Origin: an uncultured Gemmatimonadota bacterium
GTDB taxonomy: Bacteria > JAAXHH01
NCBI GenBank assembly: GCA_951812955.1
Contig: OX638340.1
Span: forward strand, 736,001 to 800,000
Reading direction: 5' to 3'
Length of the DNA stretch: 64,000 nt
In this document: in pieces, positions 1 through 64,000 of the stretch
Position numbering within the stretch: position 1 is the stretch's first letter
How the letters are laid out: each line of letters starts with the position of its first letter
Notes under the pieces: generated by a model
Databases searched by the model: none
The model's input: only the letters and a program-made list of their open reading frames with translations
Told to the model about the DNA's origin: nothing
Made by a program: the position numbers and the translations under genes

Positions 1-616
1 GGGCAAGCCGCCCGGCCAGTTCCGAGAAGCACCCCGCGGGCCAGTTCCGTGCCGACCCTCCGCTACCCGGATGCAGCAGGACCAGCGGATCGTCCGGCCG
101 CACGTGCCAGCGGCGCAAGCGACGCGCTATGGCGCACCGGGCCGAATCGGGCACATGGATCTGCGGGGCGGCTTCACCTGCGCCGTCGAACAGCGCCCGA
201 GCCAGAGACAGATTGTATTCGACCTCGTGCTTGCGGGCCTCCCGCCGGTGCTCGTATAGCCTTCGGTTGAAAAGAAATCCGTATGCCCTGTACCCCGTTC
301 CGATCCTTACCCGTATGCCGGCGAGACGGCAGGCCAGGGCCAGCCTTGCCGTGGGATGCAGGACCAGGACCGCGTCGAACCGCCCCGCACGGAGGTCGCC
401 GACCAGACGCAGGAATCCCGATGGTCCGCCGTGGCGTCCGGAGCGCTCGTCCACGATCGTCTCGTCCAGGGCCGGATGTCCCTCGATGGCGCCGGCCGCA
501 TACGGGGACACGAGCATCGCGATATGGCAATCGGCACGCTGCTCCCGCAACACGCTGAGCACAGGCGTCGACAGCAGCACGTCACCGATACGGTCCGTTC
601 GAATGACGAGTATCCG
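1..616 (-). CDS. ADP-heptose:LPS heptosyltransferase (glycosyltransferase family 9), N-terminal part; CDS runs off the window start
   Basis: Minus-strand frame from the ATG at 616 translates to MRILVIRTDRIGDVLLSTPVLSVLREQRADCHIAMLVSPYAAGAI...LLHPGSGGSARNWP, the typical GT9 (RfaF/WaaC-like) N-terminus. The frame is absent from the ORF track because it has no stop inside the window. It lies 42 bp downstream of the tsaC stop, consistent with an operon. Confidence 0.6.
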
Positions 617-658
617 CATCGTCGTCAGTTCTCCCCGGTCAGGGAGCTCCGCCGCCAA

Positions 659-1291
659 TCACTGGCGCCAGGCTTCCATGACGCGATCAAAAGATGTACA
701 ACCCGCCCGGATGAGACGCGGGGGCCTGACAGAAACGTCCACGACCGTTGAAGGCTGATCCGATGGCGAACGCCCGCCGTCGAGAATCAAATCTATCCGG
801 TCTTCCAACCGCTGGGCAACGTCTTCCGCCGTAATCGGTTCAGGATCTCCCGAACGGTTGGCACTGGGTGCGGTTACGGGCCCTCCCACCGCACGGCACA
901 GATGCCCGGCGATCGCCGCGCCGCTTTGCCTGACCCCGATCGTCGAGCCTCCGCCCAGCAGTTCCCGCGGCACGCTGTTCAACGCCGGCAAAACCAGCGT
1001 CAGGGGACCGGGCCAGCAGGCATCCATCAACGCATGGACACGCCCGGGGATGTGCCGGACCAGGCGGTACAGGTCCTGCCGGCGAGAAACGAGAACCAGG
1101 ATCGGCTTGGATTCATCGCGGCCTTTGGCGTCGTATATACGCCGAATCGCGGCAGGATTGGTTCCGTCCGCGCCGATACCGTAAACCGTCTCAGTAGGAA
1201 AGGCCACAAGGCCCCCGTCACGGATAACGCCTGCGGCCTCCCGCAGAATGGCCTTGTCCGGTCGTACCGGATCGATTGCGAGTATCCTCAT
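659..1291 (-). CDS. tsaC: L-threonylcarbamoyladenylate synthase, YrdC-type (tRNA t6A)
   Basis: Motifs ILAIDPVRPDK, GGLVAFPTETVYGIGAD and KGRDESKPILVLV match the YrdC/Sua5 family. Length from the internal Met (~210 aa) fits TsaC rather than Sua5. The track ORF runs to 1399, but MRILAIDP at 1291 is the likely start. Confidence 0.8.
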   Translation of the reverse strand: MRILAIDPVRPDKAILREAAGVIRDGGLVAFPTETVYGIGADGTNPAAIRRIYDAKGRDESKPILVLVSRRQDLYRLVRHIPGRVHALMDACWPGPLTLVLPALNSVPRELLGGGSTIGVRQSGAAIAGHLCRAVGGPVTAPSANRSGDPEPITAEDVAQRLEDRIDLILDGGRSPSDQPSTVVDVSVRPPRLIRAGCTSFDRVMEAWRQ

Positions 1292-1417
1292 GGACACGAA
1301 CCCGATTGATCGGTTGAACCATCGTGACAATACAATCGCGCCGGGTACATCACCGGAGCAACCGGATATGGAATCCAGCGGCCGGCCGGTGTAATCCAAC
1401 TGATGGCCGGTACGAGG

Positions 1418-2695
1418 CTAAGCCATCCTTCGCAGGCCCTTTTCGCCGATGTCCTTACGGAAATAACGCTGGTCGAACCGAATCCGGTCCACCGCGTCGT
1501 AGGCCCTGTCTATGGATCCTCTGAGATCGTCGGCCAGGGCCGTCACGCCCAGGACCCTGCCGCCGGCGGTCACCAGCTTACCATCCCGCATGGCCGTATC
1601 GGCATGAAAGGCGAAGACATCATCCATTTCGTCCAGTAGATCCAGCCCGCGTATTTCCATCCCTGTCTCGTATGAGCCGGGATACCCACCGGAGGCCACC
1701 ACGACACAGGTCGCGGCCTTCCGCTTCCAGGTCAGCGGCCCGGCGGGCAAGCTGCCTTCACTGATCCCGACCGCCAGTTCCGCGAAGTCGTCCTCGAGAA
1801 GCGGCAGAATGACCTGGGCCTCGGGATCCCCGAAACGGCTGTTGAATTCGACGACCATCGGCCCTCCGGCGGTCATCATGATTCCGCAGTACAACACCCC
1901 CCTGAAGGGTCTGCCGCGACGCTTCATGCCCAGGACCGCGGGTTCGATGATCCGTTCCAGGATGTCCTTCAACGCGCCCTCGTCGATGACCGGGGCCGGC
2001 GCATAAGCGCCCATGCCCCCGGTGTTCGGCCCCGCATCGCCGTCGTAGATCGGTTTGTGGTCCTGCGAGGGAACCAGCGGCATGACCCGTTCGCCGTCAG
2101 TAAGCACGAACACGGACGCCTCCTCACCTTCCATGAAGGCCTCTACGACCACCTTGCGGCCCGCTTCGCCGAACTTTTTTTCGGTCATAAGGCCGTCAAG
2201 CGCCTTCATGGCTTCCTCGACGGTGCGGCAAACCAGCGCGCCCTTGCCGGCGGCCAGCCCGTCTGTCTTGACGACGATCGGCGCGCCCAGTTCGTTCACA
2301 TACGCACGCGCTTTTGCCACGTCTGAAAAAACCTCGAAAACGGCCGTAGGTATTCCTTCTTCCCGCATCATCCGCTTGGAGAATGCCTTGCTCCATTCGA
2401 TTTCGGCGGCCGCCCGCGTTGGACCAAAGGCCCTGATGCCCAGGCTTTCCACTTCGTCGACCACACCGGCTTCCAGCGCGCCGTCGGGCCCCACCACCAC
2501 CAGGTCAATATCGTTTTCACGGGCAAAACCGGCGATTCCGCGCGCGTCTTCCGGTGCGATGGACACGCATTCCCCGAGGGCGGCGATACCCGGATTACCC
2601 GGCGCCGCGTACAGGCTGTCTACGAGGGCGGAGCGCCGAAGCGCCCAGGCCAGCGTGTGTTCTCTTCCACCCTTGCCGACGACCAGAACGTTCAT
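1418..2695 (-). CDS. purD: phosphoribosylamine--glycine ligase
   Basis: MNVLVVGKGGREHTLAWAL..., an ATP-grasp core and an EFNSRFGDPE motif; classic PurD over ~425 aa. GGAG lies 6 nt upstream of the ATG at 2695. The track ORF extends to 2725. Confidence 0.9.
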   Translation of the reverse strand: MNVLVVGKGGREHTLAWALRRSALVDSLYAAPGNPGIAALGECVSIAPEDARGIAGFARENDIDLVVVGPDGALEAGVVDEVESLGIRAFGPTRAAAEIEWSKAFSKRMMREEGIPTAVFEVFSDVAKARAYVNELGAPIVVKTDGLAAGKGALVCRTVEEAMKALDGLMTEKKFGEAGRKVVVEAFMEGEEASVFVLTDGERVMPLVPSQDHKPIYDGDAGPNTGGMGAYAPAPVIDEGALKDILERIIEPAVLGMKRRGRPFRGVLYCGIMMTAGGPMVVEFNSRFGDPEAQVILPLLEDDFAELAVGISEGSLPAGPLTWKRKAATCVVVASGGYPGSYETGMEIRGLDLLDEMDDVFAFHADTAMRDGKLVTAGGRVLGVTALADDLRGSIDRAYDAVDRIRFDQRYFRKDIGEKGLRRMA

Positions 2696-2757
2696 GGAGT
2701 CTCCGGATGATGTAACCGCGATCACGCGATCGTAAGAACCTTAGAACGTGAACTACG

Positions 2758-2807
2758 AGTACCGAGGAACTGGAACTTCCAGTACCGATTAACCTGCAGT
2801 ACCGATT
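2758..2807. promoter_or_regulatory. palindrome CTGGAACTTCCAG (2770-2782) plus three direct copies of AGTACCGA(T/G) in the purD/ctpA divergent intergenic region
   Basis: Seen directly in the sequence. AGTACCGAGG is at 2758, CAGTACCGATT at 2780 and CAGTACCGATT at 2797. The spacer region is AT-richer and carries a TTGACA-N17-TAGTAT candidate promoter at 3145-3173. Confidence 0.3.
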
Positions 2808-3287
2808 CGATCCGGTTCGTGCGAGTTGAAGACGTACGTCTCGATTGCATCTGAATTCTGAATGGGTTTACGGTGAAACCAAATCCGGTACGCGTGCGTT
2901 CTTACAATTGTCATTAAGGAATTGCTATAAAGGAACGAGTGCGTCTATCTAATATGAATACTCGTAGTTTGACGGAAATGAATACCCGCATTTTGAAGAA
3001 ATCCGGGGTGATCGCGATGCCGGATGGAATCCACCCGGATACCAGGTTCCATGACGATCTGCGAGATCGCCAAAGTTAAAGAAATACGAAGGAAGTGTCA
3101 AGGCGGGAACTTAAAAACACTGCCGCGAAATGCCCCGAAAACCATTGACACGGAACATCTTCGCGTTAGTATTGTCTAGTGCTTCAAAAACGATATACGC
3201 ACGCCTTCGAATGAACCCGAAAAGACGTTTCCGGTGCGAGACCGTTTACATCCCGGACAGAAGACCGGGACGAAGGAGTAAGGCCTT

Positions 3288-4919
3288 ATGTCGATCATGA
3301 AGAGACCGAAATACCTGATCCTGCTGGTTTTTGTAGCGGTCGGATCGTTCCTGCTGGGCAGTACGGCGGACAGGACGATACACGCGGCGGACAACATCTA
3401 CTCGAGCACCAGGCTGCTGATGGGCGTACTCAGCCTTGTCAACGACAACTATGTAGAGGAAGTAGAGCCCGGTGAGTTGATCTACGCCGCAATCGACGGT
3501 ATGCTCGAAGTGCTCGATCCTCATTCCAGTTTCCTGAGCAAGGAAACCTTTGCCGAAATGGGAGAACGCTTCAGTGGGAATTTCTACGGCATCGGGATCG
3601 AGTTCGACGTGCTGGATGGATTCCTGTACGTTATTTCCGTGATCGATGAATCGCCATCGGAAGCCGTTGGCCTCCAGTCCGGCGATCGTATTGTTCGGAT
3701 TGACGGTGAATCGGCGATAGGCATCAAGCATGACGAGGTCCGACATAAATTGCGTGGGGAGAAAGGAACCAGGGTGGACGTAACTATCGAACGGACCGGA
3801 GTCGACGAGCGGTTCGACGTTACGATCACCCGCGATCGGATTCCCATTCGCAGCGTTCGGACGTCCATCATGCTGGAAGACCAGACCGGATACATCCAGT
3901 TGATCCGGTTCGCCAAGACCACTTCGCGGGAACTCGAGACTGCCCTGGACAAGCTTCAACAAGACGGCATGGAGCGGCTGATACTCGACCTGAGAGGCAA
4001 TTCCGGAGGCTACCTGGACCAGGCGGTGGCGGTGTCGAGCAAGTTCATACCAGAAGGCCGCGTAATCGTTAAAACCATGGGCAGGAACCGGACTTCCAAC
4101 CAGACGTTTCAATCTCTTAGCGGAGTGCGCCACCGCGATATGCCCCTGGTGATCCTGCTGGACCATCGCTCCGCCTCCGCATCCGAAATCGTGGCCGGCG
4201 CCGTTCAGGACTGGGACCGGGGCGTGATTGCCGGAACCCGCAGTTTCGGCAAGGGTCTCGTACAGACTCTGTTCGCGGAGCCTCACCTGGCTGACGGTTC
4301 CGCGCTAAAACTGACGACGGCCCGATACTACACCCCAAGCGGTCGCATGATCCAACGGGACTATAAGAACAAATCCTACCAGGAGTACATCGAAGGCTCG
4401 TTCAGCGAATCCGGCGAGGCGGCGACGGGGGAGGATTCCGCTTCAGCATCGGACAACCCTGACCGCCCTGAATACGTCACCGCTGCAGGGCGTACAGTCT
4501 ACGGAGACGGCGGCATTTCTCCCGATGTCGTTATCAAGACGCCGAAACGCCAGTACCCCTTCGTTATAGGCAAGTACAGGGGCTGGATGCCTTTCGACCG
4601 GGCCTGTTTCGAATTCGCCAATACCTACGGCGTGACCCGGCCGGACCTCAGGGACGACTTCGACACCTTCCTGAACGAGTTTCAGGTCGACGAGGCCATG
4701 CTGGAAGCGTTCAAGACCCAGGTCCGGGAGTCCGGAATATCCTTCTCCGACGATGAATTCAGCGCCGATCTGGACGTCATCGAACTCCAGTTGAAACGGG
4801 CCCTTGCCCGGAATCTCTGGGGTGACGAGGAAGCCAGCCGCGTAGCCGCGGCCGGAGACGAACAACTCCAGCGGGCCCTTCTGTTGTTCAATTCTCACGA
4901 GATGCTGGTTCAGCACTAA
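3288..4919 (+). CDS. ctpA: carboxyl-terminal processing protease (S41 family, PDZ-containing)
   Basis: N-terminal TM/signal, a PDZ region (GLQSGDRIVRIDGES), and the S41 catalytic core LILDLRGNSGGYL...SASASEIVAGA...TRSFGKGLVQT. Confidence 0.85.
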   Translation: MSIMKRPKYLILLVFVAVGSFLLGSTADRTIHAADNIYSSTRLLMGVLSLVNDNYVEEVEPGELIYAAIDGMLEVLDPHSSFLSKETFAEMGERFSGNFYGIGIEFDVLDGFLYVISVIDESPSEAVGLQSGDRIVRIDGESAIGIKHDEVRHKLRGEKGTRVDVTIERTGVDERFDVTITRDRIPIRSVRTSIMLEDQTGYIQLIRFAKTTSRELETALDKLQQDGMERLILDLRGNSGGYLDQAVAVSSKFIPEGRVIVKTMGRNRTSNQTFQSLSGVRHRDMPLVILLDHRSASASEIVAGAVQDWDRGVIAGTRSFGKGLVQTLFAEPHLADGSALKLTTARYYTPSGRMIQRDYKNKSYQEYIEGSFSESGEAATGEDSASASDNPDRPEYVTAAGRTVYGDGGISPDVVIKTPKRQYPFVIGKYRGWMPFDRACFEFANTYGVTRPDLRDDFDTFLNEFQVDEAMLEAFKTQVRESGISFSDDEFSADLDVIELQLKRALARNLWGDEEASRVAAAGDEQLQRALLLFNSHEMLVQH

Positions 4920-4982
4920 CGAGTTTATAAAAGGGACCCGCGGACCGCGGAATAACAAGGCCACGCCGGAGAACGCCAAGGA

Positions 4983-7900
4983 TTGACCGTGCCGAGTAAA
5001 ACCTCCCTTTCCGCCTGGCACGCGCTGCGAGACCGGCTCCACGAACTTCGAATCCGCAGCCGTTGGGTTGTCATCGCCGAAGGCTTGTTCATCACCGGCG
5101 CGCTGATCTGCGTCCTCGCGCTTTCCCTCGCCACGCTCGAATCCTACCTCTACCTCGACCCGGTGGTTAGGCTGGTACTGATCTCGGCGAGTATCATGCT
5201 CCTGACGGCAGTGCTGGTCCGGCGAAATCTGCATCGTTTGAGACACGGTTTTTCCGACGATGACCTCGCGCGGCAGGTCGATTCCCAGTATCCTGAATTG
5301 AACGACCGGGTCACCGTGGCCTTGCAACTCTCCCGGCAGCGGGAAGAGGGATCCAAGGCCTCGCCCGCACTCCTGGACGCGGCCGTTACGGATGCCGCAA
5401 AATACACCCGGACGGTGGATTTCAAAGAAGCAGATCAAAGATTCCGCATCGCCCCGGCCGCCAAGAGATTCGGCCTTGCCGCGCTGCTATTGATACTGGC
5501 GATGGCCGCGTTCGGCGCGCCGCTTACCGGCGCCCTCGGCCGGCTGGCAAGCCCCCTGACCCATTTCCAGCCTCCGCAACGCACGTTTCTGAGCGTCCTG
5601 CCGGGAGACGTGGAAGTTGCGGCCGGAGGCCACGTAACGATTATGGCCGAAGCGGTCGGCGAGATGCCAGGCCGGGCCATCATGCACCTGACCTCGGACG
5701 AAGGATCGAGCAACTCCGTGGATATGAAGGCCACGGCGCCGGGTTCGTACTCCCACACCCTGCGGGAGATCAGGGAGAGTCTGACCTACGTAATCGAGGC
5801 CGGAGACGCCGTCAGCCATTCCTTTCGCATCAAAGCCATCGATCGCCCGTTCATCGGCGCGCTGCGCCTTACCTATCATTATCCTGCCTACACCAGGCTT
5901 GAACCCAGGACCACCACCGAAGGAGGCGACATCGTCGCACTGAAGGGAACGCGGGTGGAACTGGCCGCCGTGGATGCAAGCCGGAATCTGTCGGAAGCGG
6001 CGCTTTTCATCGAGCATTCAGACGAACCGGTAGCCATGAAGGTTGTAGACGACACGGCCACCGTACCGCTGACCGTGCAGTCAGATCAACGGTACCGCAT
6101 CATGTTGCGCAACATGGACGGCCATGAAAGCGCGGACCCCGCATGGTACCGGATTATCGCGTTGCCGGACCGCATGCCATCGCTCCGCATCCTGTCGCCC
6201 GGCCGAAATACAGATCTCACGGAGAACATGGTCGTTTCGTTTCTGGTATCAGGCACGGACGACTTCGGGTTCTCGGGAATGAACCTGGTCTACCGTAAAG
6301 AACCCGGAGGCGAGGAGCGGAACCTGCCCATCCCCGTGGACACGGAGTCCACGATGATTTCGCAGCCATTCGTCTGGGATCTCTCAAATGAAAACCTCTT
6401 TCCGGGGGACGTGGTCTCCTACCGGATCGAATTGTATGACAACGACACGATTTCGGGGCCGAAGCGGGCGGTAAGCCGCACCTATACGCTCCGGTTTCCT
6501 TCGATAGAAGAGATATACGATCAGATCGACGAAACACAGGAACAACAGGTCTCGGACATGGAGGATATGCTGGAAGAGCAGGAAGAAACCAGGAAGAAAA
6601 TCGAAGAACTGAATCGGACCCTCGAACAGAAAGCAAGGGAAGAAGCCGACGGGATTCAGTCGGAGGAATTGTCCTGGGAACAGAAAAAGGAGATCGAATC
6701 CGTTCTGACCGGCCAGGAACAGGCGACCGACGAACTCCTCAAAGCGGCCGAAGCGATCAGGGCGACCATGGAAACACTGGAAGACCACGATTCGCCCAGC
6801 CAGGAGCTCATCGACAAGATGGATCAACTGCGGAAGCTTTTTCAGGAGATCGCCACGCCCGAATTGCTGAAGGCTATGCAGGAATTGAAACAAGCCCTTC
6901 AGTCCTTCGACAACGAGCAGCTGAAGGCGTCGATGGAATCCTTCGAATTCGAGCAGGAAGAGTTTTTGAAACGACTGGAGCGCAGCCTCTCCATTCTGAA
7001 GCAAATCCGGATGGAGCAGCAGTTGATGGCTGCCGTTCGACAGACTCAGGACCTCGCTGCACGACAGGACGAGTTGCGCTACGCAACGGAGAATTCGTCG
7101 AACAGCGAAGAGCGATTGGAACTATCGGAAAAGCAGCAACAGTTAGGGGAGGACACAGGCTCCCTGCAGCGCGACCTGGAAAGTCTCGCCCGCGCGATGG
7201 AAGCGTTCAGGGACATGCCCGCAGAGCGTGTGCTCGAGGCCGCCGGCGATATGGAACGCCGGGATATGACGGGAAACATGGATCAGATCGCCGAACAATT
7301 GAAAGTCGGCAGGATGCAGCGGGCGATGGCAGGCCAACAGGAAATGTCCCGGGCGCTTTCCGGTCTGAACCAGCAACTGCAGGACATCCAGGATCAACTA
7401 CAGGAAGACCGGATGCGGGAAATCGCCGAAGGAATGCGCCGCGCGATGCACCAACTGGTCGATCTTTCCGTCAGCCAGGAGACCCTTAACGAACGCACCC
7501 GGAGCCCGGGTGGGTCCGGAACCCGGATCAACATTCTTACGGAAGACCAGCAGGGACTCCTTGGCGGCGCTTCGCTCGTGGCCAACGACATCGTATCCAT
7601 TGCGCAGAAAACGCCGTTCATTTCTCCTTCCATCGGACGAGCGCTGGGAGAAACACTGAACAGCATGGAGCGCGCGGAGGACCACCTGGCCGAACAGGAA
7701 CGCGATACGGCGTCCGGGGAACAACTGGCCGCCATGAAGTCTCTGAACGAGACCGTACTGGCCTTGCAGCGGTCCATGAGCAACATGGCGAATTCCGGTT
7801 CGTCCTCCGGCATGATGGATCTCATCGAAAGGCTTCAGGGCATGGCCAGGCAACAGACCGGAATTAACGACCAGATGGACCCGATGATGGATGAATCGAA

Positions 7901-8372
7901 CGGCAGCATGGACCTGGAAACCCAGGCACAGGTATCCAGGCTGGCAGCCAGGCAGGAAGCGTTGCGTAAGAGCCTGGAACAACTGCGTAGTGAGCAGCAG
8001 GGTCATCAGGAACAGATTCTCGGCAGGTTGCAGGAAATCGAAAACGAGATGGACGACACCGTACGTGAGTTGCAACAGTTCCGGGTCGACCCCGACCTGG
8101 TGGAGCGCCAGCAACGGATCCTGTCCAGGTTGCTGGACGCTTCGCGGTCCATTCGCGGACAGAAACGCGAGGAAAAGCGGCGAGCCGCACCTGGCGAGGA
8201 CCTCGTTAACCTTCCTGCGCCGGACGACTTGCCCGAAGATCTGACCCAGCTGGAACGCTCCCTCCGGGATGATATCCTGGGTCGTGTCGAAGAAGGCGCG
8301 TATCCCCGGGAATACGAAGAACTCATACGCGCCTATTTCCGCGCGCTTGCACACATTCCTGTAGTAAACTAG
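4983..8372 (+). CDS. large membrane-anchored coiled-coil protein (two N-terminal TM helices; possibly DUF4175-like), function unknown
   Basis: 1129 aa. Residues ~30-80 hold two hydrophobic helices. Residues ~500-1100 are an extremely E/Q/L/M/R-rich predicted coiled coil. No catalytic motif is recognisable. The DUF4175 assignment is from memory only. Confidence 0.6.
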   Translation: MTVPSKTSLSAWHALRDRLHELRIRSRWVVIAEGLFITGALICVLALSLATLESYLYLDPVVRLVLISASIMLLTAVLVRRNLHRLRHGFSDDDLARQVDSQYPELNDRVTVALQLSRQREEGSKASPALLDAAVTDAAKYTRTVDFKEADQRFRIAPAAKRFGLAALLLILAMAAFGAPLTGALGRLASPLTHFQPPQRTFLSVLPGDVEVAAGGHVTIMAEAVGEMPGRAIMHLTSDEGSSNSVDMKATAPGSYSHTLREIRESLTYVIEAGDAVSHSFRIKAIDRPFIGALRLTYHYPAYTRLEPRTTTEGGDIVALKGTRVELAAVDASRNLSEAALFIEHSDEPVAMKVVDDTATVPLTVQSDQRYRIMLRNMDGHESADPAWYRIIALPDRMPSLRILSPGRNTDLTENMVVSFLVSGTDDFGFSGMNLVYRKEPGGEERNLPIPVDTESTMISQPFVWDLSNENLFPGDVVSYRIELYDNDTISGPKRAVSRTYTLRFPSIEEIYDQIDETQEQQVSDMEDMLEEQEETRKKIEELNRTLEQKAREEADGIQSEELSWEQKKEIESVLTGQEQATDELLKAAEAIRATMETLEDHDSPSQELIDKMDQLRKLFQEIATPELLKAMQELKQALQSFDNEQLKASMESFEFEQEEFLKRLERSLSILKQIRMEQQLMAAVRQTQDLAARQDELRYATENSSNSEERLELSEKQQQLGEDTGSLQRDLESLARAMEAFRDMPAERVLEAAGDMERRDMTGNMDQIAEQLKVGRMQRAMAGQQEMSRALSGLNQQLQDIQDQLQEDRMREIAEGMRRAMHQLVDLSVSQETLNERTRSPGGSGTRINILTEDQQGLLGGASLVANDIVSIAQKTPFISPSIGRALGETLNSMERAEDHLAEQERDTASGEQLAAMKSLNETVLALQRSMSNMANSGSSSGMMDLIERLQGMARQQTGINDQMDPMMDESNGSMDLETQAQVSRLAARQEALRKSLEQLRSEQQGHQEQILGRLQEIENEMDDTVRELQQFRVDPDLVERQQRILSRLLDASRSIRGQKREEKRRAAPGEDLVNLPAPDDLPEDLTQLERSLRDDILGRVEEGAYPREYEELIRAYFRALAHIPVVN

Positions 8373-8381
8373 GCGGCGATC

Positions 8382-10262
8382 GTGTATCGCAGTTCCAGAA
8401 CGCAAAGCGGCAGTGCGACACCGCGACGTAGGAATCTCGTATGCGGTTTGCTCGCCGCGTTAATGACAGCTCAGTTATTGCTGTTCTCGAGTGCCGAAGG
8501 ACAGACCGGACGGACGGACGACCTGAACAGGAGGATCGAGCAGGCCAGGAGTCTGGAACGTCTCCGGCAATACGACAGGGCGGTTGCCATATTCGAGCGC
8601 GTGTTGCGGGATGCTCCGGACAACCGGTCCGCGCTCAACGGCGCCGTACGGCTTTACTTCCGGCTGAACGCCTTTGACCGGGCGATACCTCTGCTCGAGA
8701 CCCATATTGAGAAAAACCCCGACAGAATAAACCTGCGCGGCATGCTTGCCGAAGCGCTTTTCGGCGTCGGGCGGGACGGCGACGCGGAGGAACAGATCCG
8801 AATCCTGCAAGACCGTTTTCCGCAAAGTGAATCGGCCGTGAACGAGATCGCTTATCTGTACCTCGACAGGCAGGCGTACGACAAGGCCATCCAGACCTAC
8901 CTTTCCGGACGGAAAAGACTGGGCAAACCGGGGGCTTTCGCCCTTGGTCTCGCCAGTGTCTACACCAGTGCGTACGACATACCGGGCGCCGTACGAGAAT
9001 ACGTGCGGTGGTTGACGCAGCAACCCCGTCAGCAGCGTATCGTCAATGATCGCATCGACCTGCTCGCGGGTTCGGGAGGCCAGGAACTCGTTGAAGAGTC
9101 GCTGAAATCAGCGGTGTCCGAACATGGCGGCAGCAAGGATGCACACGATCTGCTCGGTAGTTTTTACCTGCGATCCGATAAACCCACTGAGGCCTTGGCC
9201 GCGTACCGCGTTGCGGACCGGTTGGACGGTGCCAGCGGGAAATACCTTATCCGGTTTGCGGAATGGGCCCTGCGGGAAGGGCACTATCGGAACGCCATTG
9301 GCACATATCAGGAATTGACCAGGACAACCATGTCGGATTCCCTGCGCGCCGAGGCCTATTCCGGCCTCGCCATGGCGTTTCAGGAAAGTGGCGCCGTGAA
9401 CGATGCCGCCGAGACCTACCGGAATATCATCGCGCAGTATCCGGGATCCAGGTTCCGCGAAGAGGCGATGTCCAACCTGGCGGACCTGCACCTTGTTCAC
9501 TACCGGGACGCGCCACAGGCCCTCGAACTGTACCGGTCGCTGCTGGACGGTCCGGACGACGCATCCACGTCGAAGTACCGTGAAAATGCCCTGTTTGGCA
9601 TCGCGGAGAGTTACGTCGTCATGGGCAGTCTCGAAGACGCGCTTGTCTATTACAACCGCATCAGGGACCCTGCTTCCGGATTCGCCGATTCTGAAACCCG
9701 TGCGCGGACGAATTACCATCTGGGTGAACTGGCGTTATTTCAGGGCCGATTGGACGAGGCCCTCGAACTATTCCACGAGACGGCAGACCGCTATTCGGGG
9801 AGTCCCTTTGCCAATGATGCGTTGGAATGGACCATCCTGATTGCCGAGGGCCGGCAGGGAGGAGACCGTTCGTTTACGGAGTATATCCGGTCGGTGCTGC
9901 TGCAACGTCGGCACAGGGACCTGGAAGCCCTGGCAGCCTGCAAGTCTCTAGTCGAGGAGCACGCGCAAAGTCCCATCGCGGACACAGTCATCCTGGACAT
10001 CGGGATGATACTCGACCGGCTGGGCAAGCCGTTCCAGGCGGTCGCGGCCCTTCGCGACCTGATCGAGCGGCATCCGGATAGCCGCCATAGCGCCACTGCC
10101 CGGCGGCGGATCGCGGAAATCTACGAAACTGGCATCGGTGATATCCCCCAGGCGCTCACGGAGTATGAGGCCCTGCTCCTGTCCCACCCGGACCACTTCA
10201 AAAACGACGCCGTCCGCCGCAAGATAAGAGAACTGACCGCAAACCATCCGCCCCTGCCGTGA
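8382..10262 (+). CDS. tetratricopeptide-repeat protein with an N-terminal signal/TM
   Basis: Repeated A-x-x-x-Y/F...G-x-x-x-A TPR-like units run along the whole length. A hydrophobic N-terminus is present. It lies 9 bp after the previous gene. Confidence 0.75.
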   Translation: MYRSSRTQSGSATPRRRNLVCGLLAALMTAQLLLFSSAEGQTGRTDDLNRRIEQARSLERLRQYDRAVAIFERVLRDAPDNRSALNGAVRLYFRLNAFDRAIPLLETHIEKNPDRINLRGMLAEALFGVGRDGDAEEQIRILQDRFPQSESAVNEIAYLYLDRQAYDKAIQTYLSGRKRLGKPGAFALGLASVYTSAYDIPGAVREYVRWLTQQPRQQRIVNDRIDLLAGSGGQELVEESLKSAVSEHGGSKDAHDLLGSFYLRSDKPTEALAAYRVADRLDGASGKYLIRFAEWALREGHYRNAIGTYQELTRTTMSDSLRAEAYSGLAMAFQESGAVNDAAETYRNIIAQYPGSRFREEAMSNLADLHLVHYRDAPQALELYRSLLDGPDDASTSKYRENALFGIAESYVVMGSLEDALVYYNRIRDPASGFADSETRARTNYHLGELALFQGRLDEALELFHETADRYSGSPFANDALEWTILIAEGRQGGDRSFTEYIRSVLLQRRHRDLEALAACKSLVEEHAQSPIADTVILDIGMILDRLGKPFQAVAALRDLIERHPDSRHSATARRRIAEIYETGIGDIPQALTEYEALLLSHPDHFKNDAVRRKIRELTANHPPLP

Positions 10263-10264
10263 CC

Positions 10265-11701
10265 ATGTCCAGATCGCTTCACATACATCTTGTGGCCATC
10301 TGCGGTACAGGGATGGGCGCGCTCGCGGTGATGCTCAAGTCTCTGGGTCACCGGGTTACCGGAAGCGACGAGAACGTCTATCCCCCAATGAGTACGGTGC
10401 TTTCGGAGCAGCGAATAACTGTATTTAATGGTTACGCCGCATCCAACCTGGATCCGCCGCCGGACCTAGTAGTCATCGGAAACGCGGTTTCCCGGGGCAA
10501 TCCCGAGGCCGAAGCGGTGCTCGAAAGGAAGATCCGGTATGCGTCCATGCCGGAGACACTCAAGACATTCTTTCTATGGGACCGCAAACCGGTCGTGGTG
10601 GCGGGAACACACGGCAAGACGACTACGACGGCGATGCTCGCATGGGTGTTCACCGAAGCCGGCCTGGATCCAAGCTACATTGTCGGCGGCGTTCCCATCG
10701 GCTGGCAGACCGGCGCGCGGCTGGGATCGGGCGACCTGTTCATCCTGGAAGGCGATGAATACGACAGCGCCTTCTTCGACAAACGTGCGAAGTTCCTTCA
10801 TTACCTGCCCGATACGGTGATCATAAACAACATCGAATTCGATCACGCGGACATTTACGATTCGCTCGATGAGATCGAGCTTGCCTTCAGAAGGCTGGTC
10901 AACATCATACCGGAAAACGGCCTGTTGATCGGCCCGGCGGACGACGCCCGTGTCCGGGCGCTCGCTTCACGCGCATTCTGCCCCGTCCATACCCTGGGCG
11001 CGTCACCGGACGCAAGGTGGTCGGTGCGTGACGTATCCAGCGATCCCGGCGGCACGTCCTTCGACCTGTATGAACTGGGTGAGCACCGCGCCCGTCTCAT
11101 GATCGGTCAACTCGGAATGCACAATGTCAGGAACGCCCTGGCGGTCGTGGCCGCCGCCAGGCATTACGGCGTATCCTGGCCGGATCTGACACGGAGCCTG
11201 AAGTCCTTCCCCGGTGTGAAGCGGCGTCTCGAAGAGCGGGGCGAAATAAATGGTATCGCGGTCTACGACGATTTCGCTCACCACCCCACGGCCGTAAAGG
11301 CGACGCTGGAAGCCCTCAGGAGGGCTTTTCAGGACCGGCGTATCTGGGCCGTATTCGAACCGCGTTCCGCCACGACCATACGCCGGAACTTCCAGGAAGC
11401 CTACGGCGCTGCATTCGACAACGCGGACCGCGTGCTGATCGCGCCGGTCTTTCTACCCGGCAAAGCGCCGGACGGCAACCGTTTTTCAGTGGACGAACTG
11501 TTGGATGGACTGCGCGGGCGGGGTCTGAAGGCCGTCGCCACGGAAAGCGTGGAACAAATCGTCGAACATCTAGCCGAGGAGGCGGCGCCGGGCGACCGGA
11601 TCGTGTTCATGAGCAATGGGGGATTCGGCGGTATCCTCGATAGGACTTTGAACGCGCTGGGGAAAAAACACGCGGTGGAAGCGTCCCGGAAACAGGACTA
11701 G
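10265..11701 (+). CDS. mpl: UDP-N-acetylmuramate:L-alanyl-gamma-D-glutamyl-meso-diaminopimelate ligase (murein peptide ligase)
   Basis: HIHLVAICGTGMGALA...VTGSDENVYPPMSTVL...VVAGTHGKTTTTAML aligns residue-by-residue with the E. coli Mpl N-terminus as I remember it. The start could be the GTG at 10259, which overlaps the upstream TGA. Confidence 0.85.
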   Translation: MSRSLHIHLVAICGTGMGALAVMLKSLGHRVTGSDENVYPPMSTVLSEQRITVFNGYAASNLDPPPDLVVIGNAVSRGNPEAEAVLERKIRYASMPETLKTFFLWDRKPVVVAGTHGKTTTTAMLAWVFTEAGLDPSYIVGGVPIGWQTGARLGSGDLFILEGDEYDSAFFDKRAKFLHYLPDTVIINNIEFDHADIYDSLDEIELAFRRLVNIIPENGLLIGPADDARVRALASRAFCPVHTLGASPDARWSVRDVSSDPGGTSFDLYELGEHRARLMIGQLGMHNVRNALAVVAAARHYGVSWPDLTRSLKSFPGVKRRLEERGEINGIAVYDDFAHHPTAVKATLEALRRAFQDRRIWAVFEPRSATTIRRNFQEAYGAAFDNADRVLIAPVFLPGKAPDGNRFSVDELLDGLRGRGLKAVATESVEQIVEHLAEEAAPGDRIVFMSNGGFGGILDRTLNALGKKHAVEASRKQD

Positions 11702-12678
11702 GCGTGCCGAGCGTACACTTCGACGTCCATTACTTTGCCGGCCGACCTGAACTGCTTCCGCAGCGTAGCTTCATGGATGAATCCCGCGTCTCGCAGTGCC
11801 GCGCTCTTCGGGCCGTCGTCCGGTTCAACATGGCAGATTACCTTGCGTCCGGTCGGAAGAGCAAATGAATCGAGCAGTGGCTTCAGTTGCGCCGTAAAGG
11901 CGGAATGAACGGCCAGATCGAGGAGAAAGGTCTCGCCGCGCCAGCGGGTATCGGGCGCCAGGGTCGCGTAACCCGTGACCGCTCCGCGCTCCGTGACCAT
12001 CAGCCGGACCTGGACATCATCCGCTTCCCGTGTTTGCTTCATCAGCCCCAGGTAGGCCCCCTCGAACATGCGCGGTCCGATATGTCCCAGTCCGACGTTA
12101 CGCAGGGAAGGCGGACCGGACTGTGCGCAGAACACGTTAAGCGAAGGCCAGTTCTTCCAGTCCCCAGGGACCACGCGAGCCCTGCCTCCGCGGAAATGTT
12201 CCCGCTCGTACGCCGCGTGCTCCATGTACTTCATGTGACCCGATTCCGGCTCGACGCTACGGAAACCGAAGCCGTGGTAGAGGTAATAGGGATGGGTATC
12301 GTAGCCGGTGGACAGCGTAAGGTACCGGCCGTCCCGGGCTTTGAAATCGGCCATCTGCTCGGTCATTACGAGCCGCGCTACACCCTTGCGGCGGTGTTCA
12401 GGCGCGGTGTACACGTGGCTCAGGATGCCGATCCCGTCGTGTTCGCTGACCATGATGTTGCAGACCGCCCTGTCGTTTAGACAGCCGAGGTAGAACCTGG
12501 TTTCGAGGGGGCTGACCCGGCCGGCGAATACCTCGTCGAGATGCCACTGTTCGTTGCTGTACTTGTGCGCCAGGATCGGCCGGACCAGGGGCGCATAGTC
12601 GTCATCCGGCGCCAGGACGACGCCGATTTCGAGCTTTTCACCCGTGCGGAGCGTACTGGCGGCGATCTGCGTGTACAT
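11698..12678 (-). CDS. two-domain GNAT-family N-acetyltransferase
   Basis: An acetyl-CoA-binding-like HRRKGVARLV motif in the first domain and a second GNAT-like domain in the C-terminal half. Likely start is MYTQIAAS at 12678; the track ORF runs to 12765. Its 3' end overlaps the mpl stop convergently. Confidence 0.65.
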   Translation of the reverse strand: MYTQIAASTLRTGEKLEIGVVLAPDDDYAPLVRPILAHKYSNEQWHLDEVFAGRVSPLETRFYLGCLNDRAVCNIMVSEHDGIGILSHVYTAPEHRRKGVARLVMTEQMADFKARDGRYLTLSTGYDTHPYYLYHGFGFRSVEPESGHMKYMEHAAYEREHFRGGRARVVPGDWKNWPSLNVFCAQSGPPSLRNVGLGHIGPRMFEGAYLGLMKQTREADDVQVRLMVTERGAVTGYATLAPDTRWRGETFLLDLAVHSAFTAQLKPLLDSFALPTGRKVICHVEPDDGPKSAALRDAGFIHEATLRKQFRSAGKVMDVEVYARHA

Positions 12679-12733
12679 AAACGTTGGGGTACAATCGGAG
12701 TTGGGGGATGGATTGAGATCGCGGCCTGTGCTT

Positions 12734-13153
12734 CTAGGTCTGCCTGCCGCGGCCCAGAACAGCACCGACGGCCATGCCGCTCAACGCCACCTGAACTGTA
12801 TCGATGATGACCTTGATCAAGGTCCCGGTGAGATCCAGCATGGTGGTCATGCCAAAGAGGCTCAGACCCAGGAACAGGTGGAGTAGCGCTCCGAAGACCG
12901 CACTGGTCCCAAGGGCCTTTACCGCGCCGGTGTGGCCCGTCCAGCAGCCAAGGAGCACGGTCAGTAAAGCGCCCATGGCAACGGCGCCCAGGACGATCGT
13001 CCACACGTTCGGGCTGGACTTCATGACCAGTTCGGGAGCCGTCACCGCGTAACCTTTTAAAAAACCGCCGAACAAACCGCCAGCGGCAAAGCCAAGCAGC
13101 AGCACCATGACGGTCCCGGTTACAGTCGCAATGGCGAATCGTTGTACAGACAT
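12734..13153 (-). CDS. small 4-TM membrane protein (paralog A)
   Basis: 139 aa, four hydrophobic segments. Clearly homologous to the upstream 137-aa ORF, sharing RF.ATv.G.VmvLLlGF...ALL.VllGCW..h.GA...G.....G.LLhL.. Confidence 0.55.
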   Translation of the reverse strand: MSVQRFAIATVTGTVMVLLLGFAAGGLFGGFLKGYAVTAPELVMKSSPNVWTIVLGAVAMGALLTVLLGCWTGHTGAVKALGTSAVFGALLHLFLGLSLFGMTTMLDLTGTLIKVIIDTVQVALSGMAVGAVLGRGRQT

Positions 13154-13253
13154 AGACTCCTCTCCCTGCGAATAACCGTCCTGTCTTCCGGCCCTTGTTA
13201 CAAGGTTGTGTGCCCGCAGGCCGCTGTCGGAAACCTGCGGATCATCCGACGGA

Positions 13254-13667
13254 TCACTTCCTGGCGAGTACGATTCCGATCACGGCGCCCGCCAGGGAAA
13301 TGCGTACCGTCGTCAGGACAACGTCAAACAACGTCGCCTGGAGATTCATGTAGTGCACTGTGCCGTAGAACATCATGCTGATGCTCAGGCTCAGCAGGAA
13401 ACCGAAAATCGCGCCGGTCCTGAATCCCGCACCTGCGCCGGATACCTTTGCCCAGCAACCGATTACGAGGCACAGCAACGCCGCCAGTACCAACTCGCTC
13501 AGGTAAATGAACAGCATTTCGGGCGGGTCTTTCGTCACGGAGGCCGCCCCCGGATCGGCGTTCGCGGCGAAAAACCCCATGAACAACACCGCATACAGGA
13601 AGAAACCCATGACGAGCAGAACCACGGCGCCTGCGATCGTAGCGACCAGGAAACGGGTTAGACTCAT
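13254..13667 (-). CDS. small 4-TM membrane protein (paralog B), tandem duplicate of 12734..13153
   Basis: 137 aa. MSLTRFLVATIAGAVVLLVMGFF...LCLVIGCW...LAGAVIGIVL is alignable along its full length with paralog A. Confidence 0.55.
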   Translation of the reverse strand: MSLTRFLVATIAGAVVLLVMGFFLYAVLFMGFFAANADPGAASVTKDPPEMLFIYLSELVLAALLCLVIGCWAKVSGAGAGFRTGAIFGFLLSLSISMMFYGTVHYMNLQATLFDVVLTTVRISLAGAVIGIVLARK

Positions 13668-13717
13668 ATTGGCTCCGGGAAGGCGTTAAATGCTCAACGC
13701 TCAGTCTGTCGGGATCA

Positions 13718-15100
13718 TCACGCCGCGAGACCTGCTATCCGGTCGATGAGTATATCCACCTGTTCGGCCGTATCCATGACATGCAGCGTGGCGCGGACCC
13801 CGCTGAATCCGCCGGCGGCGCCGACCGTCCGTATATAGATGTTCGGGTTCCGGTACCACAACCGCCCGACGATATCTGAAGGATTCAGGTCCTTGACCGA
13901 AAAGGATACGAGCGCCATGGACATGCGGGGATCGTCCGACGAATAGACGGTGACCCCGTCGATCTCCTTCAATCCTCTTCTCAGCCGCAGGGACAGGTAA
14001 CGGAGCCGTGCTTCGATGGCTTCCGGGTTAAGTCTGTTGTGGAAATCCAGCGCCGCGCCGATCGAAATGCGGTCCGAGTAGCTCGTGGAGCCTCTCTGCT
14101 CGAGTTTACGCGCACCCTCGATGGCCCGGTCCGGATCGGGTGAACCGGTGTATACAAGCGGACGAATCCGGTCTGCCGCGTCGTTCCGGAGGAACAGGAA
14201 CCCGGTATGCTGGGCGGCCAGCATATACTTGTGGCCCGGGCCCGCGTACATGTCACACCCGAGATCCTGCATGTCCAACTTCATCATGCCAGGCGGTTGG
14301 GCCCCGTCGATCAGCGTTATGATGCCCTTCGACCTTGCCATCTCGCATATTTCCTTCACCGGCATGATGAAACCGTCGGTGTAGTTGATATGGCAGATGG
14401 TGAGGAACCGGGTCTTCGACGTAATGCCCGATTCCACCACGTCTATGACTTTCTGCGGGTCTTCGAGCATGCGGAAACTGGGATCCGAGATGTCCACCAT
14501 CTTGAATTCCAGGCCGTCTCGCTTCGCGCGAAACGCCATCATGTTCTTCACCCACCCGTAGTCATAGTTGGTCGTCAGAATCTCATCGCCCCGTTTCAGG
14601 TCCAGCCCCATGAATCCGAGGCCCATGCCATCGGTAGTGCTGTTTGTGAAGGCGATTTCCTCGACATCCGCTCCTACGAAACCGGCCATGTCCTTGCGAA
14701 TCTGGTCCATGCCGCTGAAAAAGTAGGTCGACCAGCACATGGCAGGATCGGAATTGACTGCTTCCACGGCCTCGGTCTGCGCCTTGTGGACGCTCAGGGG
14801 CGAAATACCCCGTGTGCCGGAATTCATGTATATCACGCCGTCACGAAGGAGGAACTGGGCCGCGACCTTCTCCCAGTATGCCTCGTCATCGGGTGCGGCG
14901 CCGCCATCCGGCGTGTCGGGCAGATCGGGCAGCGGCGCTGCTTCTGCTTCCTGAACCGGGGACAGCAGGGTCGACGCACCGGCCAGCCCGGCCGCGCCGG
15001 CCATCATGCTGCCAATGAATCCACGGCGGGACAGACCTTGCAGCTTGTCAGGGTCCTGAATTCGGGGATCGAAGTGCAATGTTCCTTCGTTGTCAGACAT
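13718..15100 (-). CDS. class V aminotransferase-fold PLP enzyme (cysteine desulfurase/isopenicillin-N-epimerase-like) with a twin-arginine (Tat) signal
   Basis: LSRRGFIGSMMAGAAGLAGA matches the Tat motif S-R-R-x-F-L-K. The body has an aminotransferase class V pattern (ITLIDGAQPPG..., YAGPGHKYMLA). GGAGG RBS lies before the ATG. Confidence 0.8.
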   Translation of the reverse strand: MSDNEGTLHFDPRIQDPDKLQGLSRRGFIGSMMAGAAGLAGASTLLSPVQEAEAAPLPDLPDTPDGGAAPDDEAYWEKVAAQFLLRDGVIYMNSGTRGISPLSVHKAQTEAVEAVNSDPAMCWSTYFFSGMDQIRKDMAGFVGADVEEIAFTNSTTDGMGLGFMGLDLKRGDEILTTNYDYGWVKNMMAFRAKRDGLEFKMVDISDPSFRMLEDPQKVIDVVESGITSKTRFLTICHINYTDGFIMPVKEICEMARSKGIITLIDGAQPPGMMKLDMQDLGCDMYAGPGHKYMLAAQHTGFLFLRNDAADRIRPLVYTGSPDPDRAIEGARKLEQRGSTSYSDRISIGAALDFHNRLNPEAIEARLRYLSLRLRRGLKEIDGVTVYSSDDPRMSMALVSFSVKDLNPSDIVGRLWYRNPNIYIRTVGAAGGFSGVRATLHVMDTAEQVDILIDRIAGLAA

Positions 15101-15258
15101 GAAATGCCTCCATCGGGGATCGAACCGTCCCGTTTATCCGGCTGAATTGGGCAAGTGTAGTGTGCAGTATAATTGGGATCTATAATGGGAACAAGAAATA
15201 ACGATCCATGAGATTAAAGCGAAATGTCTGCGGACGCAGTAACCGCAATGCACAGCTT

Positions 15259-16269
15259 TCACTCGTGCTTCTCCAGGAAATCTTTCAAGCACTCGCATTC
15301 ACTTGCCGCAGCCGGATCCAGTTCGATCTGGTGCATCCGGGCGCGGACGTAGAAGAGGCTCATCTCGTCCGGCGTTCCGTCCCGCTCGATGATCTCCCGC
15401 ACCCTGGCGGGAAAGTAGCTGCCCCAGTCCGGCTGGCGACCATCGAGATCCGTAAAACCGTATTCTTTCGCTAGCGTACCGCTCGAGTACAGCCCGCCGT
15501 ACTTCGAAGCGACGTCCGGATCGGCCGCCAGAGCCGCGACGCCCCTGCCCATGTAGCACGGCGTTTCCGATTCTTCGAAGTATGAGTCCTGGGCAATAGC
15601 GTCCCGCCAGTTCTCTTCCGTGACCCCGAAACCGTCCAATATCGCCTCGGACCGCAGAAACCCCGGCGTGACGGTCAGCGCGGTGATTCGGTGCGCGTGG
15701 AGATCGGTAGCCATCGCGTATCCCAGCCGGATCGTCGCGTTTTTCGCGAAGTCGTAGAACAGGTTCCCGCGATAGCCCATCGTGTCGCCGTCCGTGACTT
15801 CCACGATCAGCCCGGAGTTCTGCTCGATCATGATCGGCACACCGTGCCTGCTGGTGATGATATGGCTGTGTACCGCCCCTTCAATCATCCTGAACCCCTG
15901 GGCCGTATCGAGTTCCCAGAAAGGCGAACCCCACTCGATCATTTCATCGCCGCCCCATATGTCGTTGACGAGGATGTCGAGCCGACCCTGGTCGTTCCTG
16001 ACGCGTGCGAACAATCGCTCCACTTCGGCTTCGATGGTATGGTCCGTCCGCACGGCGATGCCGCGGCCGCCTTCGGCCGTGACGATATCGGCGGTCTCCT
16101 CGATGGTTTCAGGCCGGCCCGGCGTGGCGGGGCGTCCTTTCACGCTCCGTCCGGTGCAATAGACCGTGGCGCCCGCCGCACCGAGCATTCGGGCGATTCC
16201 CCGGCCGGTCCCGCGTGTGGCTCCCGTCACGACAGCCACGCGATCCTGCAGTGATCCACGATCCATCAT
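15259..16269 (-). CDS. short-chain dehydrogenase/reductase (SDR) family oxidoreductase
   Basis: VAVVTGATRGTGRGIA is the Rossmann TGxxxGxG motif. Likely start is the Met at 16269; the track ORF extends to 16350. Confidence 0.8.
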   Translation of the reverse strand: MMDRGSLQDRVAVVTGATRGTGRGIARMLGAAGATVYCTGRSVKGRPATPGRPETIEETADIVTAEGGRGIAVRTDHTIEAEVERLFARVRNDQGRLDILVNDIWGGDEMIEWGSPFWELDTAQGFRMIEGAVHSHIITSRHGVPIMIEQNSGLIVEVTDGDTMGYRGNLFYDFAKNATIRLGYAMATDLHAHRITALTVTPGFLRSEAILDGFGVTEENWRDAIAQDSYFEESETPCYMGRGVAALAADPDVASKYGGLYSSGTLAKEYGFTDLDGRQPDWGSYFPARVREIIERDGTPDEMSLFYVRARMHQIELDPAAASECECLKDFLEKHE

Positions 16270-16534
16270 GTTTCCCGGAAAGCGGTGTGCGTCCGAATCT
16301 TGCCGGTTAAGAAGACGATCCAATGTACTTGCCGCGACGCCCGATGTCAAAGTGATAGGGGGTCCGTCAGGATAGCAGTTGTTTCACCGGACATGACTCA
16401 TTATGGTAAGGGATCCACGCAAACAGCGGGGTCCGGCGACGACACAGAAACGATTGATCCGCGGCAGACTTCCGCATGCGGTTTCCTGATCGTATGATCC
16501 TCCACGATTTGCGATTTCCAATTTCGAGACACAC

Positions 16535-17530
16535 ATGGCCATCATACCTGTCGATTACTCAAATCCTCGCTACGAAGCGACGTCCCTGCACCGTTTTACT
16601 GTAGAAGCGCTACGGAAAGCCGGCTTGTCGCACGCCCACGCATCGGAAATGGCCGATTACCTGACCGCGACGGATCTGCGCGGCGTGCTCAGTCACGGTA
16701 CTCGGCAGCTTCCCGGCTACGTGAGGTCCTTCCAGTCACGCAGCTGCAACGCCACGCCGAACATCCGGATCCATCGCGAAGCCGGAGCAATGGTGCAGTG
16801 GGACGGTGACGGCGGCATGGGACACCTGGTTTCCGCCCGAGCGATCCGCTCGGCGGTCTCACGGGCAAGATCAACGGGGATCTGCCTGGTCACGGCGACG
16901 CACTGCGGCCACACCGGTTCCGTAGGGAACTGGACGCGCATCGCGACGGGGTCGGGCATGATCTGCCTGTACTACAGCACGCCCATGAGTCCGCTTCCCT
17001 TCGACCGGCCAGAACCCGTCGTTGAAGCGTTGAATAACCCCCCGGTCAGCTTCGGATTCCCTGCCGCGGAGGGCGAACCGCCCGTGCTGATCGATATGGG
17101 TACGCACCTGGAACTCCCCGATGTTCAGGAGAAGATCGCGGAGATAAGCGTGCTGCCGCTGATTAAGGGACTGGCCTACCAGGTCACGTCCGTAATGTTG
17201 ACCTGGCCCGTGGACGCGCAATCTCACATTGAACGAAGCTATCCGGGGGCCACCAGCAGCCTCACCGCCGTCGTCCTGGACCCCGCCTTCATCGGCGAGC
17301 CATCCAATTACACGCGAACGGTCACGGAATTGCGGGCGAACATCCATGCCATGCGACCCCTGCCGGGCCTGGACCGTTCATCGTTACCGGGTGAAATCGA
17401 AGCGGAGCGGGAGGCCGATTTCAGCCGGAACGGGATACCCCTGGACGACGCCCACATCCTGTCGCTACGGGACCTGGGCGATGAACTGGGTGTACCGTGC
17501 TACTGGGAGACTGGCGGATGCGGGAGGTAA
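16535..17530 (+). CDS. Ldh2-family (malate/L-lactate/sulfolactate dehydrogenase type 2) oxidoreductase
   Basis: The N-terminal region RFTVEALRKAGLSHAHASEMADYLTATDLRGVLSHGTRQLPGYV is the characteristic Ldh_2 family start. Confidence 0.7.
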   Translation: MAIIPVDYSNPRYEATSLHRFTVEALRKAGLSHAHASEMADYLTATDLRGVLSHGTRQLPGYVRSFQSRSCNATPNIRIHREAGAMVQWDGDGGMGHLVSARAIRSAVSRARSTGICLVTATHCGHTGSVGNWTRIATGSGMICLYYSTPMSPLPFDRPEPVVEALNNPPVSFGFPAAEGEPPVLIDMGTHLELPDVQEKIAEISVLPLIKGLAYQVTSVMLTWPVDAQSHIERSYPGATSSLTAVVLDPAFIGEPSNYTRTVTELRANIHAMRPLPGLDRSSLPGEIEAEREADFSRNGIPLDDAHILSLRDLGDELGVPCYWETGGCGR

Positions 17531-18141
17531 ACGAGGAACAGGCGGGGCGGGCTCATCGCGACCAGCTCCAACGGGCACTGGGTCATTACCTGGCGCGTTT
17601 TCCCGGTGAAGGCGAAACGGTAGAACGGATCCGTTCCCTGGTGGCCGGACATCCCGACTGCTTCGAAAGGACGTGCCTGCCGGGCCACATCACCGGTTCG
17701 GCCTGGATCGTTTCTCCCGACTGTTCTAAATACCTGATGACCCGCCACCGGATATTCGACCGCTGGCTACAGTTGGGCGGCCATTCCGACGGTTGCACCC
17801 AACCTCACCTCGTCGCCCTGCGGGAAGCCGAAGAAGAGTCCGGGCTATCGGGTTTCGGCCTGTACCGTGAGCTGGAAGGATTCGTTCCACTGGACGTGGA
17901 TATCCACACCATCGCCGCCCGGGCCGGCGTACCTGCGCATGCGCATTTCGACCTCCGCTATCTGCTGATGGCATCCGTCGAAAAACCCTTGAAGATAAGC
18001 GATGAATCCCATGACCTCAGGTGGTTTGAAAGGAACGAACTCATGGAAATGATCCACGAAGAAAGCGTGCTTCGCATGCTGCACAAAGGGGACGCCGCCC
18101 TGAAACGGCAGAGGGGGGATTTCGTACACAGTTTCTCCTGA
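17518..18141 (+). CDS. NUDIX hydrolase
   Basis: Nudix box REAEEESGL (REUxEExGU) preceded by GGHSDGC. Starts at the ATG at 17518, or the GTG at 17497, overlapping the upstream gene. Confidence 0.8.
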   Translation: MREVNEEQAGRAHRDQLQRALGHYLARFPGEGETVERIRSLVAGHPDCFERTCLPGHITGSAWIVSPDCSKYLMTRHRIFDRWLQLGGHSDGCTQPHLVALREAEEESGLSGFGLYRELEGFVPLDVDIHTIAARAGVPAHAHFDLRYLLMASVEKPLKISDESHDLRWFERNELMEMIHEESVLRMLHKGDAALKRQRGDFVHSFS

Positions 18142-18269
18142 CGATTCGCTTGCACGACGCCGGCGGGGGGCGTATATTCTCCCCGGACTTTCAAACGACA
18201 AATCTCTGACATTTCCGCCTTGTTCGATCAGCCAAAGGTGGCGGCCAAAACCGAAAGAGGTGCCGTACT

Positions 18270-19025
18270 ATGCCCCCTCCCGCAGCCCTTCAGCTTTATA
18301 CCCTTCGAGAAATGGCCGACAAGGACTTCGATCAGGTGGTGAACCTGACCGCGGAGATCGGTTATGCTGGCGTCGAGCCCGCCGGTTTTCCCGGCACCAC
18401 GCCGGAAGCGGCCGGCAGGCTCTTCGAATCGCTGAACCTCGAAGTTCCCAGCGCGCACCTTCCGCTGCCCGTCGGCGACAACAAATCCTATGTCATCGAA
18501 ACAGCCGGTGCGCTCGGGACCAGCCGCGTGGTCGCGGGGCTGGGCCGGGACGATCACAACACGGTAGACAACATCAGGTGGTCGGCGGACCGCTTCAACG
18601 CGGCCGCGGAAGCCGTAGCGCCTCACGGTTTGACCTTCGGGATACATAATCACTGGTGGGAATACCTCGAGGTTGAGGGACGGATAGCGACGGATATCCT
18701 CCTCGAGCATCTTTCACCAGAGGTATTCTTCCAGGTGGACGTGTACTGGGTTCAGGTCGGCGGTCCCGATCCGGCCGGCGTGCTCGAGCGCCTCGGCGCC
18801 CGAGCGCCGCTGCTTCACCTCAAGGACGGCCCCTGCCTACGGGATACGGACATGACCGCCCTGGGCGAAGGGAAGGTGGACCTCCCTGGCGTGATCGCAG
18901 CCGGCGGAGATCACACCGAGTGGCACATCGTCGAACTGGACAGTTGCGCGACGGACATGGTCGAAGCGGTGAAGAAGAGTTACGACTACCTGGTGGACAA
19001 CGGCCTGTCCCGCGGCAACAGGTAG
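18270..19025 (+). CDS. sugar phosphate isomerase/epimerase (xylose-isomerase-like TIM barrel)
   Basis: TFGIHNHWWE...LLHLKD pattern typical of AP-endonuclease-2/xylose-isomerase-like TIM barrels. GC3-rich on the plus strand; the antisense ORF 18228..18710 is treated as a shadow. Confidence 0.7.
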   Translation: MPPPAALQLYTLREMADKDFDQVVNLTAEIGYAGVEPAGFPGTTPEAAGRLFESLNLEVPSAHLPLPVGDNKSYVIETAGALGTSRVVAGLGRDDHNTVDNIRWSADRFNAAAEAVAPHGLTFGIHNHWWEYLEVEGRIATDILLEHLSPEVFFQVDVYWVQVGGPDPAGVLERLGARAPLLHLKDGPCLRDTDMTALGEGKVDLPGVIAAGGDHTEWHIVELDSCATDMVEAVKKSYDYLVDNGLSRGNR

Positions 19026-19107
19026 CTCAAACCGGGCAGACTGCGAGTCGAACTCCGCCGCGTTCGAACGAGCGGCAAGAACTGAGACGGGAGCGAGGAG
19101 ACGGCGC

Positions 19108-19893
19108 ATGACAAAGGAAGAGGGCGCGCGCAAACGCGAGCAACTGATCCGCGACGGATACTGTCATATCGAAGGCGTGCTGCCAGAAGACTTCCTGGCT
19201 ACCATGCGGGAAGAATCGGACCGCCTGCTCGATTCGGCGGAACACCCGCCCGAGTGGCAGTACCAGGGATCCGACCTGCATGTTTCCGGTCAGGATAACG
19301 AGGCGATGGGCAACTTGCTCGAGTGGCCCGGCGCCCGGGATATCCTCAATACCATGGGCCTGACGGATTTCACCCCTTCCGGTATCGTAATCATCCTGAG
19401 CAAGCCGGCCGGCGGTCCGCCCCTCTACTGGCACCAGGACTGGATGGCGTGGAACGATCCCATCAGCCTGGCACCCTGGCCTCAGACCATATTCCTTTCC
19501 TACTACCTGGTGGACACGGACTTCGAAAACGGGTGTTTCCGCGTTATACCCGGCACGCATCGCAGGCGCATTCCCCTGCACGGCCAGGTGGAGGTCGCCC
19601 ACCAGGAGACCGCGTATTTCGCCGACATGAAGGATCCGCACATGTTCGGTGACCATACGGACGCTGTCGACCTGCCCGTGAAAGCCGGCGACCTGGTCAT
19701 CGGTGACGCACGCGTCCTTCACGCGGCGCGCGGCAACAACAGTGATCGCAGGCGGACTTTGCTTCTGGGATGGCACAACCGGCCGCTGACCGTACCGGAT
19801 CACTGGACTGGCGAGGTGCCCGAACCCATCCTGAACCGCCCGCCGGACGCCCGTTACGAAGGCACGAGAATCCCCGGAAAATACCTGGAGTAG
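19108..19893 (+). CDS. phytanoyl-CoA dioxygenase (PhyH) family Fe(II)/2-oxoglutarate oxygenase
   Basis: WHQDW..., IPGTHRR and a C-terminal RRTLLLGW. The H-x-D...H facial triad pattern fits the PhyH family. Confidence 0.75.
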   Translation: MTKEEGARKREQLIRDGYCHIEGVLPEDFLATMREESDRLLDSAEHPPEWQYQGSDLHVSGQDNEAMGNLLEWPGARDILNTMGLTDFTPSGIVIILSKPAGGPPLYWHQDWMAWNDPISLAPWPQTIFLSYYLVDTDFENGCFRVIPGTHRRRIPLHGQVEVAHQETAYFADMKDPHMFGDHTDAVDLPVKAGDLVIGDARVLHAARGNNSDRRRTLLLGWHNRPLTVPDHWTGEVPEPILNRPPDARYEGTRIPGKYLE

Positions 19894-19896
19894 CCA

Positions 19897-20640
19897 ATGA
19901 CCGAATTCGAAAACGCAGTCTACGAACTGGATGTGTACGGATTCACAGTCGTGGAGCGCGTCTTAACATCCGAACAGACGGAATCCATGCGCAGCGTGCT
20001 GATGCGTCTGAACGACGAGGTGGGTGAAGAACGCGGCGGCGAAGGATCCTGCAGCCACGTAAGCAACCTGCCCACCCTGGACCCGATCTTCTTTCCGGTC
20101 ATCGATCACCCCCGAATCCTGCCCATCCTCGAGCATTACCTCGAGCCCACGTTGATCCTGGGCAGCTTGAACAGCCGCATCGTGCGGCCGGGGGACGGCG
20201 ATCAGGGCTTTCACAGCGATATCCCCGCCGAGATGCTCAACATGGCCTCGCCGGTAATGATGAACACCGTGTGGATGCTGGATGATTTCTCACCCGAAAA
20301 CGGCGGCACCCGGGTCGTTCCCGGAACCCACAAAAGTGGCCTGGGCCATCCGTCTCAGGGGGTTGAAGTAAAGTACTACGTGCAGCCAGCCGCTCCCGCG
20401 GGAAGCGTGCTGGTCTTCAATGGCCAATGCTGGCACGGGGGCGGGGCCAACCATGGCAGCGCGAACCGGCACGCACTCTTCGCGCATTACCGGAAACGCA
20501 TGCTCATGTTCCAGTACGATCCCCACGAACGGTTCCCCGTCGAATGGTACGGACTGCTCACGGACCGTCAGAAGGAAATCATGCGCATGAAGCACGGTGT
20601 GGACGCGCCCCGTGCGGCCGACGTGCAGGTTTTCAGATAG
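19897..20640 (+). CDS. phytanoyl-CoA dioxygenase (PhyH) family oxygenase, tandem paralog
   Basis: GFHSDIP...VPGTHKSG...HGGGANHGSANRHALFAHY. It lies 3 bp after the previous gene. Confidence 0.75.
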   Translation: MTEFENAVYELDVYGFTVVERVLTSEQTESMRSVLMRLNDEVGEERGGEGSCSHVSNLPTLDPIFFPVIDHPRILPILEHYLEPTLILGSLNSRIVRPGDGDQGFHSDIPAEMLNMASPVMMNTVWMLDDFSPENGGTRVVPGTHKSGLGHPSQGVEVKYYVQPAAPAGSVLVFNGQCWHGGGANHGSANRHALFAHYRKRMLMFQYDPHERFPVEWYGLLTDRQKEIMRMKHGVDAPRAADVQVFR

Positions 20641-20655
20641 TGGTCCCGGAAGGCC

Positions 20656-21669
20656 CTACAAGGACATGGCTTCCGGGTTGACGATATGGTCCGGCCGCCG
20701 TCTGTTCCAGACCTGGAGCGCCATGGTCAGCGCCATGGTCCACATCCGTTCCCTGCTCGCGACGGTCACGCCGGCGATATGAGGCGTAACCACCACGTCG
20801 TCGCGAAGGAGGAGCGGGTTGTCCGGGGACGGGGGTTCGGGGTCAAAAACATCCAGGGCAGCTCCGTTGAGATGCCCCCGTTCGAGGGCGGCGCATAGTG
20901 CGTGCTCGTCCACCAGTCCGCCCCTCGAGACGTTGACGAAGTATGCGCCCGGCTTCATCTGCGCGAAACGGTCACCGTTCATCAGGTGGCGAGTCTCCTC
21001 CGTCAGGGGAGCATGTACCGAAACGACATCCGACCCGGCCAGTACGTCTTCGATGCGGGCAATCCGTTCGATGCCCATCGCCGAAGCCTTTTCATCCTCG
21101 ATATAGGGATCGTAGGCAATCACGCGCATGCCCAGCGCAACGGCGATCCGTGCGACCCTGCCGCCGATCCGGCCCAATCCGATCAATCCCAGCGTTCTTC
21201 CGTACAGCTCCATGCCCTGGTAGCCTGACAGGTAGTCTCTCTCGGGCTGCTTCGCAAATTCATCGGAAACACGCTTTAGTTGCTTGACCGTGGCCAGGAT
21301 CAGGGCAATCGCCGTTTCGGCAGTGGACAGGGTCGGCCCATCCGGCGTATTGCAGACCGCGATGCCCCTTGCCGTTGCAGCCGGAACGACGATATTGTCG
21401 ATACCTATACCGGTCCGGCAGATGACCTTCAGATCCGGATAACGGTCCATGAAGACCCCGTCATACGACCTCCGGGCACCAGCCACGATTGCATGGGCGC
21501 CGGGCAGGTGGCAGAGCGGGTCTTCAGGCGACTCCTCGGCCGAACCAATTACGAGCAGCCGTTCATCGAACGCCGAACGTATCGCGGGAGGCATGGTGCG
21601 ATCCGACCAGAGCCTCAGCATGGGATCCTCCTGTGAACAACGGGCCGAACGAACCCGGGTTTCCGACAA
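20656..21669 (-). CDS. D-isomer-specific 2-hydroxyacid dehydrogenase (NAD-binding)
   Basis: GRTLGLIGLGRIGGRVARIA NAD-binding motif and the catalytic region VHAPLTEETRHLM...ALDVFDPEP...TPHIAGVT. The true start may be the internal Met at 21621. Confidence 0.8.
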   Translation of the reverse strand: MSETRVRSARCSQEDPMLRLWSDRTMPPAIRSAFDERLLVIGSAEESPEDPLCHLPGAHAIVAGARRSYDGVFMDRYPDLKVICRTGIGIDNIVVPAATARGIAVCNTPDGPTLSTAETAIALILATVKQLKRVSDEFAKQPERDYLSGYQGMELYGRTLGLIGLGRIGGRVARIAVALGMRVIAYDPYIEDEKASAMGIERIARIEDVLAGSDVVSVHAPLTEETRHLMNGDRFAQMKPGAYFVNVSRGGLVDEHALCAALERGHLNGAALDVFDPEPPSPDNPLLLRDDVVVTPHIAGVTVASRERMWTMALTMALQVWNRRRPDHIVNPEAMSL

Positions 21670-21865
21670 TTCAGTTGCCCGGCGGTAAACAAAACCTTAC
21701 ATTATGAATATCGTACAGCACCTCACCGCGCGCGTCCACGGGATATCATAGAACGGAAATCCATAACCGCAAGTCAATCGATATCCGGAATCGGCAAATA
21801 ACGCAGTGGTCGGGATCTTGCGCTTTCATGAATTATGAGCGACACCAAACCGGGGGAAATCTGAA

Positions 21866-23437
21866 GTGTTACGATTCTACTGCCGTCTTGCCTGTCTGAT
21901 CTGCCTGCTTGTGGCCGGACCCGCTCCAGCACAGGAACAGGAAACCGCCGCGACGGGAGCGGATTCCACCAGCGCCGGCGTCGATCCCCTGCTTTTGCCG
22001 GCGAACAGTACCGGCGACATCGATTTCACCGTGGATGTGAGCGGTTTCAGGGGGCAGGAAGAACAGATCTACCTCGAGTTCTACCTGCTGTGCCGTCCCA
22101 GTGAATTTACGCTCGAAGAAAGAGACGACAGGAAATACGTCGCCGACTTCTCGATTGATCTGAGCGTCGTCGACGAACAGGACAGCACCGTATTCCATTC
22201 GGTTCAAAAAAGGGAATACCAGACGGACCGTCCTGTAGTCGTCACCAAAAGGGGCGAGGAAAGGGTTGTGATGGAACAGATCGCCGCGGGTGTTGCCGCG
22301 GGTACGTACCGCGCGAAAGTTATCGTGACCGACCTCAACTCCGATCGCTATGGCGAAGCTGTGAAACCCTTCGTGGCCCGGCCTTTTAACGATCCCGAAC
22401 TATCTGTGAGCAACCTGCAGTTATCGACGCTCATCCAGCGGACCGAAGAGGACAATCGCTTCACAAAAAACGGTCTGCTTGTACTGCCCAATCCCCTTAG
22501 GATTTTCGAGAAATGGACCGAAATGCCCGAGGACGGCGCTTACAAACCTCGCAACATGTTCCTTTATTTCGAGATATACAACCTGGTCCCGGATTCGACC
22601 GATCAAAAGGCCACATACGACATTTATCCCGCGGTTACCAGCCATGCCAACGAAATGACTTTTCCCCTCGCTCCCAAAAAGAACAGGCGCATTTCCGGTT
22701 CCGCCGGACTAGACGTGATCGCGCTGGACTACATGACCTTTCCCGATGGTATCTTTACCCTCGACATCAGGGTCAGGGACGTGCTGGCCGGGACGGAAGC
22801 GTCGAGTTCGGCCGTCTTCGAGATCATCCAGCCTCCACCACCGCCCCCGCCCGTCATGGTGTTGACCGAGGAACAGGCTAAGCGGGGCCGGAGGATGCTG
22901 GCGATCCTGGCGAACAAACGGGAGCGCGACCTCTACGACAATCTCGACCTCGAAGGCAAGACGGAATTCCTGATTGCCTTCTGGCGCATGCGCGATCCTA
23001 CGCCCGAGACCCCTGAAAACGAATCCATGATGGTGTTCAACGAGCGGTTTTCCTATGCCGACTTTCAACTGGGTGGGGCGGAAAGCGACCGGGGCGACGT
23101 CTTCATCCGATACGGCCAGCCAGAGGAAATCGAACGGCACGATTCCAACAACATCATGAAATCCTACCAGGTATGGTACTACACGGAAGGGGTACAAGGC
23201 GATCCTTCACGGACCTCCGAAGGCGGGCGCCATTTCTTCGTTTTTGGTGACCGGCGGGGCATCGGCAGGTACGAACTGGTGCATTCCTCGGCACGGGGAG
23301 AACTCTTCAATCCCAATTGGCGCCAGGACCTGCTCCTCATGAACGAAGCCTTATTTGAGGACGGCAGTGGTTTCATGACGAATCCGGGGCTGCTCGTACC
23401 CAACAGCAGTCCGGACGCCGATCCCGCCAAACCCTGA
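21866..23437 (+). CDS. secreted GWxTD-domain protein (variant motif GAESDRG)
   Basis: Signal peptide present. The C-terminal region FWRMRDPTPETPENE...LGGAESDRGDVFIRYGQPEEIERH matches the GWxTD-domain signature as I remember it, with W->A and T->S substitutions. A poly-Pro linker PPPPPPP sits at 22834-22854. Confidence 0.55.
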   Translation: MLRFYCRLACLICLLVAGPAPAQEQETAATGADSTSAGVDPLLLPANSTGDIDFTVDVSGFRGQEEQIYLEFYLLCRPSEFTLEERDDRKYVADFSIDLSVVDEQDSTVFHSVQKREYQTDRPVVVTKRGEERVVMEQIAAGVAAGTYRAKVIVTDLNSDRYGEAVKPFVARPFNDPELSVSNLQLSTLIQRTEEDNRFTKNGLLVLPNPLRIFEKWTEMPEDGAYKPRNMFLYFEIYNLVPDSTDQKATYDIYPAVTSHANEMTFPLAPKKNRRISGSAGLDVIALDYMTFPDGIFTLDIRVRDVLAGTEASSSAVFEIIQPPPPPPPVMVLTEEQAKRGRRMLAILANKRERDLYDNLDLEGKTEFLIAFWRMRDPTPETPENESMMVFNERFSYADFQLGGAESDRGDVFIRYGQPEEIERHDSNNIMKSYQVWYYTEGVQGDPSRTSEGGRHFFVFGDRRGIGRYELVHSSARGELFNPNWRQDLLLMNEALFEDGSGFMTNPGLLVPNSSPDADPAKP

Positions 23438-23469
23438 GCGCTTTTTGCTGATATCGGGGTATAGTCTCG

Positions 23470-23545
23470 GCCTGCGCGGCTTCCATCAAGCCGGCGCAGG
23501 TCCAGCCTGAGCCGCTTCAATCCGGCGCGGCTCAGGCCTGCACGG
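23470..23545. terminator. two tandem hairpins between convergent genes (GWxTD protein / hflX)
   Basis: CCTGCGCGGC...GCCGGCGCAGG and a perfect 10-bp inverted repeat CCTGAGCCGC-N-GCGGCTCAGG. No strong U-tract, so these are probably bidirectional or Rho-assisted. Confidence 0.4.
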
Positions 23546-23551
23546 CTCACT

Positions 23552-24868
23552 TCACTCCACATACCTGCATACGAATGCGTCCAGCGTCTTGCCGAGGCGG
23601 CCGGCAACCGAAGGCATCATGCGGACCGTCAGGCGGACTCCTTCAGGTTCGTCTTCACGGTGCAGGACATCCCCCGACTCATACGCGACGGATACAGCGT
23701 GCCCATTCTCATAGGGTATCAGCAGTTCCAGTTCCACGCGATGAAGGTCGATCCTCTGTGAAATAGTCCGGCGCAAGCGGTCTATATCACCGGAATCCAG
23801 GGCGGACACCGCAATGGCGTCGGGATCGGCCAGCGTCAGGATATCCAGTGCGTCCGGACTCTCCAGGCGGTCTGTCTTGTTGAAGACCAGCAGCAGGGGA
23901 AGTTCGGAAGCTCCCAGTTCCGCCAGCACCTGGTTCACCGTCGCGATATGTTCAACGTGATTGGGATGGCTGCCGTCTACGACGTGAACCAGCAGGTCCG
24001 CGTCGTACACCTCGGTCAGCGTGCTTCTGAAAGATGCAATCAGGTGATGGGGCAGTTTTCGGATAAAACCCACGGTATCCGAGAGCAGAACGGGCTGGCC
24101 CGGGGTCAAGTGTATCGCGCGCGTGGTAGCGTCGAGGGTGGCGAAAAGCCTGTCCTCAATCAACGTGTCCGCTTGGGTGAACGCGTTGAATATCGTGGAC
24201 TTCCCTGCATTGGTATAACCGATCAGGGCGATACAGAACATGGCGCTTCGTCGCTGACGCTGGCGTTGATAGGAAGCGGTTACGTGTTCGAGATTCCTGC
24301 GCAGGTGGGTAATGCGACCGCGGATCAAACGTCGATCGATTTCCAGTTGCGTCTCGCCGGGGCCTCTTACCCCAATGGCGCCGCCCGATCCCGCCGCCAC
24401 GCCGCCTTCCTGCCGCGACAGGTGGTCCCACTGCCTGGTCAGCCGCGGCATCATATACTGCAGTTGCGCAAGTTCAACCTGAAGCTTGGCCTGCCTCGAC
24501 TTTGCACGCGAGGCGAATATATCGAGTATCAGGCCGCTGCGATCCAGAATGCGCCGTTCGATGACACGGTCCAGGTTCCTGACCTGCGCTGGTGTGAGAT
24601 CATCATCGAATATCACGAGGTCGATTTCCTCCGCCTTGCACAGTTCGGCGATCGACTTGGCCTTTCCGGTTCCGATATAAAACGCCGGATGCATGGCGCT
24701 GCGAACCTGGATGATCCGCTCTACGATTTCCGCGCCGGCGGTATCGGCCAGCAGGGCGAGCTCATCGAGCGACTCTTCCATTTCGGCGACCCGTTCGTTG
24801 GAAGGCACCATTCCGATCAACAGGGTGCGTTCGCGGGTTTTTCTGGGTATTTCGTGCATTTCATGCAT
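23552..24868 (-). CDS. hflX: GTPase HflX
   Basis: HflX N-terminal domain, then G1 GYTNAGKST, G3 DTVGF and G4 NKTD motifs. Confidence 0.85.
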   Translation of the reverse strand: MHEMHEIPRKTRERTLLIGMVPSNERVAEMEESLDELALLADTAGAEIVERIIQVRSAMHPAFYIGTGKAKSIAELCKAEEIDLVIFDDDLTPAQVRNLDRVIERRILDRSGLILDIFASRAKSRQAKLQVELAQLQYMMPRLTRQWDHLSRQEGGVAAGSGGAIGVRGPGETQLEIDRRLIRGRITHLRRNLEHVTASYQRQRQRRSAMFCIALIGYTNAGKSTIFNAFTQADTLIEDRLFATLDATTRAIHLTPGQPVLLSDTVGFIRKLPHHLIASFRSTLTEVYDADLLVHVVDGSHPNHVEHIATVNQVLAELGASELPLLLVFNKTDRLESPDALDILTLADPDAIAVSALDSGDIDRLRRTISQRIDLHRVELELLIPYENGHAVSVAYESGDVLHREDEPEGVRLTVRMMPSVAGRLGKTLDAFVCRYVE

Positions 24869-24910
24869 TATGGGCGGTTACTCTTTCAGTAGATGTTTCT
24901 GTCGGGGCCG

Positions 24911-27181
24911 TTAGGACATTGCTTTCGCGGAGAAAATCCTCTCCACGCGATTGCGGATCCGGCCGGCCAGTCCGTTTCCATGGGGCAGCGCGACTTCGTG
25001 ATCGGCCGGGCCACCATCTCCGGCAATCCGTGCCGAGTTCCCCCCGGCTCGCGTACCCGAAAGCCAGTATTCTGCCAGCATGAGCGCCATCACCAGGACG
25101 ATCAGAGATTTCCAGATTTCATATCTGCCCGTGGCGCTGAAGGTCCCGCCGCGGAGGACGTCCGGGGAGCCGTCCAGGTCCTTCAGGACAAGATACGTGC
25201 CGTATCCGAGAAATCCGGCCGCCCGTACCGGGGTGAATCGAGCCAGGTCCGATTCCCGCGTGTCCGTGTTTACCGCGAACGCCTGCACGACGGCGTCACC
25301 GTCCCGCAGCGTATACACGCCGGGTTGTTTCGCATCCGGAACTTCCACCGTTATTCCGCTCCGGCCGATACGCGAATTGACCGTCTCCGAACGGCCCGTG
25401 GGATACTCCAGGTTGAGGTCGGCGTTCGCCGGAACGCCGATCAACGGCTGCACCACCGGGTGACCGGCCAGAAATCCTCCATCGGCAACCGTCACGGCGG
25501 GATGTAGATACCTGACGCCTCGATGCATGAACGGTACAAAAGCGCTTCTCAATGCCAGGTCGCTCCAACCGGTGTTCACGTCTGAAGCGACCAGAAGCGC
25601 CCTCCCGCTGCCGGATCGGCCTTCGAGAATCGCCGGCGTGCCGTCCATGAACCGGGCGATCACCCGCGCGCCGCGGTCCGCCTCCACGGCATAGGAAGCA
25701 TAGAACCGCACCGCGCCGGTCGACATCGATTCTGCGGAACGGCCATCGAAGCGGAAAACCGGATGCTCGTAATCGACCTGGTCAATCCGGTGAAAGGACG
25801 TCTTCCGGTCCGGCATCCCCCTTCGAGCCGTAATCGAGCATCCGAAGACATCAGAAAAAAACCCGTGTCTATAAACCGCCGGGGCCACCCCTTCTCCGAG
25901 AAATACCAGGACCCCGCCACCGGAGGAAATGTAACGCTCCATGCTAGCAAGCCGCGCCGGCGTCAGTTCCATTCCTCCATCCACGATCAGTACGCCCGAT
26001 TCGTACAAATCGCTATTCAACACGTCGGCGGATGCAGTCCGCAGGTCCACGGGCGTGACCAATCCGCCCGACGGCTTCAGCACCTGCTCGATGAAGTACC
26101 TGGATTCGGTCAGTCCAACGGCGGTAACGCCAAACGCTTCCGGGACATTGAGGGTGAAATACCGCCGATTGTCTGCTGCGAGGTCATCTTCGTCCAGTTC
26201 CACATAACCGGAATACCGGCCCGGGTTGTCGATGACGACATTGAACTGAACTGAACCCGTTCCGCCCGTCTCGGCAGTAACCTGGCGGCTGTCACGCGTC
26301 TCGCCGTTTATGACGAGACGGACTTCCCTGGTCCGACTGGTCTGCCCGGTCCGACTGGTCTGCCCGGTGCGCGCCGATGCCTCGTTCCGGCTGGTAAAAG
26401 TCGCGACAAACTGCTCCGGCTGATTGCGGATCAGCAGGCCCTCGCTTACGGAAACTGCGTCGATACTTGCGTTGTCCACGTCCCTTGCCGCGTAGGGATA
26501 CAGGTAAATAGGCGTATGCGGTTCCGATTGCGCTGTCGAGTCGGTTTCCGCCATATCCTGCCAGTCGGTTCGCTGTAAATCGGACAGCAGGTGGATTTCC
26601 TTGTTCGCAGAAACAACGCCGGCCAGTTTTAGCCGCGCGAGACTCAGGGCGCCGGCGATATCCCCCGTTCTTTCCGATACTTCCGCTTCCGCCAGGCGCG
26701 CTCTGAGCACTTCCTTCCGGGCCGTGGGAACTTGCGGCATGGTCTCGGGCGGCATGGCCGACAGAATGAGCAGGCCCTCGTCGCCTTGCCGCATCCTGTC
26801 GATAATTCGGCCGGCCTCGGCCCTGGCAGCGGCAAATGGCGTATCTCCGTAGCGTCCGGCACCCATGCTGTACGAATTGTCCAGCACAATGGTATAGACC
26901 GTCCGCTGCTCCAAACCGCTGCCGAACATGGCGCCCGCCAGGCCTTCAAGAACCGGCCTGGCGAAAGCCAGCACCAGAAACAGAATGATCAGGGTGCGAA
27001 GCAATAGAAGCAGAAGTTCCCGGAGTCTCAGGGCCCGGGATCGTTGCAGGTGATGACCCCTGATGAAAATCACGGAGCTGAAGTCGACGGTGGAGACCCG
27101 CTGGCGATGAAACAGGTGCATGATCAGCGGAACGGCGACCGCTACGAGTCCAAACAGCATCAGCGCGTTCAGAAAGGTCAT
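24911..27181 (-). CDS. BatA-like membrane protein: N-terminal double-TM domain plus VWA domain
   Basis: MTFLNALMLFGLVAVAVPLIMHLF, then a second TM, is a BatA/TIGR02226-like N-terminus. The MIDAS-like motif VLDNSYSMG is present. The track ORF starts at 27205. Confidence 0.7.
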   Translation of the reverse strand: MTFLNALMLFGLVAVAVPLIMHLFHRQRVSTVDFSSVIFIRGHHLQRSRALRLRELLLLLLRTLIILFLVLAFARPVLEGLAGAMFGSGLEQRTVYTIVLDNSYSMGAGRYGDTPFAAARAEAGRIIDRMRQGDEGLLILSAMPPETMPQVPTARKEVLRARLAEAEVSERTGDIAGALSLARLKLAGVVSANKEIHLLSDLQRTDWQDMAETDSTAQSEPHTPIYLYPYAARDVDNASIDAVSVSEGLLIRNQPEQFVATFTSRNEASARTGQTSRTGQTSRTREVRLVINGETRDSRQVTAETGGTGSVQFNVVIDNPGRYSGYVELDEDDLAADNRRYFTLNVPEAFGVTAVGLTESRYFIEQVLKPSGGLVTPVDLRTASADVLNSDLYESGVLIVDGGMELTPARLASMERYISSGGGVLVFLGEGVAPAVYRHGFFSDVFGCSITARRGMPDRKTSFHRIDQVDYEHPVFRFDGRSAESMSTGAVRFYASYAVEADRGARVIARFMDGTPAILEGRSGSGRALLVASDVNTGWSDLALRSAFVPFMHRGVRYLHPAVTVADGGFLAGHPVVQPLIGVPANADLNLEYPTGRSETVNSRIGRSGITVEVPDAKQPGVYTLRDGDAVVQAFAVNTDTRESDLARFTPVRAAGFLGYGTYLVLKDLDGSPDVLRGGTFSATGRYEIWKSLIVLVMALMLAEYWLSGTRAGGNSARIAGDGGPADHEVALPHGNGLAGRIRNRVERIFSAKAMS
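26330..26365. repeat. perfect in-frame 18-bp tandem duplication (GGTCCGACTGGTCTGCCC x2) inside the BatA-like CDS
   Basis: Seen directly. On the minus strand it encodes TGQTSR-TGQTSR. Confidence 0.9.
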
Positions 27182-27412
27182 TCGACTTCCTCCACGTGGG
27201 TTCATTAATATACCCCCGGCACCTTCGCTCGTAAAGCGGTATCATCGGCTGGCCGGAGGCTGCTTGTGCGGGAATCAGCGGCACATTACAGGCGGGCGCG
27301 GGCCGGCCGGATGGCGTGTTCAGGGTCGATTTTCCTTGACACACCGGTCGGCTGGGGGTATCGTATTTCTACTATTCGGTCAAACCCGCTGGCAACCCCA
27401 GAAGGAGCGTTT

Positions 27413-28549
27413 ATGGAGGCATGGCTGGCCCTGGAAGACGGCACAGTCTACGAAGGCGAATCCTTTGGCGCTACCGGGGAAAAGGTTGGAGAAGTCGTAT
27501 TCAACACCAGCATGATCGGATACCAGGAGGTATTGACCGACCCGTCGTATAAAGGTCAGATCGTCACCATGACCTACCCGTTGATCGGAAATTACGGCGT
27601 TAATCCCGGCGATCTGGAATCGCTTCATCCGCACGTGGAAGGATTCGTGGTTCGGGAATACCAGCGAAATCCGAGCAACTGGCGTTCCACCGAAAGCCTG
27701 CACAAGTTCCTGGACGATCACGGCGTCGTTGGCATTTCCGGAATCGATACCAGGGCACTGACCCGACGGCTTCGTGTCGAAGGCGTCATGCGCGGGGTCA
27801 TATGTTCCGGTTCTGCGGCCCCGGACTCACTCGTAAATAAGGCTAGGACCGCGCATAGCATGATAGGCATGGATCTGGTCCGCGAGGTGACCACGGACCG
27901 TCCATACCGGTGGGAGGGAGATCGCCGTATCTACACAGACCCTCCTGATGGAGAACCGGACAAGATTTGGAACGACTTTGACGCGCCCGGTGATTTCCGG
28001 GTCGTCGTCATGGATTACGGAGTCAAGCACAACATCCTGCGGAACCTGGCGCGCCGTGGCTGCCAGGTCCTCGTTCTGCCGGCGGACTACACGGCCGAAC
28101 AGGTGCTGCGGATGAACCCCGACGGCATCATGTTATCCAACGGACCGGGCGATCCCGGCGCCGTTCAGTATGCCATAGAAGAGTTGAAAGTCCTCATCGG
28201 GCAGAAGCCCATTTTCGGCATCTGCATCGGCCACCAGCTACTCGGCATGGCACTCGGCGGGGAAAGGTTCAAACTGAAGTTCGGCCACCGCGGCGCCAAC
28301 CAGCCCGTAAGGCAATGCGAATCGGGACGGGTGGAAATAACCGCCCAGAACCACGGTTTCGCCATTGACGCTGCCACACTTGACGAGTCCGAGGTGGAGT
28401 TGACCCATATCAACTTGAACGACCGCACGCTTGAAGGGCTCAGACACCGGCGGTATCCGGTGTTTTCGGTACAATATCACCCCGAGGCTTCGCCGGGGCC
28501 GCACGACGCGGATTACTTGTTCGACCGATTCATTGCATCCATGCAGTAG
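27413..28549 (+). CDS. carA: carbamoyl-phosphate synthase small (glutaminase) subunit
   Basis: [20 protein letters not shown]...[17 protein letters not shown]... and a GATase region with GICIGHQLL and a catalytic Cys. GAAGGAG RBS lies 6 nt upstream. The track ORF starts at 27266. Confidence 0.9.
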
Positions 28550-28596
28550 ACCAGGCCAACGGTGCTGTTCCAGTTGGTTTCCTACAGGAGCCAGCA

Positions 28597-30384
28597 ATGC
28601 GAAAAAGTATCAAGCACATCCTCTTTCTCGAACCGAAATCCTCCCATCTGCACGTGTATTCGGACGCGTACATTCCGCGTATCGGCTGCCTGGTGCTCGC
28701 GACGATCATGCGGAAACTGGGTTACGGCGTGCGGGTGATGCTGGAAGAAGTGGAGGAGATCGATACCAACGAGTTCGGGGAAGCCGACCTGATCTGCATA
28801 TCCTCCCTGACCTCGACGGCGCCCGGGTCCTACCAGTACGCCGATTTCATCCGGAACGTCTATCCGGAAAAGACGATCGTGATGGGCGGGACGCACCCGA
28901 CTTTCGTACCCGATGAAGCCCTCCAACACAGCGATTTCGTGGTGCGCGGCGAGGGGGAGGAAGCGCTGGTCGAGCTGGTCAAGTGCCTGGAATCCGGCGC
29001 CGACTACCGCGGCATCGCCAATCTCTCCTGGGTGGAAGACGGCCAGGCGATCCACAATCCGGAGCGACCGAAGGCGGAAGACCTGGACGTGCTGCCCATA
29101 CCGGACTTCAGTCTGGTTCCTTCCGGCCGACTGGATATCATGTCGATACAGACACAGCGTGGCTGCCCGTGGGACTGCAGTTTCTGCACAGTGACCAAGT
29201 TGAACGGGCACAAGTTGCGCGGCCATTCGGTCGAACGCGTGCTCGATATGCTGGAAGCCTATACGAAGATGCCGAATTTCAGCTACCTCTTTTTCGCAGA
29301 TGATATCTTCAACGTGCCAGTGGATCGCACCATGGCCATCATGCAGGGCATGATCGACCGCAGGCTGACCATACCGTGGGCCGCGCAGATGCGCCACGAA
29401 ATCTCGAAGCAGCCGGAGTTGATGAAGAAGATGCGCGAGGCGGGATGTGACCGCGTGATGATCGGTTTTGAATCCATCGACGAAACGGCCCTCGAGCTGT
29501 ACGGCAAGAAAGAGACTGCGCTGGACGTAGAACGGGCCATCGACGCGATCCATGACCACGGGATCGATCTCCACGCCATGTTCATTGCCGGCGCAGATTC
29601 GGATCATCCGGAAACCATCAAGACGCAGTTCGAATTCGCCAAGAAGAAGGACCTGGCGACCTCGCAGTGCATGATCCTGACGTATCTGCCCGGTTCCGAA
29701 GACACCATCCGTTACGATCTCCAGGGCGGCGAGTACCTGAGCCACGACTGGAGCCACTACGACGGCCACCATGCCAATCACCCCGTCCCGAACATGACCC
29801 GTTACGAACTGGTCAACACGGTGATGGAAGGCATGAAGGGGATGTACGCGCCGCACCGTATCCTGTCCAAGCTGGGCAGCGCGGCATGGAACGCGGTCAA
29901 GTTAAACAAGCGGGAGGCTACGCGGCAACTGCGTAACGGCCTGCTCCGGCTGAACGGCTACTCCATCCTGCAGCGGTGGTTCACGGAGCACACCGACTAC
30001 CTGGCCGGTCTTCGCGCCGAAAACGTGTCTCTGTCACCGGATCGCTACAAGCGCGTGCTCCTGGCCGTTTCCAACGTGGACGTGAGCCGCGTGCTCCACA
30101 AGTTCCTGGACGAGATGAACATACGCGTAGAAGAATACAGCGAGGAAAAACTCTCCGCCCTCAAGGATTCCGACCTCGTCGTCATGGCGGGAGAGATGGT
30201 GGACGACGTGAGGGCCAAGGTCCAGAACCTGCACATCTTCCCGGTACACGACAAGAATACGCGTATGGACCGGACCCTGACCCAACTCGGCATCCTCTTC
30301 ACCGAGAACGTGGACAAGGTACGCGAGGCCATTGCCGCAGTGCACTTCCAGCCCGGCCAGAGCAAGGTGGCGGCGAAAAGTTGA
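28597..30384 (+). CDS. B12-binding domain radical SAM protein (class B) with a ~190-aa C-terminal extension
   Basis: N-terminal cobalamin-binding Rossmann region (DLICISSLTS...IVMGGTHPT), a radical-SAM cluster motif CPWDCSFC (CxxxCxxC), and strong GC3 bias throughout. AGGAG RBS present. Confidence 0.8.
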   Translation: MRKSIKHILFLEPKSSHLHVYSDAYIPRIGCLVLATIMRKLGYGVRVMLEEVEEIDTNEFGEADLICISSLTSTAPGSYQYADFIRNVYPEKTIVMGGTHPTFVPDEALQHSDFVVRGEGEEALVELVKCLESGADYRGIANLSWVEDGQAIHNPERPKAEDLDVLPIPDFSLVPSGRLDIMSIQTQRGCPWDCSFCTVTKLNGHKLRGHSVERVLDMLEAYTKMPNFSYLFFADDIFNVPVDRTMAIMQGMIDRRLTIPWAAQMRHEISKQPELMKKMREAGCDRVMIGFESIDETALELYGKKETALDVERAIDAIHDHGIDLHAMFIAGADSDHPETIKTQFEFAKKKDLATSQCMILTYLPGSEDTIRYDLQGGEYLSHDWSHYDGHHANHPVPNMTRYELVNTVMEGMKGMYAPHRILSKLGSAAWNAVKLNKREATRQLRNGLLRLNGYSILQRWFTEHTDYLAGLRAENVSLSPDRYKRVLLAVSNVDVSRVLHKFLDEMNIRVEEYSEEKLSALKDSDLVVMAGEMVDDVRAKVQNLHIFPVHDKNTRMDRTLTQLGILFTENVDKVREAIAAVHFQPGQSKVAAKS

Positions 30385-30530
30385 TGAGGTGACGGTCGGC
30401 CAGCCTGCGGTTGATTCAATTTAGGTCGGTCAACCCCTGCCGTTAATTCGGTTTGGACCGTCTGGTAGCTGCTTCTGCTTACGACGGCACCTGTTGCAAT
30501 AACATCGATATACAGAAAGAGAGATCTACC

Positions 30531-30815
30531 ATGGCCGCGTACATTATCGTGGAATACGTCGTAACGGACGAGGATGCCTTCGCAGAGTTCAGCAAAAGGA
30601 CCGCAGCAGCCGTAGAAGCCCATGGCGGCAGGTATCTGGTCCGCGGCGCCGTGGAAGTCCTGGATGGGGATTGGACGCCGGAACGCATGGTCGTCGTGGA
30701 ATTTGAAAACAGCGACGCGGCGAGGGCCTGGCTGGACTCTTCGGATTACGCTGAACTCAAGGCATTGCGCCAGCGGGCTACCAGAGCCAGCGTGGTCTTT
30801 GCCGAGGGTGTTTGA
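30531..30815 (+). CDS. DUF1330-family small protein
   Basis: ~95 aa, MAAYIIVEYVVTD...RYLVRGG...VVVVEFENSDAARAWLDS..Y..LK..R pattern. Assigned from memory. The track ORF starts at 30453. Confidence 0.55.
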   Translation: MAAYIIVEYVVTDEDAFAEFSKRTAAAVEAHGGRYLVRGAVEVLDGDWTPERMVVVEFENSDAARAWLDSSDYAELKALRQRATRASVVFAEGV

Positions 30816-30989
30816 GCTGGACGGGCCGGTTAGTTCGAAAAGTGCCGGCCCGAATTGATGTCGTACATACAGCCCTGCCTGCAAATCCGTTCTGAGCAGT
30901 CCGCTCTAGCGGATTCAGTGAGATTCCTACCTCAGCCATACTTGAGCAATACCCCAGTCATTTACTGAGCCAATTCTGCATTTAGATCA

Positions 30990-31286
30990 CGAATTTTGAG
31001 AAAATTTGGCAGGGAATTGGATTCCGACGATGAGGCGCGGTCTGTCCTCAGTGAGCCTTCTTAAGTTGCATTCAATCTGGCTGCCATGTCAGAACTGGTC
31101 AGATTGATTGAAGATGGCGCCATAGCGTATCGACATGGATGGCGAAATCGATCGACGTCCATGCACAATCTCATTAATTGGACGTGGTGCAACCCCGATT
31201 GCACGCGCCATGAAATTCTGCGAAATGCCCATCGGCTTGAGGTACTCCTCAAGTAGAACCTCGCCGGGTGTTATGGGTTTTTGCAT
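30990..31286 (-). pseudogene. higA: HigA-family (XRE HTH) antitoxin interrupted by an in-frame TGA at 31089-31091; orphan, with no HigB
   Basis: [48 protein letters not shown] matches the HigA consensus HPGEIL.EEFLEPLG.SQ..LA.ALGV....I..IV.G.R. The ORF stops at FNQSDQF*. Read-through as Trp gives FWHGSQIECNLRRL, aligning with the family's conserved FWLNLQ..YDL tail. Confidence 0.5.
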
Positions 31287-31332
31287 AGTTATTCCTACTA
31301 CTGGAAACTACTGGTTTGGTGTACTACTAAGA

Positions 31333-33003
31333 CTAATTAACCAAATACCATTTTAGGTTCGAACCTGGAAGGTTAACTTTCACTTCCTTGAATTCAAGGA
31401 GATCCAGATTTCCTGTAAATTCACCCCGCAGTAAAACTCCTTGATCTTCATACGGTCCGATGAGAGAGTCTTCCTTATTGTCAAGTTTAATCTTCTTACC
31501 GTCTAAGGTTTCGAAAGTAATGTCCTTGAACTCTCGTGGCTTGCCAATGTCAGCCGTTGCATACACGTTTCCAAGCACCTGGTTTGCGTCCAGAGAGTAC
31601 CTTTGGGCCACAGACTCAGTCGTCGACCTTTGACTGTGCATCTCTATTGTTACCACTTCAACACCATCCTTATTGCGTCCCACAACACGTACAGGTTCTC
31701 CAAATGCTGAGACACGAGAATCGGTAACCGCTGCTATCCGATCATCAAGCAATGGATGTGTTCGGAACGCCGTAAGGTTCTTTCCATCTTCCCCTGTAAA
31801 GTAGTCCGAATAATACCGTAGTTTCCTCAATACCAGGCTAAAGGCATCGATGCCGCGCTGACCGTACAGCCGTTCCATGTACAATGCCGCCATCGCATCT
31901 GCTTCTTCCTCCATAGAGCGCGGATAGCCTTCATAGAAAACATCTGTAGCCGCTTTTGCGAATATGTATGTTAATCCTCCCAAGACCTGGATTTCGTCAT
32001 CAGATTTCCCCGAAGCAGCACCTACTGCCGCAGCGAATATGCTCAACCCCGTTGCTATAAGTTGCTTCTTCTTCTGATTCTGGTAAATTCGATAGCTATG
32101 TCGTCTTTCTACGTGTGCGATTTCATGTGCCAGTACAGCTTCGATCTCCAGATCGCTCTCTGAAGATTCCAACAAACCTCGATTTACGTATACAAAACCA
32201 GTTGGTACTGCGTACGCGTTGATCTCATCGTCTTCCATAACCGAGAATCGATAGTCGTAACCTTGTAGGGGTATAGGCCAGTGATCCAACACGCGTTTTC
32301 CTATCTCCCTTGCCCGGGACTGAAGGTCATCATCAGTCGCCATCTGATTCGCACTCTGGATCACTTGCACTGAGTACAATCCAAGTACACGTTCAGTGGA
32401 ATAGTCACTTACTAGTGGAGTCGATTTAAAACACAATGCACACGGGCGCATTCCCGTTTCTTCCGCTTCTTCAATTGAACCAAAAGGATGCTGCATGTCA
32501 GGATGAGGTAAATGATTGCTGGACGCCACATGGTACATTTTACTATCAGTGTTTCCTATCAATACTTCATATTCAGTGGAATGTTCATCCAACCTGAAAC
32601 ATAAAGCCAAACCCGTTTTAAATGCCTCCCGACCCATTACCGGTGAATGCAAGGGAGAAGAAAAACGAACCTGGCCCTTGCCCAGTCGAGTGCTTCTGAC
32701 TTCTACTTCTATTCGGTCTTCCTTTGCCTTGATTGATCGAATCTCGATCGGTTCATCTTTGGGGATTCGGAACAGATTACGATAACGTCTAGAATGGGCG
32801 TAATAATAGGTATTACCCTCGTGTTGATAGTAAGTCAGAGGATTTTGATGTATACTGCCTCTAAGTATTGCCTGACGTCCTTTTAATTCATTCTCTAGTT
32901 CCTTTACCATCTTCGAGGATACTTTTTGTGCAAATAGGTCTTCAGAAGCCACGAGACAAATCACGATGCACATATACCGAACTAAATTGCGGTCCATAAA
33001 CAT
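31333..33003 (-). CDS. secreted M48-family zinc metallopeptidase (BepA/HtpX-like HEIAH...RRH) with long unknown N- and C-terminal regions
   Basis: HExxH zinc motif AHEIAHVERRHS. N-terminal signal/TM. The gene is markedly AT-richer (~45% GC by eye) than its surroundings. The track ORF extends to 33051. Confidence 0.7.
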   Translation of the reverse strand: MFMDRNLVRYMCIVICLVASEDLFAQKVSSKMVKELENELKGRQAILRGSIHQNPLTYYQHEGNTYYYAHSRRYRNLFRIPKDEPIEIRSIKAKEDRIEVEVRSTRLGKGQVRFSSPLHSPVMGREAFKTGLALCFRLDEHSTEYEVLIGNTDSKMYHVASSNHLPHPDMQHPFGSIEEAEETGMRPCALCFKSTPLVSDYSTERVLGLYSVQVIQSANQMATDDDLQSRAREIGKRVLDHWPIPLQGYDYRFSVMEDDEINAYAVPTGFVYVNRGLLESSESDLEIEAVLAHEIAHVERRHSYRIYQNQKKKQLIATGLSIFAAAVGAASGKSDDEIQVLGGLTYIFAKAATDVFYEGYPRSMEEEADAMAALYMERLYGQRGIDAFSLVLRKLRYYSDYFTGEDGKNLTAFRTHPLLDDRIAAVTDSRVSAFGEPVRVVGRNKDGVEVVTIEMHSQRSTTESVAQRYSLDANQVLGNVYATADIGKPREFKDITFETLDGKKIKLDNKEDSLIGPYEDQGVLLRGEFTGNLDLLEFKEVKVNLPGSNLKWYLVN

Positions 33004-33092
33004 CCTCCTAGTAGTAAGTTTGTAGTTGTGAATCACCTGTGCTATTACCATGTCCTGCTATTACCAAATTTCAGAAAGCTTGCTTTATTAGC

Positions 33093-34502
33093 TCAGCCTG
33101 ACTCGCTCCCATACTTCGCGTCCCCCACTTTCTCCTGAAGCCGCTTCAATTCCGCCTTCAACTGTGTAACCACTTCCGCGTAATCGGGATCCGCGTACAC
33201 GTTGTTTAGTTCGCAGGGATCCTTCTCCAGGTCGAACAGTTCCCACTCGGGCTCGGACTTCGGACCGATCGCGCCTTCCTGTCCGAGGGGGTCACCGTAA
33301 TAGTTGATCAGCTTGAACCGCAGGGTGCGGACGCCGTAGTGGGCGCAGACGTTGTGGTGGGCGCCGTGCATCCAGTACCGGTAGTACATGGACGTCTGCC
33401 ATTCATCCGGGGTCTCTCCCTGCAGGAGCGGCCGGAAGGAACAGCCCTGGAATGACTTCGGGATGTCCGCGCCTGCGCAATCCAGGAAGGTGGCGGGGAA
33501 GTCGACGTTCAGGATCATGTCTCCGTTCACCGTTCCCGGCGCCACCTCTCTGGGGTATCGGATCAGGAAGGGCATGCGCAGAGACTCCTCGTACATGAAC
33601 CGCTTGTCGTACCATCCGTGGTCTCCGAGGAAGAAACCCTGGTCCGACGTGTAGATCACGATGGTGTCCTCCGCGATCTCTTCTTCATCCATATAGTCCA
33701 GCAATCTGCCTACGTTGTCATCGATCGAGGCTATGCATCGCAGGTAGTCCTTGATATACCGCTGGTACTTCCAGCTTTTCTCTTCGGCGGGTGTCAGGCC
33801 TTCCGGTACAGGCACCTTCAGATCCTCCGCGGTGAGATCGCTTTCAACCCGCATCCGGGCGGCCGTGGCGGCCGCGGCCCGGTTCGAATAGTCGTCGTCG
33901 AAAGTCTCCGGCTCCGGGATGTCCTCGTCCTCATACATGTTCGCGTGCCGGTCGTCTGGCTCCCAGGACCTGTGCGGCGCCTTGTGATGAACCATGAGGC
34001 AGAAGGGACGGTCCCGGTCGCGGCCGCGTAGCCAGTCCAGGGAATAGTCCGTGATGAGATCGGTGGTGTACCCGCTTCGCTTCGTCCGTTCTCCCATTCT
34101 GATCATCTCGGGATCGTGATACAGGCCCTGGCCGGGCAGCACGTCCCAGAAGTCGAATCCGGTAGGATCGTGGATGCCTCCGTGGCCGAGATGCCACTTG
34201 CCTACCACCGCCGTCTGGTAACCCTGTTCCTGCAGCACCTTGGGATAATTCAGCAGGCGTCCGTCCAGGTGGGTGGACAGGGTGGTGACGCCGTTTACAT
34301 GGTTATACGTTCCCGTCAGGATAGCCGCACGGCTGGGCGTGCAGATGGAATTGGTGCAGAAGCAGTTGTCGAACCGCATCCCTTCGGCCGCGATGCGGTC
34401 GATATGGGGCGTCGCGTTGATCCTGCTGCCATAGGCGCTGATGGCGTGTGACGCGTGATCGTCGGCCATGATGAACAGGATGTTCGGGCGTGATTGGGGC
34501 AT
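33093..34502 (-). CDS. Cys-type sulfatase (arylsulfatase family) without a signal peptide
   Basis: MPQSRPNILFIMADDH...CTPSRAAILTG (C-x-P-x-R formylglycine motif)...GKWHLG. The N-terminus starts directly at the conserved core. Confidence 0.85.
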   Translation of the reverse strand: MPQSRPNILFIMADDHASHAISAYGSRINATPHIDRIAAEGMRFDNCFCTNSICTPSRAAILTGTYNHVNGVTTLSTHLDGRLLNYPKVLQEQGYQTAVVGKWHLGHGGIHDPTGFDFWDVLPGQGLYHDPEMIRMGERTKRSGYTTDLITDYSLDWLRGRDRDRPFCLMVHHKAPHRSWEPDDRHANMYEDEDIPEPETFDDDYSNRAAAATAARMRVESDLTAEDLKVPVPEGLTPAEEKSWKYQRYIKDYLRCIASIDDNVGRLLDYMDEEEIAEDTIVIYTSDQGFFLGDHGWYDKRFMYEESLRMPFLIRYPREVAPGTVNGDMILNVDFPATFLDCAGADIPKSFQGCSFRPLLQGETPDEWQTSMYYRYWMHGAHHNVCAHYGVRTLRFKLINYYGDPLGQEGAIGPKSEPEWELFDLEKDPCELNNVYADPDYAEVVTQLKAELKRLQEKVGDAKYGSESG

Positions 34503-34578
34503 GGGACCTTTCCGTTCTATAGAAGGACTTTATTAGAAGAACTTTAACAGAAGTACTGCTGTTTATGACAAGATGGGT

Positions 34579-35538
34579 TCAAGAAGCCAGTACGGTTTTG
34601 AGGGTCGACGCAGCGATATTGGCGCCGCAGATGACGATGACAACGGTACGTCCGCTGAATTCGTCCTTGCGCTTCAGCAGGGAGGCCACGGCAACGCCAG
34701 CAGAGCCCTCGACGATCTTGTGGTGTTCGTGGACCATGAACCGGATGGCTTCGCCGATTTCCTCCTCAGAGACCAGGATGTAATCGTCGACCAGGTCGCG
34801 GCAAACCGGGAAGGTAATCGATCCCGGTTCCACGTCGCCCGCGGACCCATCGGATAGCGTCTCATGCTGTTCGGTTCGTACGACACGCCCCGCGCGGATA
34901 CAGTGGTACATGGCCGCCGAGCGATCAGGCTGGCCGCCGATGATCCGCGTGCCGGGCATATGCGCCTTCAGGTAGACGGCTATCCCGCCGATCAGTCCGC
35001 CCCCTCCGACGGTGACGATGACGTCGTCGGCAGATGGCAGTTGTTGGGACAGTTCGATGCCGATGGTACCCTGTCCGCCGATGATCTGGGGATCGTTGTA
35101 GGGTGAAATCCAGATTTTGCCCTGAACGGCTGCCTGATGCTTGGCGTGCAGCTCAGTTTCCAGCGCATTGCCATCATTGAAGACCAGGCCCACTGGATAC
35201 CGCTGGATCGCCTCCACCTTGGAAGGATCGACCCCGTTGGGCAGGTAAATGGTACCGGGACAGCCCGCGATCATGCAGGCCCGGGCGACACCCTGTGCGT
35301 GGTTGCCAGTCGACGAGGTCACCACGCCCAGGGCCCTTTCCTCCGTGGCAAGTGAGAGTACCTTGTTCATGGCGCCGCGCGCCTTGAAGGAATTGGTGTG
35401 CTGCTCGCTTTCCATCTTGAGGTAGACGTCCGCTCCCGTCCGGTCGGAAAGCGGCATGGAGTGTATAAGAGGCGTCTGCAGGATATGGGGCCGAATGCGT
35501 TCTTCTGCAGCGAGGATTTCGGGTAGCAAGGGATCCAT
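34579..35538 (-). CDS. PLP-dependent threonine/serine dehydratase (catabolic-type, fold-type II)
   Basis: SFKARGAMNK lysine motif, a glycine-rich loop GGGGLIGG, and a ~320-aa length. Confidence 0.8.
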   Translation of the reverse strand: MDPLLPEILAAEERIRPHILQTPLIHSMPLSDRTGADVYLKMESEQHTNSFKARGAMNKVLSLATEERALGVVTSSTGNHAQGVARACMIAGCPGTIYLPNGVDPSKVEAIQRYPVGLVFNDGNALETELHAKHQAAVQGKIWISPYNDPQIIGGQGTIGIELSQQLPSADDVIVTVGGGGLIGGIAVYLKAHMPGTRIIGGQPDRSAAMYHCIRAGRVVRTEQHETLSDGSAGDVEPGSITFPVCRDLVDDYILVSEEEIGEAIRFMVHEHHKIVEGSAGVAVASLLKRKDEFSGRTVVIVICGANIAASTLKTVLAS

Positions 35539-35677
35539 GAACGAACTCCTGCCGGTCTGTCAGTGCGGCTGGATGATCGCGGCTGTCCGTCAGCTCGGCC
35601 GGGAAATTGCGCCCAGCCCATCGGCGCGGCCGAGCGGCGGTTGTCCTTCAGCGCAGCTGGGTGGCGGTTGCCGTCCT

Positions 35678-36127
35678 TCAGCCCGACTGGCCGACATCGA
35701 CCTCGACGTGCCTGATCCTGCCGTCATCGGTGAAGGTGATTGTTTCGCGTCCCCGGCGCTCCACGGACTGCCCCGTTTCGGCACGGGTAGCCCGCATCGT
35801 GAATTCGAAGGAGACCGTATCATCGGAATCAGCACAGTAGTCGTCCACCGTCCAGTGCACGTCGGGAAAATCGGAGAAAAAGCCGCTCATCATCTCCCGG
35901 ATCTCGTCCAGCCCCTCAAAGAGGCCGAACTGTGACGACTGATAGGTGGCGTTGGGATCGAACATGGGAAACACTTCGTCAAGCACGTGGCGGTTGGACA
36001 GCTCGACATAGCGCCTTGCCAGATCCGCCGCTTTCCGTCGATCCATGCCATGCTCCCAAGGTGAGGCCCAAACAGGTTTCCGGTGGTTGTACGCGAAAAT
36101 GTGCCATGCCCCGACAGGCCGTGTCAA
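35678..36127 (-). CDS. NTF2-like/SnoaL-like small protein
   Basis: ~120-150 aa with an alpha+beta cone-like pattern. Weak motif-level call. The start may be at 36046. Confidence 0.4.
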   Translation of the reverse strand: MTRPVGAWHIFAYNHRKPVWASPWEHGMDRRKAADLARRYVELSNRHVLDEVFPMFDPNATYQSSQFGLFEGLDEIREMMSGFFSDFPDVHWTVDDYCADSDDTVSFEFTMRATRAETGQSVERRGRETITFTDDGRIRHVEVDVGQSG

Positions 36128-36325
36128 GTTGGAAAACCATGCGGCTATCGTTCCAGAAGGCGGCGTCTACCCGAGTGAAGCACAAGCGGGGTTGACGCGA
36201 TTTCTTTTATCTTGCACTATCTCTTCATGACACGGCAACTTACCTGGGTAACCTACCTTGGCAACCTGCCGTGTGAAAGTCCAATCTGCACGAATGCGAA
36301 GAACTAACCCGCCACGGACCATGAC

Positions 36326-37462
36326 ATGAGATCAGATACGATTTTCGATGAGTTGGAAACGCCCGCCGTATTGCTCGATGAGACCAGGTTGATGGAGAAT
36401 CTGCGCGCCATGCAGTACCTGGCGGATCGGCACGGCGTCGCACTGCGTCCCCACGCCAAGACCCACAAGTCCCTGGAGATCGGAAGAAGGCAGATCGGAC
36501 TGGGCGCGTCGGGCGTCACCGTGGCCACGGTGGACGAGGCACTGGTCTTCACGGCGGGTGGGTTCAAATCCATAACCGTCGCACGGCCGGTGGTCTCCCC
36601 GTCGAAATGGGACCGATTGCTGGCCGCGGCAAAGGACCGAAGCGTCGCGGTGCGCGTGGTGACCGACTCGAGGGAAGGCATCCAGGTAGCGGGCGAGCGG
36701 GCGGCGGTCCACGGGTACATCGTCGGACTGTTCCTGAAGATCGACGTGGGACTGCACCGATGCGGCCTGTTGCCGGAGGATCCGCGAGTCGTCGAGCTGG
36801 CAGGGATGATACATGATCACGCGGACCTTGATTTCCGTGGCATCCTGTCCCACGCGGGCCACGCGTATGGTTCAAAATCCAGGGCAGAGGCCGTGCGCGT
36901 AGCGGAAGAGGAACGGCGAACCCTGATCGCGGTGCGCGACGCGTTGCGGGCGGACGGCCTGCCGGTAACAGAGGTCTCCGTCGGCGCGACGCCGGCCGTC
37001 TTGGCTACGGATTGCTTCGACGGAATTACCGAGATCAGGCCGGGCAACTACGTCTTTCTTGACCTGCTTCCCGTTCGCGTTGGCGTGGCCAGCCTGGACG
37101 ACGTTGCCCTGTCTGTGCTGGCCACGGTGATCAGCAAGAACGAGACTTACTTCGTGACCGACACCGGTTCGAAGACGTTGACTTCGGATACAGGGGTGCA
37201 CGGCATGACAGGGAACCAGGGGTTCGGCCTCGCCTACCCGGAAAGGGGCTTCCTTGAAACCGCCTGCGAGATGATCGTAGAAAAAGTCTCCGAAGAGCAT
37301 GGCATGGTCAGGCGAAACGGGTTCGACCTGCCCATCGGGGCTAAAATTCGCGTGGTGCCGGTACACAGCTGTCCGGTGGCGAACCTGGCGAGGTCCTATG
37401 TGGTGCTGACTCCGGACGGAATCGAATCCTGGCAGGTGGACGCCGCGGGCGGTTCAAGGTAG
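36326..37462 (+). CDS. fold-type III PLP enzyme of the alanine-racemase-N/D-serine-dehydratase-like family (DSD1 / D-threonine aldolase-like)
   Basis: RPHAKTHK PLP-lysine motif near the N-terminus, and the family-typical C-terminal RVVPVHSC. Confidence 0.7.
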   Translation: MRSDTIFDELETPAVLLDETRLMENLRAMQYLADRHGVALRPHAKTHKSLEIGRRQIGLGASGVTVATVDEALVFTAGGFKSITVARPVVSPSKWDRLLAAAKDRSVAVRVVTDSREGIQVAGERAAVHGYIVGLFLKIDVGLHRCGLLPEDPRVVELAGMIHDHADLDFRGILSHAGHAYGSKSRAEAVRVAEEERRTLIAVRDALRADGLPVTEVSVGATPAVLATDCFDGITEIRPGNYVFLDLLPVRVGVASLDDVALSVLATVISKNETYFVTDTGSKTLTSDTGVHGMTGNQGFGLAYPERGFLETACEMIVEKVSEEHGMVRRNGFDLPIGAKIRVVPVHSCPVANLARSYVVLTPDGIESWQVDAAGGSR

Positions 37463-37506
37463 CATGCGGCGGCAACGTTCCAGGATGGACCGTGCAACCG
37501 AGTAGG

Positions 37507-40464
37507 TCAGGGACGCAATGTCAACCTGTCACGGGCGCGCTTCAGCCAGTCTACCCCGCCAGCAGGTTCCATCTCCGACAGGAAACGGGAAGGCTGCTTC
37601 CGCTGTGTCGTAATGCAGAGCCTTTCTTCGGCCCGTGTCAGGGCGACGTAGAAAACGCGCCGCTCCTCCTCGATCTGCTCTTCTGAACCCGTCATGCGTC
37701 GGTGGGGCAGTATATCCTCGACCACGTGGAAGAGTATGACGCCCTTGAATTCGTCTCCCTTGCTCCGGTGAATCGTCGTGACTGTAATCCGGTCTTCGGC
37801 AGGCGATGTGTCGCTATGGGTTGCCGCAGGCTGCTCGCCGTCGCCTGCCGTTCCTCCATCATGTGCGTGGCCATCGACCGTTGCTTCCGGTTGCGCACTA
37901 TCTCGGGCTGTATCTCCCCGATATGCACTTTGTTCACCCCTTTCCGCCTGAGACGTGTCATAGCGGACGTATTCTTCAGGATCCGCGTCCGAACCGGAAG
38001 CCATGGACCTGAGATAAGCGCGAACGAACGAGTCCGTAGTCGGATATCTTGCGGCCATCTGCCTTATCATACCGATCGACTCCTCACCAGAAGCCGTCAT
38101 CCGCTGCCTGCTCGTCTCGTCCCTTTGCAGGTAGTAGGCGGCGAGCCCCGACTGATCCATCAACGTATCGAGGAAATCGACCGGAGGCACGCCCGGGGAC
38201 CCGTATACTTTGCGCAGGTTTTCGATGCATCCACGGTATTCATCGAGTTTGCCGTTTACGTCGCCCGGCAGACTGTCTATCCGCTCGAGGAAACGGGGAC
38301 CTAGCACCGCCGCTTCGCGCAGTCGGGCATTGGAGAGCAGCCGAGAAGGGAAGGACAGGCTAATCGCGTATGAAAGGGGATCGGCCTTTTCACCGTGTGC
38401 GACGACGTCGACATAAGCCCCCACGGTCCTTCCCACGTGGGTCTGGTACAGGGCGCCTTCATCGAGTGGATGGAAGGGCAGGTCCGCTTCCTTTAGAGCG
38501 GATTGAAGGGGCGACGCGATGGACTGGACGCGGACCAGGACGGCCATGTCCCTGAAGGCGTACCCCAGCTTGCCCCACCGGTGTATCGTGCGTACCACGG
38601 CATCTGTTTCGGCTTCCATAGACGGACATTTGTGGACCCGGATTGTGTTTCTGTCCGAACCAACCTGTACCGGACGGATTGGCTTGTCGAAACGGTTCGC
38701 GTTATGGGAAATGACGCTGGCGGATTGGGTTACGATTTCCGGTCCGCATCGGTAATTCGCCCCCAGGGTGTGGACCGCAGCGCCGGGATACCACCGCTGA
38801 AACGAGCGGATATTCTCCGGATCCGCGCCGGTGAAGGTATTGATCATCTGGTCGTCATCGCCCACGGCAAACAGGTTGTTCAGCGGCAGGGAGAGCAGTC
38901 TCAGCATCAGGAACTGCACGGGGGTCAGGTCCTGGACCTCGTCCACCAGGACCGAATCGAAGCGATGCTGATATACGGTTCGCGCCCGGGGAGCTGAAAG
39001 AAGGATTTCCACGGCGCGGAATAACTGCTCGTCGAAGGTCATCAGGGCCTTGTCGCTCATGCTGCGTTCCACTTCTTCGCGCATTCTGAGGACCTGGCGC
39101 CTATCAAAGTCCTCAGTTCCCTCGCACGCGCCATATTCATCGATGGGCATCAACGTTCTCCGGTACCTGGAGACCGCCTCCTCGTACGCAATGACGAGAT
39201 GCTCAGGAAAGGGATAGGGGATGGCCGGGAAGTGCCGCTTGAAATCCTCCTTCAGCGCTTTTCTGTATATATCCGTCAACCCACCTGGCAGCGACTGTCC
39301 CGTAACGACGCCATAGTCCGCGTAGGGACTCTCCGGCGCCTGTCTGCAGATCTCGAAACCCAGGCTGTGCAGCGTCCGGATATGCACGTCCGGCAGTCCG
39401 GCATCCCCGTGTATACGCTCTGCCATCACCTCGCTCGCCGCCTTGTTGAAAACCACGCAGAGAATCCGGCCGGGGCGGACGCCGCCCCGCACGGCTTCAA
39501 CCACCCGCCGTGTCAGCACCCGCGTCTTTCCCGAGCCCGCGGGCGCCAGGGTGAGCACCACGCCGGCGCGAGGATCCAGACACCTGGCCTGTTCTCCGGC
39601 CAGACCGGGGTTCGGCTCAGGCATCGGAAGTACGGTTCCGCGGCCGTTGCCGGCCAGATTCGAACGGACCCGTTCTATACATCCGTCGAGATCGTGTACG
39701 ACCTCGCTCCCATTGAACCGGATCACATCCCGAATGTTATGTGCTCGAGTCAGTTCCTTGTCCCACGTGGTGCGGTCGGCGCGGACAAACTCCCTGCCGT
39801 CGACCTCCACGGCCACGAAACTGCCGCGTGAGTCGTCAACAAGCAGATCGACGAAACACGAGCCGAACGGGGCATGTAGCTCGTGGGACAAGCCGGCCCG
39901 GGCAAGCCCCTCGTGCATCTTCCTCTCGACGGGCGTCAACCAGGGTTCTGCCGATGAATTAAACGCATCGGGAGTCGGAAACACGGCACAGGTGCAAGCC
40001 AGGAGGAACCGCAATTGTTCTCTCAGGAGAGGTGACATCGTATCTTCGATCTCGTCCTTATCCGGCATGCCGACCGAACCGGTGTCCAGATCCTGAAGAT
40101 CCCAGGACGCGAACAGATACAGGGGTATGTATCGCCTGTACGCCGGAAGGACGAGGAGGTTTACCAGGCTGTTCATATGGGCCAAGTGCCTGGACGTCAA
40201 TTTGAGGATCAGGCGATCGGGTTCACCCCGCACTTCCTGGCCTTCCTCCGGATCGCTCATTACGGCCGTGCCCGGACGGGACTCGATTTCGGGCATGGAG
40301 TATTCACCAGGACACCGGAATACCGCGAGTCCGCGGCCCTTCTGTTCCCGCAGAGGTACTTCGCCCGGAACGAGCTGGACCGAACCAACGGCCGAACCGC
40401 AGACCGGATGTTGTTCCGCCGATCGGGTCTCTTCTGCCGATAGAACTTCGTCCGTAGATGGCAT
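37507..40464 (-). CDS. UvrD/Rep-type SF1 helicase fused to an N-terminal DUF559 (Vsr-like PD-(D/E)xK) endonuclease-like domain
   Basis: The DUF559 signature is LTPVERKMHEGLARAGL...FVDLLVDDSRGSFVAVEVDGREF...DKELTRAHNIRDVIRFNGSEV. Helicase motifs are LAPAGSGKT (Walker A), VLVDEVQD, and motif V/VI TVTTIHRSKGDEF...VALTRA. An acidic low-complexity insert precedes motif V. The track ORF's first Met is at 40464; internal Mets could be the real start. Confidence 0.8.
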   Translation of the reverse strand: MPSTDEVLSAEETRSAEQHPVCGSAVGSVQLVPGEVPLREQKGRGLAVFRCPGEYSMPEIESRPGTAVMSDPEEGQEVRGEPDRLILKLTSRHLAHMNSLVNLLVLPAYRRYIPLYLFASWDLQDLDTGSVGMPDKDEIEDTMSPLLREQLRFLLACTCAVFPTPDAFNSSAEPWLTPVERKMHEGLARAGLSHELHAPFGSCFVDLLVDDSRGSFVAVEVDGREFVRADRTTWDKELTRAHNIRDVIRFNGSEVVHDLDGCIERVRSNLAGNGRGTVLPMPEPNPGLAGEQARCLDPRAGVVLTLAPAGSGKTRVLTRRVVEAVRGGVRPGRILCVVFNKAASEVMAERIHGDAGLPDVHIRTLHSLGFEICRQAPESPYADYGVVTGQSLPGGLTDIYRKALKEDFKRHFPAIPYPFPEHLVIAYEEAVSRYRRTLMPIDEYGACEGTEDFDRRQVLRMREEVERSMSDKALMTFDEQLFRAVEILLSAPRARTVYQHRFDSVLVDEVQDLTPVQFLMLRLLSLPLNNLFAVGDDDQMINTFTGADPENIRSFQRWYPGAAVHTLGANYRCGPEIVTQSASVISHNANRFDKPIRPVQVGSDRNTIRVHKCPSMEAETDAVVRTIHRWGKLGYAFRDMAVLVRVQSIASPLQSALKEADLPFHPLDEGALYQTHVGRTVGAYVDVVAHGEKADPLSYAISLSFPSRLLSNARLREAAVLGPRFLERIDSLPGDVNGKLDEYRGCIENLRKVYGSPGVPPVDFLDTLMDQSGLAAYYLQRDETSRQRMTASGEESIGMIRQMAARYPTTDSFVRAYLRSMASGSDADPEEYVRYDTSQAERGEQSAYRGDTARDSAQPEATVDGHAHDGGTAGDGEQPAATHSDTSPAEDRITVTTIHRSKGDEFKGVILFHVVEDILPHRRMTGSEEQIEEERRVFYVALTRAEERLCITTQRKQPSRFLSEMEPAGGVDWLKRARDRLTLRP

Positions 40465-40493
40465 TCGTTTCCTTTTTGTCCTGTTCTATAGAC

Positions 40494-40522
40494 GGAACGT
40501 ACCTGGCGCGGAACGTACGTAC
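40494..40522. promoter_or_regulatory. direct repeat GGAACGTAC x2; the second copy forms GAACGTACGTAC, a near Cheo-type LexA box (GAAC-N4-GTTC)
   Basis: Seen directly. It lies 30-58 bp upstream of the helicase start codon. Confidence 0.25.
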
Positions 40523-40738
40523 TCCGAACTTGTCCACGAAATCCCGGCGGGATTCGCAGGTACGATCGAAATCCATGGGGCAAGTTATCCGTCAACATGT
40601 ACTCTTTACAGTCGGCGCGATGATGCCAATCTCGAAACAATGGACCGAAACCGGATTGCGAAGGGTCCGCACCATCTCGCGCAATATGTTGATGGATCGT
40701 TAATTGCCGGTTATTTTCGGTTTGAGGAGGCCAGCGCT

Positions 40739-41839
40739 ATGGGTGCAGTGGAAGAAAAAGTCTGGGGCGCTTTACGTTCCAGGCCCGTCTTTTTATACAC
40801 GTTGAACAGTGCGAGCGGCGCGGCCGCGCACGTAACGAACTACGGAGCGATACTCAAATCCATGGAGGTCCCTGATTCTGATGGGAACCTCGTGGACGTC
40901 GTGCTGGGTTTCGACACCTTCGAGGAATACCTGGGCGAACACCCCTTCTTCGGCGCCACGGTGGGCCGTTGCGCCAATCGGATCGCGGGCGGACGGTTTA
41001 CGCTGGGGGGAAAGGCATACAGCCTGGCGATCAACGACAGGGCCGGTCCCAATCACATCCACGGGGGGCCCGGTGGATTCGACAAGCAGGTCTGGGAACC
41101 GGTAGACTTCGGTCAGCGCGAAGATGGAACCTATGTGGTACTGGCCTACACGAGCGCCGATGGTGAGGAAGGGTACCCGGGTACCGTGGAGACGACCGTT
41201 ACCTATACCCTTACCCGCGACGACGAGTTGCGGATTTCGATGGAGGCGCGTACCGACCGGCCCACGGTGGTGAACCTGACCAATCATTCTTACTGGAACC
41301 TGAACGGCCACCAGTCCGGTTCTGTGCTGGACCACGAGGTAACCCTGTTCGCCGACGCCTACACGCCCGTCGACGGCCACCATATTCCCACGGGCGAAAT
41401 CAAGGAGGTCGCCGGGACGCCCTTCGACTTCACCGGACCCAGAACAATTGCCGCGGAGATGGACGCCACTGCTACGCCCGGTCCGAGGAACCCCGAAGAT
41501 CCTGTCGGATACGACCACAATTTCGTGCTGCACGATGCCGGCGGAAAGATCAGGCCGGCGGCCCGTGCGGCTTCCCGCCGATCCGGCCTCACGATGGAAG
41601 TAAGGACCGACCAGGCGGGCGTGCAGTTCTACACGGGGAACCATCTGTCCGGCGCCCTGTCGGGTAAAGGTGGCGCGCACTATGGCAGGCACCACGCCTT
41701 CTGCCTGGAAACGCAGGCCTTTCCCGACGCGATCAATCACCAGGACGCACCGGGATGGCCTTCGGTTGTGCTGAATCCAGGTGAGGCATACCGCCACGAG
41801 GTATGCTATGCATTCGCGTCCATGGAACCGGCCCCGTAA
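40739..41839 (+). CDS. galM: aldose 1-epimerase (galactose mutarotase)
   Basis: GAILKSMEVPDSDGNLVDVVLGFDTFEEY...HIHGGPGGFDKQVW...HSYWNL is the mutarotase core. GAGGAGG RBS lies before the ATG at 40739. The longer track ORF starting at 40127 overlaps the helicase and is rejected. Confidence 0.8.
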   Translation: MGAVEEKVWGALRSRPVFLYTLNSASGAAAHVTNYGAILKSMEVPDSDGNLVDVVLGFDTFEEYLGEHPFFGATVGRCANRIAGGRFTLGGKAYSLAINDRAGPNHIHGGPGGFDKQVWEPVDFGQREDGTYVVLAYTSADGEEGYPGTVETTVTYTLTRDDELRISMEARTDRPTVVNLTNHSYWNLNGHQSGSVLDHEVTLFADAYTPVDGHHIPTGEIKEVAGTPFDFTGPRTIAAEMDATATPGPRNPEDPVGYDHNFVLHDAGGKIRPAARAASRRSGLTMEVRTDQAGVQFYTGNHLSGALSGKGGAHYGRHHAFCLETQAFPDAINHQDAPGWPSVVLNPGEAYRHEVCYAFASMEPAP

Positions 41840-41917
41840 TTCGAATCCTTCAACTTCCTCCGGCGGCCCTTTGACGAGCCTCTGACTTACCCTGTAAGTC
41901 GACGCATCAGTTAGCGC

Positions 41918-42664
41918 TCACCGCGTGAAGACGGTCTGGCGCAGGTGATCCGCGTGGTCGGATACGAGGAATGCCAGGATCCTGCCCACGCCCTCGGGGT
42001 CGCCCAGGTATTCTTCCGCCTGCTTCAGCGCTTCTTCCACCGAATCGCCCCGGGATTCGGCCGCCTGGGCGATGTTTCTCAGCTTCATGGGCGTGGCGAT
42101 CCCCCCTGGACAGACCGCGTGTACACGTATGCCGAAGGACGCCAGTTGGCTTTCCAGGACGACCGCCTGCCCGTGCACGGCACCCTTGCTGGTCCCGTAG
42201 GCCACCGATGAACTGCCTCCCCGGACACCGGCCCCGGAGGATAATAGAACGATCACGCCCTTTTTCTGTTTCTTCATCACCGGCGCCACGTACTTGCAGG
42301 TAAGAAATGAGCCTTTCAGGTTTACGTCCATTACGCGCTGCCATACGGTCTCGTCGAGTTCGTCCACGGGAACGTAGGCGCCCTCGAGTATGCCCGCGCA
42401 GTTGATGAGCGCATCGATTCGTCCGAAGTCCTCGACCGCCCCAGCCATCAAATCTTCGACCTGCCGGGCATCCGAAACGTCCACCACCTGACAGGAGGAT
42501 TCGCCGCCGGCGGCGTGTATCTCGCCAAAGGTCTCTTTCAACCTGGTTTCATCGATATCGGCGAGGACGGTGCGCCCTCCGGCCTCCGCACAGGAGATCG
42601 CCGCGGCACGTCCGATGCCCATGGCCGCGCCGGTAATGACGACCGTCTTGTTCTCGAGCGACAT
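41918..42664 (-). CDS. SDR-family oxidoreductase
   Basis: KTVVITGAAMGIGRA, and a catalytic YGTSK (YxxxK). Confidence 0.8.
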   Translation of the reverse strand: MSLENKTVVITGAAMGIGRAAAISCAEAGGRTVLADIDETRLKETFGEIHAAGGESSCQVVDVSDARQVEDLMAGAVEDFGRIDALINCAGILEGAYVPVDELDETVWQRVMDVNLKGSFLTCKYVAPVMKKQKKGVIVLLSSGAGVRGGSSSVAYGTSKGAVHGQAVVLESQLASFGIRVHAVCPGGIATPMKLRNIAQAAESRGDSVEEALKQAEEYLGDPEGVGRILAFLVSDHADHLRQTVFTR

Positions 42665-42827
42665 ATCTCCATCCTTCCTTGTTTGGTTTCGCGGGGACAC
42701 ACCCGCATTCCGCCCTGTGTTTCAATCCTCTCAGATATTCTAATCCCTGGCCGTTCAATTATCAAACCCCGATGAGCGACGGCGTAGTTCACACTGCTCC
42801 ATTCCCCTTGTTGCACCTCCAAATGCC

Positions 42828-42883
42828 TTGACATACGCACTACACGTCTGTAAGCTATAACATGCGCGGAGAACGCATCCGCG
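42828..42883 (+). promoter_or_regulatory. TTGACA-N17-TAAGCT candidate promoter followed by a perfect inverted repeat CGCGGA-N7-TCCGCG
   Basis: Seen directly, upstream of the Tat Moco oxidoreductase gene. Confidence 0.3.
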
Positions 42884-42964
42884 GTGATCCAGAAACTGAA
42901 TCAGTAGTCATACAACGCTTATCCTTTCGAATCCGACCCATTCCGATCCCGACAGGACCCGTTC

Positions 42965-43606
42965 ATGGACCGGCGTCATTTCCTGGAAACCCTCGCGGCC
43001 GGACTCGTAGTCGGAGGATCCATACTTCCCGCGTTTCAGTCCTTAGCCGGTCCCCTTTTCGTGCCTGTTAATAAGGACGAGGAGGGGCTTACTCCCCTGC
43101 GCAGGTTCTTCGCGGTAGCCATTGTCTCTTTCCCTCCGAAAATCGATGTCGAAAGCGAACGGCTCGAAATCGACGGCGCCGTTTCGACGCCATTGGCGGT
43201 GGGGTACGATGAATTGCACCAGTGGCCACAACGCACGCAGGAGAGTATCCTGCGATGCGTGGGCGGCGCCCAGGGCAGAGCCCGGTGGGTCGGCGTACGG
43301 CTAAGCGACCTGCTTGAAAAGGCGGGTATGGACCCGGATGCCCGGGACGTGATTTTCTACGGGGCGGACGAGTATGAGAGCAGTGTGCCCGTGGGCGAAG
43401 CGATGAAGCAGAGCAGCATGCTGGCGCTTCGTATGAACGACGAGCCGTTGTGGTCCAAGCATGGCGCGCCAGTACGCCTGGTCATGCCCGGTATGTATGG
43501 ATACAAGCAGGTCAAGTGGCTTACCCGGATCGAAGTCACACGTAAGAACCACAAGGGATACTGGGAAAAACGCGGCTATTCGGACGATGGACGGATCAAA
43601 TCCTGA
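42965..43606 (+). CDS. molybdopterin-binding oxidoreductase domain protein (sulfite-oxidase/MsrP-like fold) with a Tat signal
   Basis: MDRRHFLETLAAGLVVGG (RRxFL Tat motif)...GYKQVKWLTRIEV is typical of the Oxidored_molyb domain. Confidence 0.65.
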   Translation: MDRRHFLETLAAGLVVGGSILPAFQSLAGPLFVPVNKDEEGLTPLRRFFAVAIVSFPPKIDVESERLEIDGAVSTPLAVGYDELHQWPQRTQESILRCVGGAQGRARWVGVRLSDLLEKAGMDPDARDVIFYGADEYESSVPVGEAMKQSSMLALRMNDEPLWSKHGAPVRLVMPGMYGYKQVKWLTRIEVTRKNHKGYWEKRGYSDDGRIKS

Positions 43607-43621
43607 GGAGCCAGGCTTTCA

Positions 43622-44635
43622 ATGGATGCCATGCTGGTTACCGGTGGAGCCGGGTTCATTGGCAGTAACTTCGTTCGATACGTATTGAATTGTCGTCCCG
43701 ATACGCAGGTCGTGGTTCTCGATGCCCTGACGTACGCCGGCAACCTGGCCAATCTCGAAGATTGCGGAGGTACGGAACGGCTCAGGTTCATTCACGGTGA
43801 TATTCGGGACAGGGACACGGTCGACGACGCGATGCGCGGGGTCGACACAGTTGTGAATTTTGCGGCCGAATCGCATGTCGATCGGTCCATCCTCGACCCG
43901 TCCTCCTTCATCGAACCCAACTACAACGGGGTATGCGTCCTGCTCGAAGCGGCGCGGCGCCTGGAAGTGCAGCGATTCCTCCAGGTTTCAACCGACGAGG
44001 TGTACGGGCACGTGCCCGCCGGATTCTCCGTTGAAAGCGACGCCTTAGCGCCTCGCAACCCCTATGCCGCTAGCAAGGCGGGGGCGGAGCTGCTGGCTCA
44101 ATCCTACTACACCACCTACGGACTGCCCGTGTTGATTACGCGAGGCGGGAACACCGTCGGTCCCTACCAGTACCCGGAGAAGGTCCTGCCCCTGTTCATC
44201 ACGAACGCGCTGGAGTACAAACCGTTGCCGGTATACGGCGACGGAAGCGCCGTACGCAGCTACCTTTACGTGGAAGACCACTGTTCGGCCATCGACCGGG
44301 TGCTCCGCTCCGGCGAACCCGGGAACGCCTACAACGTGGGAACGAACTACGAGGTCAGCGGACGGGACCTGGCCGGACGGGTTCTGGAAACACTCGACCG
44401 GCCGGCGGCACTCCGCGAGTTCGTCCCGGACCGAAGCGGGCACGATCTACGTTACGCGCTGGACTGCGGCCGCATTCGGGCTCTGGGATGGCGTCCGGCG
44501 CTCGACTTCGACACGCTGCTGGACAGGACGGTGCAGTGGTACGTGACACACCGGCCGTGGTGGCGGGAGATTCGTAACGAAAGCGGTTTCAGGTCGTATT
44601 ACCGAAAGCAATACGATGAACGAGGTCAATCCTGA
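43622..44635 (+). CDS. rfbB: dTDP-glucose 4,6-dehydratase
   Basis: MLVTGGAGFIGSNFV...YAASKAGAELLAQSY (YxxxK); a full-length extended-SDR RmlB pattern. Confidence 0.9.
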   Translation: MDAMLVTGGAGFIGSNFVRYVLNCRPDTQVVVLDALTYAGNLANLEDCGGTERLRFIHGDIRDRDTVDDAMRGVDTVVNFAAESHVDRSILDPSSFIEPNYNGVCVLLEAARRLEVQRFLQVSTDEVYGHVPAGFSVESDALAPRNPYAASKAGAELLAQSYYTTYGLPVLITRGGNTVGPYQYPEKVLPLFITNALEYKPLPVYGDGSAVRSYLYVEDHCSAIDRVLRSGEPGNAYNVGTNYEVSGRDLAGRVLETLDRPAALREFVPDRSGHDLRYALDCGRIRALGWRPALDFDTLLDRTVQWYVTHRPWWREIRNESGFRSYYRKQYDERGQS

Positions 44636-44670
44636 CGGGGCGCCAATGCATTTATGGAGGTTGAGACCTG

Positions 44671-45918
44671 ATGTACCTGAGTCTGCTTGAGTCTGTCGTC
44701 CTGGCCGGCTGGACAGGACTCGTGGCCTATGGGTTCCTGTTGAGTCTCATCGGCCGGATTCGTGGCACCGGCAAGGCGCCGCTGATCTTTCCCCGGCACG
44801 TATTCGCCCTGGTGGTGCCTGCGGGGAACGACGAAGGCTCAATCGGCAGGACCGTGGAACACCTGCGCCGGAACAAGTACCCACGAAGCCTGTTCGACGT
44901 GATTGTCGCCCCGGTGAACAGCACGGACCAGACGGCAACCATTGCACGCCGAAAGGGTGCGGTGGTCTACAGCCCCGGCAAGCAGCGCTGGCGGGACGGG
45001 GAGGACGCGGTTCTTGGCGTGCTGGAACGCCTGTCCGTCAAGGACCGGTATGAAGCGTATATCATCCTGGATGTCCGGTCCAGGATTTCCGCGAACTACC
45101 TTGCCGTGATGAACGACAAACTGTCCAAGGGCGCCCTGGCCATCCAGTCCGGTTACAGTGTATCAGGCAGGAAATGGACCTGGAATACGGCGTGCAGAGC
45201 CCTGTTGAGCACCCTGAAGCCCTGCTGGCTCACGAACTGGCCCCTGAATCTTCGCCTGGGCGGGGGAATCCATCGAACCGGACTGTGCGTTTCCCGTCGG
45301 CTGGTAGAGAAACACGGCGTGAAGAAGCCGCGGCTGGACAATGCCCTGGGGTACCAGATCAAGTTGCTGCGCCACGACGTGGCCATCCAGTATTCCGACC
45401 AGGCATGGGTATACGATCGAACCCGCGATGTGAAGCCCGTTCGCTCCACATTCAGCCGCCTGAAGTCCAGGTGGCAGCGCGCCCGTGCCGATGGACCGCC
45501 CCTGATTGCGGATGGATTGAAATGGCGCAGCGTGGCGCAGTTCATCGGCGGATTCAATCTCTTCCTGCCCTCGTTCAACACGATGTTGTTCACTGCGTTG
45601 CTGTTCTTCGGGCTTGCCGTATACCTGCACGGCGTCACTTCGGCCATCGCCCTGGGTTGGATCGCGCTGATCGCGAGCCTTGTGGTCTTCGTGGTCCTCC
45701 GACTGAGGTTCATGCGTGCACCGGTCCTGGCTTATGCCGCGCTGCCGTCTTTACCCTTCATTCTGTTCTGGCAGTCCTTCAGATCCTGTTTTGCCGCCAA
45801 ACCGAAGAAACCGCAGGCCAGTGCGCAGCCCGAGACGAAAAGCGAAGGCCGTGCGCAACAGGGCCGCAGGCCGCGCAGGCGGTATTCGAGACGGCCCAGG
45901 CGCCAGCAGCCTTCCTGA
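44671..45918 (+). CDS. membrane glycosyltransferase family 2
   Basis: VVPAGNDEGSIGRTVEHL...VIVAPVNSTDQTATIARRKGAVV is a GT2 N-terminus. Multiple C-terminal TM helices and an Arg-rich tail. Confidence 0.6.
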   Translation: MYLSLLESVVLAGWTGLVAYGFLLSLIGRIRGTGKAPLIFPRHVFALVVPAGNDEGSIGRTVEHLRRNKYPRSLFDVIVAPVNSTDQTATIARRKGAVVYSPGKQRWRDGEDAVLGVLERLSVKDRYEAYIILDVRSRISANYLAVMNDKLSKGALAIQSGYSVSGRKWTWNTACRALLSTLKPCWLTNWPLNLRLGGGIHRTGLCVSRRLVEKHGVKKPRLDNALGYQIKLLRHDVAIQYSDQAWVYDRTRDVKPVRSTFSRLKSRWQRARADGPPLIADGLKWRSVAQFIGGFNLFLPSFNTMLFTALLFFGLAVYLHGVTSAIALGWIALIASLVVFVVLRLRFMRAPVLAYAALPSLPFILFWQSFRSCFAAKPKKPQASAQPETKSEGRAQQGRRPRRRYSRRPRRQQPS

Positions 45919-45992
45919 CATGGTAAGGGCCGCGTGCCGGTCTTCCCGACCGGGTCAACCCGGGAGCATGCCCCATTCAACTGCACCACGCG

Positions 45993-46826
45993 TTGATCCT
46001 CGGATTCCTCCAGGGCGTAACGGAGTTCCTGCCGGTCAGCAGTTCCGGCCATCTCGTCGTGTACCAGCAGCTGTTCGGGCTAAGCGGGCGGGGCGGACCA
46101 GCCGGACCGGATGAAACACGTTTGCTCTTCGAAGTCATGGTACACCTGGGGACGCTGATCGCCGTCCTGGTCGTATTCCGGTCGGATATCGCCGCCCTGG
46201 TCACGGGCGCGTTACGAGCGGCAACGGGCCATGCCGGGGGAGACCGCGGGCCTCTTCGCCTTCTTCTCCTGCTCGTCGTGGGCTCGATCCCGGCGGCGGT
46301 CTTCGGCCTGGGTTGGAAAGACGAACTCGAGCATCTGTTTTCCGCCCCGTTATATGTCGGCTTTGCATTCCTGTTGACCGGAACCGTACTGTGGCTGTCC
46401 CGGTATCCTGGTCGGCCGGTGCGGGATCTGGGCAGGACAACCTGGATCGATGCGCTTCTGATCGGTTTGGGCCAGGCGTTGGCGTTGGTTCCCGGTGTCT
46501 CCCGGTCGGGAACGACCATCTCCGTCGCCCTGCTGTTGGGACTTGACCGGCAGTTGGCGGCACGTTACTCTTTTTTATTGGCGGTTCCTGCCATTCTGGG
46601 TGCGGTTGTCGTCCAGGCAGGGGATGCGGGCGGCATTCCCGCCGATCAGTGGACCGCGGTAGCGGCGGGAACCATCATGGCGGCGTTGAGCGGTTACGTC
46701 GCCCTCAAGCTGCTCCTGCGCATCGTTGTTGCTGGCAATCTGTCCAGGTTTTCGTACTATTGCTGGGGAATCGGGCTGCTGACGCTTGGCGGTGCGCTGT
46801 CCGGCCTGACGGGGCTGTCAGGCTGA
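45993..46826 (+). CDS. uppP: undecaprenyl-diphosphate phosphatase
   Basis: ILGFLQGVTEFLPVSSSGHL and SRSGTTI are both conserved BacA/UppP motifs. TTG start. Confidence 0.9.
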   Translation: MILGFLQGVTEFLPVSSSGHLVVYQQLFGLSGRGGPAGPDETRLLFEVMVHLGTLIAVLVVFRSDIAALVTGALRAATGHAGGDRGPLRLLLLLVVGSIPAAVFGLGWKDELEHLFSAPLYVGFAFLLTGTVLWLSRYPGRPVRDLGRTTWIDALLIGLGQALALVPGVSRSGTTISVALLLGLDRQLAARYSFLLAVPAILGAVVVQAGDAGGIPADQWTAVAAGTIMAALSGYVALKLLLRIVVAGNLSRFSYYCWGIGLLTLGGALSGLTGLSG

Positions 46827-46854
46827 CCAGGCTGACCAGGCTGACCAGGCTGAC
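46819..46854. repeat. 9-bp microsatellite (CAGGCTGAC)x4 spanning the uppP stop codon
   Basis: Seen directly: gtCAGGCTGACCAGGCTGACCAGGCTGACCAGGCTGACcgg. Confidence 0.9.
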
Positions 46855-46923
46855 CGGCGCATTCTGATTCGGTCCGAATCCACACCCCCGGCGTCTCACA
46901 CTCTACAGACGGGAGCCAGGCAC

Positions 46924-47682
46924 ATGAATCCAGACATCAGTAAATTACTCGATGATTGGGATTACACGGGGCCCGATAAACTCATTGTGCGCAAAATAAA
47001 GGGAGAAGACGGCCGGACAAAGATCCAGATGCGAGTGGACCTTGGAATCCTGCAGATGGAATGGTCAGATCGCCCGGATGGCAAAAGGCCCCACGGGAAG
47101 ACCTCGTTGCTGGATCACTTCCTGGACCGGCTGGAGAAACAAAAAGCGGATAAGGGTCCGGACACAGAACTCAATATCTCCCATGACGACTGCGTGAACC
47201 TGCAGACCGAATCGCTGCAGTATTACTACAGGCGTATTTGCATGTTCGAACTGGAATCCTACCACGAGGCCTGCCGGGACGCCGAACACAACCTACAGAT
47301 CATGGACATCGTGCGGACCCACGCCGAAAACGAAGACGACCGCCTGTCTCTCGAGCAATACCGGCCCTTCGTCATCATGCATCGCACCCGGGCGAAAAGC
47401 CTGATCGCTACGGGTTCGGACGATGTCGAGCAGTCCCTGCGGCATATCGAAGAAGGCATAGAAGAGATAGAGGCTTTCTTTCGTTCCTACGACCGGGACG
47501 ACCTGGTCAAAGAAAGCCAGGAACTGAAAGTCCTGCGAGACATGGCCGAGGAAATCCGAAAACAACAGCCCCGTTCCGAGGAAGACCAGTTGAGGGCGGA
47601 ATTGTCGGACGCCGTCGAGAACGAGGAGTTTGAACGGGCCGCCGAAATACGGGATGAACTGAAGAAGTTCGACCTGCCCTAG
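46924..47682 (+). CDS. hypothetical protein with a C-terminal UvrB/UvrC (UVR) motif
   Basis: The C-terminus LRAELSDAVENEEFERAAEIRDELKK fits the UVR motif. The N-terminal 200 aa are unassigned. Confidence 0.5.
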   Translation: MNPDISKLLDDWDYTGPDKLIVRKIKGEDGRTKIQMRVDLGILQMEWSDRPDGKRPHGKTSLLDHFLDRLEKQKADKGPDTELNISHDDCVNLQTESLQYYYRRICMFELESYHEACRDAEHNLQIMDIVRTHAENEDDRLSLEQYRPFVIMHRTRAKSLIATGSDDVEQSLRHIEEGIEEIEAFFRSYDRDDLVKESQELKVLRDMAEEIRKQQPRSEEDQLRAELSDAVENEEFERAAEIRDELKKFDLP

Positions 47683-47695
47683 ACCGGAGCCCTAC

Positions 47696-48907
47696 TTGCT
47701 TTCATGGATCAGATCCGCCGACCGTCAACTCTTCCTATTCATGCTTGGCGCGGTCAGCATGGGACTCTCGATGGGGTTGGGGGAAATAAGCTTCAACAAT
47801 TTCCTCAGCGACACCTACCATATGGACGCGATGAGCCGCGGAGAACTCGAGTTTCCCCGCGAGTTGCCCGGCTTCCTCGTGGCTGCCTTCGCCGGGATCC
47901 TGTTCTTCTGGTCGGAACTGAAGATGGCGGCCCTCTCCATGGCGTTGATGGCCGTGGGATTCCTGGGGCTCGGAATCTACGGCAGTCTTTACGGGCTGAT
48001 GCTCACTTCAATGATCATCTGGAGCATCGGCATGCATCTGCAGATGCCCGTGACGCGCACGATCGCCCTGCGGCTTGCCCGCGAAGGAAGGGGCGCCACC
48101 ATGCTGGGGCGCCTGGGCGGAATCCAGACGGGCGCCGCCATCCTGGGCAGCGTACTGCTTTGGATGGGACTGGGGGGCACTTCACTAGGCTATCTGCCCG
48201 TTTTCGCCCTCGCCGCGCTGGTGGCCCTGGCTGGCGTCTACTGCTACCTGGCCATGCGCCCCATCGACGGTCACACGGGCAACCGCCCCTCCTTCATCAT
48301 CAGGAAACGGTACACCCTGTTTTACCTGCTGAACATCCTGTTCGGCGCGAGAAAGCAGATCTTCATCACCTTCGGTCCCTGGGTGCTGATCAGCATCTTC
48401 GACAAGCCGGTATCCACCATTGCCTCGCTGCACCTGATCGCATCCGTCATCGGCATGTTTTTCGCCCCACAGCTGGGCAAGCTGATCGACCGGTTCGGAG
48501 AACGTCTGGTACTGATGATCGACGCGGTGCTGCTCGTTGGTGTCTGCCTGGGATACGGTTTCGCCACGGAAATGGGACTGGGAGCGTGGGCGGTAGACCT
48601 TATCTATGCCAGCTTCGTGCTTGACCTGGTCCTGTTCAACGTGAGTATCGCGCGGACCACCTACGCCAGCAAAATCGTCGTAAAGAAGAGCGATCTCACT
48701 GCGACGCTTTCCCTCGGCGTCACCATCGACCACGCCGTTTCCATGTCCATTCCCACACTGGGCGGACTCGTCTGGGTCATCTACGGCTACCAGTACGTCT
48801 TTGTCGGAGCGGCCGTCGTTGCCGTCCTGACACTTGTGGCCACCAGTTTCATCTCCGTGACTCCCCCGGATACGAGCCGGGCCAGCCAGGCGGAGGCCGC
48901 CGGTTAA
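47696..48907 (+). CDS. MFS-type transporter (12 TM)
   Basis: Multiple hydrophobic helices, with a basic loop between TM2 and TM3. Confidence 0.55.
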   Translation: MLSWIRSADRQLFLFMLGAVSMGLSMGLGEISFNNFLSDTYHMDAMSRGELEFPRELPGFLVAAFAGILFFWSELKMAALSMALMAVGFLGLGIYGSLYGLMLTSMIIWSIGMHLQMPVTRTIALRLAREGRGATMLGRLGGIQTGAAILGSVLLWMGLGGTSLGYLPVFALAALVALAGVYCYLAMRPIDGHTGNRPSFIIRKRYTLFYLLNILFGARKQIFITFGPWVLISIFDKPVSTIASLHLIASVIGMFFAPQLGKLIDRFGERLVLMIDAVLLVGVCLGYGFATEMGLGAWAVDLIYASFVLDLVLFNVSIARTTYASKIVVKKSDLTATLSLGVTIDHAVSMSIPTLGGLVWVIYGYQYVFVGAAVVAVLTLVATSFISVTPPDTSRASQAEAAG

Positions 48908-49668
48908 CCACCCGCCATCCAGCCGCCGTCCACCACGATCAGCTGTCCCGTCAGGAAATCCGAGGCCGGCGAGGCCAGGAACACGGCCGTGCCGGCGATG
49001 TCCTCCGGTTCGCCCCAGCGTCCGATAGGCACGCGGTTCAGGATGTAGGTCCCCCGTTCGCTCTCTTCGACGGGGCGGGTCAACGGGGTCCTGATGTATC
49101 CGGGGCAGATGGAATTCACGTTGATGTTATACCGGGCCCAGTCGATCGCCAACTGGTAGGTCAGCGATCCGACGCCACCTTTTGCGGCGGTGTAGGCGGG
49201 AATGTGGGGGATACCCGTGATGGCGGCCAGCGAAGCGATTTGGATGATCTTGCCGTATTCCCGCTCGATCATGTGCCGGGCTACCCGCTGGGTCAGAAAA
49301 AACGTGCCTTTCAGGTTGGTGTCCACGACCTGGTCCCAGTCCTCCTCGCGGTAGTCCTCCGGCGGCGTGCGCACGTTCACCCCCGCGTTGTTGACCAGGA
49401 TGTCGATCTGCTTCCAGGTGTCCAGCACCGAGGCCACCAGGGCTTCCCGGTCTTCGCGTTTCGCAATGTCCGATTCCACGACCAGCGCTTCGCCGCCGAA
49501 CCCCCTGATGGTTTCCTCCGTCGCTTCGAGCCTGGACCGGGTCCGGCCCGCCAGAACGACCCGGGCGCCCGATTCGGCCATGGCCGTTGCGATCCCCTGG
49601 CCGATGCCGGTACCCGCGCCGGTAACGATGGCAATTCTGCCCTCGAGTGAAAACCTTTCGAAATTCAT
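48904..49668 (-). CDS. SDR-family oxidoreductase (gluconate-5-dehydrogenase-like)
   Basis: RIAIVTGAGTGIGQGIA, a catalytic YTAAKGG (YxxxK), and NNAG. The start is MNFERF at 49668. The track ORF's upstream extension is the translated tandem repeat. Confidence 0.8.
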   Translation of the reverse strand: MNFERFSLEGRIAIVTGAGTGIGQGIATAMAESGARVVLAGRTRSRLEATEETIRGFGGEALVVESDIAKREDREALVASVLDTWKQIDILVNNAGVNVRTPPEDYREEDWDQVVDTNLKGTFFLTQRVARHMIEREYGKIIQIASLAAITGIPHIPAYTAAKGGVGSLTYQLAIDWARYNINVNSICPGYIRTPLTRPVEESERGTYILNRVPIGRWGEPEDIAGTAVFLASPASDFLTGQLIVVDGGWMAGG

Positions 49669-49750
49669 TTGCGCTCCTGTGGTCTGACGTTTAGCGTTGA
49701 CGATGTCTACCCGGAACCGGTATCTGTTTCGTGACAACCAGCCCGATGGA

Positions 49751-49824
49751 GTGCCGGGCCGAAGGTGCGCCGGGCCGAAGGTGCGCCGGGCCGAAGGTGC
49801 GCCGGGCCGAAGGTGCGCCGGGCC
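49751..49824. repeat. 16-bp tandem repeat GTGCGCCGGGCCGAAG, about 4.5 copies, in a divergent intergenic region
   Basis: Seen directly. It lies 85-155 bp upstream of the SDR gene start and upstream of the gene at 49875. Confidence 0.9.
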
Positions 49825-49874
49825 TGCGTAATACCGGACCACCGGGCGTGTAAATATAAAGCGCGGCACATTTC

Positions 49875-50468
49875 GTGGCAATGGGACATCAAACGGCACA
49901 AAGAGGCGATTCCGCCATGGGTACTCCCGGACACCCCGAACCTGCAAAGCTGTTATGCGCGGTCATGGGACAGTGTGAATCGATGCTGGCCCAGGGACGT
50001 GGTCTCCTGGCCGAACGGTACGGCCCGGTGGAACTGGAGGGTCCGGTATTCGACTTTTCCTTCTCTTCCTACTATGAACGGGAGATGGGGGCCGGTCTGT
50101 CGAAACAGTTCCTCGGATTCGAGCCGTTGGTGGAGCCCGGGAACCTGGCTGAAATAAAGCGAACCTGCAACGATCTCGAAACCGGCGTACCCCGGTCCGA
50201 CGGCAAGCCCGGACGGGGGTTGAATATAGACCCTGGATACATCAACGGCGCCCAACTCGTCCTTGCGACTACCAAGAACTACAGTCATCGCATCTATATT
50301 GGGAAAGGGATACATGCCGAGGTGACCCTGCTGTATCACCGGGGCGCTTTTGCCCCGTTGCCCTGGACCTACCGTGACTACCGGACAGAGGAAGCGCTCG
50401 CCTTTTTTACGCGGGTGCGGGAGGTCTTTCTCGGCCAGCGTAATAGATCGCAAAACCGCGCCGAGTGA
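49875..50468 (+). CDS. hypothetical protein (possibly DUF4416-like)
   Basis: GC3-biased ORF with no catalytic motif recognised. The family guess is from memory only. Confidence 0.35.
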   Translation: MAMGHQTAQRGDSAMGTPGHPEPAKLLCAVMGQCESMLAQGRGLLAERYGPVELEGPVFDFSFSSYYEREMGAGLSKQFLGFEPLVEPGNLAEIKRTCNDLETGVPRSDGKPGRGLNIDPGYINGAQLVLATTKNYSHRIYIGKGIHAEVTLLYHRGAFAPLPWTYRDYRTEEALAFFTRVREVFLGQRNRSQNRAE

Positions 50469-50495
50469 AAATCACATCTGTCTGTACGTTTTGTC

Positions 50496-50525
50496 TTGAC
50501 CTGTTTTGAGAGACCTGCTTATAAT
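50496..50525 (+). promoter_or_regulatory. sigma70-like promoter TTGACC-N18-TATAAT
   Basis: Seen directly. It lies ~150 bp upstream of the BFN nuclease gene. The ~140-nt leader contains nested inverted repeats GATGACG...CGTCATC and CTGAC...GTCAG. Confidence 0.4.
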
Positions 50526-50673
50526 ACCGGTAATCCGAACATCCACTGCGATGACGATCTTTTTTGCAGGCGGACTGACCCCTTTCAGTCAGCGTTTTCC
50601 CGTCATCTCGCCAAGTGGTCACCTGCAATAGAAAACCCAGGCTGATCCCGGTCAGGTAGAAAGATTATATACA

Positions 50674-51336
50674 ATGATTCGACTCAAAGTATATGATGTC
50701 GGGCCTCCCTATCCCCTGCACGCCACCCCGGTACTCTGGCTGGCCGACGAGCAGGAAGAGCAGGTTCTGATCCTCCTGATCGGCATCGCGGAAGCCTTTG
50801 CCATCAAGAGCCAGATCGACGCTGGCGAAGAAGAGCCTCCACGGCCCATGACCCATGACCTGCTCAAGTCCGTTTTCGAGCATTTCGATGCCGAGATCGA
50901 GTTCGTGCTCATTTCCGAACTGCGCGAGCAGCAGTTCTACATTGCGGAAATACACGTCAAGGCCAACGGACATTCCATGACCATCGACTCCAGGCCAACG
51001 GACGCCATCGCCCTGGCCCTTCGCGCCGACGCGCCGATCTACGTGGAGGAAGAAGTCATGCGCGTAGCGGGCAAGCGGATGCCCAAGAGCAAGGACGAAA
51101 ACGGCGAGGACGATATCGCGGCATCCATCGAGGAACTGGAAGCGGATGATGCGGGCAAGGTTCCCGCGGCGCAGGTGGTCGCCGAAGAGTTGATGGAAGC
51201 GGTGGAGTTCAAGAGTCAGCCACGCACCCCGCTCGAGACGGCGCGCAGAAAACTTCAGGCAGCCATAGATGAGGAACGGTACGAGGACGCCGCCCGGTTG
51301 CGCGACGAGATCAGCCGCCTGGAACAGAGCGCCTAA
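50674..51336 (+). CDS. bifunctional-nuclease (BFN/DUF151) domain protein with a C-terminal UVR motif
   Basis: N-terminal MIRLKVYDVG...PVLWLADEQEEQVLILLIGIAEAFAI is BFN-like. The C-terminal LQAAIDEERYEDAARLRDEISRLE is a UVR motif. Confidence 0.7.
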   Translation: MIRLKVYDVGPPYPLHATPVLWLADEQEEQVLILLIGIAEAFAIKSQIDAGEEEPPRPMTHDLLKSVFEHFDAEIEFVLISELREQQFYIAEIHVKANGHSMTIDSRPTDAIALALRADAPIYVEEEVMRVAGKRMPKSKDENGEDDIAASIEELEADDAGKVPAAQVVAEELMEAVEFKSQPRTPLETARRKLQAAIDEERYEDAARLRDEISRLEQSA

Positions 51337-51345
51337 AGGGGTAGC

Positions 51346-52164
51346 GTGCGAGAAGCCATCACGATGTGGAAGTATACCAGGATGGTCGTCCTGGTAGCCC
51401 TGACGGCAGCCATGTTTGCCGCCGTCCTCATTCCCTTCAAGCTCCTTCCCATCATTCCCGGCATTACCGAGCTCCGGCCGGCCAATGTGTTCCCGATCAT
51501 CTGCTCCCTCATGTTCGGTCCCGCCGGCGCGTGGGGCGCGGCCTTTGGCAACCTGATCGGCGATCTGATGGGTGGCACCTACGGACTGGGCAGTTACTTC
51601 GGCATGCTCGGTAACTTCCTGCTCGGATATATTCCCTACCGGCTCTGGCGCATCCTGACCAGTAAAGAGCCCGGAACGTGGTCTCCCACCATGCTGGTCC
51701 GGTACCTTTACGTTACGCTGCTTGCAAGCATCGCCTGCGGCGTCACGGTAGGATGGGGGCTGGACACCCTCGGGCTCGTGCCCTTCCACGTGCTGGCTCC
51801 CCTCATTTCAATCAACAATTTCATCACCGCGGGCATTCTCGGTCCGCTGCTGCTGCCGGTGCTCTATAGCCGTGTGAAACAGTGGGGACTGCTCTATCAC
51901 GACGTCATGGACCCGGCCGACCTCTCCAAAGGCCGGCTGCCGCACGTCGCCCACGTGATCATGGTTGTGGCCCTCTTCGGCAGCCTGTACGTCGGCGTAT
52001 CCATCTCGCTGGGCTTGAACGACGAGGCGGTCCGGTCCATTCCACTGGTTTTCGGTCTGGAGATAACCGCACCTGAAAGCCTGCTTATGCCGGCAGGAAC
52101 CAGTGTTGGAATGGGACTTTTACCCGTGATGGTCCTGCTTGTGATCGCTTGCATTCTTATTTGA
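51346..52164 (+). CDS. QueT/ECF-S-component-like membrane protein
   Basis: Six-TM small transporter pattern, LRPANVFPIICSLMFGPAGAWGAAFGNLIGDL. Family uncertain. Confidence 0.4.
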   Translation: MREAITMWKYTRMVVLVALTAAMFAAVLIPFKLLPIIPGITELRPANVFPIICSLMFGPAGAWGAAFGNLIGDLMGGTYGLGSYFGMLGNFLLGYIPYRLWRILTSKEPGTWSPTMLVRYLYVTLLASIACGVTVGWGLDTLGLVPFHVLAPLISINNFITAGILGPLLLPVLYSRVKQWGLLYHDVMDPADLSKGRLPHVAHVIMVVALFGSLYVGVSISLGLNDEAVRSIPLVFGLEITAPESLLMPAGTSVGMGLLPVMVLLVIACILI

Positions 52165-52241
52165 AGAATACCTGACGCGCCGCGGTGGAAACCCGCCGCT
52201 GCGAACGGATTGAACGTACCGCGACTGGAGGATTTCGCGTC

Positions 52242-53561
52242 ATGAAAGTCGTCGATGTGGAACGAATCGTGGTGGATGTGCCTTTCACCGAGAGGCAGGC
52301 CCGGATCACCGAGCGGGAAGTGTACAACTGGTCGATCCTGGAGCTGTGCCGGGTGACCACGGATACCGGCCTGACCGGGTGGGGGGAAACGGTTATACAC
52401 TACACCTGGGCGCGGGTCACCGACGAAGCCGTCAATCGGGTCATCGGAAAGAGCCCGGCCGACGTGATGAACGACGATACGCTCGGTGCGGGACTGCAGA
52501 TGGCCCTGTTCGATGTGGCCGGGAAAGCGCTGGGGGTCCCATGCTACAAGCTACTTGGTAACAAGGTTCGCGACTGGTCGCCCATCTCCTGGTGGTCCAT
52601 CGACGCGTCGCCGGGAGACTGGCTGGCCGAGGCCCAGGACGCGGTGACCCTGGGTTACACCAGCTTCAAGATCAAACAGCGGCCCTGGTGGGACATCTTC
52701 GCCCAGGTGGACGCCATTGCTACGGGCATTCCCAGTTCCTTCAAGCTGGATCTCGACGCCAATGCCACGATGCAGAACGCGGCCGCGGCCATGCCCATCA
52801 TGCAGAAGCTGGCACAGCACGAAAACGTGGCCATGTTCGAATCCCCCATCCCGCAGACAGACATACTGGGCAACCGGCAGCTCAAACAGGTCATCCCCCG
52901 TCCCATCGCCATGCACTTCGGCTCGCCTTCCTACATGACGGCTATACGCGAGGAAGTCTGTGACGGCTTTGTGATTTGCGCCGGCAAGTCCGAGGTGATT
53001 CGACAGGGACATCTGAGCGCCGAGGCCAACATGCCTTTCTGGCTCCAGCTTGTGGGCAACGGGCTCACCACGACCTGGGCCGCCCACCTGGGCGCCGTGC
53101 TGACCCATGCTACCTGGCCCGCCATAACTTGTATAAACCTCTACAGTCATCACCTGCTGACGAAACCTGTCGAGGTCGTGGGCGGTTTTCACCGGGTGCC
53201 CGAGGAACCGGGCCTGGGTGTGACCGTTGACGAGGAAGCGGTGGAAAGGTGGCGGGTGCCCGACGAGACCGTCCGGGAACTGAATGAGCAGGGCGAACTG
53301 TATGATAAGCCCAAACCGCGCATCATCTGCTCCGTGGTCTACCCAGACGACACCCGGATTCACATCGCGCCCATGAACAGGGCCTACGGCTATTTCATCC
53401 AGGGCAACGGACCCGCCCATGCCGACGGAGTCGAACTGGAAACAGTCCATGACAATGGTTCGAAGGAATGGTCCGATCTCTACGAAAGGGCACTCGAACA
53501 CCCCGTGCGAAGCAGGGAATTAGAAGCCGACGGCCGTGCCATGGGTACGGACCGCGGCTGA
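52242..53561 (+). CDS. enolase-superfamily enzyme (MR/MLE-like) with a ~90-aa C-terminal extension
   Basis: FKIKQ (KxK), metal ligands LDLDAN / FESP, and a TIM-barrel capping domain. GGAGGA RBS lies before the ATG at 52242. Confidence 0.75.
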   Translation: MKVVDVERIVVDVPFTERQARITEREVYNWSILELCRVTTDTGLTGWGETVIHYTWARVTDEAVNRVIGKSPADVMNDDTLGAGLQMALFDVAGKALGVPCYKLLGNKVRDWSPISWWSIDASPGDWLAEAQDAVTLGYTSFKIKQRPWWDIFAQVDAIATGIPSSFKLDLDANATMQNAAAAMPIMQKLAQHENVAMFESPIPQTDILGNRQLKQVIPRPIAMHFGSPSYMTAIREEVCDGFVICAGKSEVIRQGHLSAEANMPFWLQLVGNGLTTTWAAHLGAVLTHATWPAITCINLYSHHLLTKPVEVVGGFHRVPEEPGLGVTVDEEAVERWRVPDETVRELNEQGELYDKPKPRIICSVVYPDDTRIHIAPMNRAYGYFIQGNGPAHADGVELETVHDNGSKEWSDLYERALEHPVRSRELEADGRAMGTDRG

Positions 53562-53627
53562 CCATTCGTGCAGCCGGCGCATGGCCGGATATTCAATAGC
53601 AGTGGACGTTACAGGAGAGGGTTATTC

Positions 53628-54599
53628 ATGATTAAGATCGCAGAAATCCTCAGTACCGGCCGAAATACGCTCTGGGACCAGGTCAAGCAGATCGGCGTTG
53701 ACCACGTGGTGACCAGCATGCCGCCCGCGGTGGGCAACGAAATGGGCTGGGAGTATATGCCCATGCTTCGGATGAAGAACAACTTCAACGACGCCGGTTT
53801 CGATGTGGCTGTCATTGAAAGCACGCCCCCGATGCTCCGCATCAAGCTGGGTCTGGAAGGCCGGGAGGAGGAACTGGACGACGTCTGTACCTTCATTGAG
53901 AGCATGGGCCGGGTCGGCATCAAGACCTGGTGCTACAACTGGATGGCGGTCCTGAACTGGACGCGGACCTCTTCGACGGTCCCGTCCCGGGGCGGTGCCT
54001 TCGTCACCGGCTACGACCACGCCATGATGAAGAACGCGCCGCTGACCGATGCGGGTGAAGTATCCGAGAACCAGCTTTGGGAGACGCTGCACGAGTTCCT
54101 GGAAAGGGTAACGCCCGTCGCCGAACAGTACGGCGTGGAAATGGCCATGCACCCCGACGATCCGCCCCTCTCGCCGCTTCGGGGCATCGGACGTATCATG
54201 CGGACTCTGGACAACTACCAGAGACTCCTGGACCTGGTACCCAGTCCCATGAACGGGATCACGTTCTGCCAGGGAAACTTCGCACTCATGACCGACGATC
54301 AGCCCGCAGCCATCCGCCATTTCGGCGCGCAGCGCAAGATCTTCTTCGTCCATTTCAGGGATGTGCGCGGGGACGTTGAAAGTTACGTGGAGACCTTCCA
54401 CGACGACGGCCCGACCGATATGATGGCCTGCCTGCGCGCGTACCGGGATATCGGGTTCGAGGGCGTGCTGCGACCGGACCACGTGCCGACCCTGGCCGGC
54501 GAAGACAACGACCATCCGGGCTATTCCGCGCTGTGCAGGCTCTACGCCGTCGGATATATCAGGGGGTTGAGGGAAGCGGTCTACAGGGAGGACGGGTAG
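53628..54599 (+). CDS. uxuA: mannonate dehydratase
   Basis: MIKIAEILSTGRNTLWDQVKQIGVDHVVTSM...WCYNWMAVLNWTRT aligns with the E. coli UxuA N-terminus ([27 protein letters not shown]...VCYNFMPVLDWTRT). Confidence 0.85.
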   Translation: MIKIAEILSTGRNTLWDQVKQIGVDHVVTSMPPAVGNEMGWEYMPMLRMKNNFNDAGFDVAVIESTPPMLRIKLGLEGREEELDDVCTFIESMGRVGIKTWCYNWMAVLNWTRTSSTVPSRGGAFVTGYDHAMMKNAPLTDAGEVSENQLWETLHEFLERVTPVAEQYGVEMAMHPDDPPLSPLRGIGRIMRTLDNYQRLLDLVPSPMNGITFCQGNFALMTDDQPAAIRHFGAQRKIFFVHFRDVRGDVESYVETFHDDGPTDMMACLRAYRDIGFEGVLRPDHVPTLAGEDNDHPGYSALCRLYAVGYIRGLREAVYREDG

Positions 54600-54606
54600 C
54601 GGTCGG

Positions 54607-55074
54607 TCAACCGTTCGGGTCCGGATGGATCGAGTCGACCCAGTACACGTTCTCCGGCTGCTCCACGGGTTCGATGTCCAGATTGACCACGACTGGATCC
54701 ATGCCGCTTCTGCACAGCACGCATTCCAGGGGCTCGTCGGAACGGGCGTTAATCTCCTGGTGGGGTACGTAGGGCGGCACGTAGATGAAATCGCCCGGCC
54801 CCGCTTCCGCCACGAATTCCAGCCGCTCGCCCCAGCGCATCCTCGCCTTGCCTTTCAATACATAGATCACGCTTTCCAGCTCGCCGTGGTGATGGGCACC
54901 GGTTTTCGCGTTTGGGTGGATGGTAACGGTACCCGCCCAGATCTTGCTCGCCCCGGTCCGGGCGTGGGTAATCGCCGCGGCACGCGACATGCCCAGGGTC
55001 TGTGGGGTGTTTGTGTCGAGCCGGTTGCCGGGGATGACCTTCACCCCGTCTTCGCGCCACTTCCCGTCGACATC
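54607..55074 (-). CDS. cupin-domain protein
   Basis: Cupin motifs HHHGELESVIYVLKG and GDFIYVPPYVPHQ. Confidence 0.6.
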   Translation of the reverse strand, partial: DVDGKWREDGVKVIPGNRLDTNTPQTLGMSRAAAITHARTGASKIWAGTVTIHPNAKTGAHHHGELESVIYVLKGKARMRWGERLEFVAEAGPGDFIYVPPYVPHQEINARSDEPLECVLCRSGMDPVVVNLDIEPVEQPENVYWVDSIHPDPNG

Positions 55075-55214
55075 CATGGTATTACCTGTAACCCCTTCGG
55101 TTCCTGCACTCAAACACGCGCAGACTGCTTACACGCGGAATAGGTTCACACGCCGAAACACGCGGAGAAAGCTCACACGCAAAGTCTGCTCAGTTATTCG
55201 CACGCGCAGACGAC

Positions 55215-56162
55215 TCAGTTGTCCAGACCGAGTTCCCTGCGCAGTCCCACGTCCACCACGCTGTTCTTCGTCCAGTAGTCCAGCATGAGGCGCTTATTGC
55301 GGACGGCCGTGGTGACGAGTTCCTTCGTCGTTCCATCGGAAGCGAATTCGACCTCCTCCCAGGATTCGATCTCGTGGGGGAAGTCCCGTCTGAAACGTAT
55401 GGTAAGCGTGCGGTTGAGTTCCGGATAGTAAACCAGGTTGTAGACCATCACTTCGGGCTCATAGGTTTCCGGCATCAGTATGGCGGTGGCGTTCACGGTA
55501 CGCCAGGCCGTATGATCGAACCGCTGGTACAGCGTACCCGGAATCATGGTCACCTCACCGGTCGGCAGATCGTCGGGATTCAGCCGTATGGTCGTCCAGA
55601 TTTCATCCTCGGTAACGACGCCGTCGAGCCGCTCTACTTTATCGCCTTCGCTCTCGAAATATGAGTACTGCTGAACGTGGTATTGGTCGTCCTGCAGGTT
55701 CAACTGGACGAAAGCGTGACCGCACCATTCCTGTACGGACGTCGTGATCTTCAGCGTTCGGGGATGGCGGTCCCGGTCCACCGGGCTGAAGGCCGATGTC
55801 ATGACCGTGTACGGATACACGCCCGTATTGAAGTTTCGAAGTGCGTTCAACTTCAGGACCTTCACGGCATCGTCGCCCGCTTCGTCGGGCCGGTCCAGCT
55901 TGACCTGCTTCTTCTCCGAGAAATCCTCCGTCACGAAAATGAGCACGGCGTCACCGTCGTGGAGTTCGCCATAACGGGCCTGCTTCAGGTCATAGCTCGT
56001 AATCTCCGCCTTGCCCTGGTACCAGTAGTCGCCGAAGGTGACGGGTCCATTCCGGGTAGCATCCGCACCATCTCCAACCAACCCGCACCCACCGGTCAGT
56101 CCGGCCAGTACGGCCAGCGCGGCCATCGAACCGACCATCAGTCTCAAAACGATGCGTTTCAT
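55215..56162 (-). CDS. hypothetical lipoprotein
   Basis: Signal peptide with lipobox LTGGC. No recognised domain. A 4-bp overlap with the upstream gene. Confidence 0.5.
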   Translation of the reverse strand: MKRIVLRLMVGSMAALAVLAGLTGGCGLVGDGADATRNGPVTFGDYWYQGKAEITSYDLKQARYGELHDGDAVLIFVTEDFSEKKQVKLDRPDEAGDDAVKVLKLNALRNFNTGVYPYTVMTSAFSPVDRDRHPRTLKITTSVQEWCGHAFVQLNLQDDQYHVQQYSYFESEGDKVERLDGVVTEDEIWTTIRLNPDDLPTGEVTMIPGTLYQRFDHTAWRTVNATAILMPETYEPEVMVYNLVYYPELNRTLTIRFRRDFPHEIESWEEVEFASDGTTKELVTTAVRNKRLMLDYWTKNSVVDVGLRRELGLDN

Positions 56163-56716
56163 GGATTCACCTCGCTTTCACCGGGAACCTCGGGAGCGTA
56201 AACGAAAGGCCGCGAGCCCAGGATTCTTATCCCATAGATTACCAGAGAGACCACACCCCATGAGAGCCCTACCACCACACCCGCGTCGACGATTCCTCGC
56301 CAGGGTTGGGGCAGGTATCCGATCAGGATGATCAGCATCAAGATGCCGAAGGTCAACATCATGGTAATGCGCTGACGAACGGGATTAATATGTATGTAGC
56401 CTGCAAGAAACACCGGCGCCAGCACGATCAGCCAGGGACGGGGGTGATGGTAGAGGAACCAGGCCCTTGAAAGCACCCGGGGAGAAAAGTTCTTTTGAAA
56501 TCCGTGGTACCCTTCGGAGTGGGCCATGAAGACGACCACAAGACCCAGTACCAGCCAGTGGTACCAGAAGAAAGGGAAGTTGTCCAGCGCATCGACGGTG
56601 ACTGCGGAAAGCCTGAATATGGCGAACAGCAAAACGGCGCCGATGAAGGAGAGGCCCCATACGAGCCCGATGATGGCAAGCAGTTTACTTTCTGTCTTCG
56701 GCGCACGCTCCGTCAT
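56159..56716 (-). CDS. hypothetical 5-6 TM membrane protein
   Basis: Hydrophobic helices throughout. A 4-bp overlap with smpB upstream and the lipoprotein downstream. Confidence 0.5.
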
Positions 56717-57210
56717 GGACGCCCCTTCAACGTACGTTCCATGTCCCGCCGGGCGTCCCGTTCCATGATGGTCCGTCTGCGATCGTAATCCCGCTTCCCC
56801 TTGGCCAGGGCGAGTTCCACCTTGGCGCGCCCACGTTTGAAATAGACCCTCATGGGGATGAGGGTAAGCCCCTTTTCAACGACCCGCCCGATCAGCTTGC
56901 GGATTTCAGACCGGTGCAGGAGGAGCTTGCGACGGCGGGTCGGTTCGTGATTGAAGTGACTGCCCTGTTCGTAGGGCGACACGTGAACGTTGTACAGATA
57001 TGCCTCGCCGTTATCGACCGCGGCGTAGCTGTCGGTCAGGTTGATCTTACCCGCCCGAAGCGATTTCACCTCGGTGCCTGTCAGGACGATACCCGCCTCC
57101 CAGGTCTCCAGGAAATGGTAATCATGCCGCGCCTTCCGGTTGGTCACGATAACCTTGATTTCATCGGTCCCGTTGGCGTCTGCGACTGGACGTTCCGATG
57201 CTCTGGCCAT
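56713..57210 (-). CDS. smpB: SsrA-binding protein
   Basis: [29 protein letters not shown]...[12 protein letters not shown] is canonical SmpB. Confidence 0.9.
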
Positions 57211-57320
57211 GTCTTCCTCTTACCGACTTGGTCTATCCGATTACCACACTGGCGCTGCTTGACAAATAGCGGCTACCGGAATATATTAATCAGGTTGTAT
57301 TGTGACAAATGGTATATGAT

Positions 57321-57404
57321 GCCGAAGTGGTGGAACTGGTAGACACGCTGTGTTCAGGGCGCAGTGGGCTTTCGCCCGTGAGAGTTCGAATCTCTCCTTC
57401 GGCA
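57321..57404 (+). tRNA. tRNA-Leu (anticodon CAG), class II with a long variable arm; CCA not encoded
   Basis: Folded by hand. Acceptor GCCGAAG/CUUCGGC, D-arm GUGG..., anticodon stem CUGUG/CGCAG with loop UUCAGGG, variable arm GGGC/GCCC, T-arm GAGAG-UUCGAAU-CUCUC, discriminator A. It is alignable with E. coli tRNA-Leu(CAG) as I remember it. Confidence 0.85.
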
Positions 57405-57416
57405 CTTGGTCAGATC

Positions 57417-57446
57417 GCCCGCGTGAATTCATGCGGGTTTTTTATT
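57417..57446 (+). terminator. Rho-independent terminator after tRNA-Leu
   Basis: CCCGCgtgaattcatGCGGG hairpin followed by TTTTTTATTT. Confidence 0.6.
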
Positions 57447-57471
57447 TGGATGGATGATCGAAGAGGGGCGC

Positions 57472-57918
57472 TCAGGCCCCATCCGGACGCTTGTCCCTGA
57501 TCCAGTGTGCGTATCGTTTCGGGTCGATCCGGATCACATCCAGGGGTTCCACGGACACCTGGGAAGCCCACTGCCAGGGATCGACCTGTTCGAATGTATC
57601 GGAGGGCAGGACGTACACGTAGCCCGGCCTGTCCAGGTCGAGCAAACCGGCCTCGAGGTCGATTCGGGGCTCGATGTCCTCATTCAGATCCTCCGGCCGT
57701 TCTATACCGAGATCCATGCCGAAACTGAATCCTCCGTTTTCGTTCGGCAGAATCGGGATCGAAAAGGCGATGGCGAGTTTCTTCAGGTGGGTGGCATAGA
57801 CCGCGGTAAGCTGGTCTTCTTCCGATCCTACCCCGTGCGCGGGCCTGGGTTCCAGGCGAGATAGTTTCTCCGCGGTGCCGTGGTAGAGTAATGAGGGTTT
57901 TGGGGGCTGTGCGCTCAT
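57472..57918 (-). CDS. hypothetical protein (148 aa)
   Basis: GC3-biased, with a 4-bp overlap with the upstream gene. No confident family. Confidence 0.45.
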   Translation of the reverse strand: MSAQPPKPSLLYHGTAEKLSRLEPRPAHGVGSEEDQLTAVYATHLKKLAIAFSIPILPNENGGFSFGMDLGIERPEDLNEDIEPRIDLEAGLLDLDRPGYVYVLPSDTFEQVDPWQWASQVSVEPLDVIRIDPKRYAHWIRDKRPDGA

Positions 57919-58304
57919 GGAGGCTCCATACCTTCTCGCGCTATGATGGACTCGAAGAACTGTTCCTGGAACGCCGTGAGGCCGCGGATTTGTTCATCGG
58001 TGAGGTTTTCACCAGCGGGCACGACGATGAGCTTGTCGTCCGCGTCATCCGTTCGCTGAATCACCGCGATACATCGTCCCGTAAAGTACGCAACCGGCAT
58101 GTCCACGCCCAACACATAGGCATCCAGTTCTTCGCCGTCCAGTCCCGTCACGCCGGGAACGAAACCGTAGTTCACCGGGTAGATGAAACCATGTTCAGGG
58201 TGCCGGGAACCCTGCGGACGGTCTATACGGACTCCAATGGTTTTACCGATGAACATCCGGGGGTCGACACTTGAGGTACGAGCCATTCGCTGTTTTTCAT
58301 GCAT
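57915..58304 (-). CDS. short inorganic-pyrophosphatase-like protein (family I PPase core, 129 aa)
   Basis: YPVNYGFVPGVTGLDGEELDAYVLG...KLIVVP...QFFE aligns with E. coli Ppa [23 protein letters not shown]...KLVAVP...HFFE. It lacks the ~40 N-terminal and ~45 C-terminal residues. Confidence 0.5.
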   Translation of the reverse strand: MHEKQRMARTSSVDPRMFIGKTIGVRIDRPQGSRHPEHGFIYPVNYGFVPGVTGLDGEELDAYVLGVDMPVAYFTGRCIAVIQRTDDADDKLIVVPAGENLTDEQIRGLTAFQEQFFESIIAREGMEPP

Positions 58305-58397
58305 AGTAGGGGTTTCTTAGACAGGCAGTATCTTTACATCAGCCCGGTCCCTGACTGATTTTATACTAACCCAATGTACAAACAGAGTCAATAATCG

Positions 58398-59594
58398 ATG
58401 CGATCCGGATCCCTGGCCGACTTCAGCATCCTCCTGTCCCTCTGGTTCATGATGTTTGCTGCCAGCAGCCAGACGATGATCATGACGCCGTTGATGCCTA
58501 TTGTCCAGGCGCAGTTCGATGTCCCACCGGAATACCTGGGAACCCTGATCACGGCCTACGCCGTCATGCTGGGCATATGTGCGCTGATCACGGGGCCCCT
58601 GTCGGATGCGGTCGGTAGGCGGCGTATTCTGATGATCGGCACAGGCGCCATGTGCGGTACCCTGTTCCTGCACAGCTTCGTTACGGACTACCTGTCGCTG
58701 CTGCTGGTCAGGGCGGTGTCCGGGATGGCCGCCGGCGTGCTGAGCGGGGTGGCGCCAGCCTATATCGGGGATCACTTCCCATCCGAAAGGCGGGGGTGGG
58801 CTAACGGGGTGGTCATGACCGCCATCGCGTTCGGGCAGATCGTGGGTATCCCGGCCGGCACCCTCCTGACCGATCGCTACGATTTCGCCACGGCCTTCAT
58901 TTTCTTCACCATACCCATGGCGCTTTCATTCGTCCTGGTCGGCACGCTGACCCGGCAGCCCGCCGTCGCTCGGACGCGGCTGACTTCTTTAGGGTCGGTC
59001 GTACAAAACTACGCTAACATGTTCAAGGCGCCGGCGACCGCGGCGGCCGTAGGCGCCTATTGCATCATGTTCACGGGGATCGCATTCTACGTCATCTACC
59101 TCGTCGTGTGGATGAAGGATACATTCGGGGTATCGGGCGACGCGGTGGCGTCCCTTTTCGTAGTCTCCGGCATCGCCAGCGTGATCGTCGGACCCTGGGC
59201 AGGCAGGTTGTCCGACCGGTTCGGGCGTAAATTCATGGTCGCAGGCGCATGCGCGGGGCTCTTTGTCCTCATGTCCCTGACAACGACCATCATGGCTGAA
59301 TTCTGGATGGCCTATCCGCTTTTCTTCACCATCATGGTACTCGTGTCCGCCCGGATGGGGCCTTTCCAGGCGCTGCTATCCGAAATCGTGCCGGCGCAAC
59401 GGCGAGGTTCGCTGATGAGTCTGAGTATCGCGACCGGTCAGCTGGCCATGGGGATCTGCAGCGCGGCCGCGGGTATCGTATATATCGAGTTGGGCTACTT
59501 TTTCAGCTCGGCCCTGGGAGGCACGGGTATGCTCGCCATGGGATATCTCGTATGGCGATATATACCGGAGACGCGTGGGGTATCGAGGAGATAA
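58398..59594 (+). CDS. MFS transporter
   Basis: 12 predicted TM helices, and the MFS loop motif GPLSDAVGRRR. Confidence 0.7.
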   Translation: MRSGSLADFSILLSLWFMMFAASSQTMIMTPLMPIVQAQFDVPPEYLGTLITAYAVMLGICALITGPLSDAVGRRRILMIGTGAMCGTLFLHSFVTDYLSLLLVRAVSGMAAGVLSGVAPAYIGDHFPSERRGWANGVVMTAIAFGQIVGIPAGTLLTDRYDFATAFIFFTIPMALSFVLVGTLTRQPAVARTRLTSLGSVVQNYANMFKAPATAAAVGAYCIMFTGIAFYVIYLVVWMKDTFGVSGDAVASLFVVSGIASVIVGPWAGRLSDRFGRKFMVAGACAGLFVLMSLTTTIMAEFWMAYPLFFTIMVLVSARMGPFQALLSEIVPAQRRGSLMSLSIATGQLAMGICSAAAGIVYIELGYFFSSALGGTGMLAMGYLVWRYIPETRGVSRR

Positions 59595-59653
59595 TACGGT
59601 CGACAGTTCCTGGTGTCGGCGGGCAACGCAGTTTCGGTATGCAACCTGCCGGA

Positions 59654-60469
59654 TCAGGCCGACTCCGAGTGGATCGAATCCACGAACTCGGCGACGACTT
59701 CGTTGAACCGGTCCGATTCTTCGTAGAACAGTACATGACCGCTCTGGTCGAAGATTTCCATACGCGCGCCGGGAATATGTTCGTGCATGTACTTACAGCC
59801 CGGAAAGGCTCCGCTTCGGCCGCCCGTCGTTATGAGAACCGGTAAATCGATGGAAGGCAGCAGGGGACGCCAGTCCTGCGCCCGATAATCGGGGCCGAGC
59901 GTCACGCCCTGGGCGGGTGTGTTCTCGCTGCTCTCCGCCAAAAGCCGGTCCAGTTCGTCATCGGAGACGTCGCAGGAGACGAACATCTTGCGGAGTTCCC
60001 AGCGTTTGCGCTCGGCCTCGTCCTTCGGCGGCGACGCGGTGCCGGGTTCAGGTGGGCCGTGCACTTCGATGCTGGGCACTTCGTCGACCAGTACGACGCC
60101 TTTCAGCCGGTAATCGCGGAACAGTTCGATGTAGGAGAGAACGGTCCTGGCGCCGATGGACCAGCCCACGAGGGTGACGTCATCGAGTTCGAGCGTCTCG
60201 ATGATCTGCCGCACGTCCATGGCGTACCGGGCGGTACGATGGCCCCAGGGCGTCTTGTCCGATCTGCCGTTGCCGCGGGTATCGGCGGCGATGACCCGGA
60301 ATCGCCGGCTCAGTGCCGGTACCTGCCTGCTCCACCAGCCCAAGCTCAGTCCGCCGCCGTGGATCAGAAAAACAGGCTTCCCAGAACCGGAATCTTCATA
60401 GTAGAGGCGGACGCCGTCGTTGGCTCTGACAAATCCTGCGCGTTTTTCCAATGCCAGAATTCCTCCCAT
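59654..60469 (-). CDS. alpha/beta-fold hydrolase
   Basis: HGGG...GWSIGA nucleophile elbow (GxSxG) plus HG oxyanion motifs. Confidence 0.8.
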   Translation of the reverse strand: MGGILALEKRAGFVRANDGVRLYYEDSGSGKPVFLIHGGGLSLGWWSRQVPALSRRFRVIAADTRGNGRSDKTPWGHRTARYAMDVRQIIETLELDDVTLVGWSIGARTVLSYIELFRDYRLKGVVLVDEVPSIEVHGPPEPGTASPPKDEAERKRWELRKMFVSCDVSDDELDRLLAESSENTPAQGVTLGPDYRAQDWRPLLPSIDLPVLITTGGRSGAFPGCKYMHEHIPGARMEIFDQSGHVLFYEESDRFNEVVAEFVDSIHSESA

Positions 60470-60508
60470 CAGCTTCGTTTCTCCAAGGTCCGATTTCCTC
60501 CCGCGGCC

Positions 60509-61690
60509 TCAGTTTGCCCTGGATTCGACGCCGATCCCGTCCACTATCCGCGGGTTCGGGTGCAGTATGACGATATCCCCGGCCGCTATGCCTTCGAGGA
60601 TTTCGGCCTCTGTTCCGTTCTGTTGTCCGACGGACACCCCGATAGTTCTGGCTTCACCGTCTTCGACCACGAATACGCCCCAGTCTTCACCGACCCTGAA
60701 GAGGGCGCTGGTCGGGATCTTGAGTACCTCTGGTTGCTCCCAGACGACGATGCGTCCCGTGACCCGGTAACCGTCTCCCAGCACGGGCGGGGTTTCCTCG
60801 AGATCAACGATCACGTTTACCCGTTGTTCGTCCACGCCCAGAGCGGATACCTGCGTGAACGCTGCCGGCTCGACACGGCTCACCTTACCGATCAGCGGAT
60901 CTGGTCCTCCCCACTCCTCTATCCATACCGTCTGGCCGACGTCGACCCGAACGGCATCGGTGGATAACACATCAATCATTACTTCCATGTCGCTGGGATC
61001 GCCCACCTCCAGCAGGGGCGTACCCGCTACGACCACCCGTTCGCTTTCTTCGATAATCCGCAGCACCTGTCCATCAACCGGTGCGGAGACGGAGAGGATG
61101 GCCTTCGCGTCGCCTCGCTCCTCCCGCAGGGCCAGCAAGGCCGCCTGGACGACCTCCTGTTCGGATACGGCAGCACGGTGACGGAAGAGGGAGGATTCCA
61201 GCGTCCGTTCGGCGACCGTCGCGGCGTGCACGGCGCGTTCCAGCCGCTCTCTCGAGATGCTGCCGCTCGCGGCGAGTTTCTCCGCCCTTTCGCGGCCGCG
61301 GACGGCTTCTTCCTGCTCGACCCGAGCACGGGCGACGTTCGCCTCGGCCTCGCGGACCAGGGCTTCGGCGGTCTCGATACGGGCGCGGGCTTCGGCGGAC
61401 TCCCGGGAACCCAGGGGCGAGGGCGTAATGCGGGCCAGTTCTTGCCCACTGGCTACCCGGTCGCCTTCTTTCCATTCCGGCCGGGCGAGCCTGCCGGACG
61501 CCGGCGCCGTGATCAGATAGCGTTGCTTTACCCGGGTACGACCCTCTTCGCTGATCGCCACGCGCATGGGTCCGACTGCCGCGGTTCCCGTATCAACCAG
61601 CAACGGAGAAGGCATGAAAGCGCGGACGAGGAGTACCAGGACGACGGCAACGATCACCAGGAACACAACGTGCTTGCGACGTAGTTTCAT
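60509..61690 (-). CDS. HlyD-family periplasmic adaptor (membrane fusion protein, MacA-like)
   Basis: N-terminal TM, a long Ala/Glu/Arg-rich coiled coil, and a C-terminal beta-barrel region. Confidence 0.8.
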   Translation of the reverse strand: MKLRRKHVVFLVIVAVVLVLLVRAFMPSPLLVDTGTAAVGPMRVAISEEGRTRVKQRYLITAPASGRLARPEWKEGDRVASGQELARITPSPLGSRESAEARARIETAEALVREAEANVARARVEQEEAVRGRERAEKLAASGSISRERLERAVHAATVAERTLESSLFRHRAAVSEQEVVQAALLALREERGDAKAILSVSAPVDGQVLRIIEESERVVVAGTPLLEVGDPSDMEVMIDVLSTDAVRVDVGQTVWIEEWGGPDPLIGKVSRVEPAAFTQVSALGVDEQRVNVIVDLEETPPVLGDGYRVTGRIVVWEQPEVLKIPTSALFRVGEDWGVFVVEDGEARTIGVSVGQQNGTEAEILEGIAAGDIVILHPNPRIVDGIGVESRAN

Positions 61691-61703
61691 TTCGGCCCCT
61701 CGC

Positions 61704-63998
61704 TTATTCCTGTATTTTCAACACGCCGATCATATCGAGGTGGCGCAGTTGTCTGTGAACCAGGTACGCGGACACCACGGCCGCCGCCGAAACGACCAGG
61801 AATGCGAACCCGTAGGTCTTTCCCGTGATGACCAGGGGCATCCTGTACAGCTCCTGGGCCGTGGCGTCCACGGCAAGATAACATAAACCCCACCCGATTA
61901 AAAATCCAATCGGTATCGCCATGAGGGTAACGATGGCCTGTTCGCCCAGGAGGACGACCGATATCTCCCGTTCCGTGAATCCGAGCACGCGCAGGCTTGC
62001 CATCTCGCGGTTTCGTTCCGCCAGGGCGATGCGGGCGCCGTTGTACACCATGCCGCAGGCGATGATGCACGCGAATACGGTCAGCGTAAACGTGGTGGCG
62101 CTCGTGCTTTCGGCGATGGAGTCTTCAAATCCCTTGATCACTGCCTCGCGGACGGCGACACCCGCCACGGCCGGCGTCTCTTTCAGCGTACGGTACAACG
62201 CCTCCGCCTGAAGCGGATCAACGGACAGATACGCGCCGGATATCGTGGTGCCCTCTCCGAGGAATCGGTTCAACGCGCGGTTATCCATGTAGGCGGATAT
62301 GCCGATCAATTCATCGACGAGCAGGGATACCGGTAACCGTCCGCGCATCCTTGAACCTTCCAGGACTTCGACGGCGACCATGTCGCCCTCCCGGACCGCC
62401 AGGAGATCGGCCAGCGTCCTGGTCAATACGATACCTTCCGGGGGCATGGGCAGGATCCGTCCATCCCGGTCGATCAACTGCCTCAACTCACCGGCCGGGT
62501 CTAGTCCGTTGATGGCCGTCTGCTTCATGCGATGTCCCGACCGGAGCCTGACGGGCACAGCGCGGTAGGGTTCGGAGCGGACGACCCCGGGGAGATGGGC
62601 CAGTTCGAAACGGGCCCTCGCGGGACGCGGTCCGGCGAACACGACCGCGGCGTCTTCGCGCTGGACGGTGCGGAACTGGTAGTCGATCAGGTACTCGATC
62701 GAGTCGAAGGTAAACCGTCCCATGACAAGGATCGCCACGGCCATGGCGATACCGAAAGCGGAAAGCACGGTCTTAACCGGCTTACGTTCCATGTTGCGAA
62801 AGATCATTCTCCATACGGGGGAGAGCATTCGATGCACGCCCAGGCGTTCCATCGCCAGCGGTCTGAAGTGGGCGGGAGCGTCCGGCCGCATCGCTTCGGC
62901 GGGAGGTAGAGCCATGGCCGACCGCAGCGCGTGGAGCGTGCCAAGGAACGCGGCGGAAACACTGATAAGCGCGGCCAGGGTGATGACCTCGAAATTCAAC
63001 GCGTAGACCAGGTCGGGGAAACGGTAATAGTCCTGGTACAACGCGGTGAGCGGCCTGCCGATCAGGAAGCCGCCCACGATGCCGAGGAGCGTGCCGCCGG
63101 ATACGGCCAGGAAGGCGAATTTCAGGTAATGCCATCCGATCGTCAGGTTACGGTACCCGAAGGCCTTCATGATGGCGATCTGATCTCGCTGGGCCCGAAC
63201 CATCCGGGAAAACACGATGTGCAACAGCAGCGCTGCGATTCCGAGAAAAACGGCCGGTGTGAAGTTGCTGGATACGCTCAAGCCAATGATTTCATCCATA
63301 AGAAACCGATGGGAGATCTGGCTGTCTCTGCCATAGGCGCCTGTACTCCCATAGGGCTCGAGTACGAGATCCATCCGGTCGATCACGTCCCGCTCGCTCG
63401 CCTCGGACGACAGGGCGGCCGACAGATCGTTGAATCCGCCCTCCATGTCGAAGGCCGCGCCCAGGGCGTCTCTGGCCATCCAGATCACGCCGAAGCGGAG
63501 GTTGTCCGGGAAGATGGATCCGGTGCCCTGCACTTCGTATACGTACTCGGGCGACAGACCTATACCGACGACGTGCAGCGCTTTCTGCCGGCCGTTGATG
63601 ACCGCCCCGATCCGGTCGCCGGGCGTCAGTCCGTTGGCCTCCGCGAAGGCTTCGCTGATGATGACCTCATCCGGCCTGCCGATCGCCGGATATCGGCCCG
63701 CCTGGATCGCCACATCGTTGAGCACCGGCCTGCGCCGTTCGGGCATGGAAACCAACCGGCCGGTCGCGGGTTCATCCAGACCGGGAACGTCCAGGTTTAC
63801 GTCCATCACGATCCGCGTGCGGACCCTGGAAACACCGGGAATCCTTGCGATTTCCTCCGCGGTGGAGGCCGGCGCCCGTTTAACGCCGGCAAATACATCG
63901 GCGAACCGGTAAAGAGCGTAGTAGGATTCCTGGGACTGCAGGAGGGAGATATAGGTATGGCGCGAGGAGACGTAAAGCATGATTCCGCAGGCCATCAC
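61704..63998 (-). CDS. FtsX-family ABC transporter permease with two FtsX domains (MacB-like); the N-terminus is probably beyond the window
   Basis: Two ~4-TM FtsX-like halves, each following a large periplasmic loop. The track ORF's first Met is 2 nt from the window end, so the true start is likely outside. Confidence 0.7.
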   Translation of the reverse strand: MMACGIMLYVSSRHTYISLLQSQESYYALYRFADVFAGVKRAPASTAEEIARIPGVSRVRTRIVMDVNLDVPGLDEPATGRLVSMPERRRPVLNDVAIQAGRYPAIGRPDEVIISEAFAEANGLTPGDRIGAVINGRQKALHVVGIGLSPEYVYEVQGTGSIFPDNLRFGVIWMARDALGAAFDMEGGFNDLSAALSSEASERDVIDRMDLVLEPYGSTGAYGRDSQISHRFLMDEIIGLSVSSNFTPAVFLGIAALLLHIVFSRMVRAQRDQIAIMKAFGYRNLTIGWHYLKFAFLAVSGGTLLGIVGGFLIGRPLTALYQDYYRFPDLVYALNFEVITLAALISVSAAFLGTLHALRSAMALPPAEAMRPDAPAHFRPLAMERLGVHRMLSPVWRMIFRNMERKPVKTVLSAFGIAMAVAILVMGRFTFDSIEYLIDYQFRTVQREDAAVVFAGPRPARARFELAHLPGVVRSEPYRAVPVRLRSGHRMKQTAINGLDPAGELRQLIDRDGRILPMPPEGIVLTRTLADLLAVREGDMVAVEVLEGSRMRGRLPVSLLVDELIGISAYMDNRALNRFLGEGTTISGAYLSVDPLQAEALYRTLKETPAVAGVAVREAVIKGFEDSIAESTSATTFTLTVFACIIACGMVYNGARIALAERNREMASLRVLGFTEREISVVLLGEQAIVTLMAIPIGFLIGWGLCYLAVDATAQELYRMPLVITGKTYGFAFLVVSAAAVVSAYLVHRQLRHLDMIGVLKIQE

Positions 63999-64000
63999 CA

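Follow-up and report, generated by a model that had tools for sequence, protein, structure and literature searches.

A DUF4175-TPR gene pair between ctpA-like and mpl genes: a candidate periplasmic scaffold and its candidate partner in a Bat/MoxR-type envelope system

Four genes lie on the + strand between positions 3288 and 11701 of the window, i.e., of the entire 64-kb stretch of DNA that was analyzed. According to the ORF list and the translations, they occupy 3288-4919, 4983-8372, 8382-10262 and 10259-11701 (543, 1129, 626 and 480 aa) and are separated by 63 nt, 9 nt and, at the TPR stop and the mpl start, a 4-nt overlap. This arrangement of co-directional genes had been described in the original prediction and was confirmed exactly. 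Translation of the 1129-aa gene starts with TTG, that of the 626-aa and 480-aa genes with GTG. The features of the locus, together with one distant gene considered below, are:

3145..3172, + strand: sigma-70-like promoter candidate, TTGACA / 16-nt spacer / TAGTAT (consensus match only)
3288..4919, + strand: ctpA-like S41 C-terminal processing protease, 543 aa, a lineage-specific neighbor outside the conserved core
4983..8372, + strand: membrane protein of the DUF4175 family, 1129 aa; its gene anchors the conserved cluster
5064..5537, + strand: N-terminal membrane module of the DUF4175 protein (hydropathy, flanking charges, AlphaFold helices)
5583..6494, + strand: three tandem beta-sandwich (Ig/FnIII/MG-like) domains, aa 201-504
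6504..8159, + strand: E/Q/L-rich helical region, aa 508-1059 (predicted long helices, four-helix-bundle-like units)
8235..8351, + strand: two C-terminal helices, aa 1085-1123, after a low-confidence linker
8382..10262, + strand: secreted protein made up of TPRs, 626 aa, encoded downstream of DUF4175 as its conserved partner (many Pfam TPR matches)
10259..11701, + strand: mpl, UDP-N-acetylmuramate:L-Ala-gamma-D-Glu-meso-DAP ligase, 480 aa, a lineage-specific neighbor
24911..27205, − strand: BatA_N + VWA membrane protein, 764 aa (BatA 7.1e-17, VWA_2 2.7e-07)

The promoter candidate is located in the 562-bp divergent intergenic region between purD and ctpA, and the number of sigma-70-like sites in the region does not exceed the expectation from shuffled sequence. 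No terminator-like site was found on the + strand between the four genes. Since there is one promoter-like site and no intergenic + strand terminator-like site, co-transcription of all four genes is plausible, and ctpA and mpl are probably co-transcribed with the DUF4175-TPR pair in the lineage of the window. Four tightly spaced co-directional genes are ordinary in a bacterial genome and represent no statistical anomaly. Long ORFs on the − strand (3246-4286, 4443-5438 and 7398-8405; 53-63% GC) were rejected as shadow ORFs, as they overlap well-supported + strand genes.

The protease consists of an N-terminal signal or anchor, a PDZ domain, an S41 core and a 186-aa C-terminal extension which has no family match (Peptidase_S41, 2.3e-46; PDZ_2, 2e-11; TIGR00225 prc, 290 bits at a cutoff of 218.6). 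SASASE and FGKG motifs are visible in its translation, which we take to be the catalytic Ser and Lys sites of S41 proteases. Its best solved relative is CtpA of P. aeruginosa (7rpq; 227 bits, E 3e-66, aa 42-357); residues 358-543 do not align to the C-terminal dimerization region of CtpA, and a Pfam search with the C-terminal segment alone (E ≤ 1) returned nothing meaningful. The fourth product reaches 469.5 bits on the Mpl model TIGR01081 (cutoff 388.7) and 327 bits on the MurC model, which is under the cutoff of the latter (335.1). Pfam and TIGR scores uphold the identities originally proposed for three of the genes: the first codes for a CtpA-like protease of the S41/PDZ type, the third for a TPR protein and the fourth for Mpl.

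The 1129-aa protein had been described as a large protein without assigned function. This is correct, but it belongs to a named, widespread and uncharacterized family: the protein matches Pfam DUF4175 (PF13779) over aa 272-968 with 47.9 bits (cutoff 27.3, E 7.2e-13), a match spanning only positions 175-768 of the 825 profile positions. When its N-terminal, Ig and helical segments were searched separately (Pfam, E ≤ 1), nothing meaningful appeared and no piece reached the DUF4175 threshold; NCBIfam gave no match of any kind to the protein. An alphaproteobacterial NCBIfam model, TIGR02302, represents a related protein type. Many homologs carry a precomputed PF13779 assignment, and three of them (P0033, P0054, P0062) are named “DUF4175 family protein” by NCBI. 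A profile built from the relatives of the 1129-aa protein collects about 13,000 clusters (50% identity) at E ≤ 1e-30, and a long form of about 1,130 aa is typical of Latescibacterota, Zixibacteria, KSB1, Ignavibacteria and Marinimicrobia. A literature search on DUF4175 and DUF4159 yielded no functional study; the only matches concern AdvA of A. baumannii, which has a partial DUF4175 match (PMC7481262).

Hydrophobic segments of the DUF4175 protein at aa ~28-50, ~58-80 and ~160-185 agree with the N-terminal helices in the AlphaFold model (7-87, 92-150, 153-189). The predicted membrane module begins with a transmembrane hairpin (aa ~28-80), from which a helical segment in the cytoplasm (aa ~88-150) leads to a third transmembrane helix (aa ~160-185). 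The flanking charges indicate an inside location of the N-terminus, and the predicted topology places aa ~190-1129 in the periplasm. The Ig stretch, which aligns even to the distant protein of locus L085 (29% identity, E 2e-39), holds many of the invariant residues of the protein, e.g., DDFG (aa 426-429), W465 and DND (aa 486-488), and no other region equals its third domain (Ig3, aa 397-507) in mean column identity. The following part is E/Q/L-rich and helical (aa 508-1060: 13.6% E, 11.8% Q, 11.4% L), and the protein as a whole is membrane-anchored, as proposed before. A conserved RQQRILSRLLDA motif (aa ~1042-1053) lies at the end of the helical region, just ahead of the C-terminal helices, which bear YPxEYExLIRxYFRAL. 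With a pTM of 0.44, the model does not fix the relative arrangement of the domains.

The 626-aa TPR protein carries a signal of the signal peptidase I type (…FSSAEG/Q), and its sole Cys is found at the start of the hydrophobic core. Signals of the signal peptidase I type are found in its orthologs, too. No lipobox is present in this protein, and among 48 orthologs only two fit even a loose lipobox pattern. The comparison with LbcA (PA4667; 7rqf, 8sxe) gives 25 bits across 85 residues, and no single stretch passes by itself; LbcA ranks under MamA, OGT and designed TPR proteins, and NlpI is not among the matches. Judged by sequence comparison, the likeness to LbcA is generic TPR similarity. A degenerate version of the Peptidase_MA_2 domain that the DUF4175-adjacent TPR proteins of L080, L082, L085 and L087 carry was also considered for this protein and rejected, as there is neither a Pfam match nor significant BLASTP similarity. 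Overall, three of the four products face the periplasm, and the original prediction was right in this envelope theme.

Gene neighborhoods were compared in a locus search built on a 13-sequence alignment of DUF4175 relatives. The order ctpA-DUF4175-TPR-mpl had been expected to be conserved, but occurs in only one Latescibacterota/Gemmatimonadota-like clade of 21 closely related loci (L001-L021). Within this clade, DUF4175 identity drops to 44%, the order survives two insertions in L021, and the TPR/mpl junction is abutting or overlapping throughout. However, the unrelated tsaC, purD, GNAT, class-V aminotransferase and SDR genes are kept equally well and, because of this, the four-gene order is explained by general synteny. 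In the 10-kb flanks of more distant loci (from a set of 58), ctpA was detected in 0/42 and mpl in 0/36 cases. A ~620-aa TPR gene, on the other hand, follows DUF4175 in 34 of 46 distant loci (12 are without it), DUF4159 is found upstream in 30 of 44, and an unannotated 420-aa secreted protein (the “GGFLFAMCSATD” protein) is often encoded after the TPR gene. Since the TPR gene stays with DUF4175 where ctpA is absent, its conserved partner is DUF4175 rather than the protease. In most related phyla, the cluster reads DUF4159 - DUF4175 - TPR - 420-aa secreted protein, and the large protein, which had been regarded as a new partner “inserted” between protease and adaptor, instead anchors a DUF4159-DUF4175-TPR cluster of far greater age.

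The ~620-aa TPR ortholog aligns over most of its length in loci of many phyla, and its reading frame often overlaps or nearly abuts that of DUF4175. In three further distant contexts, a TPR-containing gene likewise follows or overlaps DUF4175. TPR proteins beside DUF4175 in Acidobacteriota- and Myxococcota-type contigs bear Peptidase_MA_2 and have no detectable orthology with the TPR protein of the window (BLASTP E 0.11); for this reason, the pairing may be analogous there instead of descending from one ancient orthologous pair. Neither DUF4159, the 420-aa protein nor the Ignavibacteriales neighbors gave a match when searched with tblastn against the 64-kb window. The DUF4159 alignment has at least 8,000 matches in a database of 5.8 billion proteins. 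When profiles of the 420-aa protein and of DUF4159 were compared, a 15-residue “Y..GGFLFA” strand motif was all that they shared (probability 56%); this hints at a similar fold but does not demonstrate homology.

A link to Bat-type systems comes from two distinct distant contexts only (L080 and L085), in which DUF4175 is part of one operon with bpMoxR, DUF58, BatA_N+VWA, DUF4159 and TPR genes. The window encodes a BatA/VWA protein as well, 16.5 kb away on the opposite strand, where it is flanked by hflX and carA. It is a full-length homolog of the BatA proteins of L085 and L080 (27-28% identity over ~650 aa, E 4e-49 and 6e-43) and, on the strength of this similarity, a probable dispersed component of the DUF4175 system. 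MoxR and DUF58 were not found among the 46 ORFs of the window scanned with Pfam, a set comprising all but a few of the ORFs of at least 250 aa.

Based on these results, our preferred reading, held with slightly better than even confidence, is that the DUF4175 protein and the TPR protein are an inner-membrane-anchored periplasmic scaffold and its partner in a Bat/MoxR-type envelope system. The analysis itself shows how the genes are arranged, to which families they belong, what fold and topology are predicted and which neighborhoods are conserved. The DUF4175 protein would be held in the inner membrane by its three-helix anchor and extend ~940 residues out into the periplasm: first three Ig-like beta-sandwich domains, then ~550 residues of helices that resemble four-helix bundles. 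The secreted 626-aa TPR protein, encoded 9 bp downstream, may dock on the helical or the Ig part; gene adjacency is what suggests this contact. Together they would form the core of an old envelope cluster, fused on some distant contigs into a MoxR AAA+/DUF58/BatA-VWA operon, and we infer that the scaffold belongs to a MoxR/VWA-serviced envelope-maintenance machinery. In the genome of the window, the remaining components would be dispersed, as the BatA/VWA homolog 16.5 kb away may be, or absent.

The original prediction read the locus differently, proposing that the protease and the TPR protein are a hydrolase-degrading protease-adaptor pair like Prc-NlpI or CtpA-LbcA, with the DUF4175 protein as a new partner. 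In such a model, this third protein might act as scaffold, regulator or substrate, and Mpl would tie the module to murein recycling. The protease is indeed closest to the CtpA of P. aeruginosa, which needs a TPR partner for its activity (PMC8764530). The tight packing without + strand terminator-like sites in the gaps, the persistence of the order down to 44% DUF4175 identity and through the L021 insertions, and the clade-wide contact of TPR and mpl would also fit, and the lack of the usual DUF4159 and 420-aa flanks at the locus makes a partner swap conceivable. Nevertheless, tsaC, purD and the other unrelated neighbors are as conserved as ctpA and mpl inside the clade, and outside of it neither was detected in the 10-kb flanks of the distant loci (0/42 and 0/36), while the TPR gene remains by DUF4175. 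Further, NlpI and LbcA are outer-membrane lipoproteins (PMC8764530), whereas the TPR protein and 46 of its 48 orthologs have no lipobox, its similarity to LbcA is generic, and the C-terminal 186 residues of the protease cannot be aligned to the dimerization region of CtpA. The interpretation as a whole is thus partly supported, and its central CtpA/TPR pair is unlikely. The flanking ctpA and mpl genes fit a general envelope theme without showing a dedicated protease-adaptor relation. Adjacency would be no hallmark of such a relation either: to our knowledge, protease and adaptor genes are not adjacent in E. coli and P. aeruginosa.

It could also be that the four genes are unrelated beyond their co-transcription, housekeeping envelope genes juxtaposed by chance and fixed in one lineage, so that even the DUF4175-TPR adjacency would be mechanistically meaningless. 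DUF4175 neighbors do vary (SecDF, SurA-like PPIases, Mfd, UvrA/PlsY/CdaA, MurB, PFK), TPR proteins are abundant in these genomes, and the 12 distant loci lacking a downstream TPR gene point in the same direction. Against this, the same ~620-aa ortholog follows DUF4175 across many phyla, often with overlapping or near-abutting frames, other TPR-containing genes do so in three more contexts, and in the absence of selection no adjacency would be expected to last at 26-33% protein identity; we consider chance rather improbable. Even less probable in our view is that the DUF4175 protein works as a transmembrane sensor instead of a scaffold, picking up an envelope signal through its periplasmic Ig and four-helix-bundle domains and passing it on through the ~70-residue helical segment in the cytoplasm. 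Pfam and NCBIfam detect no kinase, HAMP, GGDEF or anti-sigma output domain in the protein, MCP-like matches stay at the level expected of any long helical bundle, and no regulator gene is consistently adjacent to DUF4175.

As a CtpA-adaptor module, the locus is of low direct importance, since that reading fails. The analysis does draw attention to DUF4175 itself, a very large family of envelope proteins (~1,100 aa) for which a triple-TM anchor, three Ig-like domains and a four-helix-bundle rod are predicted with confidence, and whose gene partnership with TPR, DUF4159 and the 420-aa secreted protein is strikingly stable across many Gram-negative phyla. The neighborhood map points to a specific hypothesis, namely a periplasmic scaffold serviced by MoxR/VWA, and defines a set of partners. 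As a highly speculative extension to which we give little credence, the sponge-, coral- and marine-associated Latescibacterota-like lineage might have swapped DUF4159 and the 420-aa protein for a CtpA-type protease and Mpl. This would give a membrane-anchored platform on which cell-wall hydrolases, or the C-terminus of DUF4175 itself, would be handed to the protease by a TPR protein that is not a lipoprotein, with a coupling to the recycling of murein peptides. If true, it would be a new architecture for the control of peptidoglycan remodeling and the first functional handle on DUF4175.

Compared with known systems, the 1129-aa protein shares with the DUF4175 family an arrangement in which N-terminal transmembrane helices precede a long extracytoplasmic region that is rich in Q and E and of low complexity, and differs as a divergent long form of ~1,130 aa. 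The TPR protein exceeds the cutoff of the CpoB/YbgF TPR model TIGR02795 in two stretches (96.4 bits, cutoff 90.1), and its KSB1-type ortholog reaches 93 bits; however, the model describes a 119-residue repeat module instead of a whole protein, and the Tol-Pal context and the N-terminal coiled coil of CpoB are missing. TPR protein and CpoB/YbgF have a common repeat type, not orthology. With CtpA-LbcA, the locus shares a protease nearest to CtpA among solved structures and a multi-repeat TPR protein of similar size encoded nearby, but this TPR protein is a non-lipoprotein without specific LbcA similarity whose genomic partner is DUF4175, and the protease has another C-terminal extension. Prc-NlpI likewise combines an S41 protease with a TPR protein in the envelope; Prc (~680 aa) is a weaker match to the protease of the window (108 bits vs. 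227 for CtpA), and NlpI is a small lipoprotein of ~290 aa, in contrast to the 626-aa non-lipoprotein found here. Bat (Bacteroides aerotolerance) or MoxR-DUF58-VWA operons are exemplified by B. fragilis batI, Borrelia bb0170-bb0176 and Leptospira bat, and RL3499-RL3502 of R. leguminosarum is a further example as cited within PMC5700661. The Bat-region components listed in PMC5700661 include neither DUF4175 nor DUF4159, the classic operon has BatD and the SH3/TPR protein BatE instead, and MoxR and DUF58 are missing from the scanned ORFs of the window. What the two have in common is that both are envelope-located multi-protein systems with TPR components, and the window encodes both a TPR and a BatA_N/VWA protein.

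The ORF list and translations bear out four co-directional, closely spaced genes, separated by gaps of 63 nt and 9 nt and then by a 4-nt overlap:

3288-4919, +, ctpA-like S41 protease, 543 aa
4983-8372, +, DUF4175 membrane protein, 1129 aa
8382-10262, +, TPR protein, 626 aa
10259-11701, +, mpl, 480 aa
3145-3172, sigma-70-like site upstream of ctpA

Upstream of ctpA, purD and tsaC lie on the opposite strand, and a GNAT gene convergent with mpl meets its stop. Since no + strand terminator-like hairpin was detected in any intergenic gap of the array, a single transcript for the four genes appears plausible. The divergent purD/ctpA intergenic region (2726-3287) is long (562 bp) and has the lowest G+C in the first 16 kb (approx. 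0.53; approx. 0.60 elsewhere); an Rfam search gave no match in the window, this region included.

To apply the neighbourhood check that came with the original prediction, a genome collection was scanned, yielding 79 loci with 10-kb flanks, which were compared with the window proteins by tblastn and subjected to crude ORF calling and all-against-all clustering. The order ctpA-DUF4175-TPR-mpl occurs, as far as contigs reach, in all 21 closest loci (the close clade; DUF4175 identity 44-97%), which are MAGs of varied samples, several labelled Latescibacterota or Gemmatimonadota. Because these loci also keep tsaC, purD, the GNAT gene, a class-V aminotransferase and further genes, the order is general synteny with no signal specific to the four genes. 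The remaining 58 loci are more distant (DUF4175 identity 26-36%), and their 10-kb flanks contained no ctpA (0 of the 42 whose flank was sufficient) and no mpl (0 of 36). What recurs there is a TPR orthologue of approx. 620 aa downstream of DUF4175 (34 of 46 loci, immediately next in 25; 21-31% identity, mostly across >85% of length), a secreted DUF4159 protein of approx. 229 aa directly upstream (30 of 44; PF13709, 215.8 bits) and a 420-aa secreted protein after the TPR gene (16 of 36). Even two distant loci labelled Latescibacterota, L035 and L050, have DUF4175-TPR without ctpA or mpl, L050 with DUF4159 upstream and L035 with the 420-aa protein downstream. Therefore, the ctpA/mpl flanks are a derived trait of one sub-lineage, and the proposed S41/DUF4175/TPR/mpl module is, among the 79 loci, not conserved beyond the 21 close ones.

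The most divergent close-clade member, the groundwater Latescibacterota MAG L021, carries a 759-aa 5'-nucleotidase/metallophosphatase gene (7597-9876, +) between ctpA and DUF4175 and an additional ORF between DUF4175 and the TPR gene; thus, the four genes are not an indivisible unit even inside the close clade. In L045, a Cloacimonetes-labelled MAG, murB (13323-14411, +) lies directly downstream of DUF4175, a second case, beside mpl in the window, of lineage-specific placement near a gene for peptidoglycan synthesis. The varying neighbours of the DUF4175 cluster (SurA-like PPIases, SecDF, MurB, Mfd) are mostly envelope-biogenesis genes.

The large protein had been described as a membrane protein without assigned function. 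It is uncharacterised but no orphan, as it matches Pfam DUF4175 (PF13779; 47.9 bits vs. threshold 27.3) and is a new member of this already known, functionally uncharacterised family. Relatives of approx. 1,100-1,150 aa occur in Latescibacterota/Gemmatimonadota, Zixibacteria, Calditrichota and Acidobacteriota, to which the genome scan added KSB1, Ignavibacteria and Marinimicrobia; several are annotated with PF13779 or named "DUF4175 family protein" by NCBI. Out of 1.84 billion cluster representatives, 28,056 matched a 29-relative profile at E<=1e-3, and 13,071 did so at E<=1e-30. For neither DUF4175 nor DUF4159 did the literature searched contain a functional study, the only relevant mention being A. 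baumannii AdvA, a partial DUF4175 domain match. AlphaFold, supplied with a 29-sequence alignment (mean pLDDT 78.7, pTM 0.44), predicted the following parts:

aa 7-87, helical hairpin
aa 92-150, short helices
aa 153-189, long helix
aa 201-286, 293-394 and 400-504, three beta-sandwich domains
aa 508-1059, helices, several 48-63 residues long
aa 1085-1123, two C-terminal helices after a low-confidence linker

Hydropathy indicates three membrane segments. The region from aa ~190 to 1129 is predicted to be periplasmic, because the charge distribution would place the N-terminus and aa 88-150 in the cytoplasm. Mean column identity peaks in the third beta-sandwich domain (0.56), and the final third of the helical region comes second (0.54). 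Many of the invariant residues (including DDFG aa 426-429, W465 and DND aa 486-488) lie in the beta-sandwich region, which is also the part still alignable with a distant DUF4175 homologue (29% identity, E 2e-39).

The 420-aa protein is encoded directly after the TPR gene in the distant locus L056 (14902-16164, +) and likewise in 16 other loci (alignment A3). Identity is 59-65% among loci labelled KSB1, Marinimicrobia, Latescibacterota (L035) and Eisenbacteria, and several long motifs are invariant (HLHHEDFTGQYGKFY, GGFLFAMCSATD, GHDPEDYQH). Sequence searches against Pfam, NCBIfam and PDB gave no match whatever, and the protein has only a 15-residue "Y..GGFLFA" strand motif in common with DUF4159. 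It appears to be a tightly constrained enzyme that has so far escaped annotation.

Gene orders of more distant DUF4175 contigs were taken from precomputed annotations:

L080 (Blastocatellia): TPR+Peptidase_MA_2 (444-3065) - DUF4159 - bpMoxR - DUF58 - BatA/VWA - DUF4175
L085: DUF4175 - TPR+Peptidase_MA_2 (11487-13121) - bpMoxR - DUF58 - BatA - DUF4159 - GATase1_like/MG2
L082 (Polyangia-type): DUF4175 overlapping TPR/Peptidase_MA_2 (10991-12577)
L087: DUF4175 overlapping TPR/Peptidase_MA_2 (10942-12540)

The zincin-like Peptidase_MA_2 domain is present in the DUF4175-adjacent TPR proteins of these Acidobacteriota-/Myxococcota-type contigs and absent from the FCB-type partner, including that of the window. 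As orthology of these four TPR proteins to the window TPR protein is not demonstrable, the recurring pairing is best worded as one between DUF4175 and a secreted protein that contains TPRs. Bat-type regions comprise MoxR, DUF58, BatA/VWA, BatD, TPR and SH3 components (PMC5700661). The 46 window ORFs scanned and a tblastn search yielded no MoxR, DUF58 or DUF4159; the window holds a lone BatA_N+VWA_2 protein, a full-length homologue (approx. 650 residues) of the L085 and L080 BatA proteins:

23552-24868, -, hflX
24911-27205, -, BatA_N+VWA_2 membrane protein, 764 aa
27266-28549, +, carA

Elsewhere in the window, an M48-family peptidase adjoins a sulfatase, and five sizeable predicted ORFs lack any Pfam match at E<=1e-4:

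31333-33051, -, M48-family peptidase, 572 aa
33093-34502, -, sulfatase, 469 aa
21866-23437, +, ORF, 523 aa
44671-45918, +, ORF, 415 aa
50665-51789, -, ORF, 374 aa
55215-56162, -, ORF, 315 aa
19027-19803, -, ORF, 258 aa

Sulfatases are common in sponge-associated bacteria, and the one here would be in keeping with DNA of marine or host-associated origin.

The best-supported description of the window pair is that the DUF4175 protein would act as an inner-membrane/periplasmic scaffold with a conserved secreted TPR partner, and that both would belong to a widespread cluster with DUF4159 and the 420-aa protein, related to Bat/MoxR systems; ctpA and mpl flank the pair in the window lineage through lineage-specific synteny. 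Of the original prediction, the envelope genes and the uncharacterised large protein stand, but the main claim, a CtpA-adaptor module, is not supported. The partner list gathered here makes the role of DUF4175, DUF4159 and Bat systems somewhat more testable.

The protease belongs to the S41 C-terminal processing proteases and carries a PDZ domain (Pfam 2.3e-46; TIGR00225, 290 bits vs. cutoff 218.6); among solved structures, P. aeruginosa CtpA (7rpq; 227 bits, aa 42-357) is nearest to it. Its 186-residue C-terminal extension (aa 358-543; window 4356-4916, +) matches no Pfam family and shows no alignment to the part of P. aeruginosa CtpA or B. subtilis CtpB that serves C-terminal dimerisation; the close clade keeps the protease in full, extension included (58-98% identity over approx. 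100% length). Mpl was likewise correctly named (TIGR01081, 469.5 bits vs. 388.7; the MurC model stayed below its cutoff). Co-transcription of the DUF4175-TPR pair with ctpA and mpl in the window lineage is compatible with an envelope role. However, a CtpA/TPR pair like Prc-NlpI or CtpA-LbcA is not supported, with lipobox, LbcA/NlpI similarity and neighbourhood all against it; of the four features that define a protease-adaptor pair and could be tested, these three are lacking. That CtpA was recruited to DUF4175-TPR specifically in the window lineage is quite improbable. The TPR protein consists entirely of TPRs with YbgF-type repeats; it matches LbcA (PA4667) with 25 bits over 85 residues, ranking under MamA, OGT and designed TPR proteins, and NlpI is absent from its matches. 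LbcA, which binds CtpA through its N-terminal helix, is an 11-TPR lipoprotein of the outer membrane, and the lipoprotein partner of Prc is NlpI (PMC8764530). In contrast to both CtpA-LbcA and Prc-NlpI, the window TPR protein, whose orthologues show a loose lipobox match in only 2 of 48 cases, has its sole Cys where the hydrophobic core begins, and its signal is of the signal peptidase I type (…FSSAEG/Q) instead.

Follow-up and report, generated by a model that had tools for sequence, protein, structure and literature searches.

What does a membrane-anchored protein of 1129 residues that carries no enzymatic domain contribute to a bacterial cell? The question is raised by an open reading frame (ORF) at 4983..8372 (+) of the window, the 64-kb stretch of DNA from an uncultured Gemmatimonadota bacterium that was analyzed here. 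An earlier note on this DNA had described the product as a giant helical protein that is anchored in the membrane and has no known function, a reading that is supported by its match to the DUF4175 family and its lack of enzymatic domains.

Gene identity and family assignment

Translation of the ORF begins at TTG 4983, or at GTG 4989 two codons on, and ends at the TAG stop codon 8370–8372. The 83 database homologues include many that cover 97–100% of the query with 26–96% identity. Full-length homologues of the same length range in identity from 19% to 97%, and an orthologue that is 97% identical is found on chromosome OY762445.1. Among 38 aligned sequences, 37 are 1097–1153 residues long, and 18 columns, distributed along the whole protein, are invariant. 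The family profile matches 13,752 representative clusters (E≤1e-30; clusters at 50% identity). By these comparisons, the ORF is a real, single and well-conserved gene; the two-gene alternative named in the earlier note is contradicted by the same-length homologues. Although the E/Q/L/R-rich C-terminal half and the numerous overlapping spurious ORFs of the window (60% GC) might suggest an artefact, whether a spurious GC-rich ORF, a fusion of two genes or composition-biased filler without function, this explanation is already refuted by the conservation data (same-length homologues, invariant columns and family clusters), and the confident AF2 model (pLDDT 81.5) also speaks against it. A promoter and terminator scan gave fewer sites than shuffled controls and was set aside as uninformative.

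A Pfam search places the protein in the DUF4175 family (PF13779), with a score of 47.9 bits that exceeds the curated gathering cut-off of 27.3 (E=7.2e-13). The match, which is modest, spans residues 272–968 and model positions 175–768 of 825, so that ~270 residues at the N-terminus and ~160 at the C-terminus lie outside it. The same model is matched by 37 of the 38 aligned homologues (best E=1e-41), which bears out the likeness to DUF4175 drawn in the earlier note. The protein is an ordinary DUF4175-family member from an uncultured lineage. The FCB-type subfamily represents a divergent DUF4175 branch, with lengths of 1100–1150 residues, three Ig-like domains and DUF4159/TPR neighbours, and many of its members lack a precomputed Pfam assignment in the database.

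The Pfam and NCBIfam scans revealed no enzymatic domain, in agreement with the absence of an enzymatic motif noted before; from NCBIfam, not a single family matched at E≤0.01. When the three parts of the protein were searched separately against Pfam at E≤10, the transmembrane (TM) region and the beta region (residues 187–506) had no match, and the helical part gave only a sub-threshold DUF4175 match and chance matches. HMM searches, which had been suggested as a check, therefore yield a single family above cut-off, DUF4175, which has no assigned function. The sole match in a PDB sequence search, a Lon protease fragment (E=0.05), was rejected as noise.

Membrane anchor and domain architecture

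The protein contains three hydrophobic TM-like segments, at residues 29–47, 61–79 and 163–181 (hydropathy peaks 2.47, 2.51 and 2.27), which correspond to AF2 helices 10–56, 60–87 and 153–176. A membrane anchor had been recognized correctly, with two helices rather than three. TM1 and TM2 form an N-terminal hairpin (5067..5219, +), preceded by an Arg-rich N-terminus that is predicted by the positive-inside rule to be cytoplasmic. Residues 80–160 (5220..5462, +), which separate TM2 from TM3, form a small helical domain, defined by the AF2 model (helices 92–102, 109–121, 128–142 and 147–150) and the consensus sequence; it carries the conserved motif SDxxLAxxV...PxLxDRLxxALQL and is likewise predicted to be cytoplasmic. 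The third TM segment (5469..5525, +) would therefore place the remaining ~945 C-terminal residues in the periplasm, a location suggested by hydropathy, the charge rule and the secretion of the partner proteins (see below). The protein accordingly has the features of a large anchored protein with a long, non-enzymatic and probably periplasmic extracytoplasmic region.

The first part of this region consists of three tandem Ig/FN3/macroglobulin-like beta-sandwich domains (residues ~200–290, 291–396 and 397–505; 5580..6497, +), as indicated by AF2, Foldseek and conservation. The beta content had been anticipated, with a length of ~400 residues instead of roughly 300 (~200–505). The AF2 strands (201–504) have pLDDT values of 77–93, and the Foldseek matches include sDscam FNIII1-3, ICAM-5 D1-D4 and the C3/C5 MG domains. 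Conservation along the protein peaks in the third domain, in which D426, D427 and G429 (DDFGFS motif), W465, and D486, N487, D488 and G492 (DNDTVSGPK motif) are invariant.

The helical C-terminal region is rich in charged and polar residues, with EQKRD making up 34–51% of every 100-residue block between residues 501 and 1100. The earlier note had described ~600 residues rich in E/Q/L/M/R as a coiled coil of low complexity. The enrichment is confirmed; the term coiled coil is imprecise, since the helices match four-helix bundles, and continuous heptads over hundreds of residues, as in a canonical long two-stranded coiled coil, were not found. The region is not low-complexity filler, because its conservation equals that of the beta domains and its alignment is nearly gap-free. 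Such conservation, combined with a fixed length, would be expected more of a defined architecture than of a floppy linker. In the model, the region thus appears as a conserved, fixed-length set of helices resembling four-helix bundles. These structural matches are generic, with designed proteins ranking at the top; the resemblance to designed four-helix bundles and to the helical-bundle rods of talin and vinculin is one of fold only (4–19% identity) and implies neither common descent nor shared function.

Structure prediction, also suggested earlier as a check, yields an overall confident model with TM helices, beta domains and a helical region; the pTM of this AF2 model is only 0.48, and it therefore fixes neither how the domains are arranged relative to one another nor how far the stalk really extends.

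Gene neighbourhood

Gene neighbourhoods were surveyed in 79 species-level genomes (24 close and 55 distant loci; counts vary with the neighbour scored), which were scanned for DUF4175 with a 12-sequence alignment. Upstream of the gene in the window is ctp (3288..4919, +), encoding an S41 peptidase of the C-terminal processing (Ctp/Prc) type (Pfam Peptidase_S41 and PDZ; TIGR00225 at 290 bits); besides its PDZ domain, the peptidase has a membrane anchor or signal at the N-terminus. Downstream, 9 nt past the DUF4175 stop codon, begins the gene of a conserved partner (8382..10262, +), a secreted 626-residue TPR protein with YbgF-type repeats (Pfam TPR; TIGR02795, 96.4 bits vs cut-off 90.1) and a signal-peptide-like N-terminus. 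Its stop codon is overlapped or abutted by mpl (10259..11701, +), whose product, the UDP-N-acetylmuramate:L-Ala-gamma-D-Glu-meso-DAP ligase of peptidoglycan recycling, matches TIGR01081 with 469.5 bits (cut-off 388.7). The order ctp-DUF4175-TPR-mpl is conserved in the close clade (ctp at 21 of 21, TPR at 21 of 22 and mpl at 21 of 21 loci). The adjacency of ctp and mpl to DUF4175 is limited to this clade, and may be no more than gene order passed down from a common ancestor, devoid of functional meaning.

In distant relatives, a TPR gene follows DUF4175 at half of the loci (22/44), SurA-like chaperone genes lie upstream in 17 of 43, and the order murC-murB-ftsQ-ftsA-ftsZ-DUF4159-DUF4175 occurs at 13 loci. 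DUF4159 is directly upstream of DUF4175 at 45 of 49 distant loci vs 0 of 22 close-clade loci. The DUF4159-DUF4175 pair of FCB bacteria is likewise not found at the window locus: a DUF4159 profile (52 sequences) had no match in the 64 kb (best E=0.39), and single DUF4159 sequences gave negligible phmmer scores (best 4.4 bits). A BatA/VWA protein encoded elsewhere in the window (see below) was considered as the source of the missing DUF4159 domain; it has a weak GATase1_like match below the cut-off (E=0.009), and the idea is unsupported by this match or by the phmmer and profile searches. Signal peptides are present on the TPR and DUF4159 proteins and on an uncharacterized neighbour of ~425 residues, one DUF4159 protein having a twin-arginine motif, and the TPR and DUF4159 partners are thus predicted to be extracytoplasmic.

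A putative envelope scaffold

The chances seem about even that the DUF4175 protein serves as a structural scaffold of the cell envelope, anchored in the inner membrane and extending across the periplasm, a proposal that builds on the observed family assignment, domain layout, conservation and neighbouring genes. The TM hairpin, the small cytoplasmic insert and the third TM segment would hold the protein in the inner membrane, and the ~945 following residues would form a periplasmic stalk of three Ig-like domains and a fixed-length helical-bundle rod. Secreted partners might dock, by physical interaction, on the rod and on the third Ig domain with its high conservation: in the window lineage the presumably co-transcribed TPR protein, joined elsewhere among FCB lineages by a secreted DUF4159 protein. 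Such an assembly would span the periplasm, connect the inner membrane with the layers of peptidoglycan and outer membrane, and contribute to envelope integrity in growth and division.

A more far-reaching version, which we put forward tentatively and consider rather unlikely, is that DUF4175, the secreted TPR protein and, in most FCB lineages, DUF4159 constitute an unrecognized, very widespread trans-periplasmic machine that couples divisome and peptidoglycan-synthesis events at the inner membrane to the outer envelope, as a functional counterpart of Tol-Pal/CpoB. A machine of this kind would explain why, in Ignavibacteria-type genomes, DUF4175 is placed right behind ftsZ where the dcw cluster ends, and why it lies beside ctp and mpl in the window.

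Relation to the Bat/Cmd system

The Bat/Cmd operons of Bacteroides, spirochaetes and Rhizobium encode a MoxR AAA+ protein, DUF58, the VWA proteins BatA/BatB, the TPR proteins BatC/BatE and BatD. Distant DUF4175 genes resemble these components in lying within MoxR-DUF58-BatA/VWA operons that also contain DUF4159 and a TPR protein; the order is DUF4175-TPR-MoxR-DUF58-BatA/VWA-DUF4159 at one distant locus (L007) and DUF4159-MoxR-DUF58-BatA/VWA-DUF4175 in the cultured Gemmatirosa kalamazoonensis (L088). The pairing of TPR proteins with BatD in Bat-type operons is similarly comparable to that of DUF4175 with its TPR partner. BatD is a beta-sandwich protein; the beta region of the DUF4175 protein (187–506) matches no Pfam family at E≤10, and therefore does not match the BatD model, which we take to be PF13584.

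The window itself encodes a BatA-N/VWA membrane protein of 764 residues (24911..27205, −; Pfam BatA 62.1 bits, VWA_2 31.6 bits), homologous to the BatA encoded in the L007 DUF4175 operon (phmmer E=1.9e-54). These BatA N-terminal and VWA domains confirm the second Bat-like protein of the earlier note, which had placed its start at 27181, the second ATG, instead of 27205. It is the sole BatA/VWA gene of the window, unlinked to DUF4175 at a distance of 16.5 kb and on the opposite strand. Unlike in Bat/Cmd operons, MoxR and DUF58 (phmmer) as well as DUF4159 were not found in the 64 kb, so that no operon here combines DUF4175 with MoxR, DUF58 and BatA/VWA, and DUF4175 lies away from the ATPase module in 78 of the 79 genomes sampled. 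MoxR adjoins DUF4175 at 1 of 55 distant and 0 of 24 close loci; because this adjacency is so rare, the link to Bat comes from two remote relatives, with scores of 149 and 113 bits.

The two operons, the BatA/VWA homologue in the window and the presence of DUF4159, a near-constant FCB neighbour, in MoxR-DUF58-BatA/VWA operons would also be expected if a MoxR AAA+/VWA chaperone system of the Bat/Cmd type had DUF4175 as its dedicated client or adaptor. The ATPase, DUF58 and BatA/VWA would then remodel or assemble the DUF4175 protein, whose role would be in stress or aerotolerance and not that of a general envelope or division scaffold. We regard this explanation as possible but doubtful, given the rarity of adjacent MoxR genes, the MoxR- and DUF58-negative window and a Bat-system function that is itself not settled in the literature searched. 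A client role overlaps with the scaffold rather than excluding it. At the family level, the scaffold seems to be the periplasmic arm of the MoxR-DUF58-BatA/VWA envelope system; in the window lineage, DUF4175 would have become separated from that system and placed among peptidoglycan and envelope genes (ctp and mpl). Mutation of a MoxR operon of R. leguminosarum (RL3499-RL3502) is reported to lead to cell-morphology and envelope defects (Vanderlinde et al. 2011; PMC5700661). The Arc2 MoxR/VWA cluster of P. aeruginosa was also considered and rejected, since the accessible part of its description gives a defence phenotype and no tie to DUF4175 (PMC8926400).

Comparison with other envelope proteins

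The closest named group is TIGR02302, which we take to be the alphaproteobacterial branch of DUF4175. The NCBIfam scan, which presumably includes this model, had no match at E≤0.01; the window protein therefore lies outside that equivalog, and experimental data on TIGR02302 proteins are not directly transferable to it. These proteins are TM-anchored and are tied to the envelope by regulation and phenotype. In R. sphaeroides, the envelope and division regulator CenR directly activates the gene of the "TIGR02302 family protein" RSP_0730, and its targets also include tolQRAB, surA and mlaC (PMC9275681); a mutant of A. caulinodans in this family overproduces EPS, as cited in PMC6842974 (Sato et al. 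2016).

A. baumannii AdvA, a division protein that has two TM helices at its N-terminus and is annotated with DUF4175 in databases, was rejected as a functional analogue and is not taken for a true relative of the stalk. Its DUF4175 match is N-terminal, upstream of residues 203–238 and beside the two TM helices (PMC7481262), and therefore probably does not involve the Ig/helical stalk; its defining domain is reported to have an unrelated, nucleotidyl-cyclase-like fold (PMC13060281).

It is improbable that DUF4175 is a TM sensor or signal transducer, with the periplasmic Ig and bundle region as the detector of envelope state or ligands and the 80-residue cytoplasmic insert as the relay of the signal: Pfam and NCBIfam reveal no output domain (kinase, GGDEF, anti-sigma or HAMP), no regulator gene consistently adjoins DUF4175, and the four-helix-bundle matches are the generic ones described above.

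A similarly improbable alternative is that DUF4175 serves an ion-driven or force-transducing machine as its transmission arm in the periplasm, like GldM/PorM, TolA or TonB, with the TM hairpin paired to a motor or stator and the stalk carrying conformational energy to the outer membrane. The common plan of a TM anchor and an elongated periplasmic stalk of helical and Ig-like domains, the GldM periplasmic domain among the Foldseek matches (rank 39, E=5e-4) and the YbgF/CpoB-type TPR repeats of the downstream partner, typical of the Tol-Pal system, are consistent with such an arm. However, the GldM match has a TMq of only 0.13, with no sequence or Pfam match; the domain order is reversed (Ig first, helices last); no ExbB/TolQ/MotA/GldL-type motor or stator gene adjoins DUF4175 in the annotated contexts; and no conserved charged TM residue was identified. 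The likeness to GldM/PorM and TolA is therefore confined to an inner-membrane anchor and stalk, with no sequence homology. CpoB (YbgF), which has ~260 residues, shares the YbgF-type repeats with the 626-residue TPR partner.

Implications for the family

DUF4175 is a very large family of about 13,700 clusters that has no assigned function and is named only in passing in the literature searched. The present analysis gives it a concrete anatomy, in which three TM segments are combined with three Ig-like domains and a rod of conserved helical bundles, and a consistent envelope-related context of secreted TPR and DUF4159 proteins, the dcw cluster, SurA-like chaperones, Ctp/Mpl and, in remote relatives, MoxR-VWA operons. 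If the scaffold proposal is true, DUF4175 would be a new component both for the still unexplained Bat/MoxR-VWA systems and for the envelope biology of the FCB superphylum.

Gene and family assignment

The DUF4175 gene (4983–8372, + strand) is an uninterrupted open reading frame of 1129 codons, with a TTG start and an in-frame GTG at 4989. Searching the database gave 83 homologues, many of which align over 97–100% of the query with between about 26% and 96% identity. In a 38-sequence alignment, 37 of the proteins are 1097–1153 residues long and 18 columns are invariant; the corresponding profile, searched against 1.84 billion cluster representatives, matched 29,516 of these at E≤1e-3, of which 13,752 also pass E≤1e-30. 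Judged by these homologues, the conserved length and columns and the profile matches, this is a genuine gene, and an artefactual reading frame is refuted to near certainty. Homologue coverage, constant length and family size also exclude the possibility, raised in the earlier note, that it represents two genes.

The protein matches Pfam family PF13779 (DUF4175; 47.9 bits against a cut-off of 27.3, E=7e-13), as do 37 of 38 homologues. An NCBIfam scan gave no match, which places the protein outside the TIGR02302 equivalog, presumably the alphaproteobacterial branch of DUF4175. A PDB sequence search returned nothing meaningful, Pfam scans of separate parts added nothing to the whole-protein result, and the beta region scanned alone matched no Pfam family, BatD included. 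The Pfam matches and these null scans confirm the DUF4175 resemblance that the earlier note had suggested, no characterised family supersedes it, and that description was correct in substance. The protein adds one more member to a family that is known but uncharacterised.

DUF4175 is rarely named in the literature searched, where the only bacterial mentions concern A. baumannii AdvA; its DUF4175 annotation lies at the N-terminus, beside its two transmembrane (TM) helices (PMC7481262), and the fold reported for its actual domain is cyclase-like (PMC13060281). R. sphaeroides RSP_0730, a 'TIGR02302 family protein', belongs to the CenR envelope/division regulon, is activated directly by CenR and is non-essential (PMC9275681), and an A. 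caulinodans TIGR02302 mutant is described in a citing paper as overproducing EPS and defective in infection (PMC6842974).

Domain architecture

Hydropathy identifies three TM-like segments (residues 29–47, 61–79 and 163–181), in agreement with the membrane anchoring proposed previously but not with its two TM helices. The N-terminus is Arg-rich and the stretch after TM2 is basic; by the positive-inside rule, the predicted topology has a cytoplasmic N-terminus, a TM hairpin, a cytoplasmic insert of ~80 residues, an outward TM3 and ~945 periplasmic residues.

An AlphaFold2 model derived from the alignment (mean pLDDT 81.5, pTM 0.48) is confident locally, not globally. In this model, the beta strands between residues 201 and 504 form three sandwich domains, and 17 helices of 14–63 residues each lie between 508 and 1123. 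The helical half is conserved to the same degree as the beta half and is almost gap-free in the alignment. It is a defined set of helices of fixed length matching helical bundles, not the low-complexity coiled coil described earlier; a Fourier scan of hydrophobic positions confines strong heptad periodicity to windows covering 505–616 and 981–1064. Conservation is highest in the third Ig-like domain, with invariant D426, D427, G429, W465, D486, N487, D488 and G492, together with helices 1006–1066.

Neighbouring genes

The gene is preceded by an S41 C-terminal processing peptidase with a PDZ domain (ctp, 3288–4919, +; Pfam and NCBIfam matches) and followed after 9 nt by a 626-residue TPR protein (8382–10262, +) with YbgF-type repeats (TIGR02795, 96.4 bits against 90.1) and a signal-peptide-like N-terminus. 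The gene for the murein-tripeptide ligase Mpl (10259–11701, +; TIGR01081, 469.5 bits) abuts the TPR stop. A GC-rich palindrome (CCCGCGGACCGCGGA, 4937–4951) lies in the 63-nt ctp/DUF4175 gap, with no T-run after it on the + strand.

A BatA-N/VWA membrane protein, identified by domain matches (24911–27205, −), is an orphan of 764 residues with a C-terminal TM segment; hflX and carA flank its gene. The middle of the protein gives a sub-threshold GATase1_like match (E=0.009), and the protein has no match to a DUF4159 profile.

Related loci

Scanning genomes turned up at least 449 relatives; the best 79 species-level loci were examined by searching their reading frames with reference proteins. The close clade comprises 24 MAGs that carry the label Latescibacterota, Gemmatimonadota or just 'bacterium' (the best being OY762445.1, 97%). 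Its gene order, ctp-DUF4175-TPR-mpl, is fixed (ctp 21/21, TPR 21/22, mpl 21/21), and DUF4159 is adjacent to DUF4175 in 0/22.

The 55 distant loci (~30% identity) are from KSB1, Calditrichota, Zixibacteria, Ignavibacteria, Bacteroidota-labelled and Chlorobi-labelled MAGs. A gene for secreted DUF4159 lies immediately 5' of DUF4175 in 45 of 49, an orthologous TPR protein downstream in 22 of 44, a ~425-residue secreted protein after the TPR gene in 17 of 40, and SurA-like chaperone genes upstream in 17 of 43. Signal peptides are found alike on DUF4159, the TPR protein and the ~425-residue neighbour. The last (L004:13176–14423, L005:13227–14492 and 15 further KSB1/Calditrichota-type loci) has no Pfam match and no counterpart in the window.

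In 13 distant loci, the DUF4159-DUF4175 pair lies directly behind ftsZ. Nine show the full order murC-murB-ftsQ-ftsA-ftsZ-DUF4159-DUF4175, one lacks only murC, and in three the upstream sequence is too short to show beyond ftsZ. An Ignavibacterium album MAG (L073:2820–13279) carries this end of the dcw cluster, and the linkage also occurs in L050, L063, L070, L071, L076, L078, L079, L081 and L084. No description of it was found in the literature searched.

Other features of the window

GC content falls to ~0.51 at 30001–34000, from ~0.60 elsewhere in the window. This stretch, which may have been horizontally acquired, holds a reading frame without a Pfam match (30045–30884), an M48 peptidase (31333–33051) and a sulfatase (33093–34502). 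ARAGORN places a tRNA-Leu(CAG) at 57321–57405 (+); an Rfam scan of the entire window at gathering thresholds returned no family, tRNA included. Four reading frames of 315–523 residues have no significant Pfam match: 21866–23437 (+), 44671–45918 (+), 50665–51789 (−) and 55215–56162 (−). The second has only a weak glycosyltransferase-2 N-terminal match and adjoins a GDP-mannose-dehydratase/epimerase-family gene (43622–44635) and the undecaprenyl-pyrophosphatase gene bacA (45993–46826). An aldose-1-epimerase frame (40127–41839, +) overlaps a 985-residue UvrD-type helicase gene (37507–40464, −) by ~340 nt; with a Pfam match from residue 223 onward, the true start of the epimerase probably lies well downstream.

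Proposed role

The best-supported reading, to which we give about even odds, is that the protein would be anchored in the inner membrane and span the periplasm as a scaffold. Secreted partners, the TPR protein in the window and also DUF4159 elsewhere, would dock on it; it would serve envelope integrity or division, and may ancestrally belong with MoxR-VWA envelope systems. The analysis establishes family membership, anatomy, conservation and gene neighbourhoods, and the topology, partner contacts and physiological role are inferred.

Two remote relatives have DUF4175 within a MoxR operon. The order is DUF4175-TPR/Peptidase_MA_2-MoxR-DUF58-BatA/VWA-DUF4159 in one (L007) and DUF4159-MoxR-DUF58-BatA/VWA-DUF4175 in the cultured Gemmatirosa kalamazoonensis. 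Such MoxR-VWA 'Bat/Cmd' operons have been linked to envelope integrity in Rhizobium (PMC5700661) and to aerotolerance in Bacteroides, with no mechanism known in the literature searched. MoxR, DUF58 and DUF4159 are undetectable anywhere in the 64 kb window. That the protein is a dedicated MoxR/VWA client, a reading that overlaps with the scaffold, appears rather unlikely. A sensor is improbable, and a force-transducing stalk of the GldM or TolA kind marginally more so.

The L007 DUF4159 (L007:17261–18043) starts MTRRQFLRHLG, a signal of the twin-arginine type; the protein would then be exported already folded, perhaps with a cofactor. Three MacB/FtsX-type permease genes come after the G. kalamazoonensis cluster (L088; NZ_CP007129.1, 725360–750697) on the 1.1-Mb plasmid 1; the replicon record has no annotation in PLSDB.

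G. kalamazoonensis is culturable and offers an organism in which the family can be studied. The linkage of DUF4175 to genes for division, peptidoglycan and outer-membrane biogenesis, which recurs across the FCB superphylum, is the most interesting lead.

Follow-up and report, generated by a model that had tools for sequence, protein, structure and literature searches.

How does a stretch of some 2.3 kb whose composition departs strongly from that of its surroundings come to lie between a DUF1330 gene and a sulfatase gene, and are the genes it carries debris or still functional? The DNA analysed here (64 kb, referred to as the window) comes from a MAG-type assembly, judging by record titles. 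An earlier note had reported a sharp drop in GC between these two genes, and both the GC profile and the tetranucleotide usage confirm it. Positions 30816–33092 contain 45.7 % GC compared to ~60 % elsewhere in the window. The GC content falls from 0.58–0.60 to 0.40–0.50 right past the DUF1330 stop codon (30815) and rises again at the sulfatase stop codon (33093). The stretch is the strongest tetranucleotide outlier of the 64 kb (z = 6.1) and its sole extended run of 300-bp windows with less than 50 % GC. The M48 metalloprotease gene that it carries has a GC of 0.45 and a GC3 of 0.42, whereas GC3 in the flanking genes is 0.70–0.80. Rfam gave no match anywhere in the window and its single tRNA lies far off, at 57321. 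The features of the locus are listed in Table 1.

Table 1. Features of the low-GC stretch and of the genes on either side (positions are those of the window)
Feature	Position	Strand	Remarks
DUF1330 gene	30528..30815	+	PF07045, 97 bits; GC 0.601; GC-normal left flank outside the islet
Left boundary, spacer with hairpins	30816..30924	.	GC begins falling
3' flank of HigA	30925..30989	-	blastn homology to L094 from 30925
Decaying C-terminal third of HigA, past the premature stop	30990..31088	-	still reads in frame
Truncated HigA ORF, 65 aa, HTH kept	31089..31286	-	TIGR02607, 70.4 bits (cut-off 47.7); PF01381 over residues 12-59
Spacer, M48 stop to HigA start, 46 nt	31287..31332	-	homology to L012 and L017 stops at 31297
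M48 metalloprotease gene, 554 aa + TAG	31333..32997	-	PF01435; RBS AGGAGG
M48 C-terminal beta domain	31336-31722	-	beta strands in model
M48 core	31723-32319	-	HEIAH at 32113-32127, Glu363 at 31909-31911
M48 Ada-like module, H156/H162/C186/C189	32413-32565	-	
M48 N-terminal beta domain	32566-32925	-	
M48 signal peptide (predicted)	32926-32997	-	hydrophobic N-terminal helix
Spacer, sulfatase stop to M48 start, 95 nt	32998..33092	-	RBS AGGAGG; L001 and L094 share a conserved stretch upstream
Sulfatase gene	33093..34502	-	PF00884 and PF16347; right flank, putative target of old integration

Information on the origin of the stretch comes from the same locus in related genomes (L numbers below), which are marine-invertebrate-associated MAGs, from sponges and corals according to record titles and sample labels. 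In L020 the site is empty: only 58 bp, which contain a terminator hairpin, separate the stop codon of radical-SAM from that of the sulfatase. Elsewhere the content of the site varies from VapB, HigA, HigB (PF05015, E 4e-16) and a C-terminal integrase fragment, in this order, in L012, to VapC/VapB/HigA in L015, DUF1330, an AAA_14/DUF4143 ATPase and HigA in L014, HigA and a HigB relic in L017, or an ATPase and an integrase relic in L019. The integrase fragment of L012 covers positions 125–170 of the 172 of PF00589 and, with 25.8 bits, stays just below the Pfam cut-off of 27.1. DUF1330 is found in L013, L014 and L094 and is missing in L001, L004, L096 and L020. The M48 gene occupies the same position, where HigB would be, in five lineages (the window, L094, L001/L018, L004/5 and L096).

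The low-GC stretch is thus a genuine islet that was acquired horizontally and sits at a hotspot of recombination beside the sulfatase gene; low GC and variable presence among relatives support the initial description of the segment as accessory and compositionally foreign. The earlier note would have abandoned acquisition if relatives shared both the segment and its composition. Five lineages literally do, with a GC of 0.43–0.46, but acquisition still stands because in other close relatives the gene is missing or the site empty. An assembly chimera, for which one could invoke the metagenomic source of the sequence, is scarcely credible, since independent assemblies and samples, some of them with multi-megabase contigs, share the junctions (L001, L002, L003 and L018; L004 and L005; L094 and L095; L096).

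The relatives also hint at how the site was first invaded. Directly past DUF1330, L013 and L094 repeat 60–110 nt of the sulfatase 3' end, apparently an old att duplication; the copy in L094 finishes ...TATGGCGGTGGGTTAG, near the empty-site tail YGG*. This relic has been lost from the left border of the window, where 30816–30924 resembles neither the L094 and L013 relics nor the window's own sulfatase end. The sulfatase gene itself varies at its 3' end: the last codons (about 33093–33120, tail ...KYGSESG*) differ locus by locus, the C-terminal tails past ...KVGDxxY are unlike in nearly every relative, and nucleotide homology of the window sulfatase to loci lacking M48 begins only at 33119–33133. 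Composition contrast and presence/absence polymorphism are shared with the islands that tyrosine recombinases insert at the 3' ends of genes, as are, in the relatives, an integrase fragment adjoining the target gene, a displaced target 3' end at the far border and a target with replacement C-terminal tails. Unlike such islands, the locus has a sulfatase gene and not a tRNA gene as its target, and the window, in which only ~2.3 kb are left, has neither mobility functions nor an att relic. Searches with the relatives' proteins (tblastn) revealed no relics of VapB, VapC, integrase or the AAA-ATPase in the window; integrase relics occur only in L012 and L019 and att-like relics only in L013 and L094. 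Since the window itself lacks integrase, HigB and att relic, the history of the element rests on the relatives, whose empty site, HigB-HigA genes, integrase relic and displaced sulfatase end support the proposal that the locus is what is left of an integrative element acquired by horizontal transfer.

Short words shared by the two junctions had likewise been put forward as possible remnants of an insertion site. The words do exist: CTCAGCC occurs at 30931 and 33092, and CCATACTT at 30936 and 33109, the right copy of the latter lying outside the range 33073–33097 to which it had been assigned. On the left they form CTCAGCCATACTT (30931–30943), inside the 3' flank of HigA, while the right-hand copies sit on the sulfatase stop codon and within the sulfatase coding sequence. 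Random pairs of 101-bp windows taken from the same sequence have an 8-mer in common in 16 % of cases and a 7-mer in 48 %, and the region holds many other repeats that are just as good. Among the relatives with this architecture L094 is the closest; its orthologue of the left site is CTCAGTCGTACTT, which is distinct from the att-like relic present there. Chance-level frequency and non-conservation in L094 speak against the words as att remnants; their sharing is probably fortuitous.

What remains of the older element in the window is essentially HigA. The HTH gene matches the HigA profile above its cut-off (Table 1) and is a clear orthologue of the antitoxin of HigB-HigA type II systems (TIGR02607 for HigA, PF05015 for HigB), and no HigB could be detected in the 64 kb with the relatives' proteins (tblastn, best E 0.13), in line with the first description of a HigA-like gene without a toxin partner. 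Its ORF is not full length: it corresponds to profile positions 1–65 of 81 only, compared to 99 aa for the orthologues, and ends with an in-frame TGA at their conserved Trp66. Past this codon, homology continues in frame to about 30993. Only 12 of 33 residues of the post-stop part are identical to L004, whereas intact orthologues share 28 of 33 among themselves, and its dN has reached 0.37–0.45 compared to 0.07–0.085. The N-terminal HTH part, with a dN/dS of ~0.07–0.11, still appears to be constrained. An intact HigB-HigA pair exists at the same locus in L012; in contrast, the window has the M48 gene in place of the toxin and an antitoxin that is cut at Trp66 and decays beyond it. HigA is therefore an orphan that has lost its toxin. 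In L094 it has suffered its own independent frameshift, and in L001 it is absent. An alignment of the upstream regions shows that only ~11–18 nt adjoining the HigA ATG, including the RBS AGGA, are common to HigB-HigA loci, which identifies the spacer between M48 and HigA as the breakpoint of the HigB replacement.

The gene that took the place of HigB encodes a predicted zinc endopeptidase from an M48 subfamily that has no characterised member. Its real start is the ATG at 32997, which is preceded by the RBS AGGAGG, and not at 33051; neither a sigma-70-type promoter nor an intrinsic terminator is predicted in the interval between sulfatase and M48. PF01435 matches residues 227–425 of the 554 with 94.5 bits (cut-off 20.3), and H291, E292, H295 and E363 are invariant across 39 homologues. 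The protein has the M48 catalytic fold. The H156/H162/C186/C189 residues are likewise invariant. BepA (YfgC) and LoiP of E. coli and the Geobacter M48 peptidase 3C37 are periplasmic M48 zinc proteases. The window protein has in common with them the catalytic core, with HExxH and a downstream Glu ligand, as well as predicted export to the envelope. However, its scores remain far below the cut-offs for BepA (NCBIfam NF052400, 67.9 vs 570) and LoiP (33.9 vs 365), and unlike all three it contains an N-terminal beta domain, an Ada-like H/H/C/C zinc domain and a C-terminal beta domain. No TPR family was matched by the protein or its 39 homologues and the C-terminal domain consists of beta strands in the model, which agrees with the earlier remark that the terminal regions are not the TPR tail of BepA.

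None of the three additional domains has a sequence match among solved structures, and literature searches on the subfamily and on the module that would bind zinc yielded nothing relevant. The Ada-like module (residues 145–195) matches secreted relatives of the N-terminal zinc domain of Ada (PF02805) that are built from repeated PF02805 units; PF02805 itself is reached weakly by 10 of the 39 family members (best E 9e-4), with the window protein below the Pfam threshold. Its pattern, H-x5-H-x23-C-x2-C, differs from the four Cys of the Ada N-terminal zinc domain, and a role in DNA repair is not expected since the module is part of an exported protease. Secretion, as suggested initially, is predicted, as the N terminus forms a hydrophobic helix and bears an A-x-A-like site, both conserved among the homologues, and the protein would thus be exported to the periplasm. 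An envelope location is also indicated by the additional TonB_C or SPOR domains that other members of the family bear. By analogy with BepA and LoiP, the substrates of the protease are most likely proteins of the envelope or outside the cell. Going by record titles and sample labels, the subfamily appears to be concentrated in sponge and coral MAGs.

To judge from substitution patterns, the M48 gene is functional and under purifying selection. It has homologues of full length, and its dN/dS is 0.05–0.09 (0.054–0.091), similar to that of the flanking genes (0.06–0.11). The earlier note had taken the island for a decayed acquired element, a reading in which the whole 2.3 kb, protease included, would be one inert, decaying remnant. 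A truncated HigA without toxin, the atypical composition and the lack of any remaining mobility gene in the window would fit such a picture. Nevertheless, it is quite improbable, and for the protease it fails: the gene is full length with all catalytic residues kept in 6 of 6 alleles of the low-GC group, the residues invariant in the family are intact, and selection is as strong as on the housekeeping flanks. Moreover, the M48 alleles and their junctions with HigA have a history different from that of HigA, and many relatives have HigA at this site but no M48.

M48 and the HTH gene might also form a functional protease-XRE regulator pair of the ImmA/IrrE-ImmR type that was acquired together. 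In the window, L094, L004 and L096, the two genes indeed have the same orientation and only 46–51 nt between them, the N-terminal HTH part of the window HigA is under purifying selection, and 4 of the 39 family members show weak Peptidase_M78 matches. However, the HTH protein is orthologous to the HigA that adjoins HigB in L012 and was present at the locus before M48. Its gene is truncated in the window, frameshifted in L094 and absent from L001, L009, L007 and L010 although M48 is intact in all of them. In addition, a predicted signal peptide on M48 would separate it from the cytoplasmic HigA, and PADLOC found no defence-system match for the protease. A functional pair is very unlikely and, since M48 and the HTH gene are independent of each other across contexts, we consider it refuted.

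How M48 reached its position can be approached through its alleles. Group A (window, L094 and L001) is 86–88 % identical and group B (L004 and L096) 92 %, while the two groups differ by ~20 % in genomes whose host flanks share 87–90 % nucleotide identity. These comparisons rely on nucleotide identity in sliding windows because a recombination tract makes radical-SAM identity an imperfect species proxy: L018 and L020 are 88–91 % identical overall but 99–100 % across carA and radical-SAM up to the hotspot. The M48/HigA junctions of group A are unlike those of group B, sister genomes of L004 lack M48 and have kept HigB relics, and homologues exist in unrelated contexts in L009 (75 %) and in L007 and L010 (65 %). 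The neighbours of the homologues in L007 and L009 include small OMP beta-barrel genes. Allele divergence, sisters without the gene, unrelated contexts and differing HigA junctions all argue for M48 being a separate, later mobile cargo in the place of HigB.

The cargo could conceivably be a self-contained, site-specific cassette, integron-like or other, that repeatedly targets the sulfatase 3' end without homologous recombination. At least two diverged allele groups with differing junctions are found at one position by a recurrent breakpoint in the sulfatase tail; the unit has a single gene and sharp ends of homology, and all alleles have kept their low GC. On balance this is unlikely. Terminal inverted or direct repeats around M48 and motifs conserved across its different contexts were looked for and not found, nor did these comparisons show an attC-like element or a recombinase alongside the gene; no downstream repeat is conserved across contexts, and tblastn with the relatives' proteins found no integrase in the window. 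In L009, L007 and L010 homology to the window ends at the coding sequence. Viral contigs (27–29 % identity) and plasmids, as potential vehicles, match only the generic M48 core and contain no close homologues. Finally, the L018/L020 recombination tract stops at the hotspot, as one would rather expect from homologous exchange.

The composition of M48 is a point in itself. Synonymous substitutions predict an equilibrium GC3 of ~0.43 for M48 and of ~0.67 for the adjacent genes. Group-A M48 genes have diverged to a dS of ~0.87, and a residence of this length should have raised GC3, so that the low value is not accounted for by the model that we favour. Non-amelioration points to recurrent import out of a reservoir of low GC or else to selection that favours AT-rich sequence. 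A low GC3 that is stable and apparently at equilibrium, in a gene found at the same place in five lineages, might even speak for a native segment with an odd composition imposed by function or expression. The empty site in L020, at least five relatives without M48 that have other cargo there, the homologues in unrelated contexts and an allele tree in conflict with the flanks make a native origin most implausible. A combination in which M48 would be an autonomous AT-rich one-gene cassette, captured time and again at one breakpoint in the last sulfatase codons, with selected low GC and a new class of exported protease, is also rather unlikely. Here, low GC in genomes of 60 % GC might be maintained by, e.g., silencer-dependent control or expression tuning, and the Ada-like H/H/C/C and beta domains might recognise host-matrix or envelope substrates in sponge and coral bacteria.

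We consider it quite likely that the islet combines a decayed integrative element with a later and functional M48 cargo. The hotspot in the sponge/coral MAG lineage is the stretch that separates radical-SAM, with DUF1330, from the sulfatase gene convergent to it. From the order of events that we infer, a tyrosine-recombinase element would first have entered the 3' end of the sulfatase gene, loaded with HigB-HigA and VapB-VapC modules and sometimes the AAA_14/DUF4143 ATPase. It would have given the sulfatase a new C-terminal tail, displaced the original 3' end to the far side, and then decayed differently from species to species. In a second event, a low-GC unit of ~1.75 kb, comprising M48 and ~80 nt upstream, would have replaced HigB and the integrase, to sit directly downstream of the sulfatase gene and in its orientation; among related genomes the unit most likely spread via homologous recombination through the conserved flanks. 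HigA would thereby have been deprived of both its toxin and its own promoter, and in the window the nonsense mutation at Trp66 would have reduced it to a 65-aa HTH protein.

The islet is of an ordinary kind, with a few instructive details. Two of them go beyond routine: the M48 subfamily, predicted to be exported and endowed with an Ada-like zinc module, has no characterised member, and the cargo gene shows no amelioration. Neither changes current understanding, and both are testable. Above all, the locus is a compact example of how islets are built: an element decays at a hotspot, useful cargo replaces the toxin, and the orphaned antitoxin erodes independently in sister lineages by nonsense mutation, frameshift or deletion.

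The GC content stays at 0.56–0.62 until about 30.8 kb of the window, falls to 0.40–0.50 over 30.8–33.1 kb and regains 0.55–0.64 from 33.05 kb (300-bp sliding profile), and nowhere else do 300-bp windows stay below 50 % GC over a long run. Of the 64 bins of 1 kb, the two at 31–33 kb have the least GC (0.468 and 0.445; the next lowest has 0.537), and the segment between the DUF1330 and sulfatase genes (GC 0.457), hereafter the islet, is the top tetranucleotide outlier among 2-kb windows of the 64 kb (z = 6.1). The compositional island proposed in the earlier note is therefore real and lies where it had been placed. Elsewhere in the window, a 560-bp intergenic stretch of low GC (0.44–0.46) without any Rfam family match lies between a divergent purD-like gene and an S41-type peptidase-like gene, names that were read from ORF translations and not from a family search.

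Features of the window and of loci from other genomes (L-numbers)
Feature	Locus	Coordinates	Strand	Remark
B12-binding radical-SAM gene	window	28597-30384	+	left flank
DUF1330 gene	window	30528-30815	+	left flank, GC 0.60
Low-GC islet	window	30816-33092		
HigA ORF, 65 aa	window	31089-31286	-	TIGR02607 HigA, 70.4 bits (cut-off 47.7)
M48 protease ORF	window	31333-33051	-	Peptidase_M48, 94.5 bits; true start ATG 32997
Sulfatase gene	window	33093-34502	-	right flank
Low-GC intergenic stretch	window	2726-3287		
CBASS-like pair	L004	2683-5318		
CBASS-like pair	L005	2442-5318		
OMP_b-brl gene	L007	9302-9856		PF13505
OMP_b-brl gene	L009	11773-12363		PF13505
M48 homologue among WD40-repeat proteins	L010	3526-21668		
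HigA, glycosylase-like and ATPase genes	L016	12915-15970		
carA/radical-SAM tract	L018	8975-11795		
Inverted repeat	L018	11790-11900		

Ten related MAG loci were retrieved with the radical-SAM protein, and more were added by exact-protein look-ups; the related records are labelled variously Latescibacterota, Gemmatimonadetes or 'bacterium', several with sponge or coral sample labels. Between the conserved carA/radical-SAM and sulfatase/PALP genes, the content of this hotspot varies in nearly every genome. In L020 the radical-SAM–sulfatase interval is empty (58 bp with a hairpin). L012 holds VapB, HigA (99 aa), HigB (PF05015, E 4e-16) and a 60-aa C-terminal fragment of a tyrosine integrase (PF00589 positions 125–170 of 172), L015 VapC (PIN), VapB and HigA, L017 HigA and a HigB relic, L014 DUF1330, an AAA_14/DUF4143 ATPase and HigA, and L019 an AAA_14/DUF4143 ATPase with an integrase relic. 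The M48 gene stands alone in L001 and L018, and is found with VapB and an intact HigA in L004 and L005, with VapC, VapB and an intact HigA in L096, and with DUF1330 and a damaged HigA in L094 (frameshifted) and the window (truncated). Searching the 64 kb by tblastn with the relatives' proteins revealed nothing else, be it HigB, VapB, VapC, integrase or ATPase.

In L016 the neighbours beyond HigA are an HhH-GPD glycosylase-like gene and a 681-aa AAA/RuvB-like ATPase in place of the sulfatase; this would be either another cargo or a rearranged hotspot. The 257-bp radical-SAM–M48 spacer of L018 holds a long imperfect inverted repeat (GGGCCGTAT...ATACGGCCC) around a second hairpin, with nothing comparable in the window. 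L004 and L005 carry, between a UvrD-like helicase gene and an alanine-racemase-like gene, a CBASS-like pair (a SMODS/DncV-like nucleotidyltransferase with AGS_C and a Saf_2TM-SAVED effector); since no CBASS-like genes were called at the corresponding position in L001, the neighbourhood of the locus has a second variable site.

The sulfatase protein is conserved to ...KVGDxxY, while the short tail beyond differs in almost every locus: YGG, YGSESG, YGEDAC, YRGKTEP and YDVQQMD, each before a stop, a 15-residue tail and others (window 33093–33120 compared with the same position in L001, L004, L014, L015, L017, L019, L020, L094 and L096). This variability probably marks a recurrent breakpoint in the last codons of the gene. 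Nucleotide homology of the window to loci without M48 begins 26–40 nt inside the sulfatase gene, and a 60–110-nt pseudo-copy of the sulfatase 3' end directly follows DUF1330 in L013 and L094, its tail in L094 (YGGG-stop) resembling that of the empty site (YGG-stop). The integrase fragment by the target, the displaced 3' end at the far border and the replacement tails would together be the mark of an element that had entered the sulfatase gene at its 3' end. In the window the 3'-end relic and the integrase are both gone, and the comparative loci bear out the earlier proposal of acquisition, an orphan antitoxin and decay of the carrier element.

The same cannot be said of short words shared by the two junctions, CTCAGCC (30931 and 33092) and CCATACTT (30936 and 33109), which had been considered possible remnants of an insertion site. 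On the right-hand side they fall on the stop codon and final codons of the sulfatase gene. A pair of random 101-bp windows drawn from the sequence has an 8-mer in common in 16 % of trials and a 7-mer in 48 %, and a repeat finder returns many equally good pairs. Moreover, the orthologous left site of L094, which has the same architecture, reads CTCAGTCGTACTT and lies in the HigA 3' flank, away from the sulfatase 3'-end relic. We treat the sharing as probable chance.

The HigA of the window covers only profile positions 1–65 of 81, with a TGA taking the place of the Trp66 of orthologues (...SDQF-stop-HG... versus ...SDQFWHG...), and its frame is still recognisable past the stop to about 30993. 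Codons 1–65 are 85–89 % identical to those of intact orthologues (dN/dS 0.07–0.11; 94–97 % among the intact genes), whereas the 33 codons after the stop are 36–45 % identical (dN 0.37–0.45), compared with 85 % (dN 0.07–0.085) among the intact genes. The truncation is thus of some age, and constraint on the HTH part seems to have persisted. An independent frameshift in L094, absence from L001 and intact copies in the loci with group-B M48 alleles form a pattern that fits gradual erosion after toxin loss.

The M48 gene, in contrast to the earlier suggestion, is not part of this decay. It always occupies the position where HigB and the integrase relic sit in other genomes, homology of the window to HigB-HigA loci breaks off 11 nt before HigA begins, and the gene is probably later cargo, not debris. 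It is under selection: its dN/dS is 0.091 versus L001 and 0.054 versus L004 (0.06–0.11 for sulfatase, radical-SAM, carA and PALP), and the catalytic residues are kept. The protease is probably functional cargo with a history of its own. Two diverged allele groups exist, A (window, L094, L001; 86–88 % identical) and B (L004, L096; 92 %), with 79–80 % identity between them; the M48/HigA and sulfatase/M48 spacers are kept within each group and differ between groups. In its host flanks the window is nearer to L004 and L096 (87–90 % nt) than to L018 (79–86 %), and the closest relatives of L004 (radical-SAM 97–98.6 %) lack M48 and keep HigB relics. L018 and L020 are 88–91 % identical across the 20-kb locus and 99–100 % over a carA/radical-SAM tract ending exactly at the hotspot, which indicates a recent inter-species homologous exchange, with recombination active at this site.

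A 75 % homologue adjoins cytochrome oxidase genes (L009), and those at 65 % (L007, L010) come from Gemmatimonadota MAGs and have different neighbourhoods; searches of viral contigs and plasmids returned no close homologue, and no conserved terminal structure surrounds the gene. In L007 and L009, two unrelated contexts, a small OMP_b-brl gene adjoins the homologue, upstream in one and downstream in the other, which hints at a possible functional link of this subfamily to small outer-membrane beta-barrels. The 64 %-identical homologue of L010 and L011 is placed among giant WD40-repeat proteins (726–1530 aa), and a Peptidase_M60 domain is present as well in one of these.

Homologues and a good RBS support the M48 start, giving 554 aa, in which Peptidase_M48 is the only Pfam family and no TPR is detected. 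An AlphaFold2 model from a 39-sequence alignment (pLDDT 84, pTM 0.78) comprises an N-terminal hydrophobic helix corresponding to a signal peptide (ending ...LFA/Q), a beta-rich domain (~residues 25–144), a small module around invariant H156, H162, C186 and C189, a helical M48 core (~200–425) and a C-terminal beta domain (426–554). H291, E292, H295 and E363 are kept in 39/39 homologues. Residues 22–196 as query recover ~91 clusters, most with the same 510–600-aa architecture. The H/H/C/C segment alone also matches proteins made of repeated PF02805 Ada_Zn_binding units (3–7 in tandem in the proteins P0162, P0214, P0226 and P0236; one such protein also has a staphylococcal-nuclease domain), and PF02805 is weakly reached by 10/39 family members. 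Because it scores far below the NCBIfam cut-offs of BepA, LoiP and HtpX, the protease is an M48 member outside every characterised subfamily; PADLOC has no match for it. TonB_C or SPOR domains added in some relatives fit a periplasmic location, and by analogy the substrate may be an envelope or matrix protein.

Sulfatase, M48 and HigA share one strand, the insertion removed the hairpin of the empty site, and the 95-nt sulfatase–M48 spacer, which group-A alleles have in conserved form, shows no predicted terminator or consensus promoter. Transcription could thus read through from the sulfatase gene.

The M48 gene has a GC of 0.43–0.46 (GC3 0.38–0.45) on a background of 0.58–0.61 in the window, L001, L004, L009, L094 and L096, compared with 0.50 on 0.53 in L007 and 0.57 on 0.60 in L010. 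Counts of singleton synonymous changes, taken at third positions of codons with a conserved amino acid, give 0.364 W>S per W site and 0.478 S>W per S site for M48 (implied equilibrium GC3 0.43), 0.59 and 0.30 for the sulfatase (0.67), and 0.50 and 0.25 for radical-SAM (0.67). M48 is therefore not drifting toward host composition, in spite of a divergence among group-A alleles (dS 0.87) about equal to that of their hosts. As the counts are small and parsimony-based, this missing amelioration is an unexplained observation, not a result; the GC may be kept low by selection for AT-richness or by re-import, time and again, from a low-GC pool. Overall, the locus belongs to an ordinary type of genomic islet, small and placed at a recombination hotspot. 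Worth following are only the M48 subfamily, which is uncharacterised, and the missing amelioration.

Follow-up and report, generated by a model that had tools for sequence, protein, structure and literature searches.

A solitary fusion of a Vsr-type nuclease fold and a UvrD-type helicase at a conserved chromosomal locus

A 64,000-nucleotide stretch of DNA (the window) from an uncultured Gemmatimonadota bacterium encodes a fusion protein of four parts: a tail, an alpha/beta N-domain, a Vsr/DUF559-type domain and a UvrD/PcrA-type SF1A helicase. Our best explanation, which we advance tentatively and would place a little short of an even chance, is that this protein is a stand-alone DNA enzyme whose family likely originated as a single-gene defense system, and that the present copy has been fixed as a guard or maintenance factor with a remodeled site.

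Results

The open reading frame (37507..40464, minus strand) runs from ATG to stop, encodes 985 aa plus the stop codon and is a real gene, with AGGA 8 nt 5' of the ATG and a start codon (MPSTDEV...) common to the 92-93% homologues. By geometry it forms a single-gene unit, convergent with a D-Ser-dehydratase-like gene and divergent from an aldose epimerase gene, which bears out the preliminary description of a monocistronic 985-aa ORF with unrelated metabolic flanks. Searches for RNA elements in and around the fusion gene returned nothing but noise (eukaryotic snoRNA and miRNA matches below threshold), and PADLOC gave no matches on the M48 peptidase island and its neighbors. Taken alone, the gene looks like any ordinary gene of the chromosome.

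The helicase core (aa 288-965; 37570..39603, minus strand) matches Pfam UvrD-helicase at aa 291-559 (E 8e-41) and UvrD_C to aa 955 (E 4e-35). Its SF1A motif set (Walker A, Walker B, III, IV, V and VI) is complete and intact with invariant motif columns, and includes GSGKT at 310-314, DEVQD at 508-512, GDDDQ at 535-539, NYRC at 570-573, TIHRSKGDEF at 897-906 and EEERRVFYVALTRA at 932-945, confirming the UvrD-type SF1 helicase first proposed. Directly before motif V lies an acidic low-complexity insert (aa 822-886; 37807..38001, minus strand) of 65 aa (D+E 23%, K+R 6%, G 12%). The insert of about 60 aa that had been described is therefore present, but it is not conserved: its length is variable, distant homologues lack it, and its dN/dS of 0.36-0.50 is faster than that of the folded domains. 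NCBIfam scores were 222 bits against a cut-off of 911 for PcrA, 178 against 1144 for UvrD, 193 against 965 for NF008743 and 186 against 951 for Rep, and on these sequence scores we conclude that the protein is not orthologous to any of these helicases.

PADLOC profiles, whose use the preliminary description had suggested, gave a divided answer: the best matches are GajB models (E 2.8e-59; GajB accounts for 23 of the 25 best matches listed) and lie over the generic helicase core only, and the N-terminal module has no match among the PADLOC models. These matches, with weak AddA and RecB matches in NCBIfam, are what could be said for a GajB-like component of a multi-gene system (Gabija) or a RecB/AddA-type end-processing enzyme, a reading that is almost certainly wrong. 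The AddA and RecB scores are far under their cut-offs (97 against 708 and 72 against 696), there is no PDDEXK_1 match and no C-terminal RecB-type nuclease domain is present, and we reject membership in either family. GajA, an OLD-type ATPase with a TOPRIM nuclease, is absent beside the gene and from the homologue contexts examined. Because a partner gene is missing here and in every homologue context, we also reject Gabija or another multi-gene system; Gabija membership is effectively refuted by gene context.

The preliminary description had assigned the N-terminal ~280 aa to a DUF559-like nuclease. A Vsr/DUF559 fold does occur at ~176-272, but residues 38-175 form a separate conserved domain. 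The protein opens with a variable, probably disordered tail (aa 1-37; 40354..40464, minus strand; pLDDT 42-51) that is unalignable across the family and has a dN/dS of 0.5-2.3. The N-domain that follows (aa 38-175; 39940..40353, minus strand) is a five-stranded alpha/beta domain with an AAA+/ASCE-like core, in which neither Walker A (GxxxxGK[ST]) nor Walker B (hhhhDE) was found. It carries the motifs WExKGRGLAVF, LPAYRRxIPLYLF and REQLRxLLA, and its conserved residues include K42, R44, F49, R84, P107, P114, Y116, E149 and Q150. Pfam gave no AAA match or any other match on aa 38-175, and a comparison of its sequence with the PDB returned nothing below E 0.4. The N-domain is thus a previously unannotated, degenerate AAA+-like alpha/beta domain.

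The third part (aa 176-272; 39649..39939, minus strand) has a Vsr-like PD-(D/E)xK fold of the Vsr/DUF559/MTES_1575 type. Pfam PF18741 matches the protein weakly, at 21-23 bits and below its gathering score (cut-off 38.2), and matches 23/28 family members (best E 2.4e-10); DUF559 matches 16/28, and PF03852 (Vsr) does not match the protein. Mapping of active-site residues to Vsr E25, D51, D97 and the ExD pair followed PMC3239194. All five acidic residues of the site are kept, with E180, D206, E220 and D222 invariant in the family alignment and D235 nearly so. Position 227, equivalent to Vsr His69 and I-Bth0305I His213 (PMC3239194), is the general-base histidine site; it is His in 159/213 aligned family sequences, Val in our protein and V, I, D or T across its clade. 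The protein has its histidine at 197 instead, the position of a conserved DUF559 Gln. The two positions covary (Q197/H227, n=151; H197/non-H227, n=46), and one intermediate lineage carries both His197 and His227. In the predicted structure, which covers the N-terminal module, H197 faces D206 across a hairpin.

From this predicted hairpin geometry we infer that the histidine moved from 227 to 197 within a single clade, an active-site remodeling. Nuclease activity of the domain is nevertheless uncertain from its residues, because V227 replaces the general-base His while H197 arises opposite a metal-binding Asp, and the label 'nuclease' is not secure because the canonical catalytic His is absent. 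The domain might instead be catalytically dead in this clade and serve a non-cutting helicase only through DNA binding, structure recognition or autoinhibition, for example in protein displacement or in unwinding particular structures. The residues found at 227 are consistent with such a loss, as is the inactivation of I-Bth0305I by the mutation pair H213A and D196A (PMC3239194), and the dN/dS of the Vsr domain is somewhat above that of the helicase. However, the five acidic residues are invariant even in the His-less clade, which a purely structural module would not be expected to show, and the placement of His197 opposite D206, together with the lineage that has both histidines, also argues against a dead site. 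We consider loss of catalysis distinctly unlikely.

The fusion gene occupies the same locus in 12/12 sampled relatives carrying the flanking genes, where the lineage sampled comprised MAGs labeled Gemmatimonadetes or Latescibacterota. Its GC content is native, and since synteny is also conserved, we reject recent horizontal transfer of this copy. From the shared locus, native GC and metabolic neighbors we conclude that the gene belongs to the core genome of the lineage. Part of what the preliminary description would have taken as evidence against its own reading, a core housekeeping orthologue, therefore applies: the gene is core locally, yet not orthologous to UvrD, PcrA or Rep. Values of dN/dS were 0.28-0.34 for the N-domain, 0.24-0.57 for the Vsr domain, 0.07-0.31 for helicase segments and 0.09-0.28 for the flanking genes; all three folded modules are under purifying selection.

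This conservation also fits a lineage-specific DNA-repair helicase-nuclease, in which the Vsr-like domain would recognize or nick mismatches or lesions (e.g. T:G from 5-methylcytosine deamination) and the UvrD motor would remove the nicked strand. Locus, neighbors, GC and selection on every folded domain are all compatible with repair, and C5-methyltransferase genes lie near two homologues. Against it, the fusion is the most diverged protein of the block in 7/8 tabulated relatives (61-73% compared with 68-94% for the neighbors), evolving faster than the genes around it, and the domain lacks both the Vsr general-base His and a PF03852 match. Distribution outside the lineage is also patchy: a GTDB scan found at least four species representatives above 60% identity and, likewise as a minimum, scattered members in Chloroflexota, Bacteroidota and Fraserbacteria. 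Weighing these points along with the promoter and the family contexts below, we regard a dedicated repair role as possible but somewhat unlikely.

The preliminary description had also raised a damage-inducible helicase, citing a near LexA-type box in the promoter. The divergent intergenic spacer (40465..40741), common to the aldose epimerase gene, whose true start is at ~40742, contains a conserved block at ~40605-40637 and short direct repeats (GTACGTTCCG, twice). The box itself exists: GTACGTACGTTC at 40511-40522 is one mismatch from the Cheo-like GAAC-N4-GTTC, a consensus that may not be that of the host phylum. About 0.1-0.2 such one-mismatch matches are expected by chance in the spacer, and among reliably aligned upstream regions the site is seen again only in the 92% relative, where it too has one mismatch. 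A scan of ten upstream regions with seven known LexA motif types at up to one mismatch, in which boundaries are imprecise at five loci, gave chance-level matches only, none recurring beyond the 92% relative. No sigma-70-like promoter was found. With scanned sites at chance level and no wider recurrence, SOS regulation via a LexA box is not supported; damage induction draws on a chance-level match that is not conserved, and this weighs against repair as well.

Beyond this lineage the family comprises at least 80 clusters at 50% identity and is widespread in metagenomes. A profile of the N-terminal module finds 340 cluster representatives at E<1e-10, and helicase motifs were present in 82/145 of the newly found representatives examined. 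The windowed protein is collinear with one homologue, P0140, over aa 97-969 at 29% identity, which together with the profile matches speaks for a single family along the whole protein. Relatives in IMG/VR viral contigs were limited to remote helicase-core matches, none with the N-terminal module, and BFVD gave generic Vsr/DUF559-fold matches only; we reject a viral origin. A literature search found no experiment on any family member.

Family members are solitary genes in every context examined, and no conserved partner gene was found in any of these homologue contexts. Outside the lineage, members often adjoin integrase, GmrSD-like, restriction-modification or HEPN genes. One homologue has GmrSD_N immediately upstream and N6 and C5 methyltransferases nearby; others lie with ArdC and an S1-P1 nuclease; with an SNF2 helicase, an MmeI-like enzyme and GmrSD_N; with ResIII, HATPase_c_3 and PLDc_2; with an integrase, ParE and PIN-TPR; or with an integrase, a transposase, HEPN and GmrSD_N. 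Several wider-family members sit among ordinary genes, and the locus in the window has no defense neighbor. The antiphage role suggested in the preliminary description thus finds family-level backing in the defense and mobile neighbors of distant homologues, but not at this locus, which is metabolic and core. Membership in defense or mobile islands is a further point against a repair enzyme.

Discussion

UvrD acts from nicks made by MutH or UvrC, and on this precedent the defense-derived enzyme that we favor may work by a 'nick (or grip) and unwind' scheme. The Vsr-like domain would cut or recognize a single strand of the DNA; the UvrD-type motor would then load at that point, translocate 3'->5' and strip or expose the DNA, and the N-domain would have a regulatory role or bind a partner. 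A DNA-targeting defense or conflict system encoded by one gene is the most likely origin of the family. In the Gemmatimonadetes/Latescibacterota-labeled lineage, the copy would have become a fixed part of the chromosome, retained as a constitutive guard or for genome maintenance, and the shift of the histidine from 227 to 197 would have remodeled its active site. A bolder form of this proposal, which we think rather unlikely, holds that the family is a new single-gene antiphage/anti-plasmid system and the windowed copy its domesticated descendant, whose catalytic His migrated from 227, in the loop after the ExD strand, to 197 on the neighboring strand.

Nuclease-helicase fusions recur in bacterial immunity and DNA repair, and this family adds an undescribed arrangement in which a UvrD motor follows a Vsr-type nuclease fold and an AAA+-like domain that lacks Walker motifs. 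If its defense-island members restrict phages or plasmids, they would constitute a new single-gene system. The lineage-fixed copy would, if our reading is true, show the retention and remodeling of such a gene after domestication, and the change from 227 to 197 His would illustrate how the active site of a Vsr-type nuclease can relocate in nature. The pairing of Q197H with H227V is a covarying active-site change open to mutagenesis.

Comparison with known systems

By sequence, PcrA, UvrD and Rep (1pjr, 4c2u, 2is1, 1uaa) are closest to the helicase core (E 7e-48 to 1e-30); the motif set is the same, and a region of the protein aligns with the 2B subdomain. The fusion differs in NCBIfam scores that are 4-6 fold under the equivalog cut-offs, in the two added N-terminal domains (together 270 aa) and the acidic insert preceding motif V, and in family-specific invariant stretches that include LTLAPAGSGKTRVLTRRVVEAV and VGDDDQMINTFTGADP. 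With the DUF559/Vsr family (NGO0050, 3hrl; I-Bth0305I, 3r3p, 'EDxHD'; E. coli Vsr, 1cw0) it shares the E...D...ExD...D constellation, and Pfam DUF559 and MTES_1575 matches are seen across its family. Unlike those enzymes, its domain is fused to a helicase and has no PF03852 match, and its clade lacks the general-base His of Vsr H69 and I-Bth H213, with a His instead at the conserved DUF559 Gln position.

UvrD-type helicases from defense contexts also include PADLOC C3a187 (NERD + UvrD) and GajB. C3a187 is described by PADLOC as a helicase paired with a nuclease-related domain, as here, but matches to both cover only the helicase core (aa 307-668), and our protein has neither a NERD domain nor GajA. 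UvrD-Cas4-like fusions have been predicted as defense components from their neighborhoods, including Dcm/Vsr pairs (PMC5704561). They, AddA and RecB fuse a UvrD-family motor to a PD-(D/E)xK-superfamily nuclease, as here, but their nuclease is RecB/Cas4-type and C-terminal, whereas ours is Vsr/DUF559-type and N-terminal, after the AAA+-like domain.

Giant HEPN-transglutaminase-SF1 helicase-Vsr REase-wHTH proteins (MTES_1575 type) are solitary and are predicted to act on invading DNA with no modification partner involved (PMC3710099). Like our protein, they join an SF1 helicase and a Vsr-family REase fold in one polypeptide. Their nuclease, however, is C-terminal and accompanied by HEPN, transglutaminase and wHTH domains, and their helicase is Upf1-like, where ours is UvrD-type with an N-terminal nuclease fold. 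We take these giants to be the single-gene defense system Hhe. A Pfam scan of our protein gave AAA_12 only at E 1.4e-3, below the cut-off, and no HEPN, transglutaminase or DUF3320 match; we reject Hhe membership on domain type, domain order and scores.

Neither Nhi nor Hachiman had a model among the 25 best PADLOC matches listed. Nhi of Staphylococcus provides single-gene nuclease-helicase immunity (bioRxiv 10.1101/776245), and Hachiman HamAB is a nuclease and helicase defense unit (PMC12278908). Those systems have been validated experimentally, whereas our family is known here from sequence and model; the concept they have in common with it is a nuclease and a helicase in one unit that would nick and unwind or degrade DNA.

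A UvrD-type helicase with a Vsr-like domain

The 985-aa protein is encoded on the minus strand (37507-40464), with AGGA 8 nt upstream of its ATG and an N-terminus, MPSTDEV..., common to the 92-93% homologs. Pfam profiles place UvrD-helicase at aa 291-559 (E 8e-41), with UvrD_C or UvrD_C_2 reaching aa 955. The SF1 motifs are complete, and the motif columns are invariant in homologs as low as 36% identity. The nuclease-helicase architecture of a preliminary description is borne out, with corrections. As NCBIfam equivalog scores were all 4-6 fold under cut-off, we classify the protein as a UvrD-type helicase that is not an ortholog of the named housekeeping enzymes. The ~280 aa formerly given to DUF559 are not one domain and comprise three parts: a tail (aa 1-37) that varies across homologs and is of low confidence in the structure model, an AAA+-like alpha/beta domain (aa 38-175), and the Vsr-like domain (aa 176-272). 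We confirmed the acidic insert directly N-terminal to motif V (aa 822-886; D+E 23%, K+R 6%, G 12%). This low-complexity segment varies in length among homologs and is absent from distant ones, and its dN/dS of 0.36-0.50 marks faster evolution than in the folded domains. We read it as a disordered loop rather than a functional domain.

Full-length homologs form two tiers, of which the tier at 36-93% identity comes from metagenome-assembled genomes labeled Gemmatimonadetes or Zixibacteria and, in a GTDB scan, Latescibacterota; copies above 60% identity occur in at least four GTDB species representatives. The second tier was reached with a profile of the N-terminal module, which retrieved 340 cluster-50 representatives (E<1e-10). 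Helicase motifs were found in 82 of 145 new representatives examined, 76 of the 145 were at least 850 aa long, and a domain scan of nine representatives returned DUF559/MTES_1575 plus UvrD in every case. Query residues 97-969 and the homolog P0140 can be aligned collinearly, with 29% identity, and the architecture therefore has a single origin. Database names of family proteins are generic only, and our literature search found no paper on this Vsr-like plus UvrD architecture.

Active site of the Vsr-like domain

Based on the published Vsr/I-Bth0305I correspondence (PMC3239194), E180 maps to Vsr E25, D206 to D51, E220 to the acidic residue at position 62, D222 to H64 (I-Bth N208), D235 to D97, and position 227 to H69 (I-Bth H213), the proposed general base. 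His occupies position 227 in 159 of the aligned family sequences, but the query has Val there and its clade V, I, D or T, as would be expected of a nuclease-dead helicase adaptor, which could serve either a defense-derived or a repair role. However, the 218 aligned family sequences show no variation at E180, D206, E220 or D222, and position 227 covaries with position 197, which is Gln in 153 sequences and His in the query's clade (Q197/H227, n=151; H197/non-H227, n=46); the homolog P0049 is intermediate, with His at both. Because strands 193-200 and 203-210 form a hairpin with a two-residue turn in the predicted structure, residue 197 would lie opposite D206. The pairing of H197 with non-H227 fits relocation of the catalytic His from 227 to 197 better than simple inactivation, although it represents just one evolutionary event. 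We consider the nuclease-dead adaptor improbable.

Elsewhere in the domain, C262 in the last helix (~39679-39681) is near-invariant family-wide (204 of ~210 sequences). Several homologs (among P0019-P0041) carry up to ~10 DPHDG-like pentapeptide repeats between the D206 and E220 strands, thus within the nuclease fold, and others have Gly/Arg/Ser/Thr-rich repeats (GRGSGT- or GHGPGTSHGRR-like) in the linker to the helicase.

Gene boundaries and upstream spacer

The mechanically called aldose epimerase ORF (40127-41839, plus strand) overlaps the helicase 5' end on the opposite strand. Its epimerase domain begins at residue 223 and homologs are 366-375 aa long, so the real start lies near 40742, where a GGAGG motif also points; the called 5' end is ~205 codons too long, and the divergent spacer is 277 nt (40465-40741). 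With a D-Ser-dehydratase-like gene convergent at its 3' end, the helicase is a single-gene unit, as first proposed.

The preliminary description had also raised damage-inducible repair, citing a near LexA-type box in the promoter. The sole candidate in the spacer, GTACGTACGTTC (40511-40522), has one mismatch to the Cheo box (GAAC-N4-GTTC), and we estimate ~0.1-0.2 such matches per 290 nt by chance. The 92% relative carries another one-mismatch variant at the equivalent place, and loci L001, L002 and L090 carry none, a comparison read in these four loci, five further loci being uninformative owing to an imprecise upstream boundary. The site falls inside short lineage-specific repeats, and a spacer scan detected no sigma-70-like promoter. 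The candidate box is a chance-level match. A dedicated DNA-repair role is in our view unlikely, if less so than the adaptor.

The spacer repeats are short, tandem and different by lineage: GTACGTTCCG twice in the window, ~3 copies of GTTCCGCGCCAGGTGT-type units in L089, the 92% relative (~7990-8100), three units of ~50 nt each in L002 (~7800-8000), and GGGTCGCCCGCGAAC three times in L011 (~7880-7940). A block, TTTCGAGATTGG...TCGCGCCGACTGTAA (~40605-40637), is kept in relatives at 61-92% protein identity, at ~100 nt ahead of the epimerase start and ~150 nt ahead of that of the helicase. This block may be an operator or promoter element common to both genes.

Genomic context

The helicase occupies the same position in all 12 relatives sampled, of which nine are represented by long contigs and three by short metagenome contigs, in the order aldose epimerase, helicase, D-Ser-dehydratase-like gene, SnoaL, PALP enzyme, sulfatase. 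Its GC matches background, and together these results show that the gene is core within its lineage; on the core-versus-accessory question it is therefore core here, but not as a housekeeping ortholog. It is also the most diverged protein of the block in seven of eight relatives tabulated (61-73% identity versus 68-94% for its neighbors), although its folded domains are under purifying selection.

At a distance of 4-6 kb from the helicase lies a variable integration hotspot, occupied in the window by a low-GC island (31100-33099; GC 0.40-0.50 versus ~0.60 background) with a 572-aa M48-peptidase gene (31333-33051, minus strand). At the same site after the sulfatase, relatives carry PrlF/PIN, HTH_3/Fic, DUF433/DUF5615 or C5 methyltransferase cargo; PADLOC gave no match on the window's hotspot cargo. 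L089 has two genes inserted between PALP and sulfatase (14512-18381) and absent from the window, encoding an 875-aa PHP/SMC_N/AAA_23-like protein and a 412-aa SLFN_AlbA_2 plus HATPase_c_4 protein, a pair that looks defense-like. The gene at 46924-47682 (plus strand), ~6.5 kb from the helicase, encodes 252 aa with a UvrB/UvrC (UVR) motif at the C-terminus and keeps its relative position, at 88-92% protein identity, in all eight relatives tabulated.

At broader scale the gene is patchy and associated with defense islands. Six homolog contexts outside the lineage contained, respectively, an abutting GmrSD_N gene with N6 and C5 methyltransferases; ArdC and S1-P1 nuclease; SNF2, an MmeI-like enzyme and GmrSD_N; ResIII, HATPase_c_3 and PLDc_2; integrase, ParE and a PIN-TPR protein; and integrase, transposase, HEPN and GmrSD_N. 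Four of five sampled GTDB loci had ordinary immediate neighbors, the fifth a ResIII-domain gene ~2.5 kb upstream, and no context examined held a conserved partner gene. The antiphage role suggested initially is plausible for the family, given the defense and mobile neighbors of distant homologs, but is not reflected in the query locus. We tentatively favor a nick-or-grip-and-unwind enzyme of defense-island ancestry: the Vsr-like domain would nick or grip DNA for the helicase then to unwind, and a copy of the ancestral gene would have been fixed and remodeled in this lineage.

Among known systems, UvrD-Cas4 fusions are proposed defense components (PMC5704561), and the MTES_1575 REase, the domain type matched in this family, was first defined within giant HEPN-helicase-Vsr proteins (PMC3710099). 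The nearest solved structures to the helicase are PcrA, Deinococcus UvrD, E. coli UvrD, M. tuberculosis UvrD1 and Rep, yet the equivalog cut-offs for such enzymes are missed; Vsr and I-Bth0305I have His at the general-base position, whereas the query has Val227.
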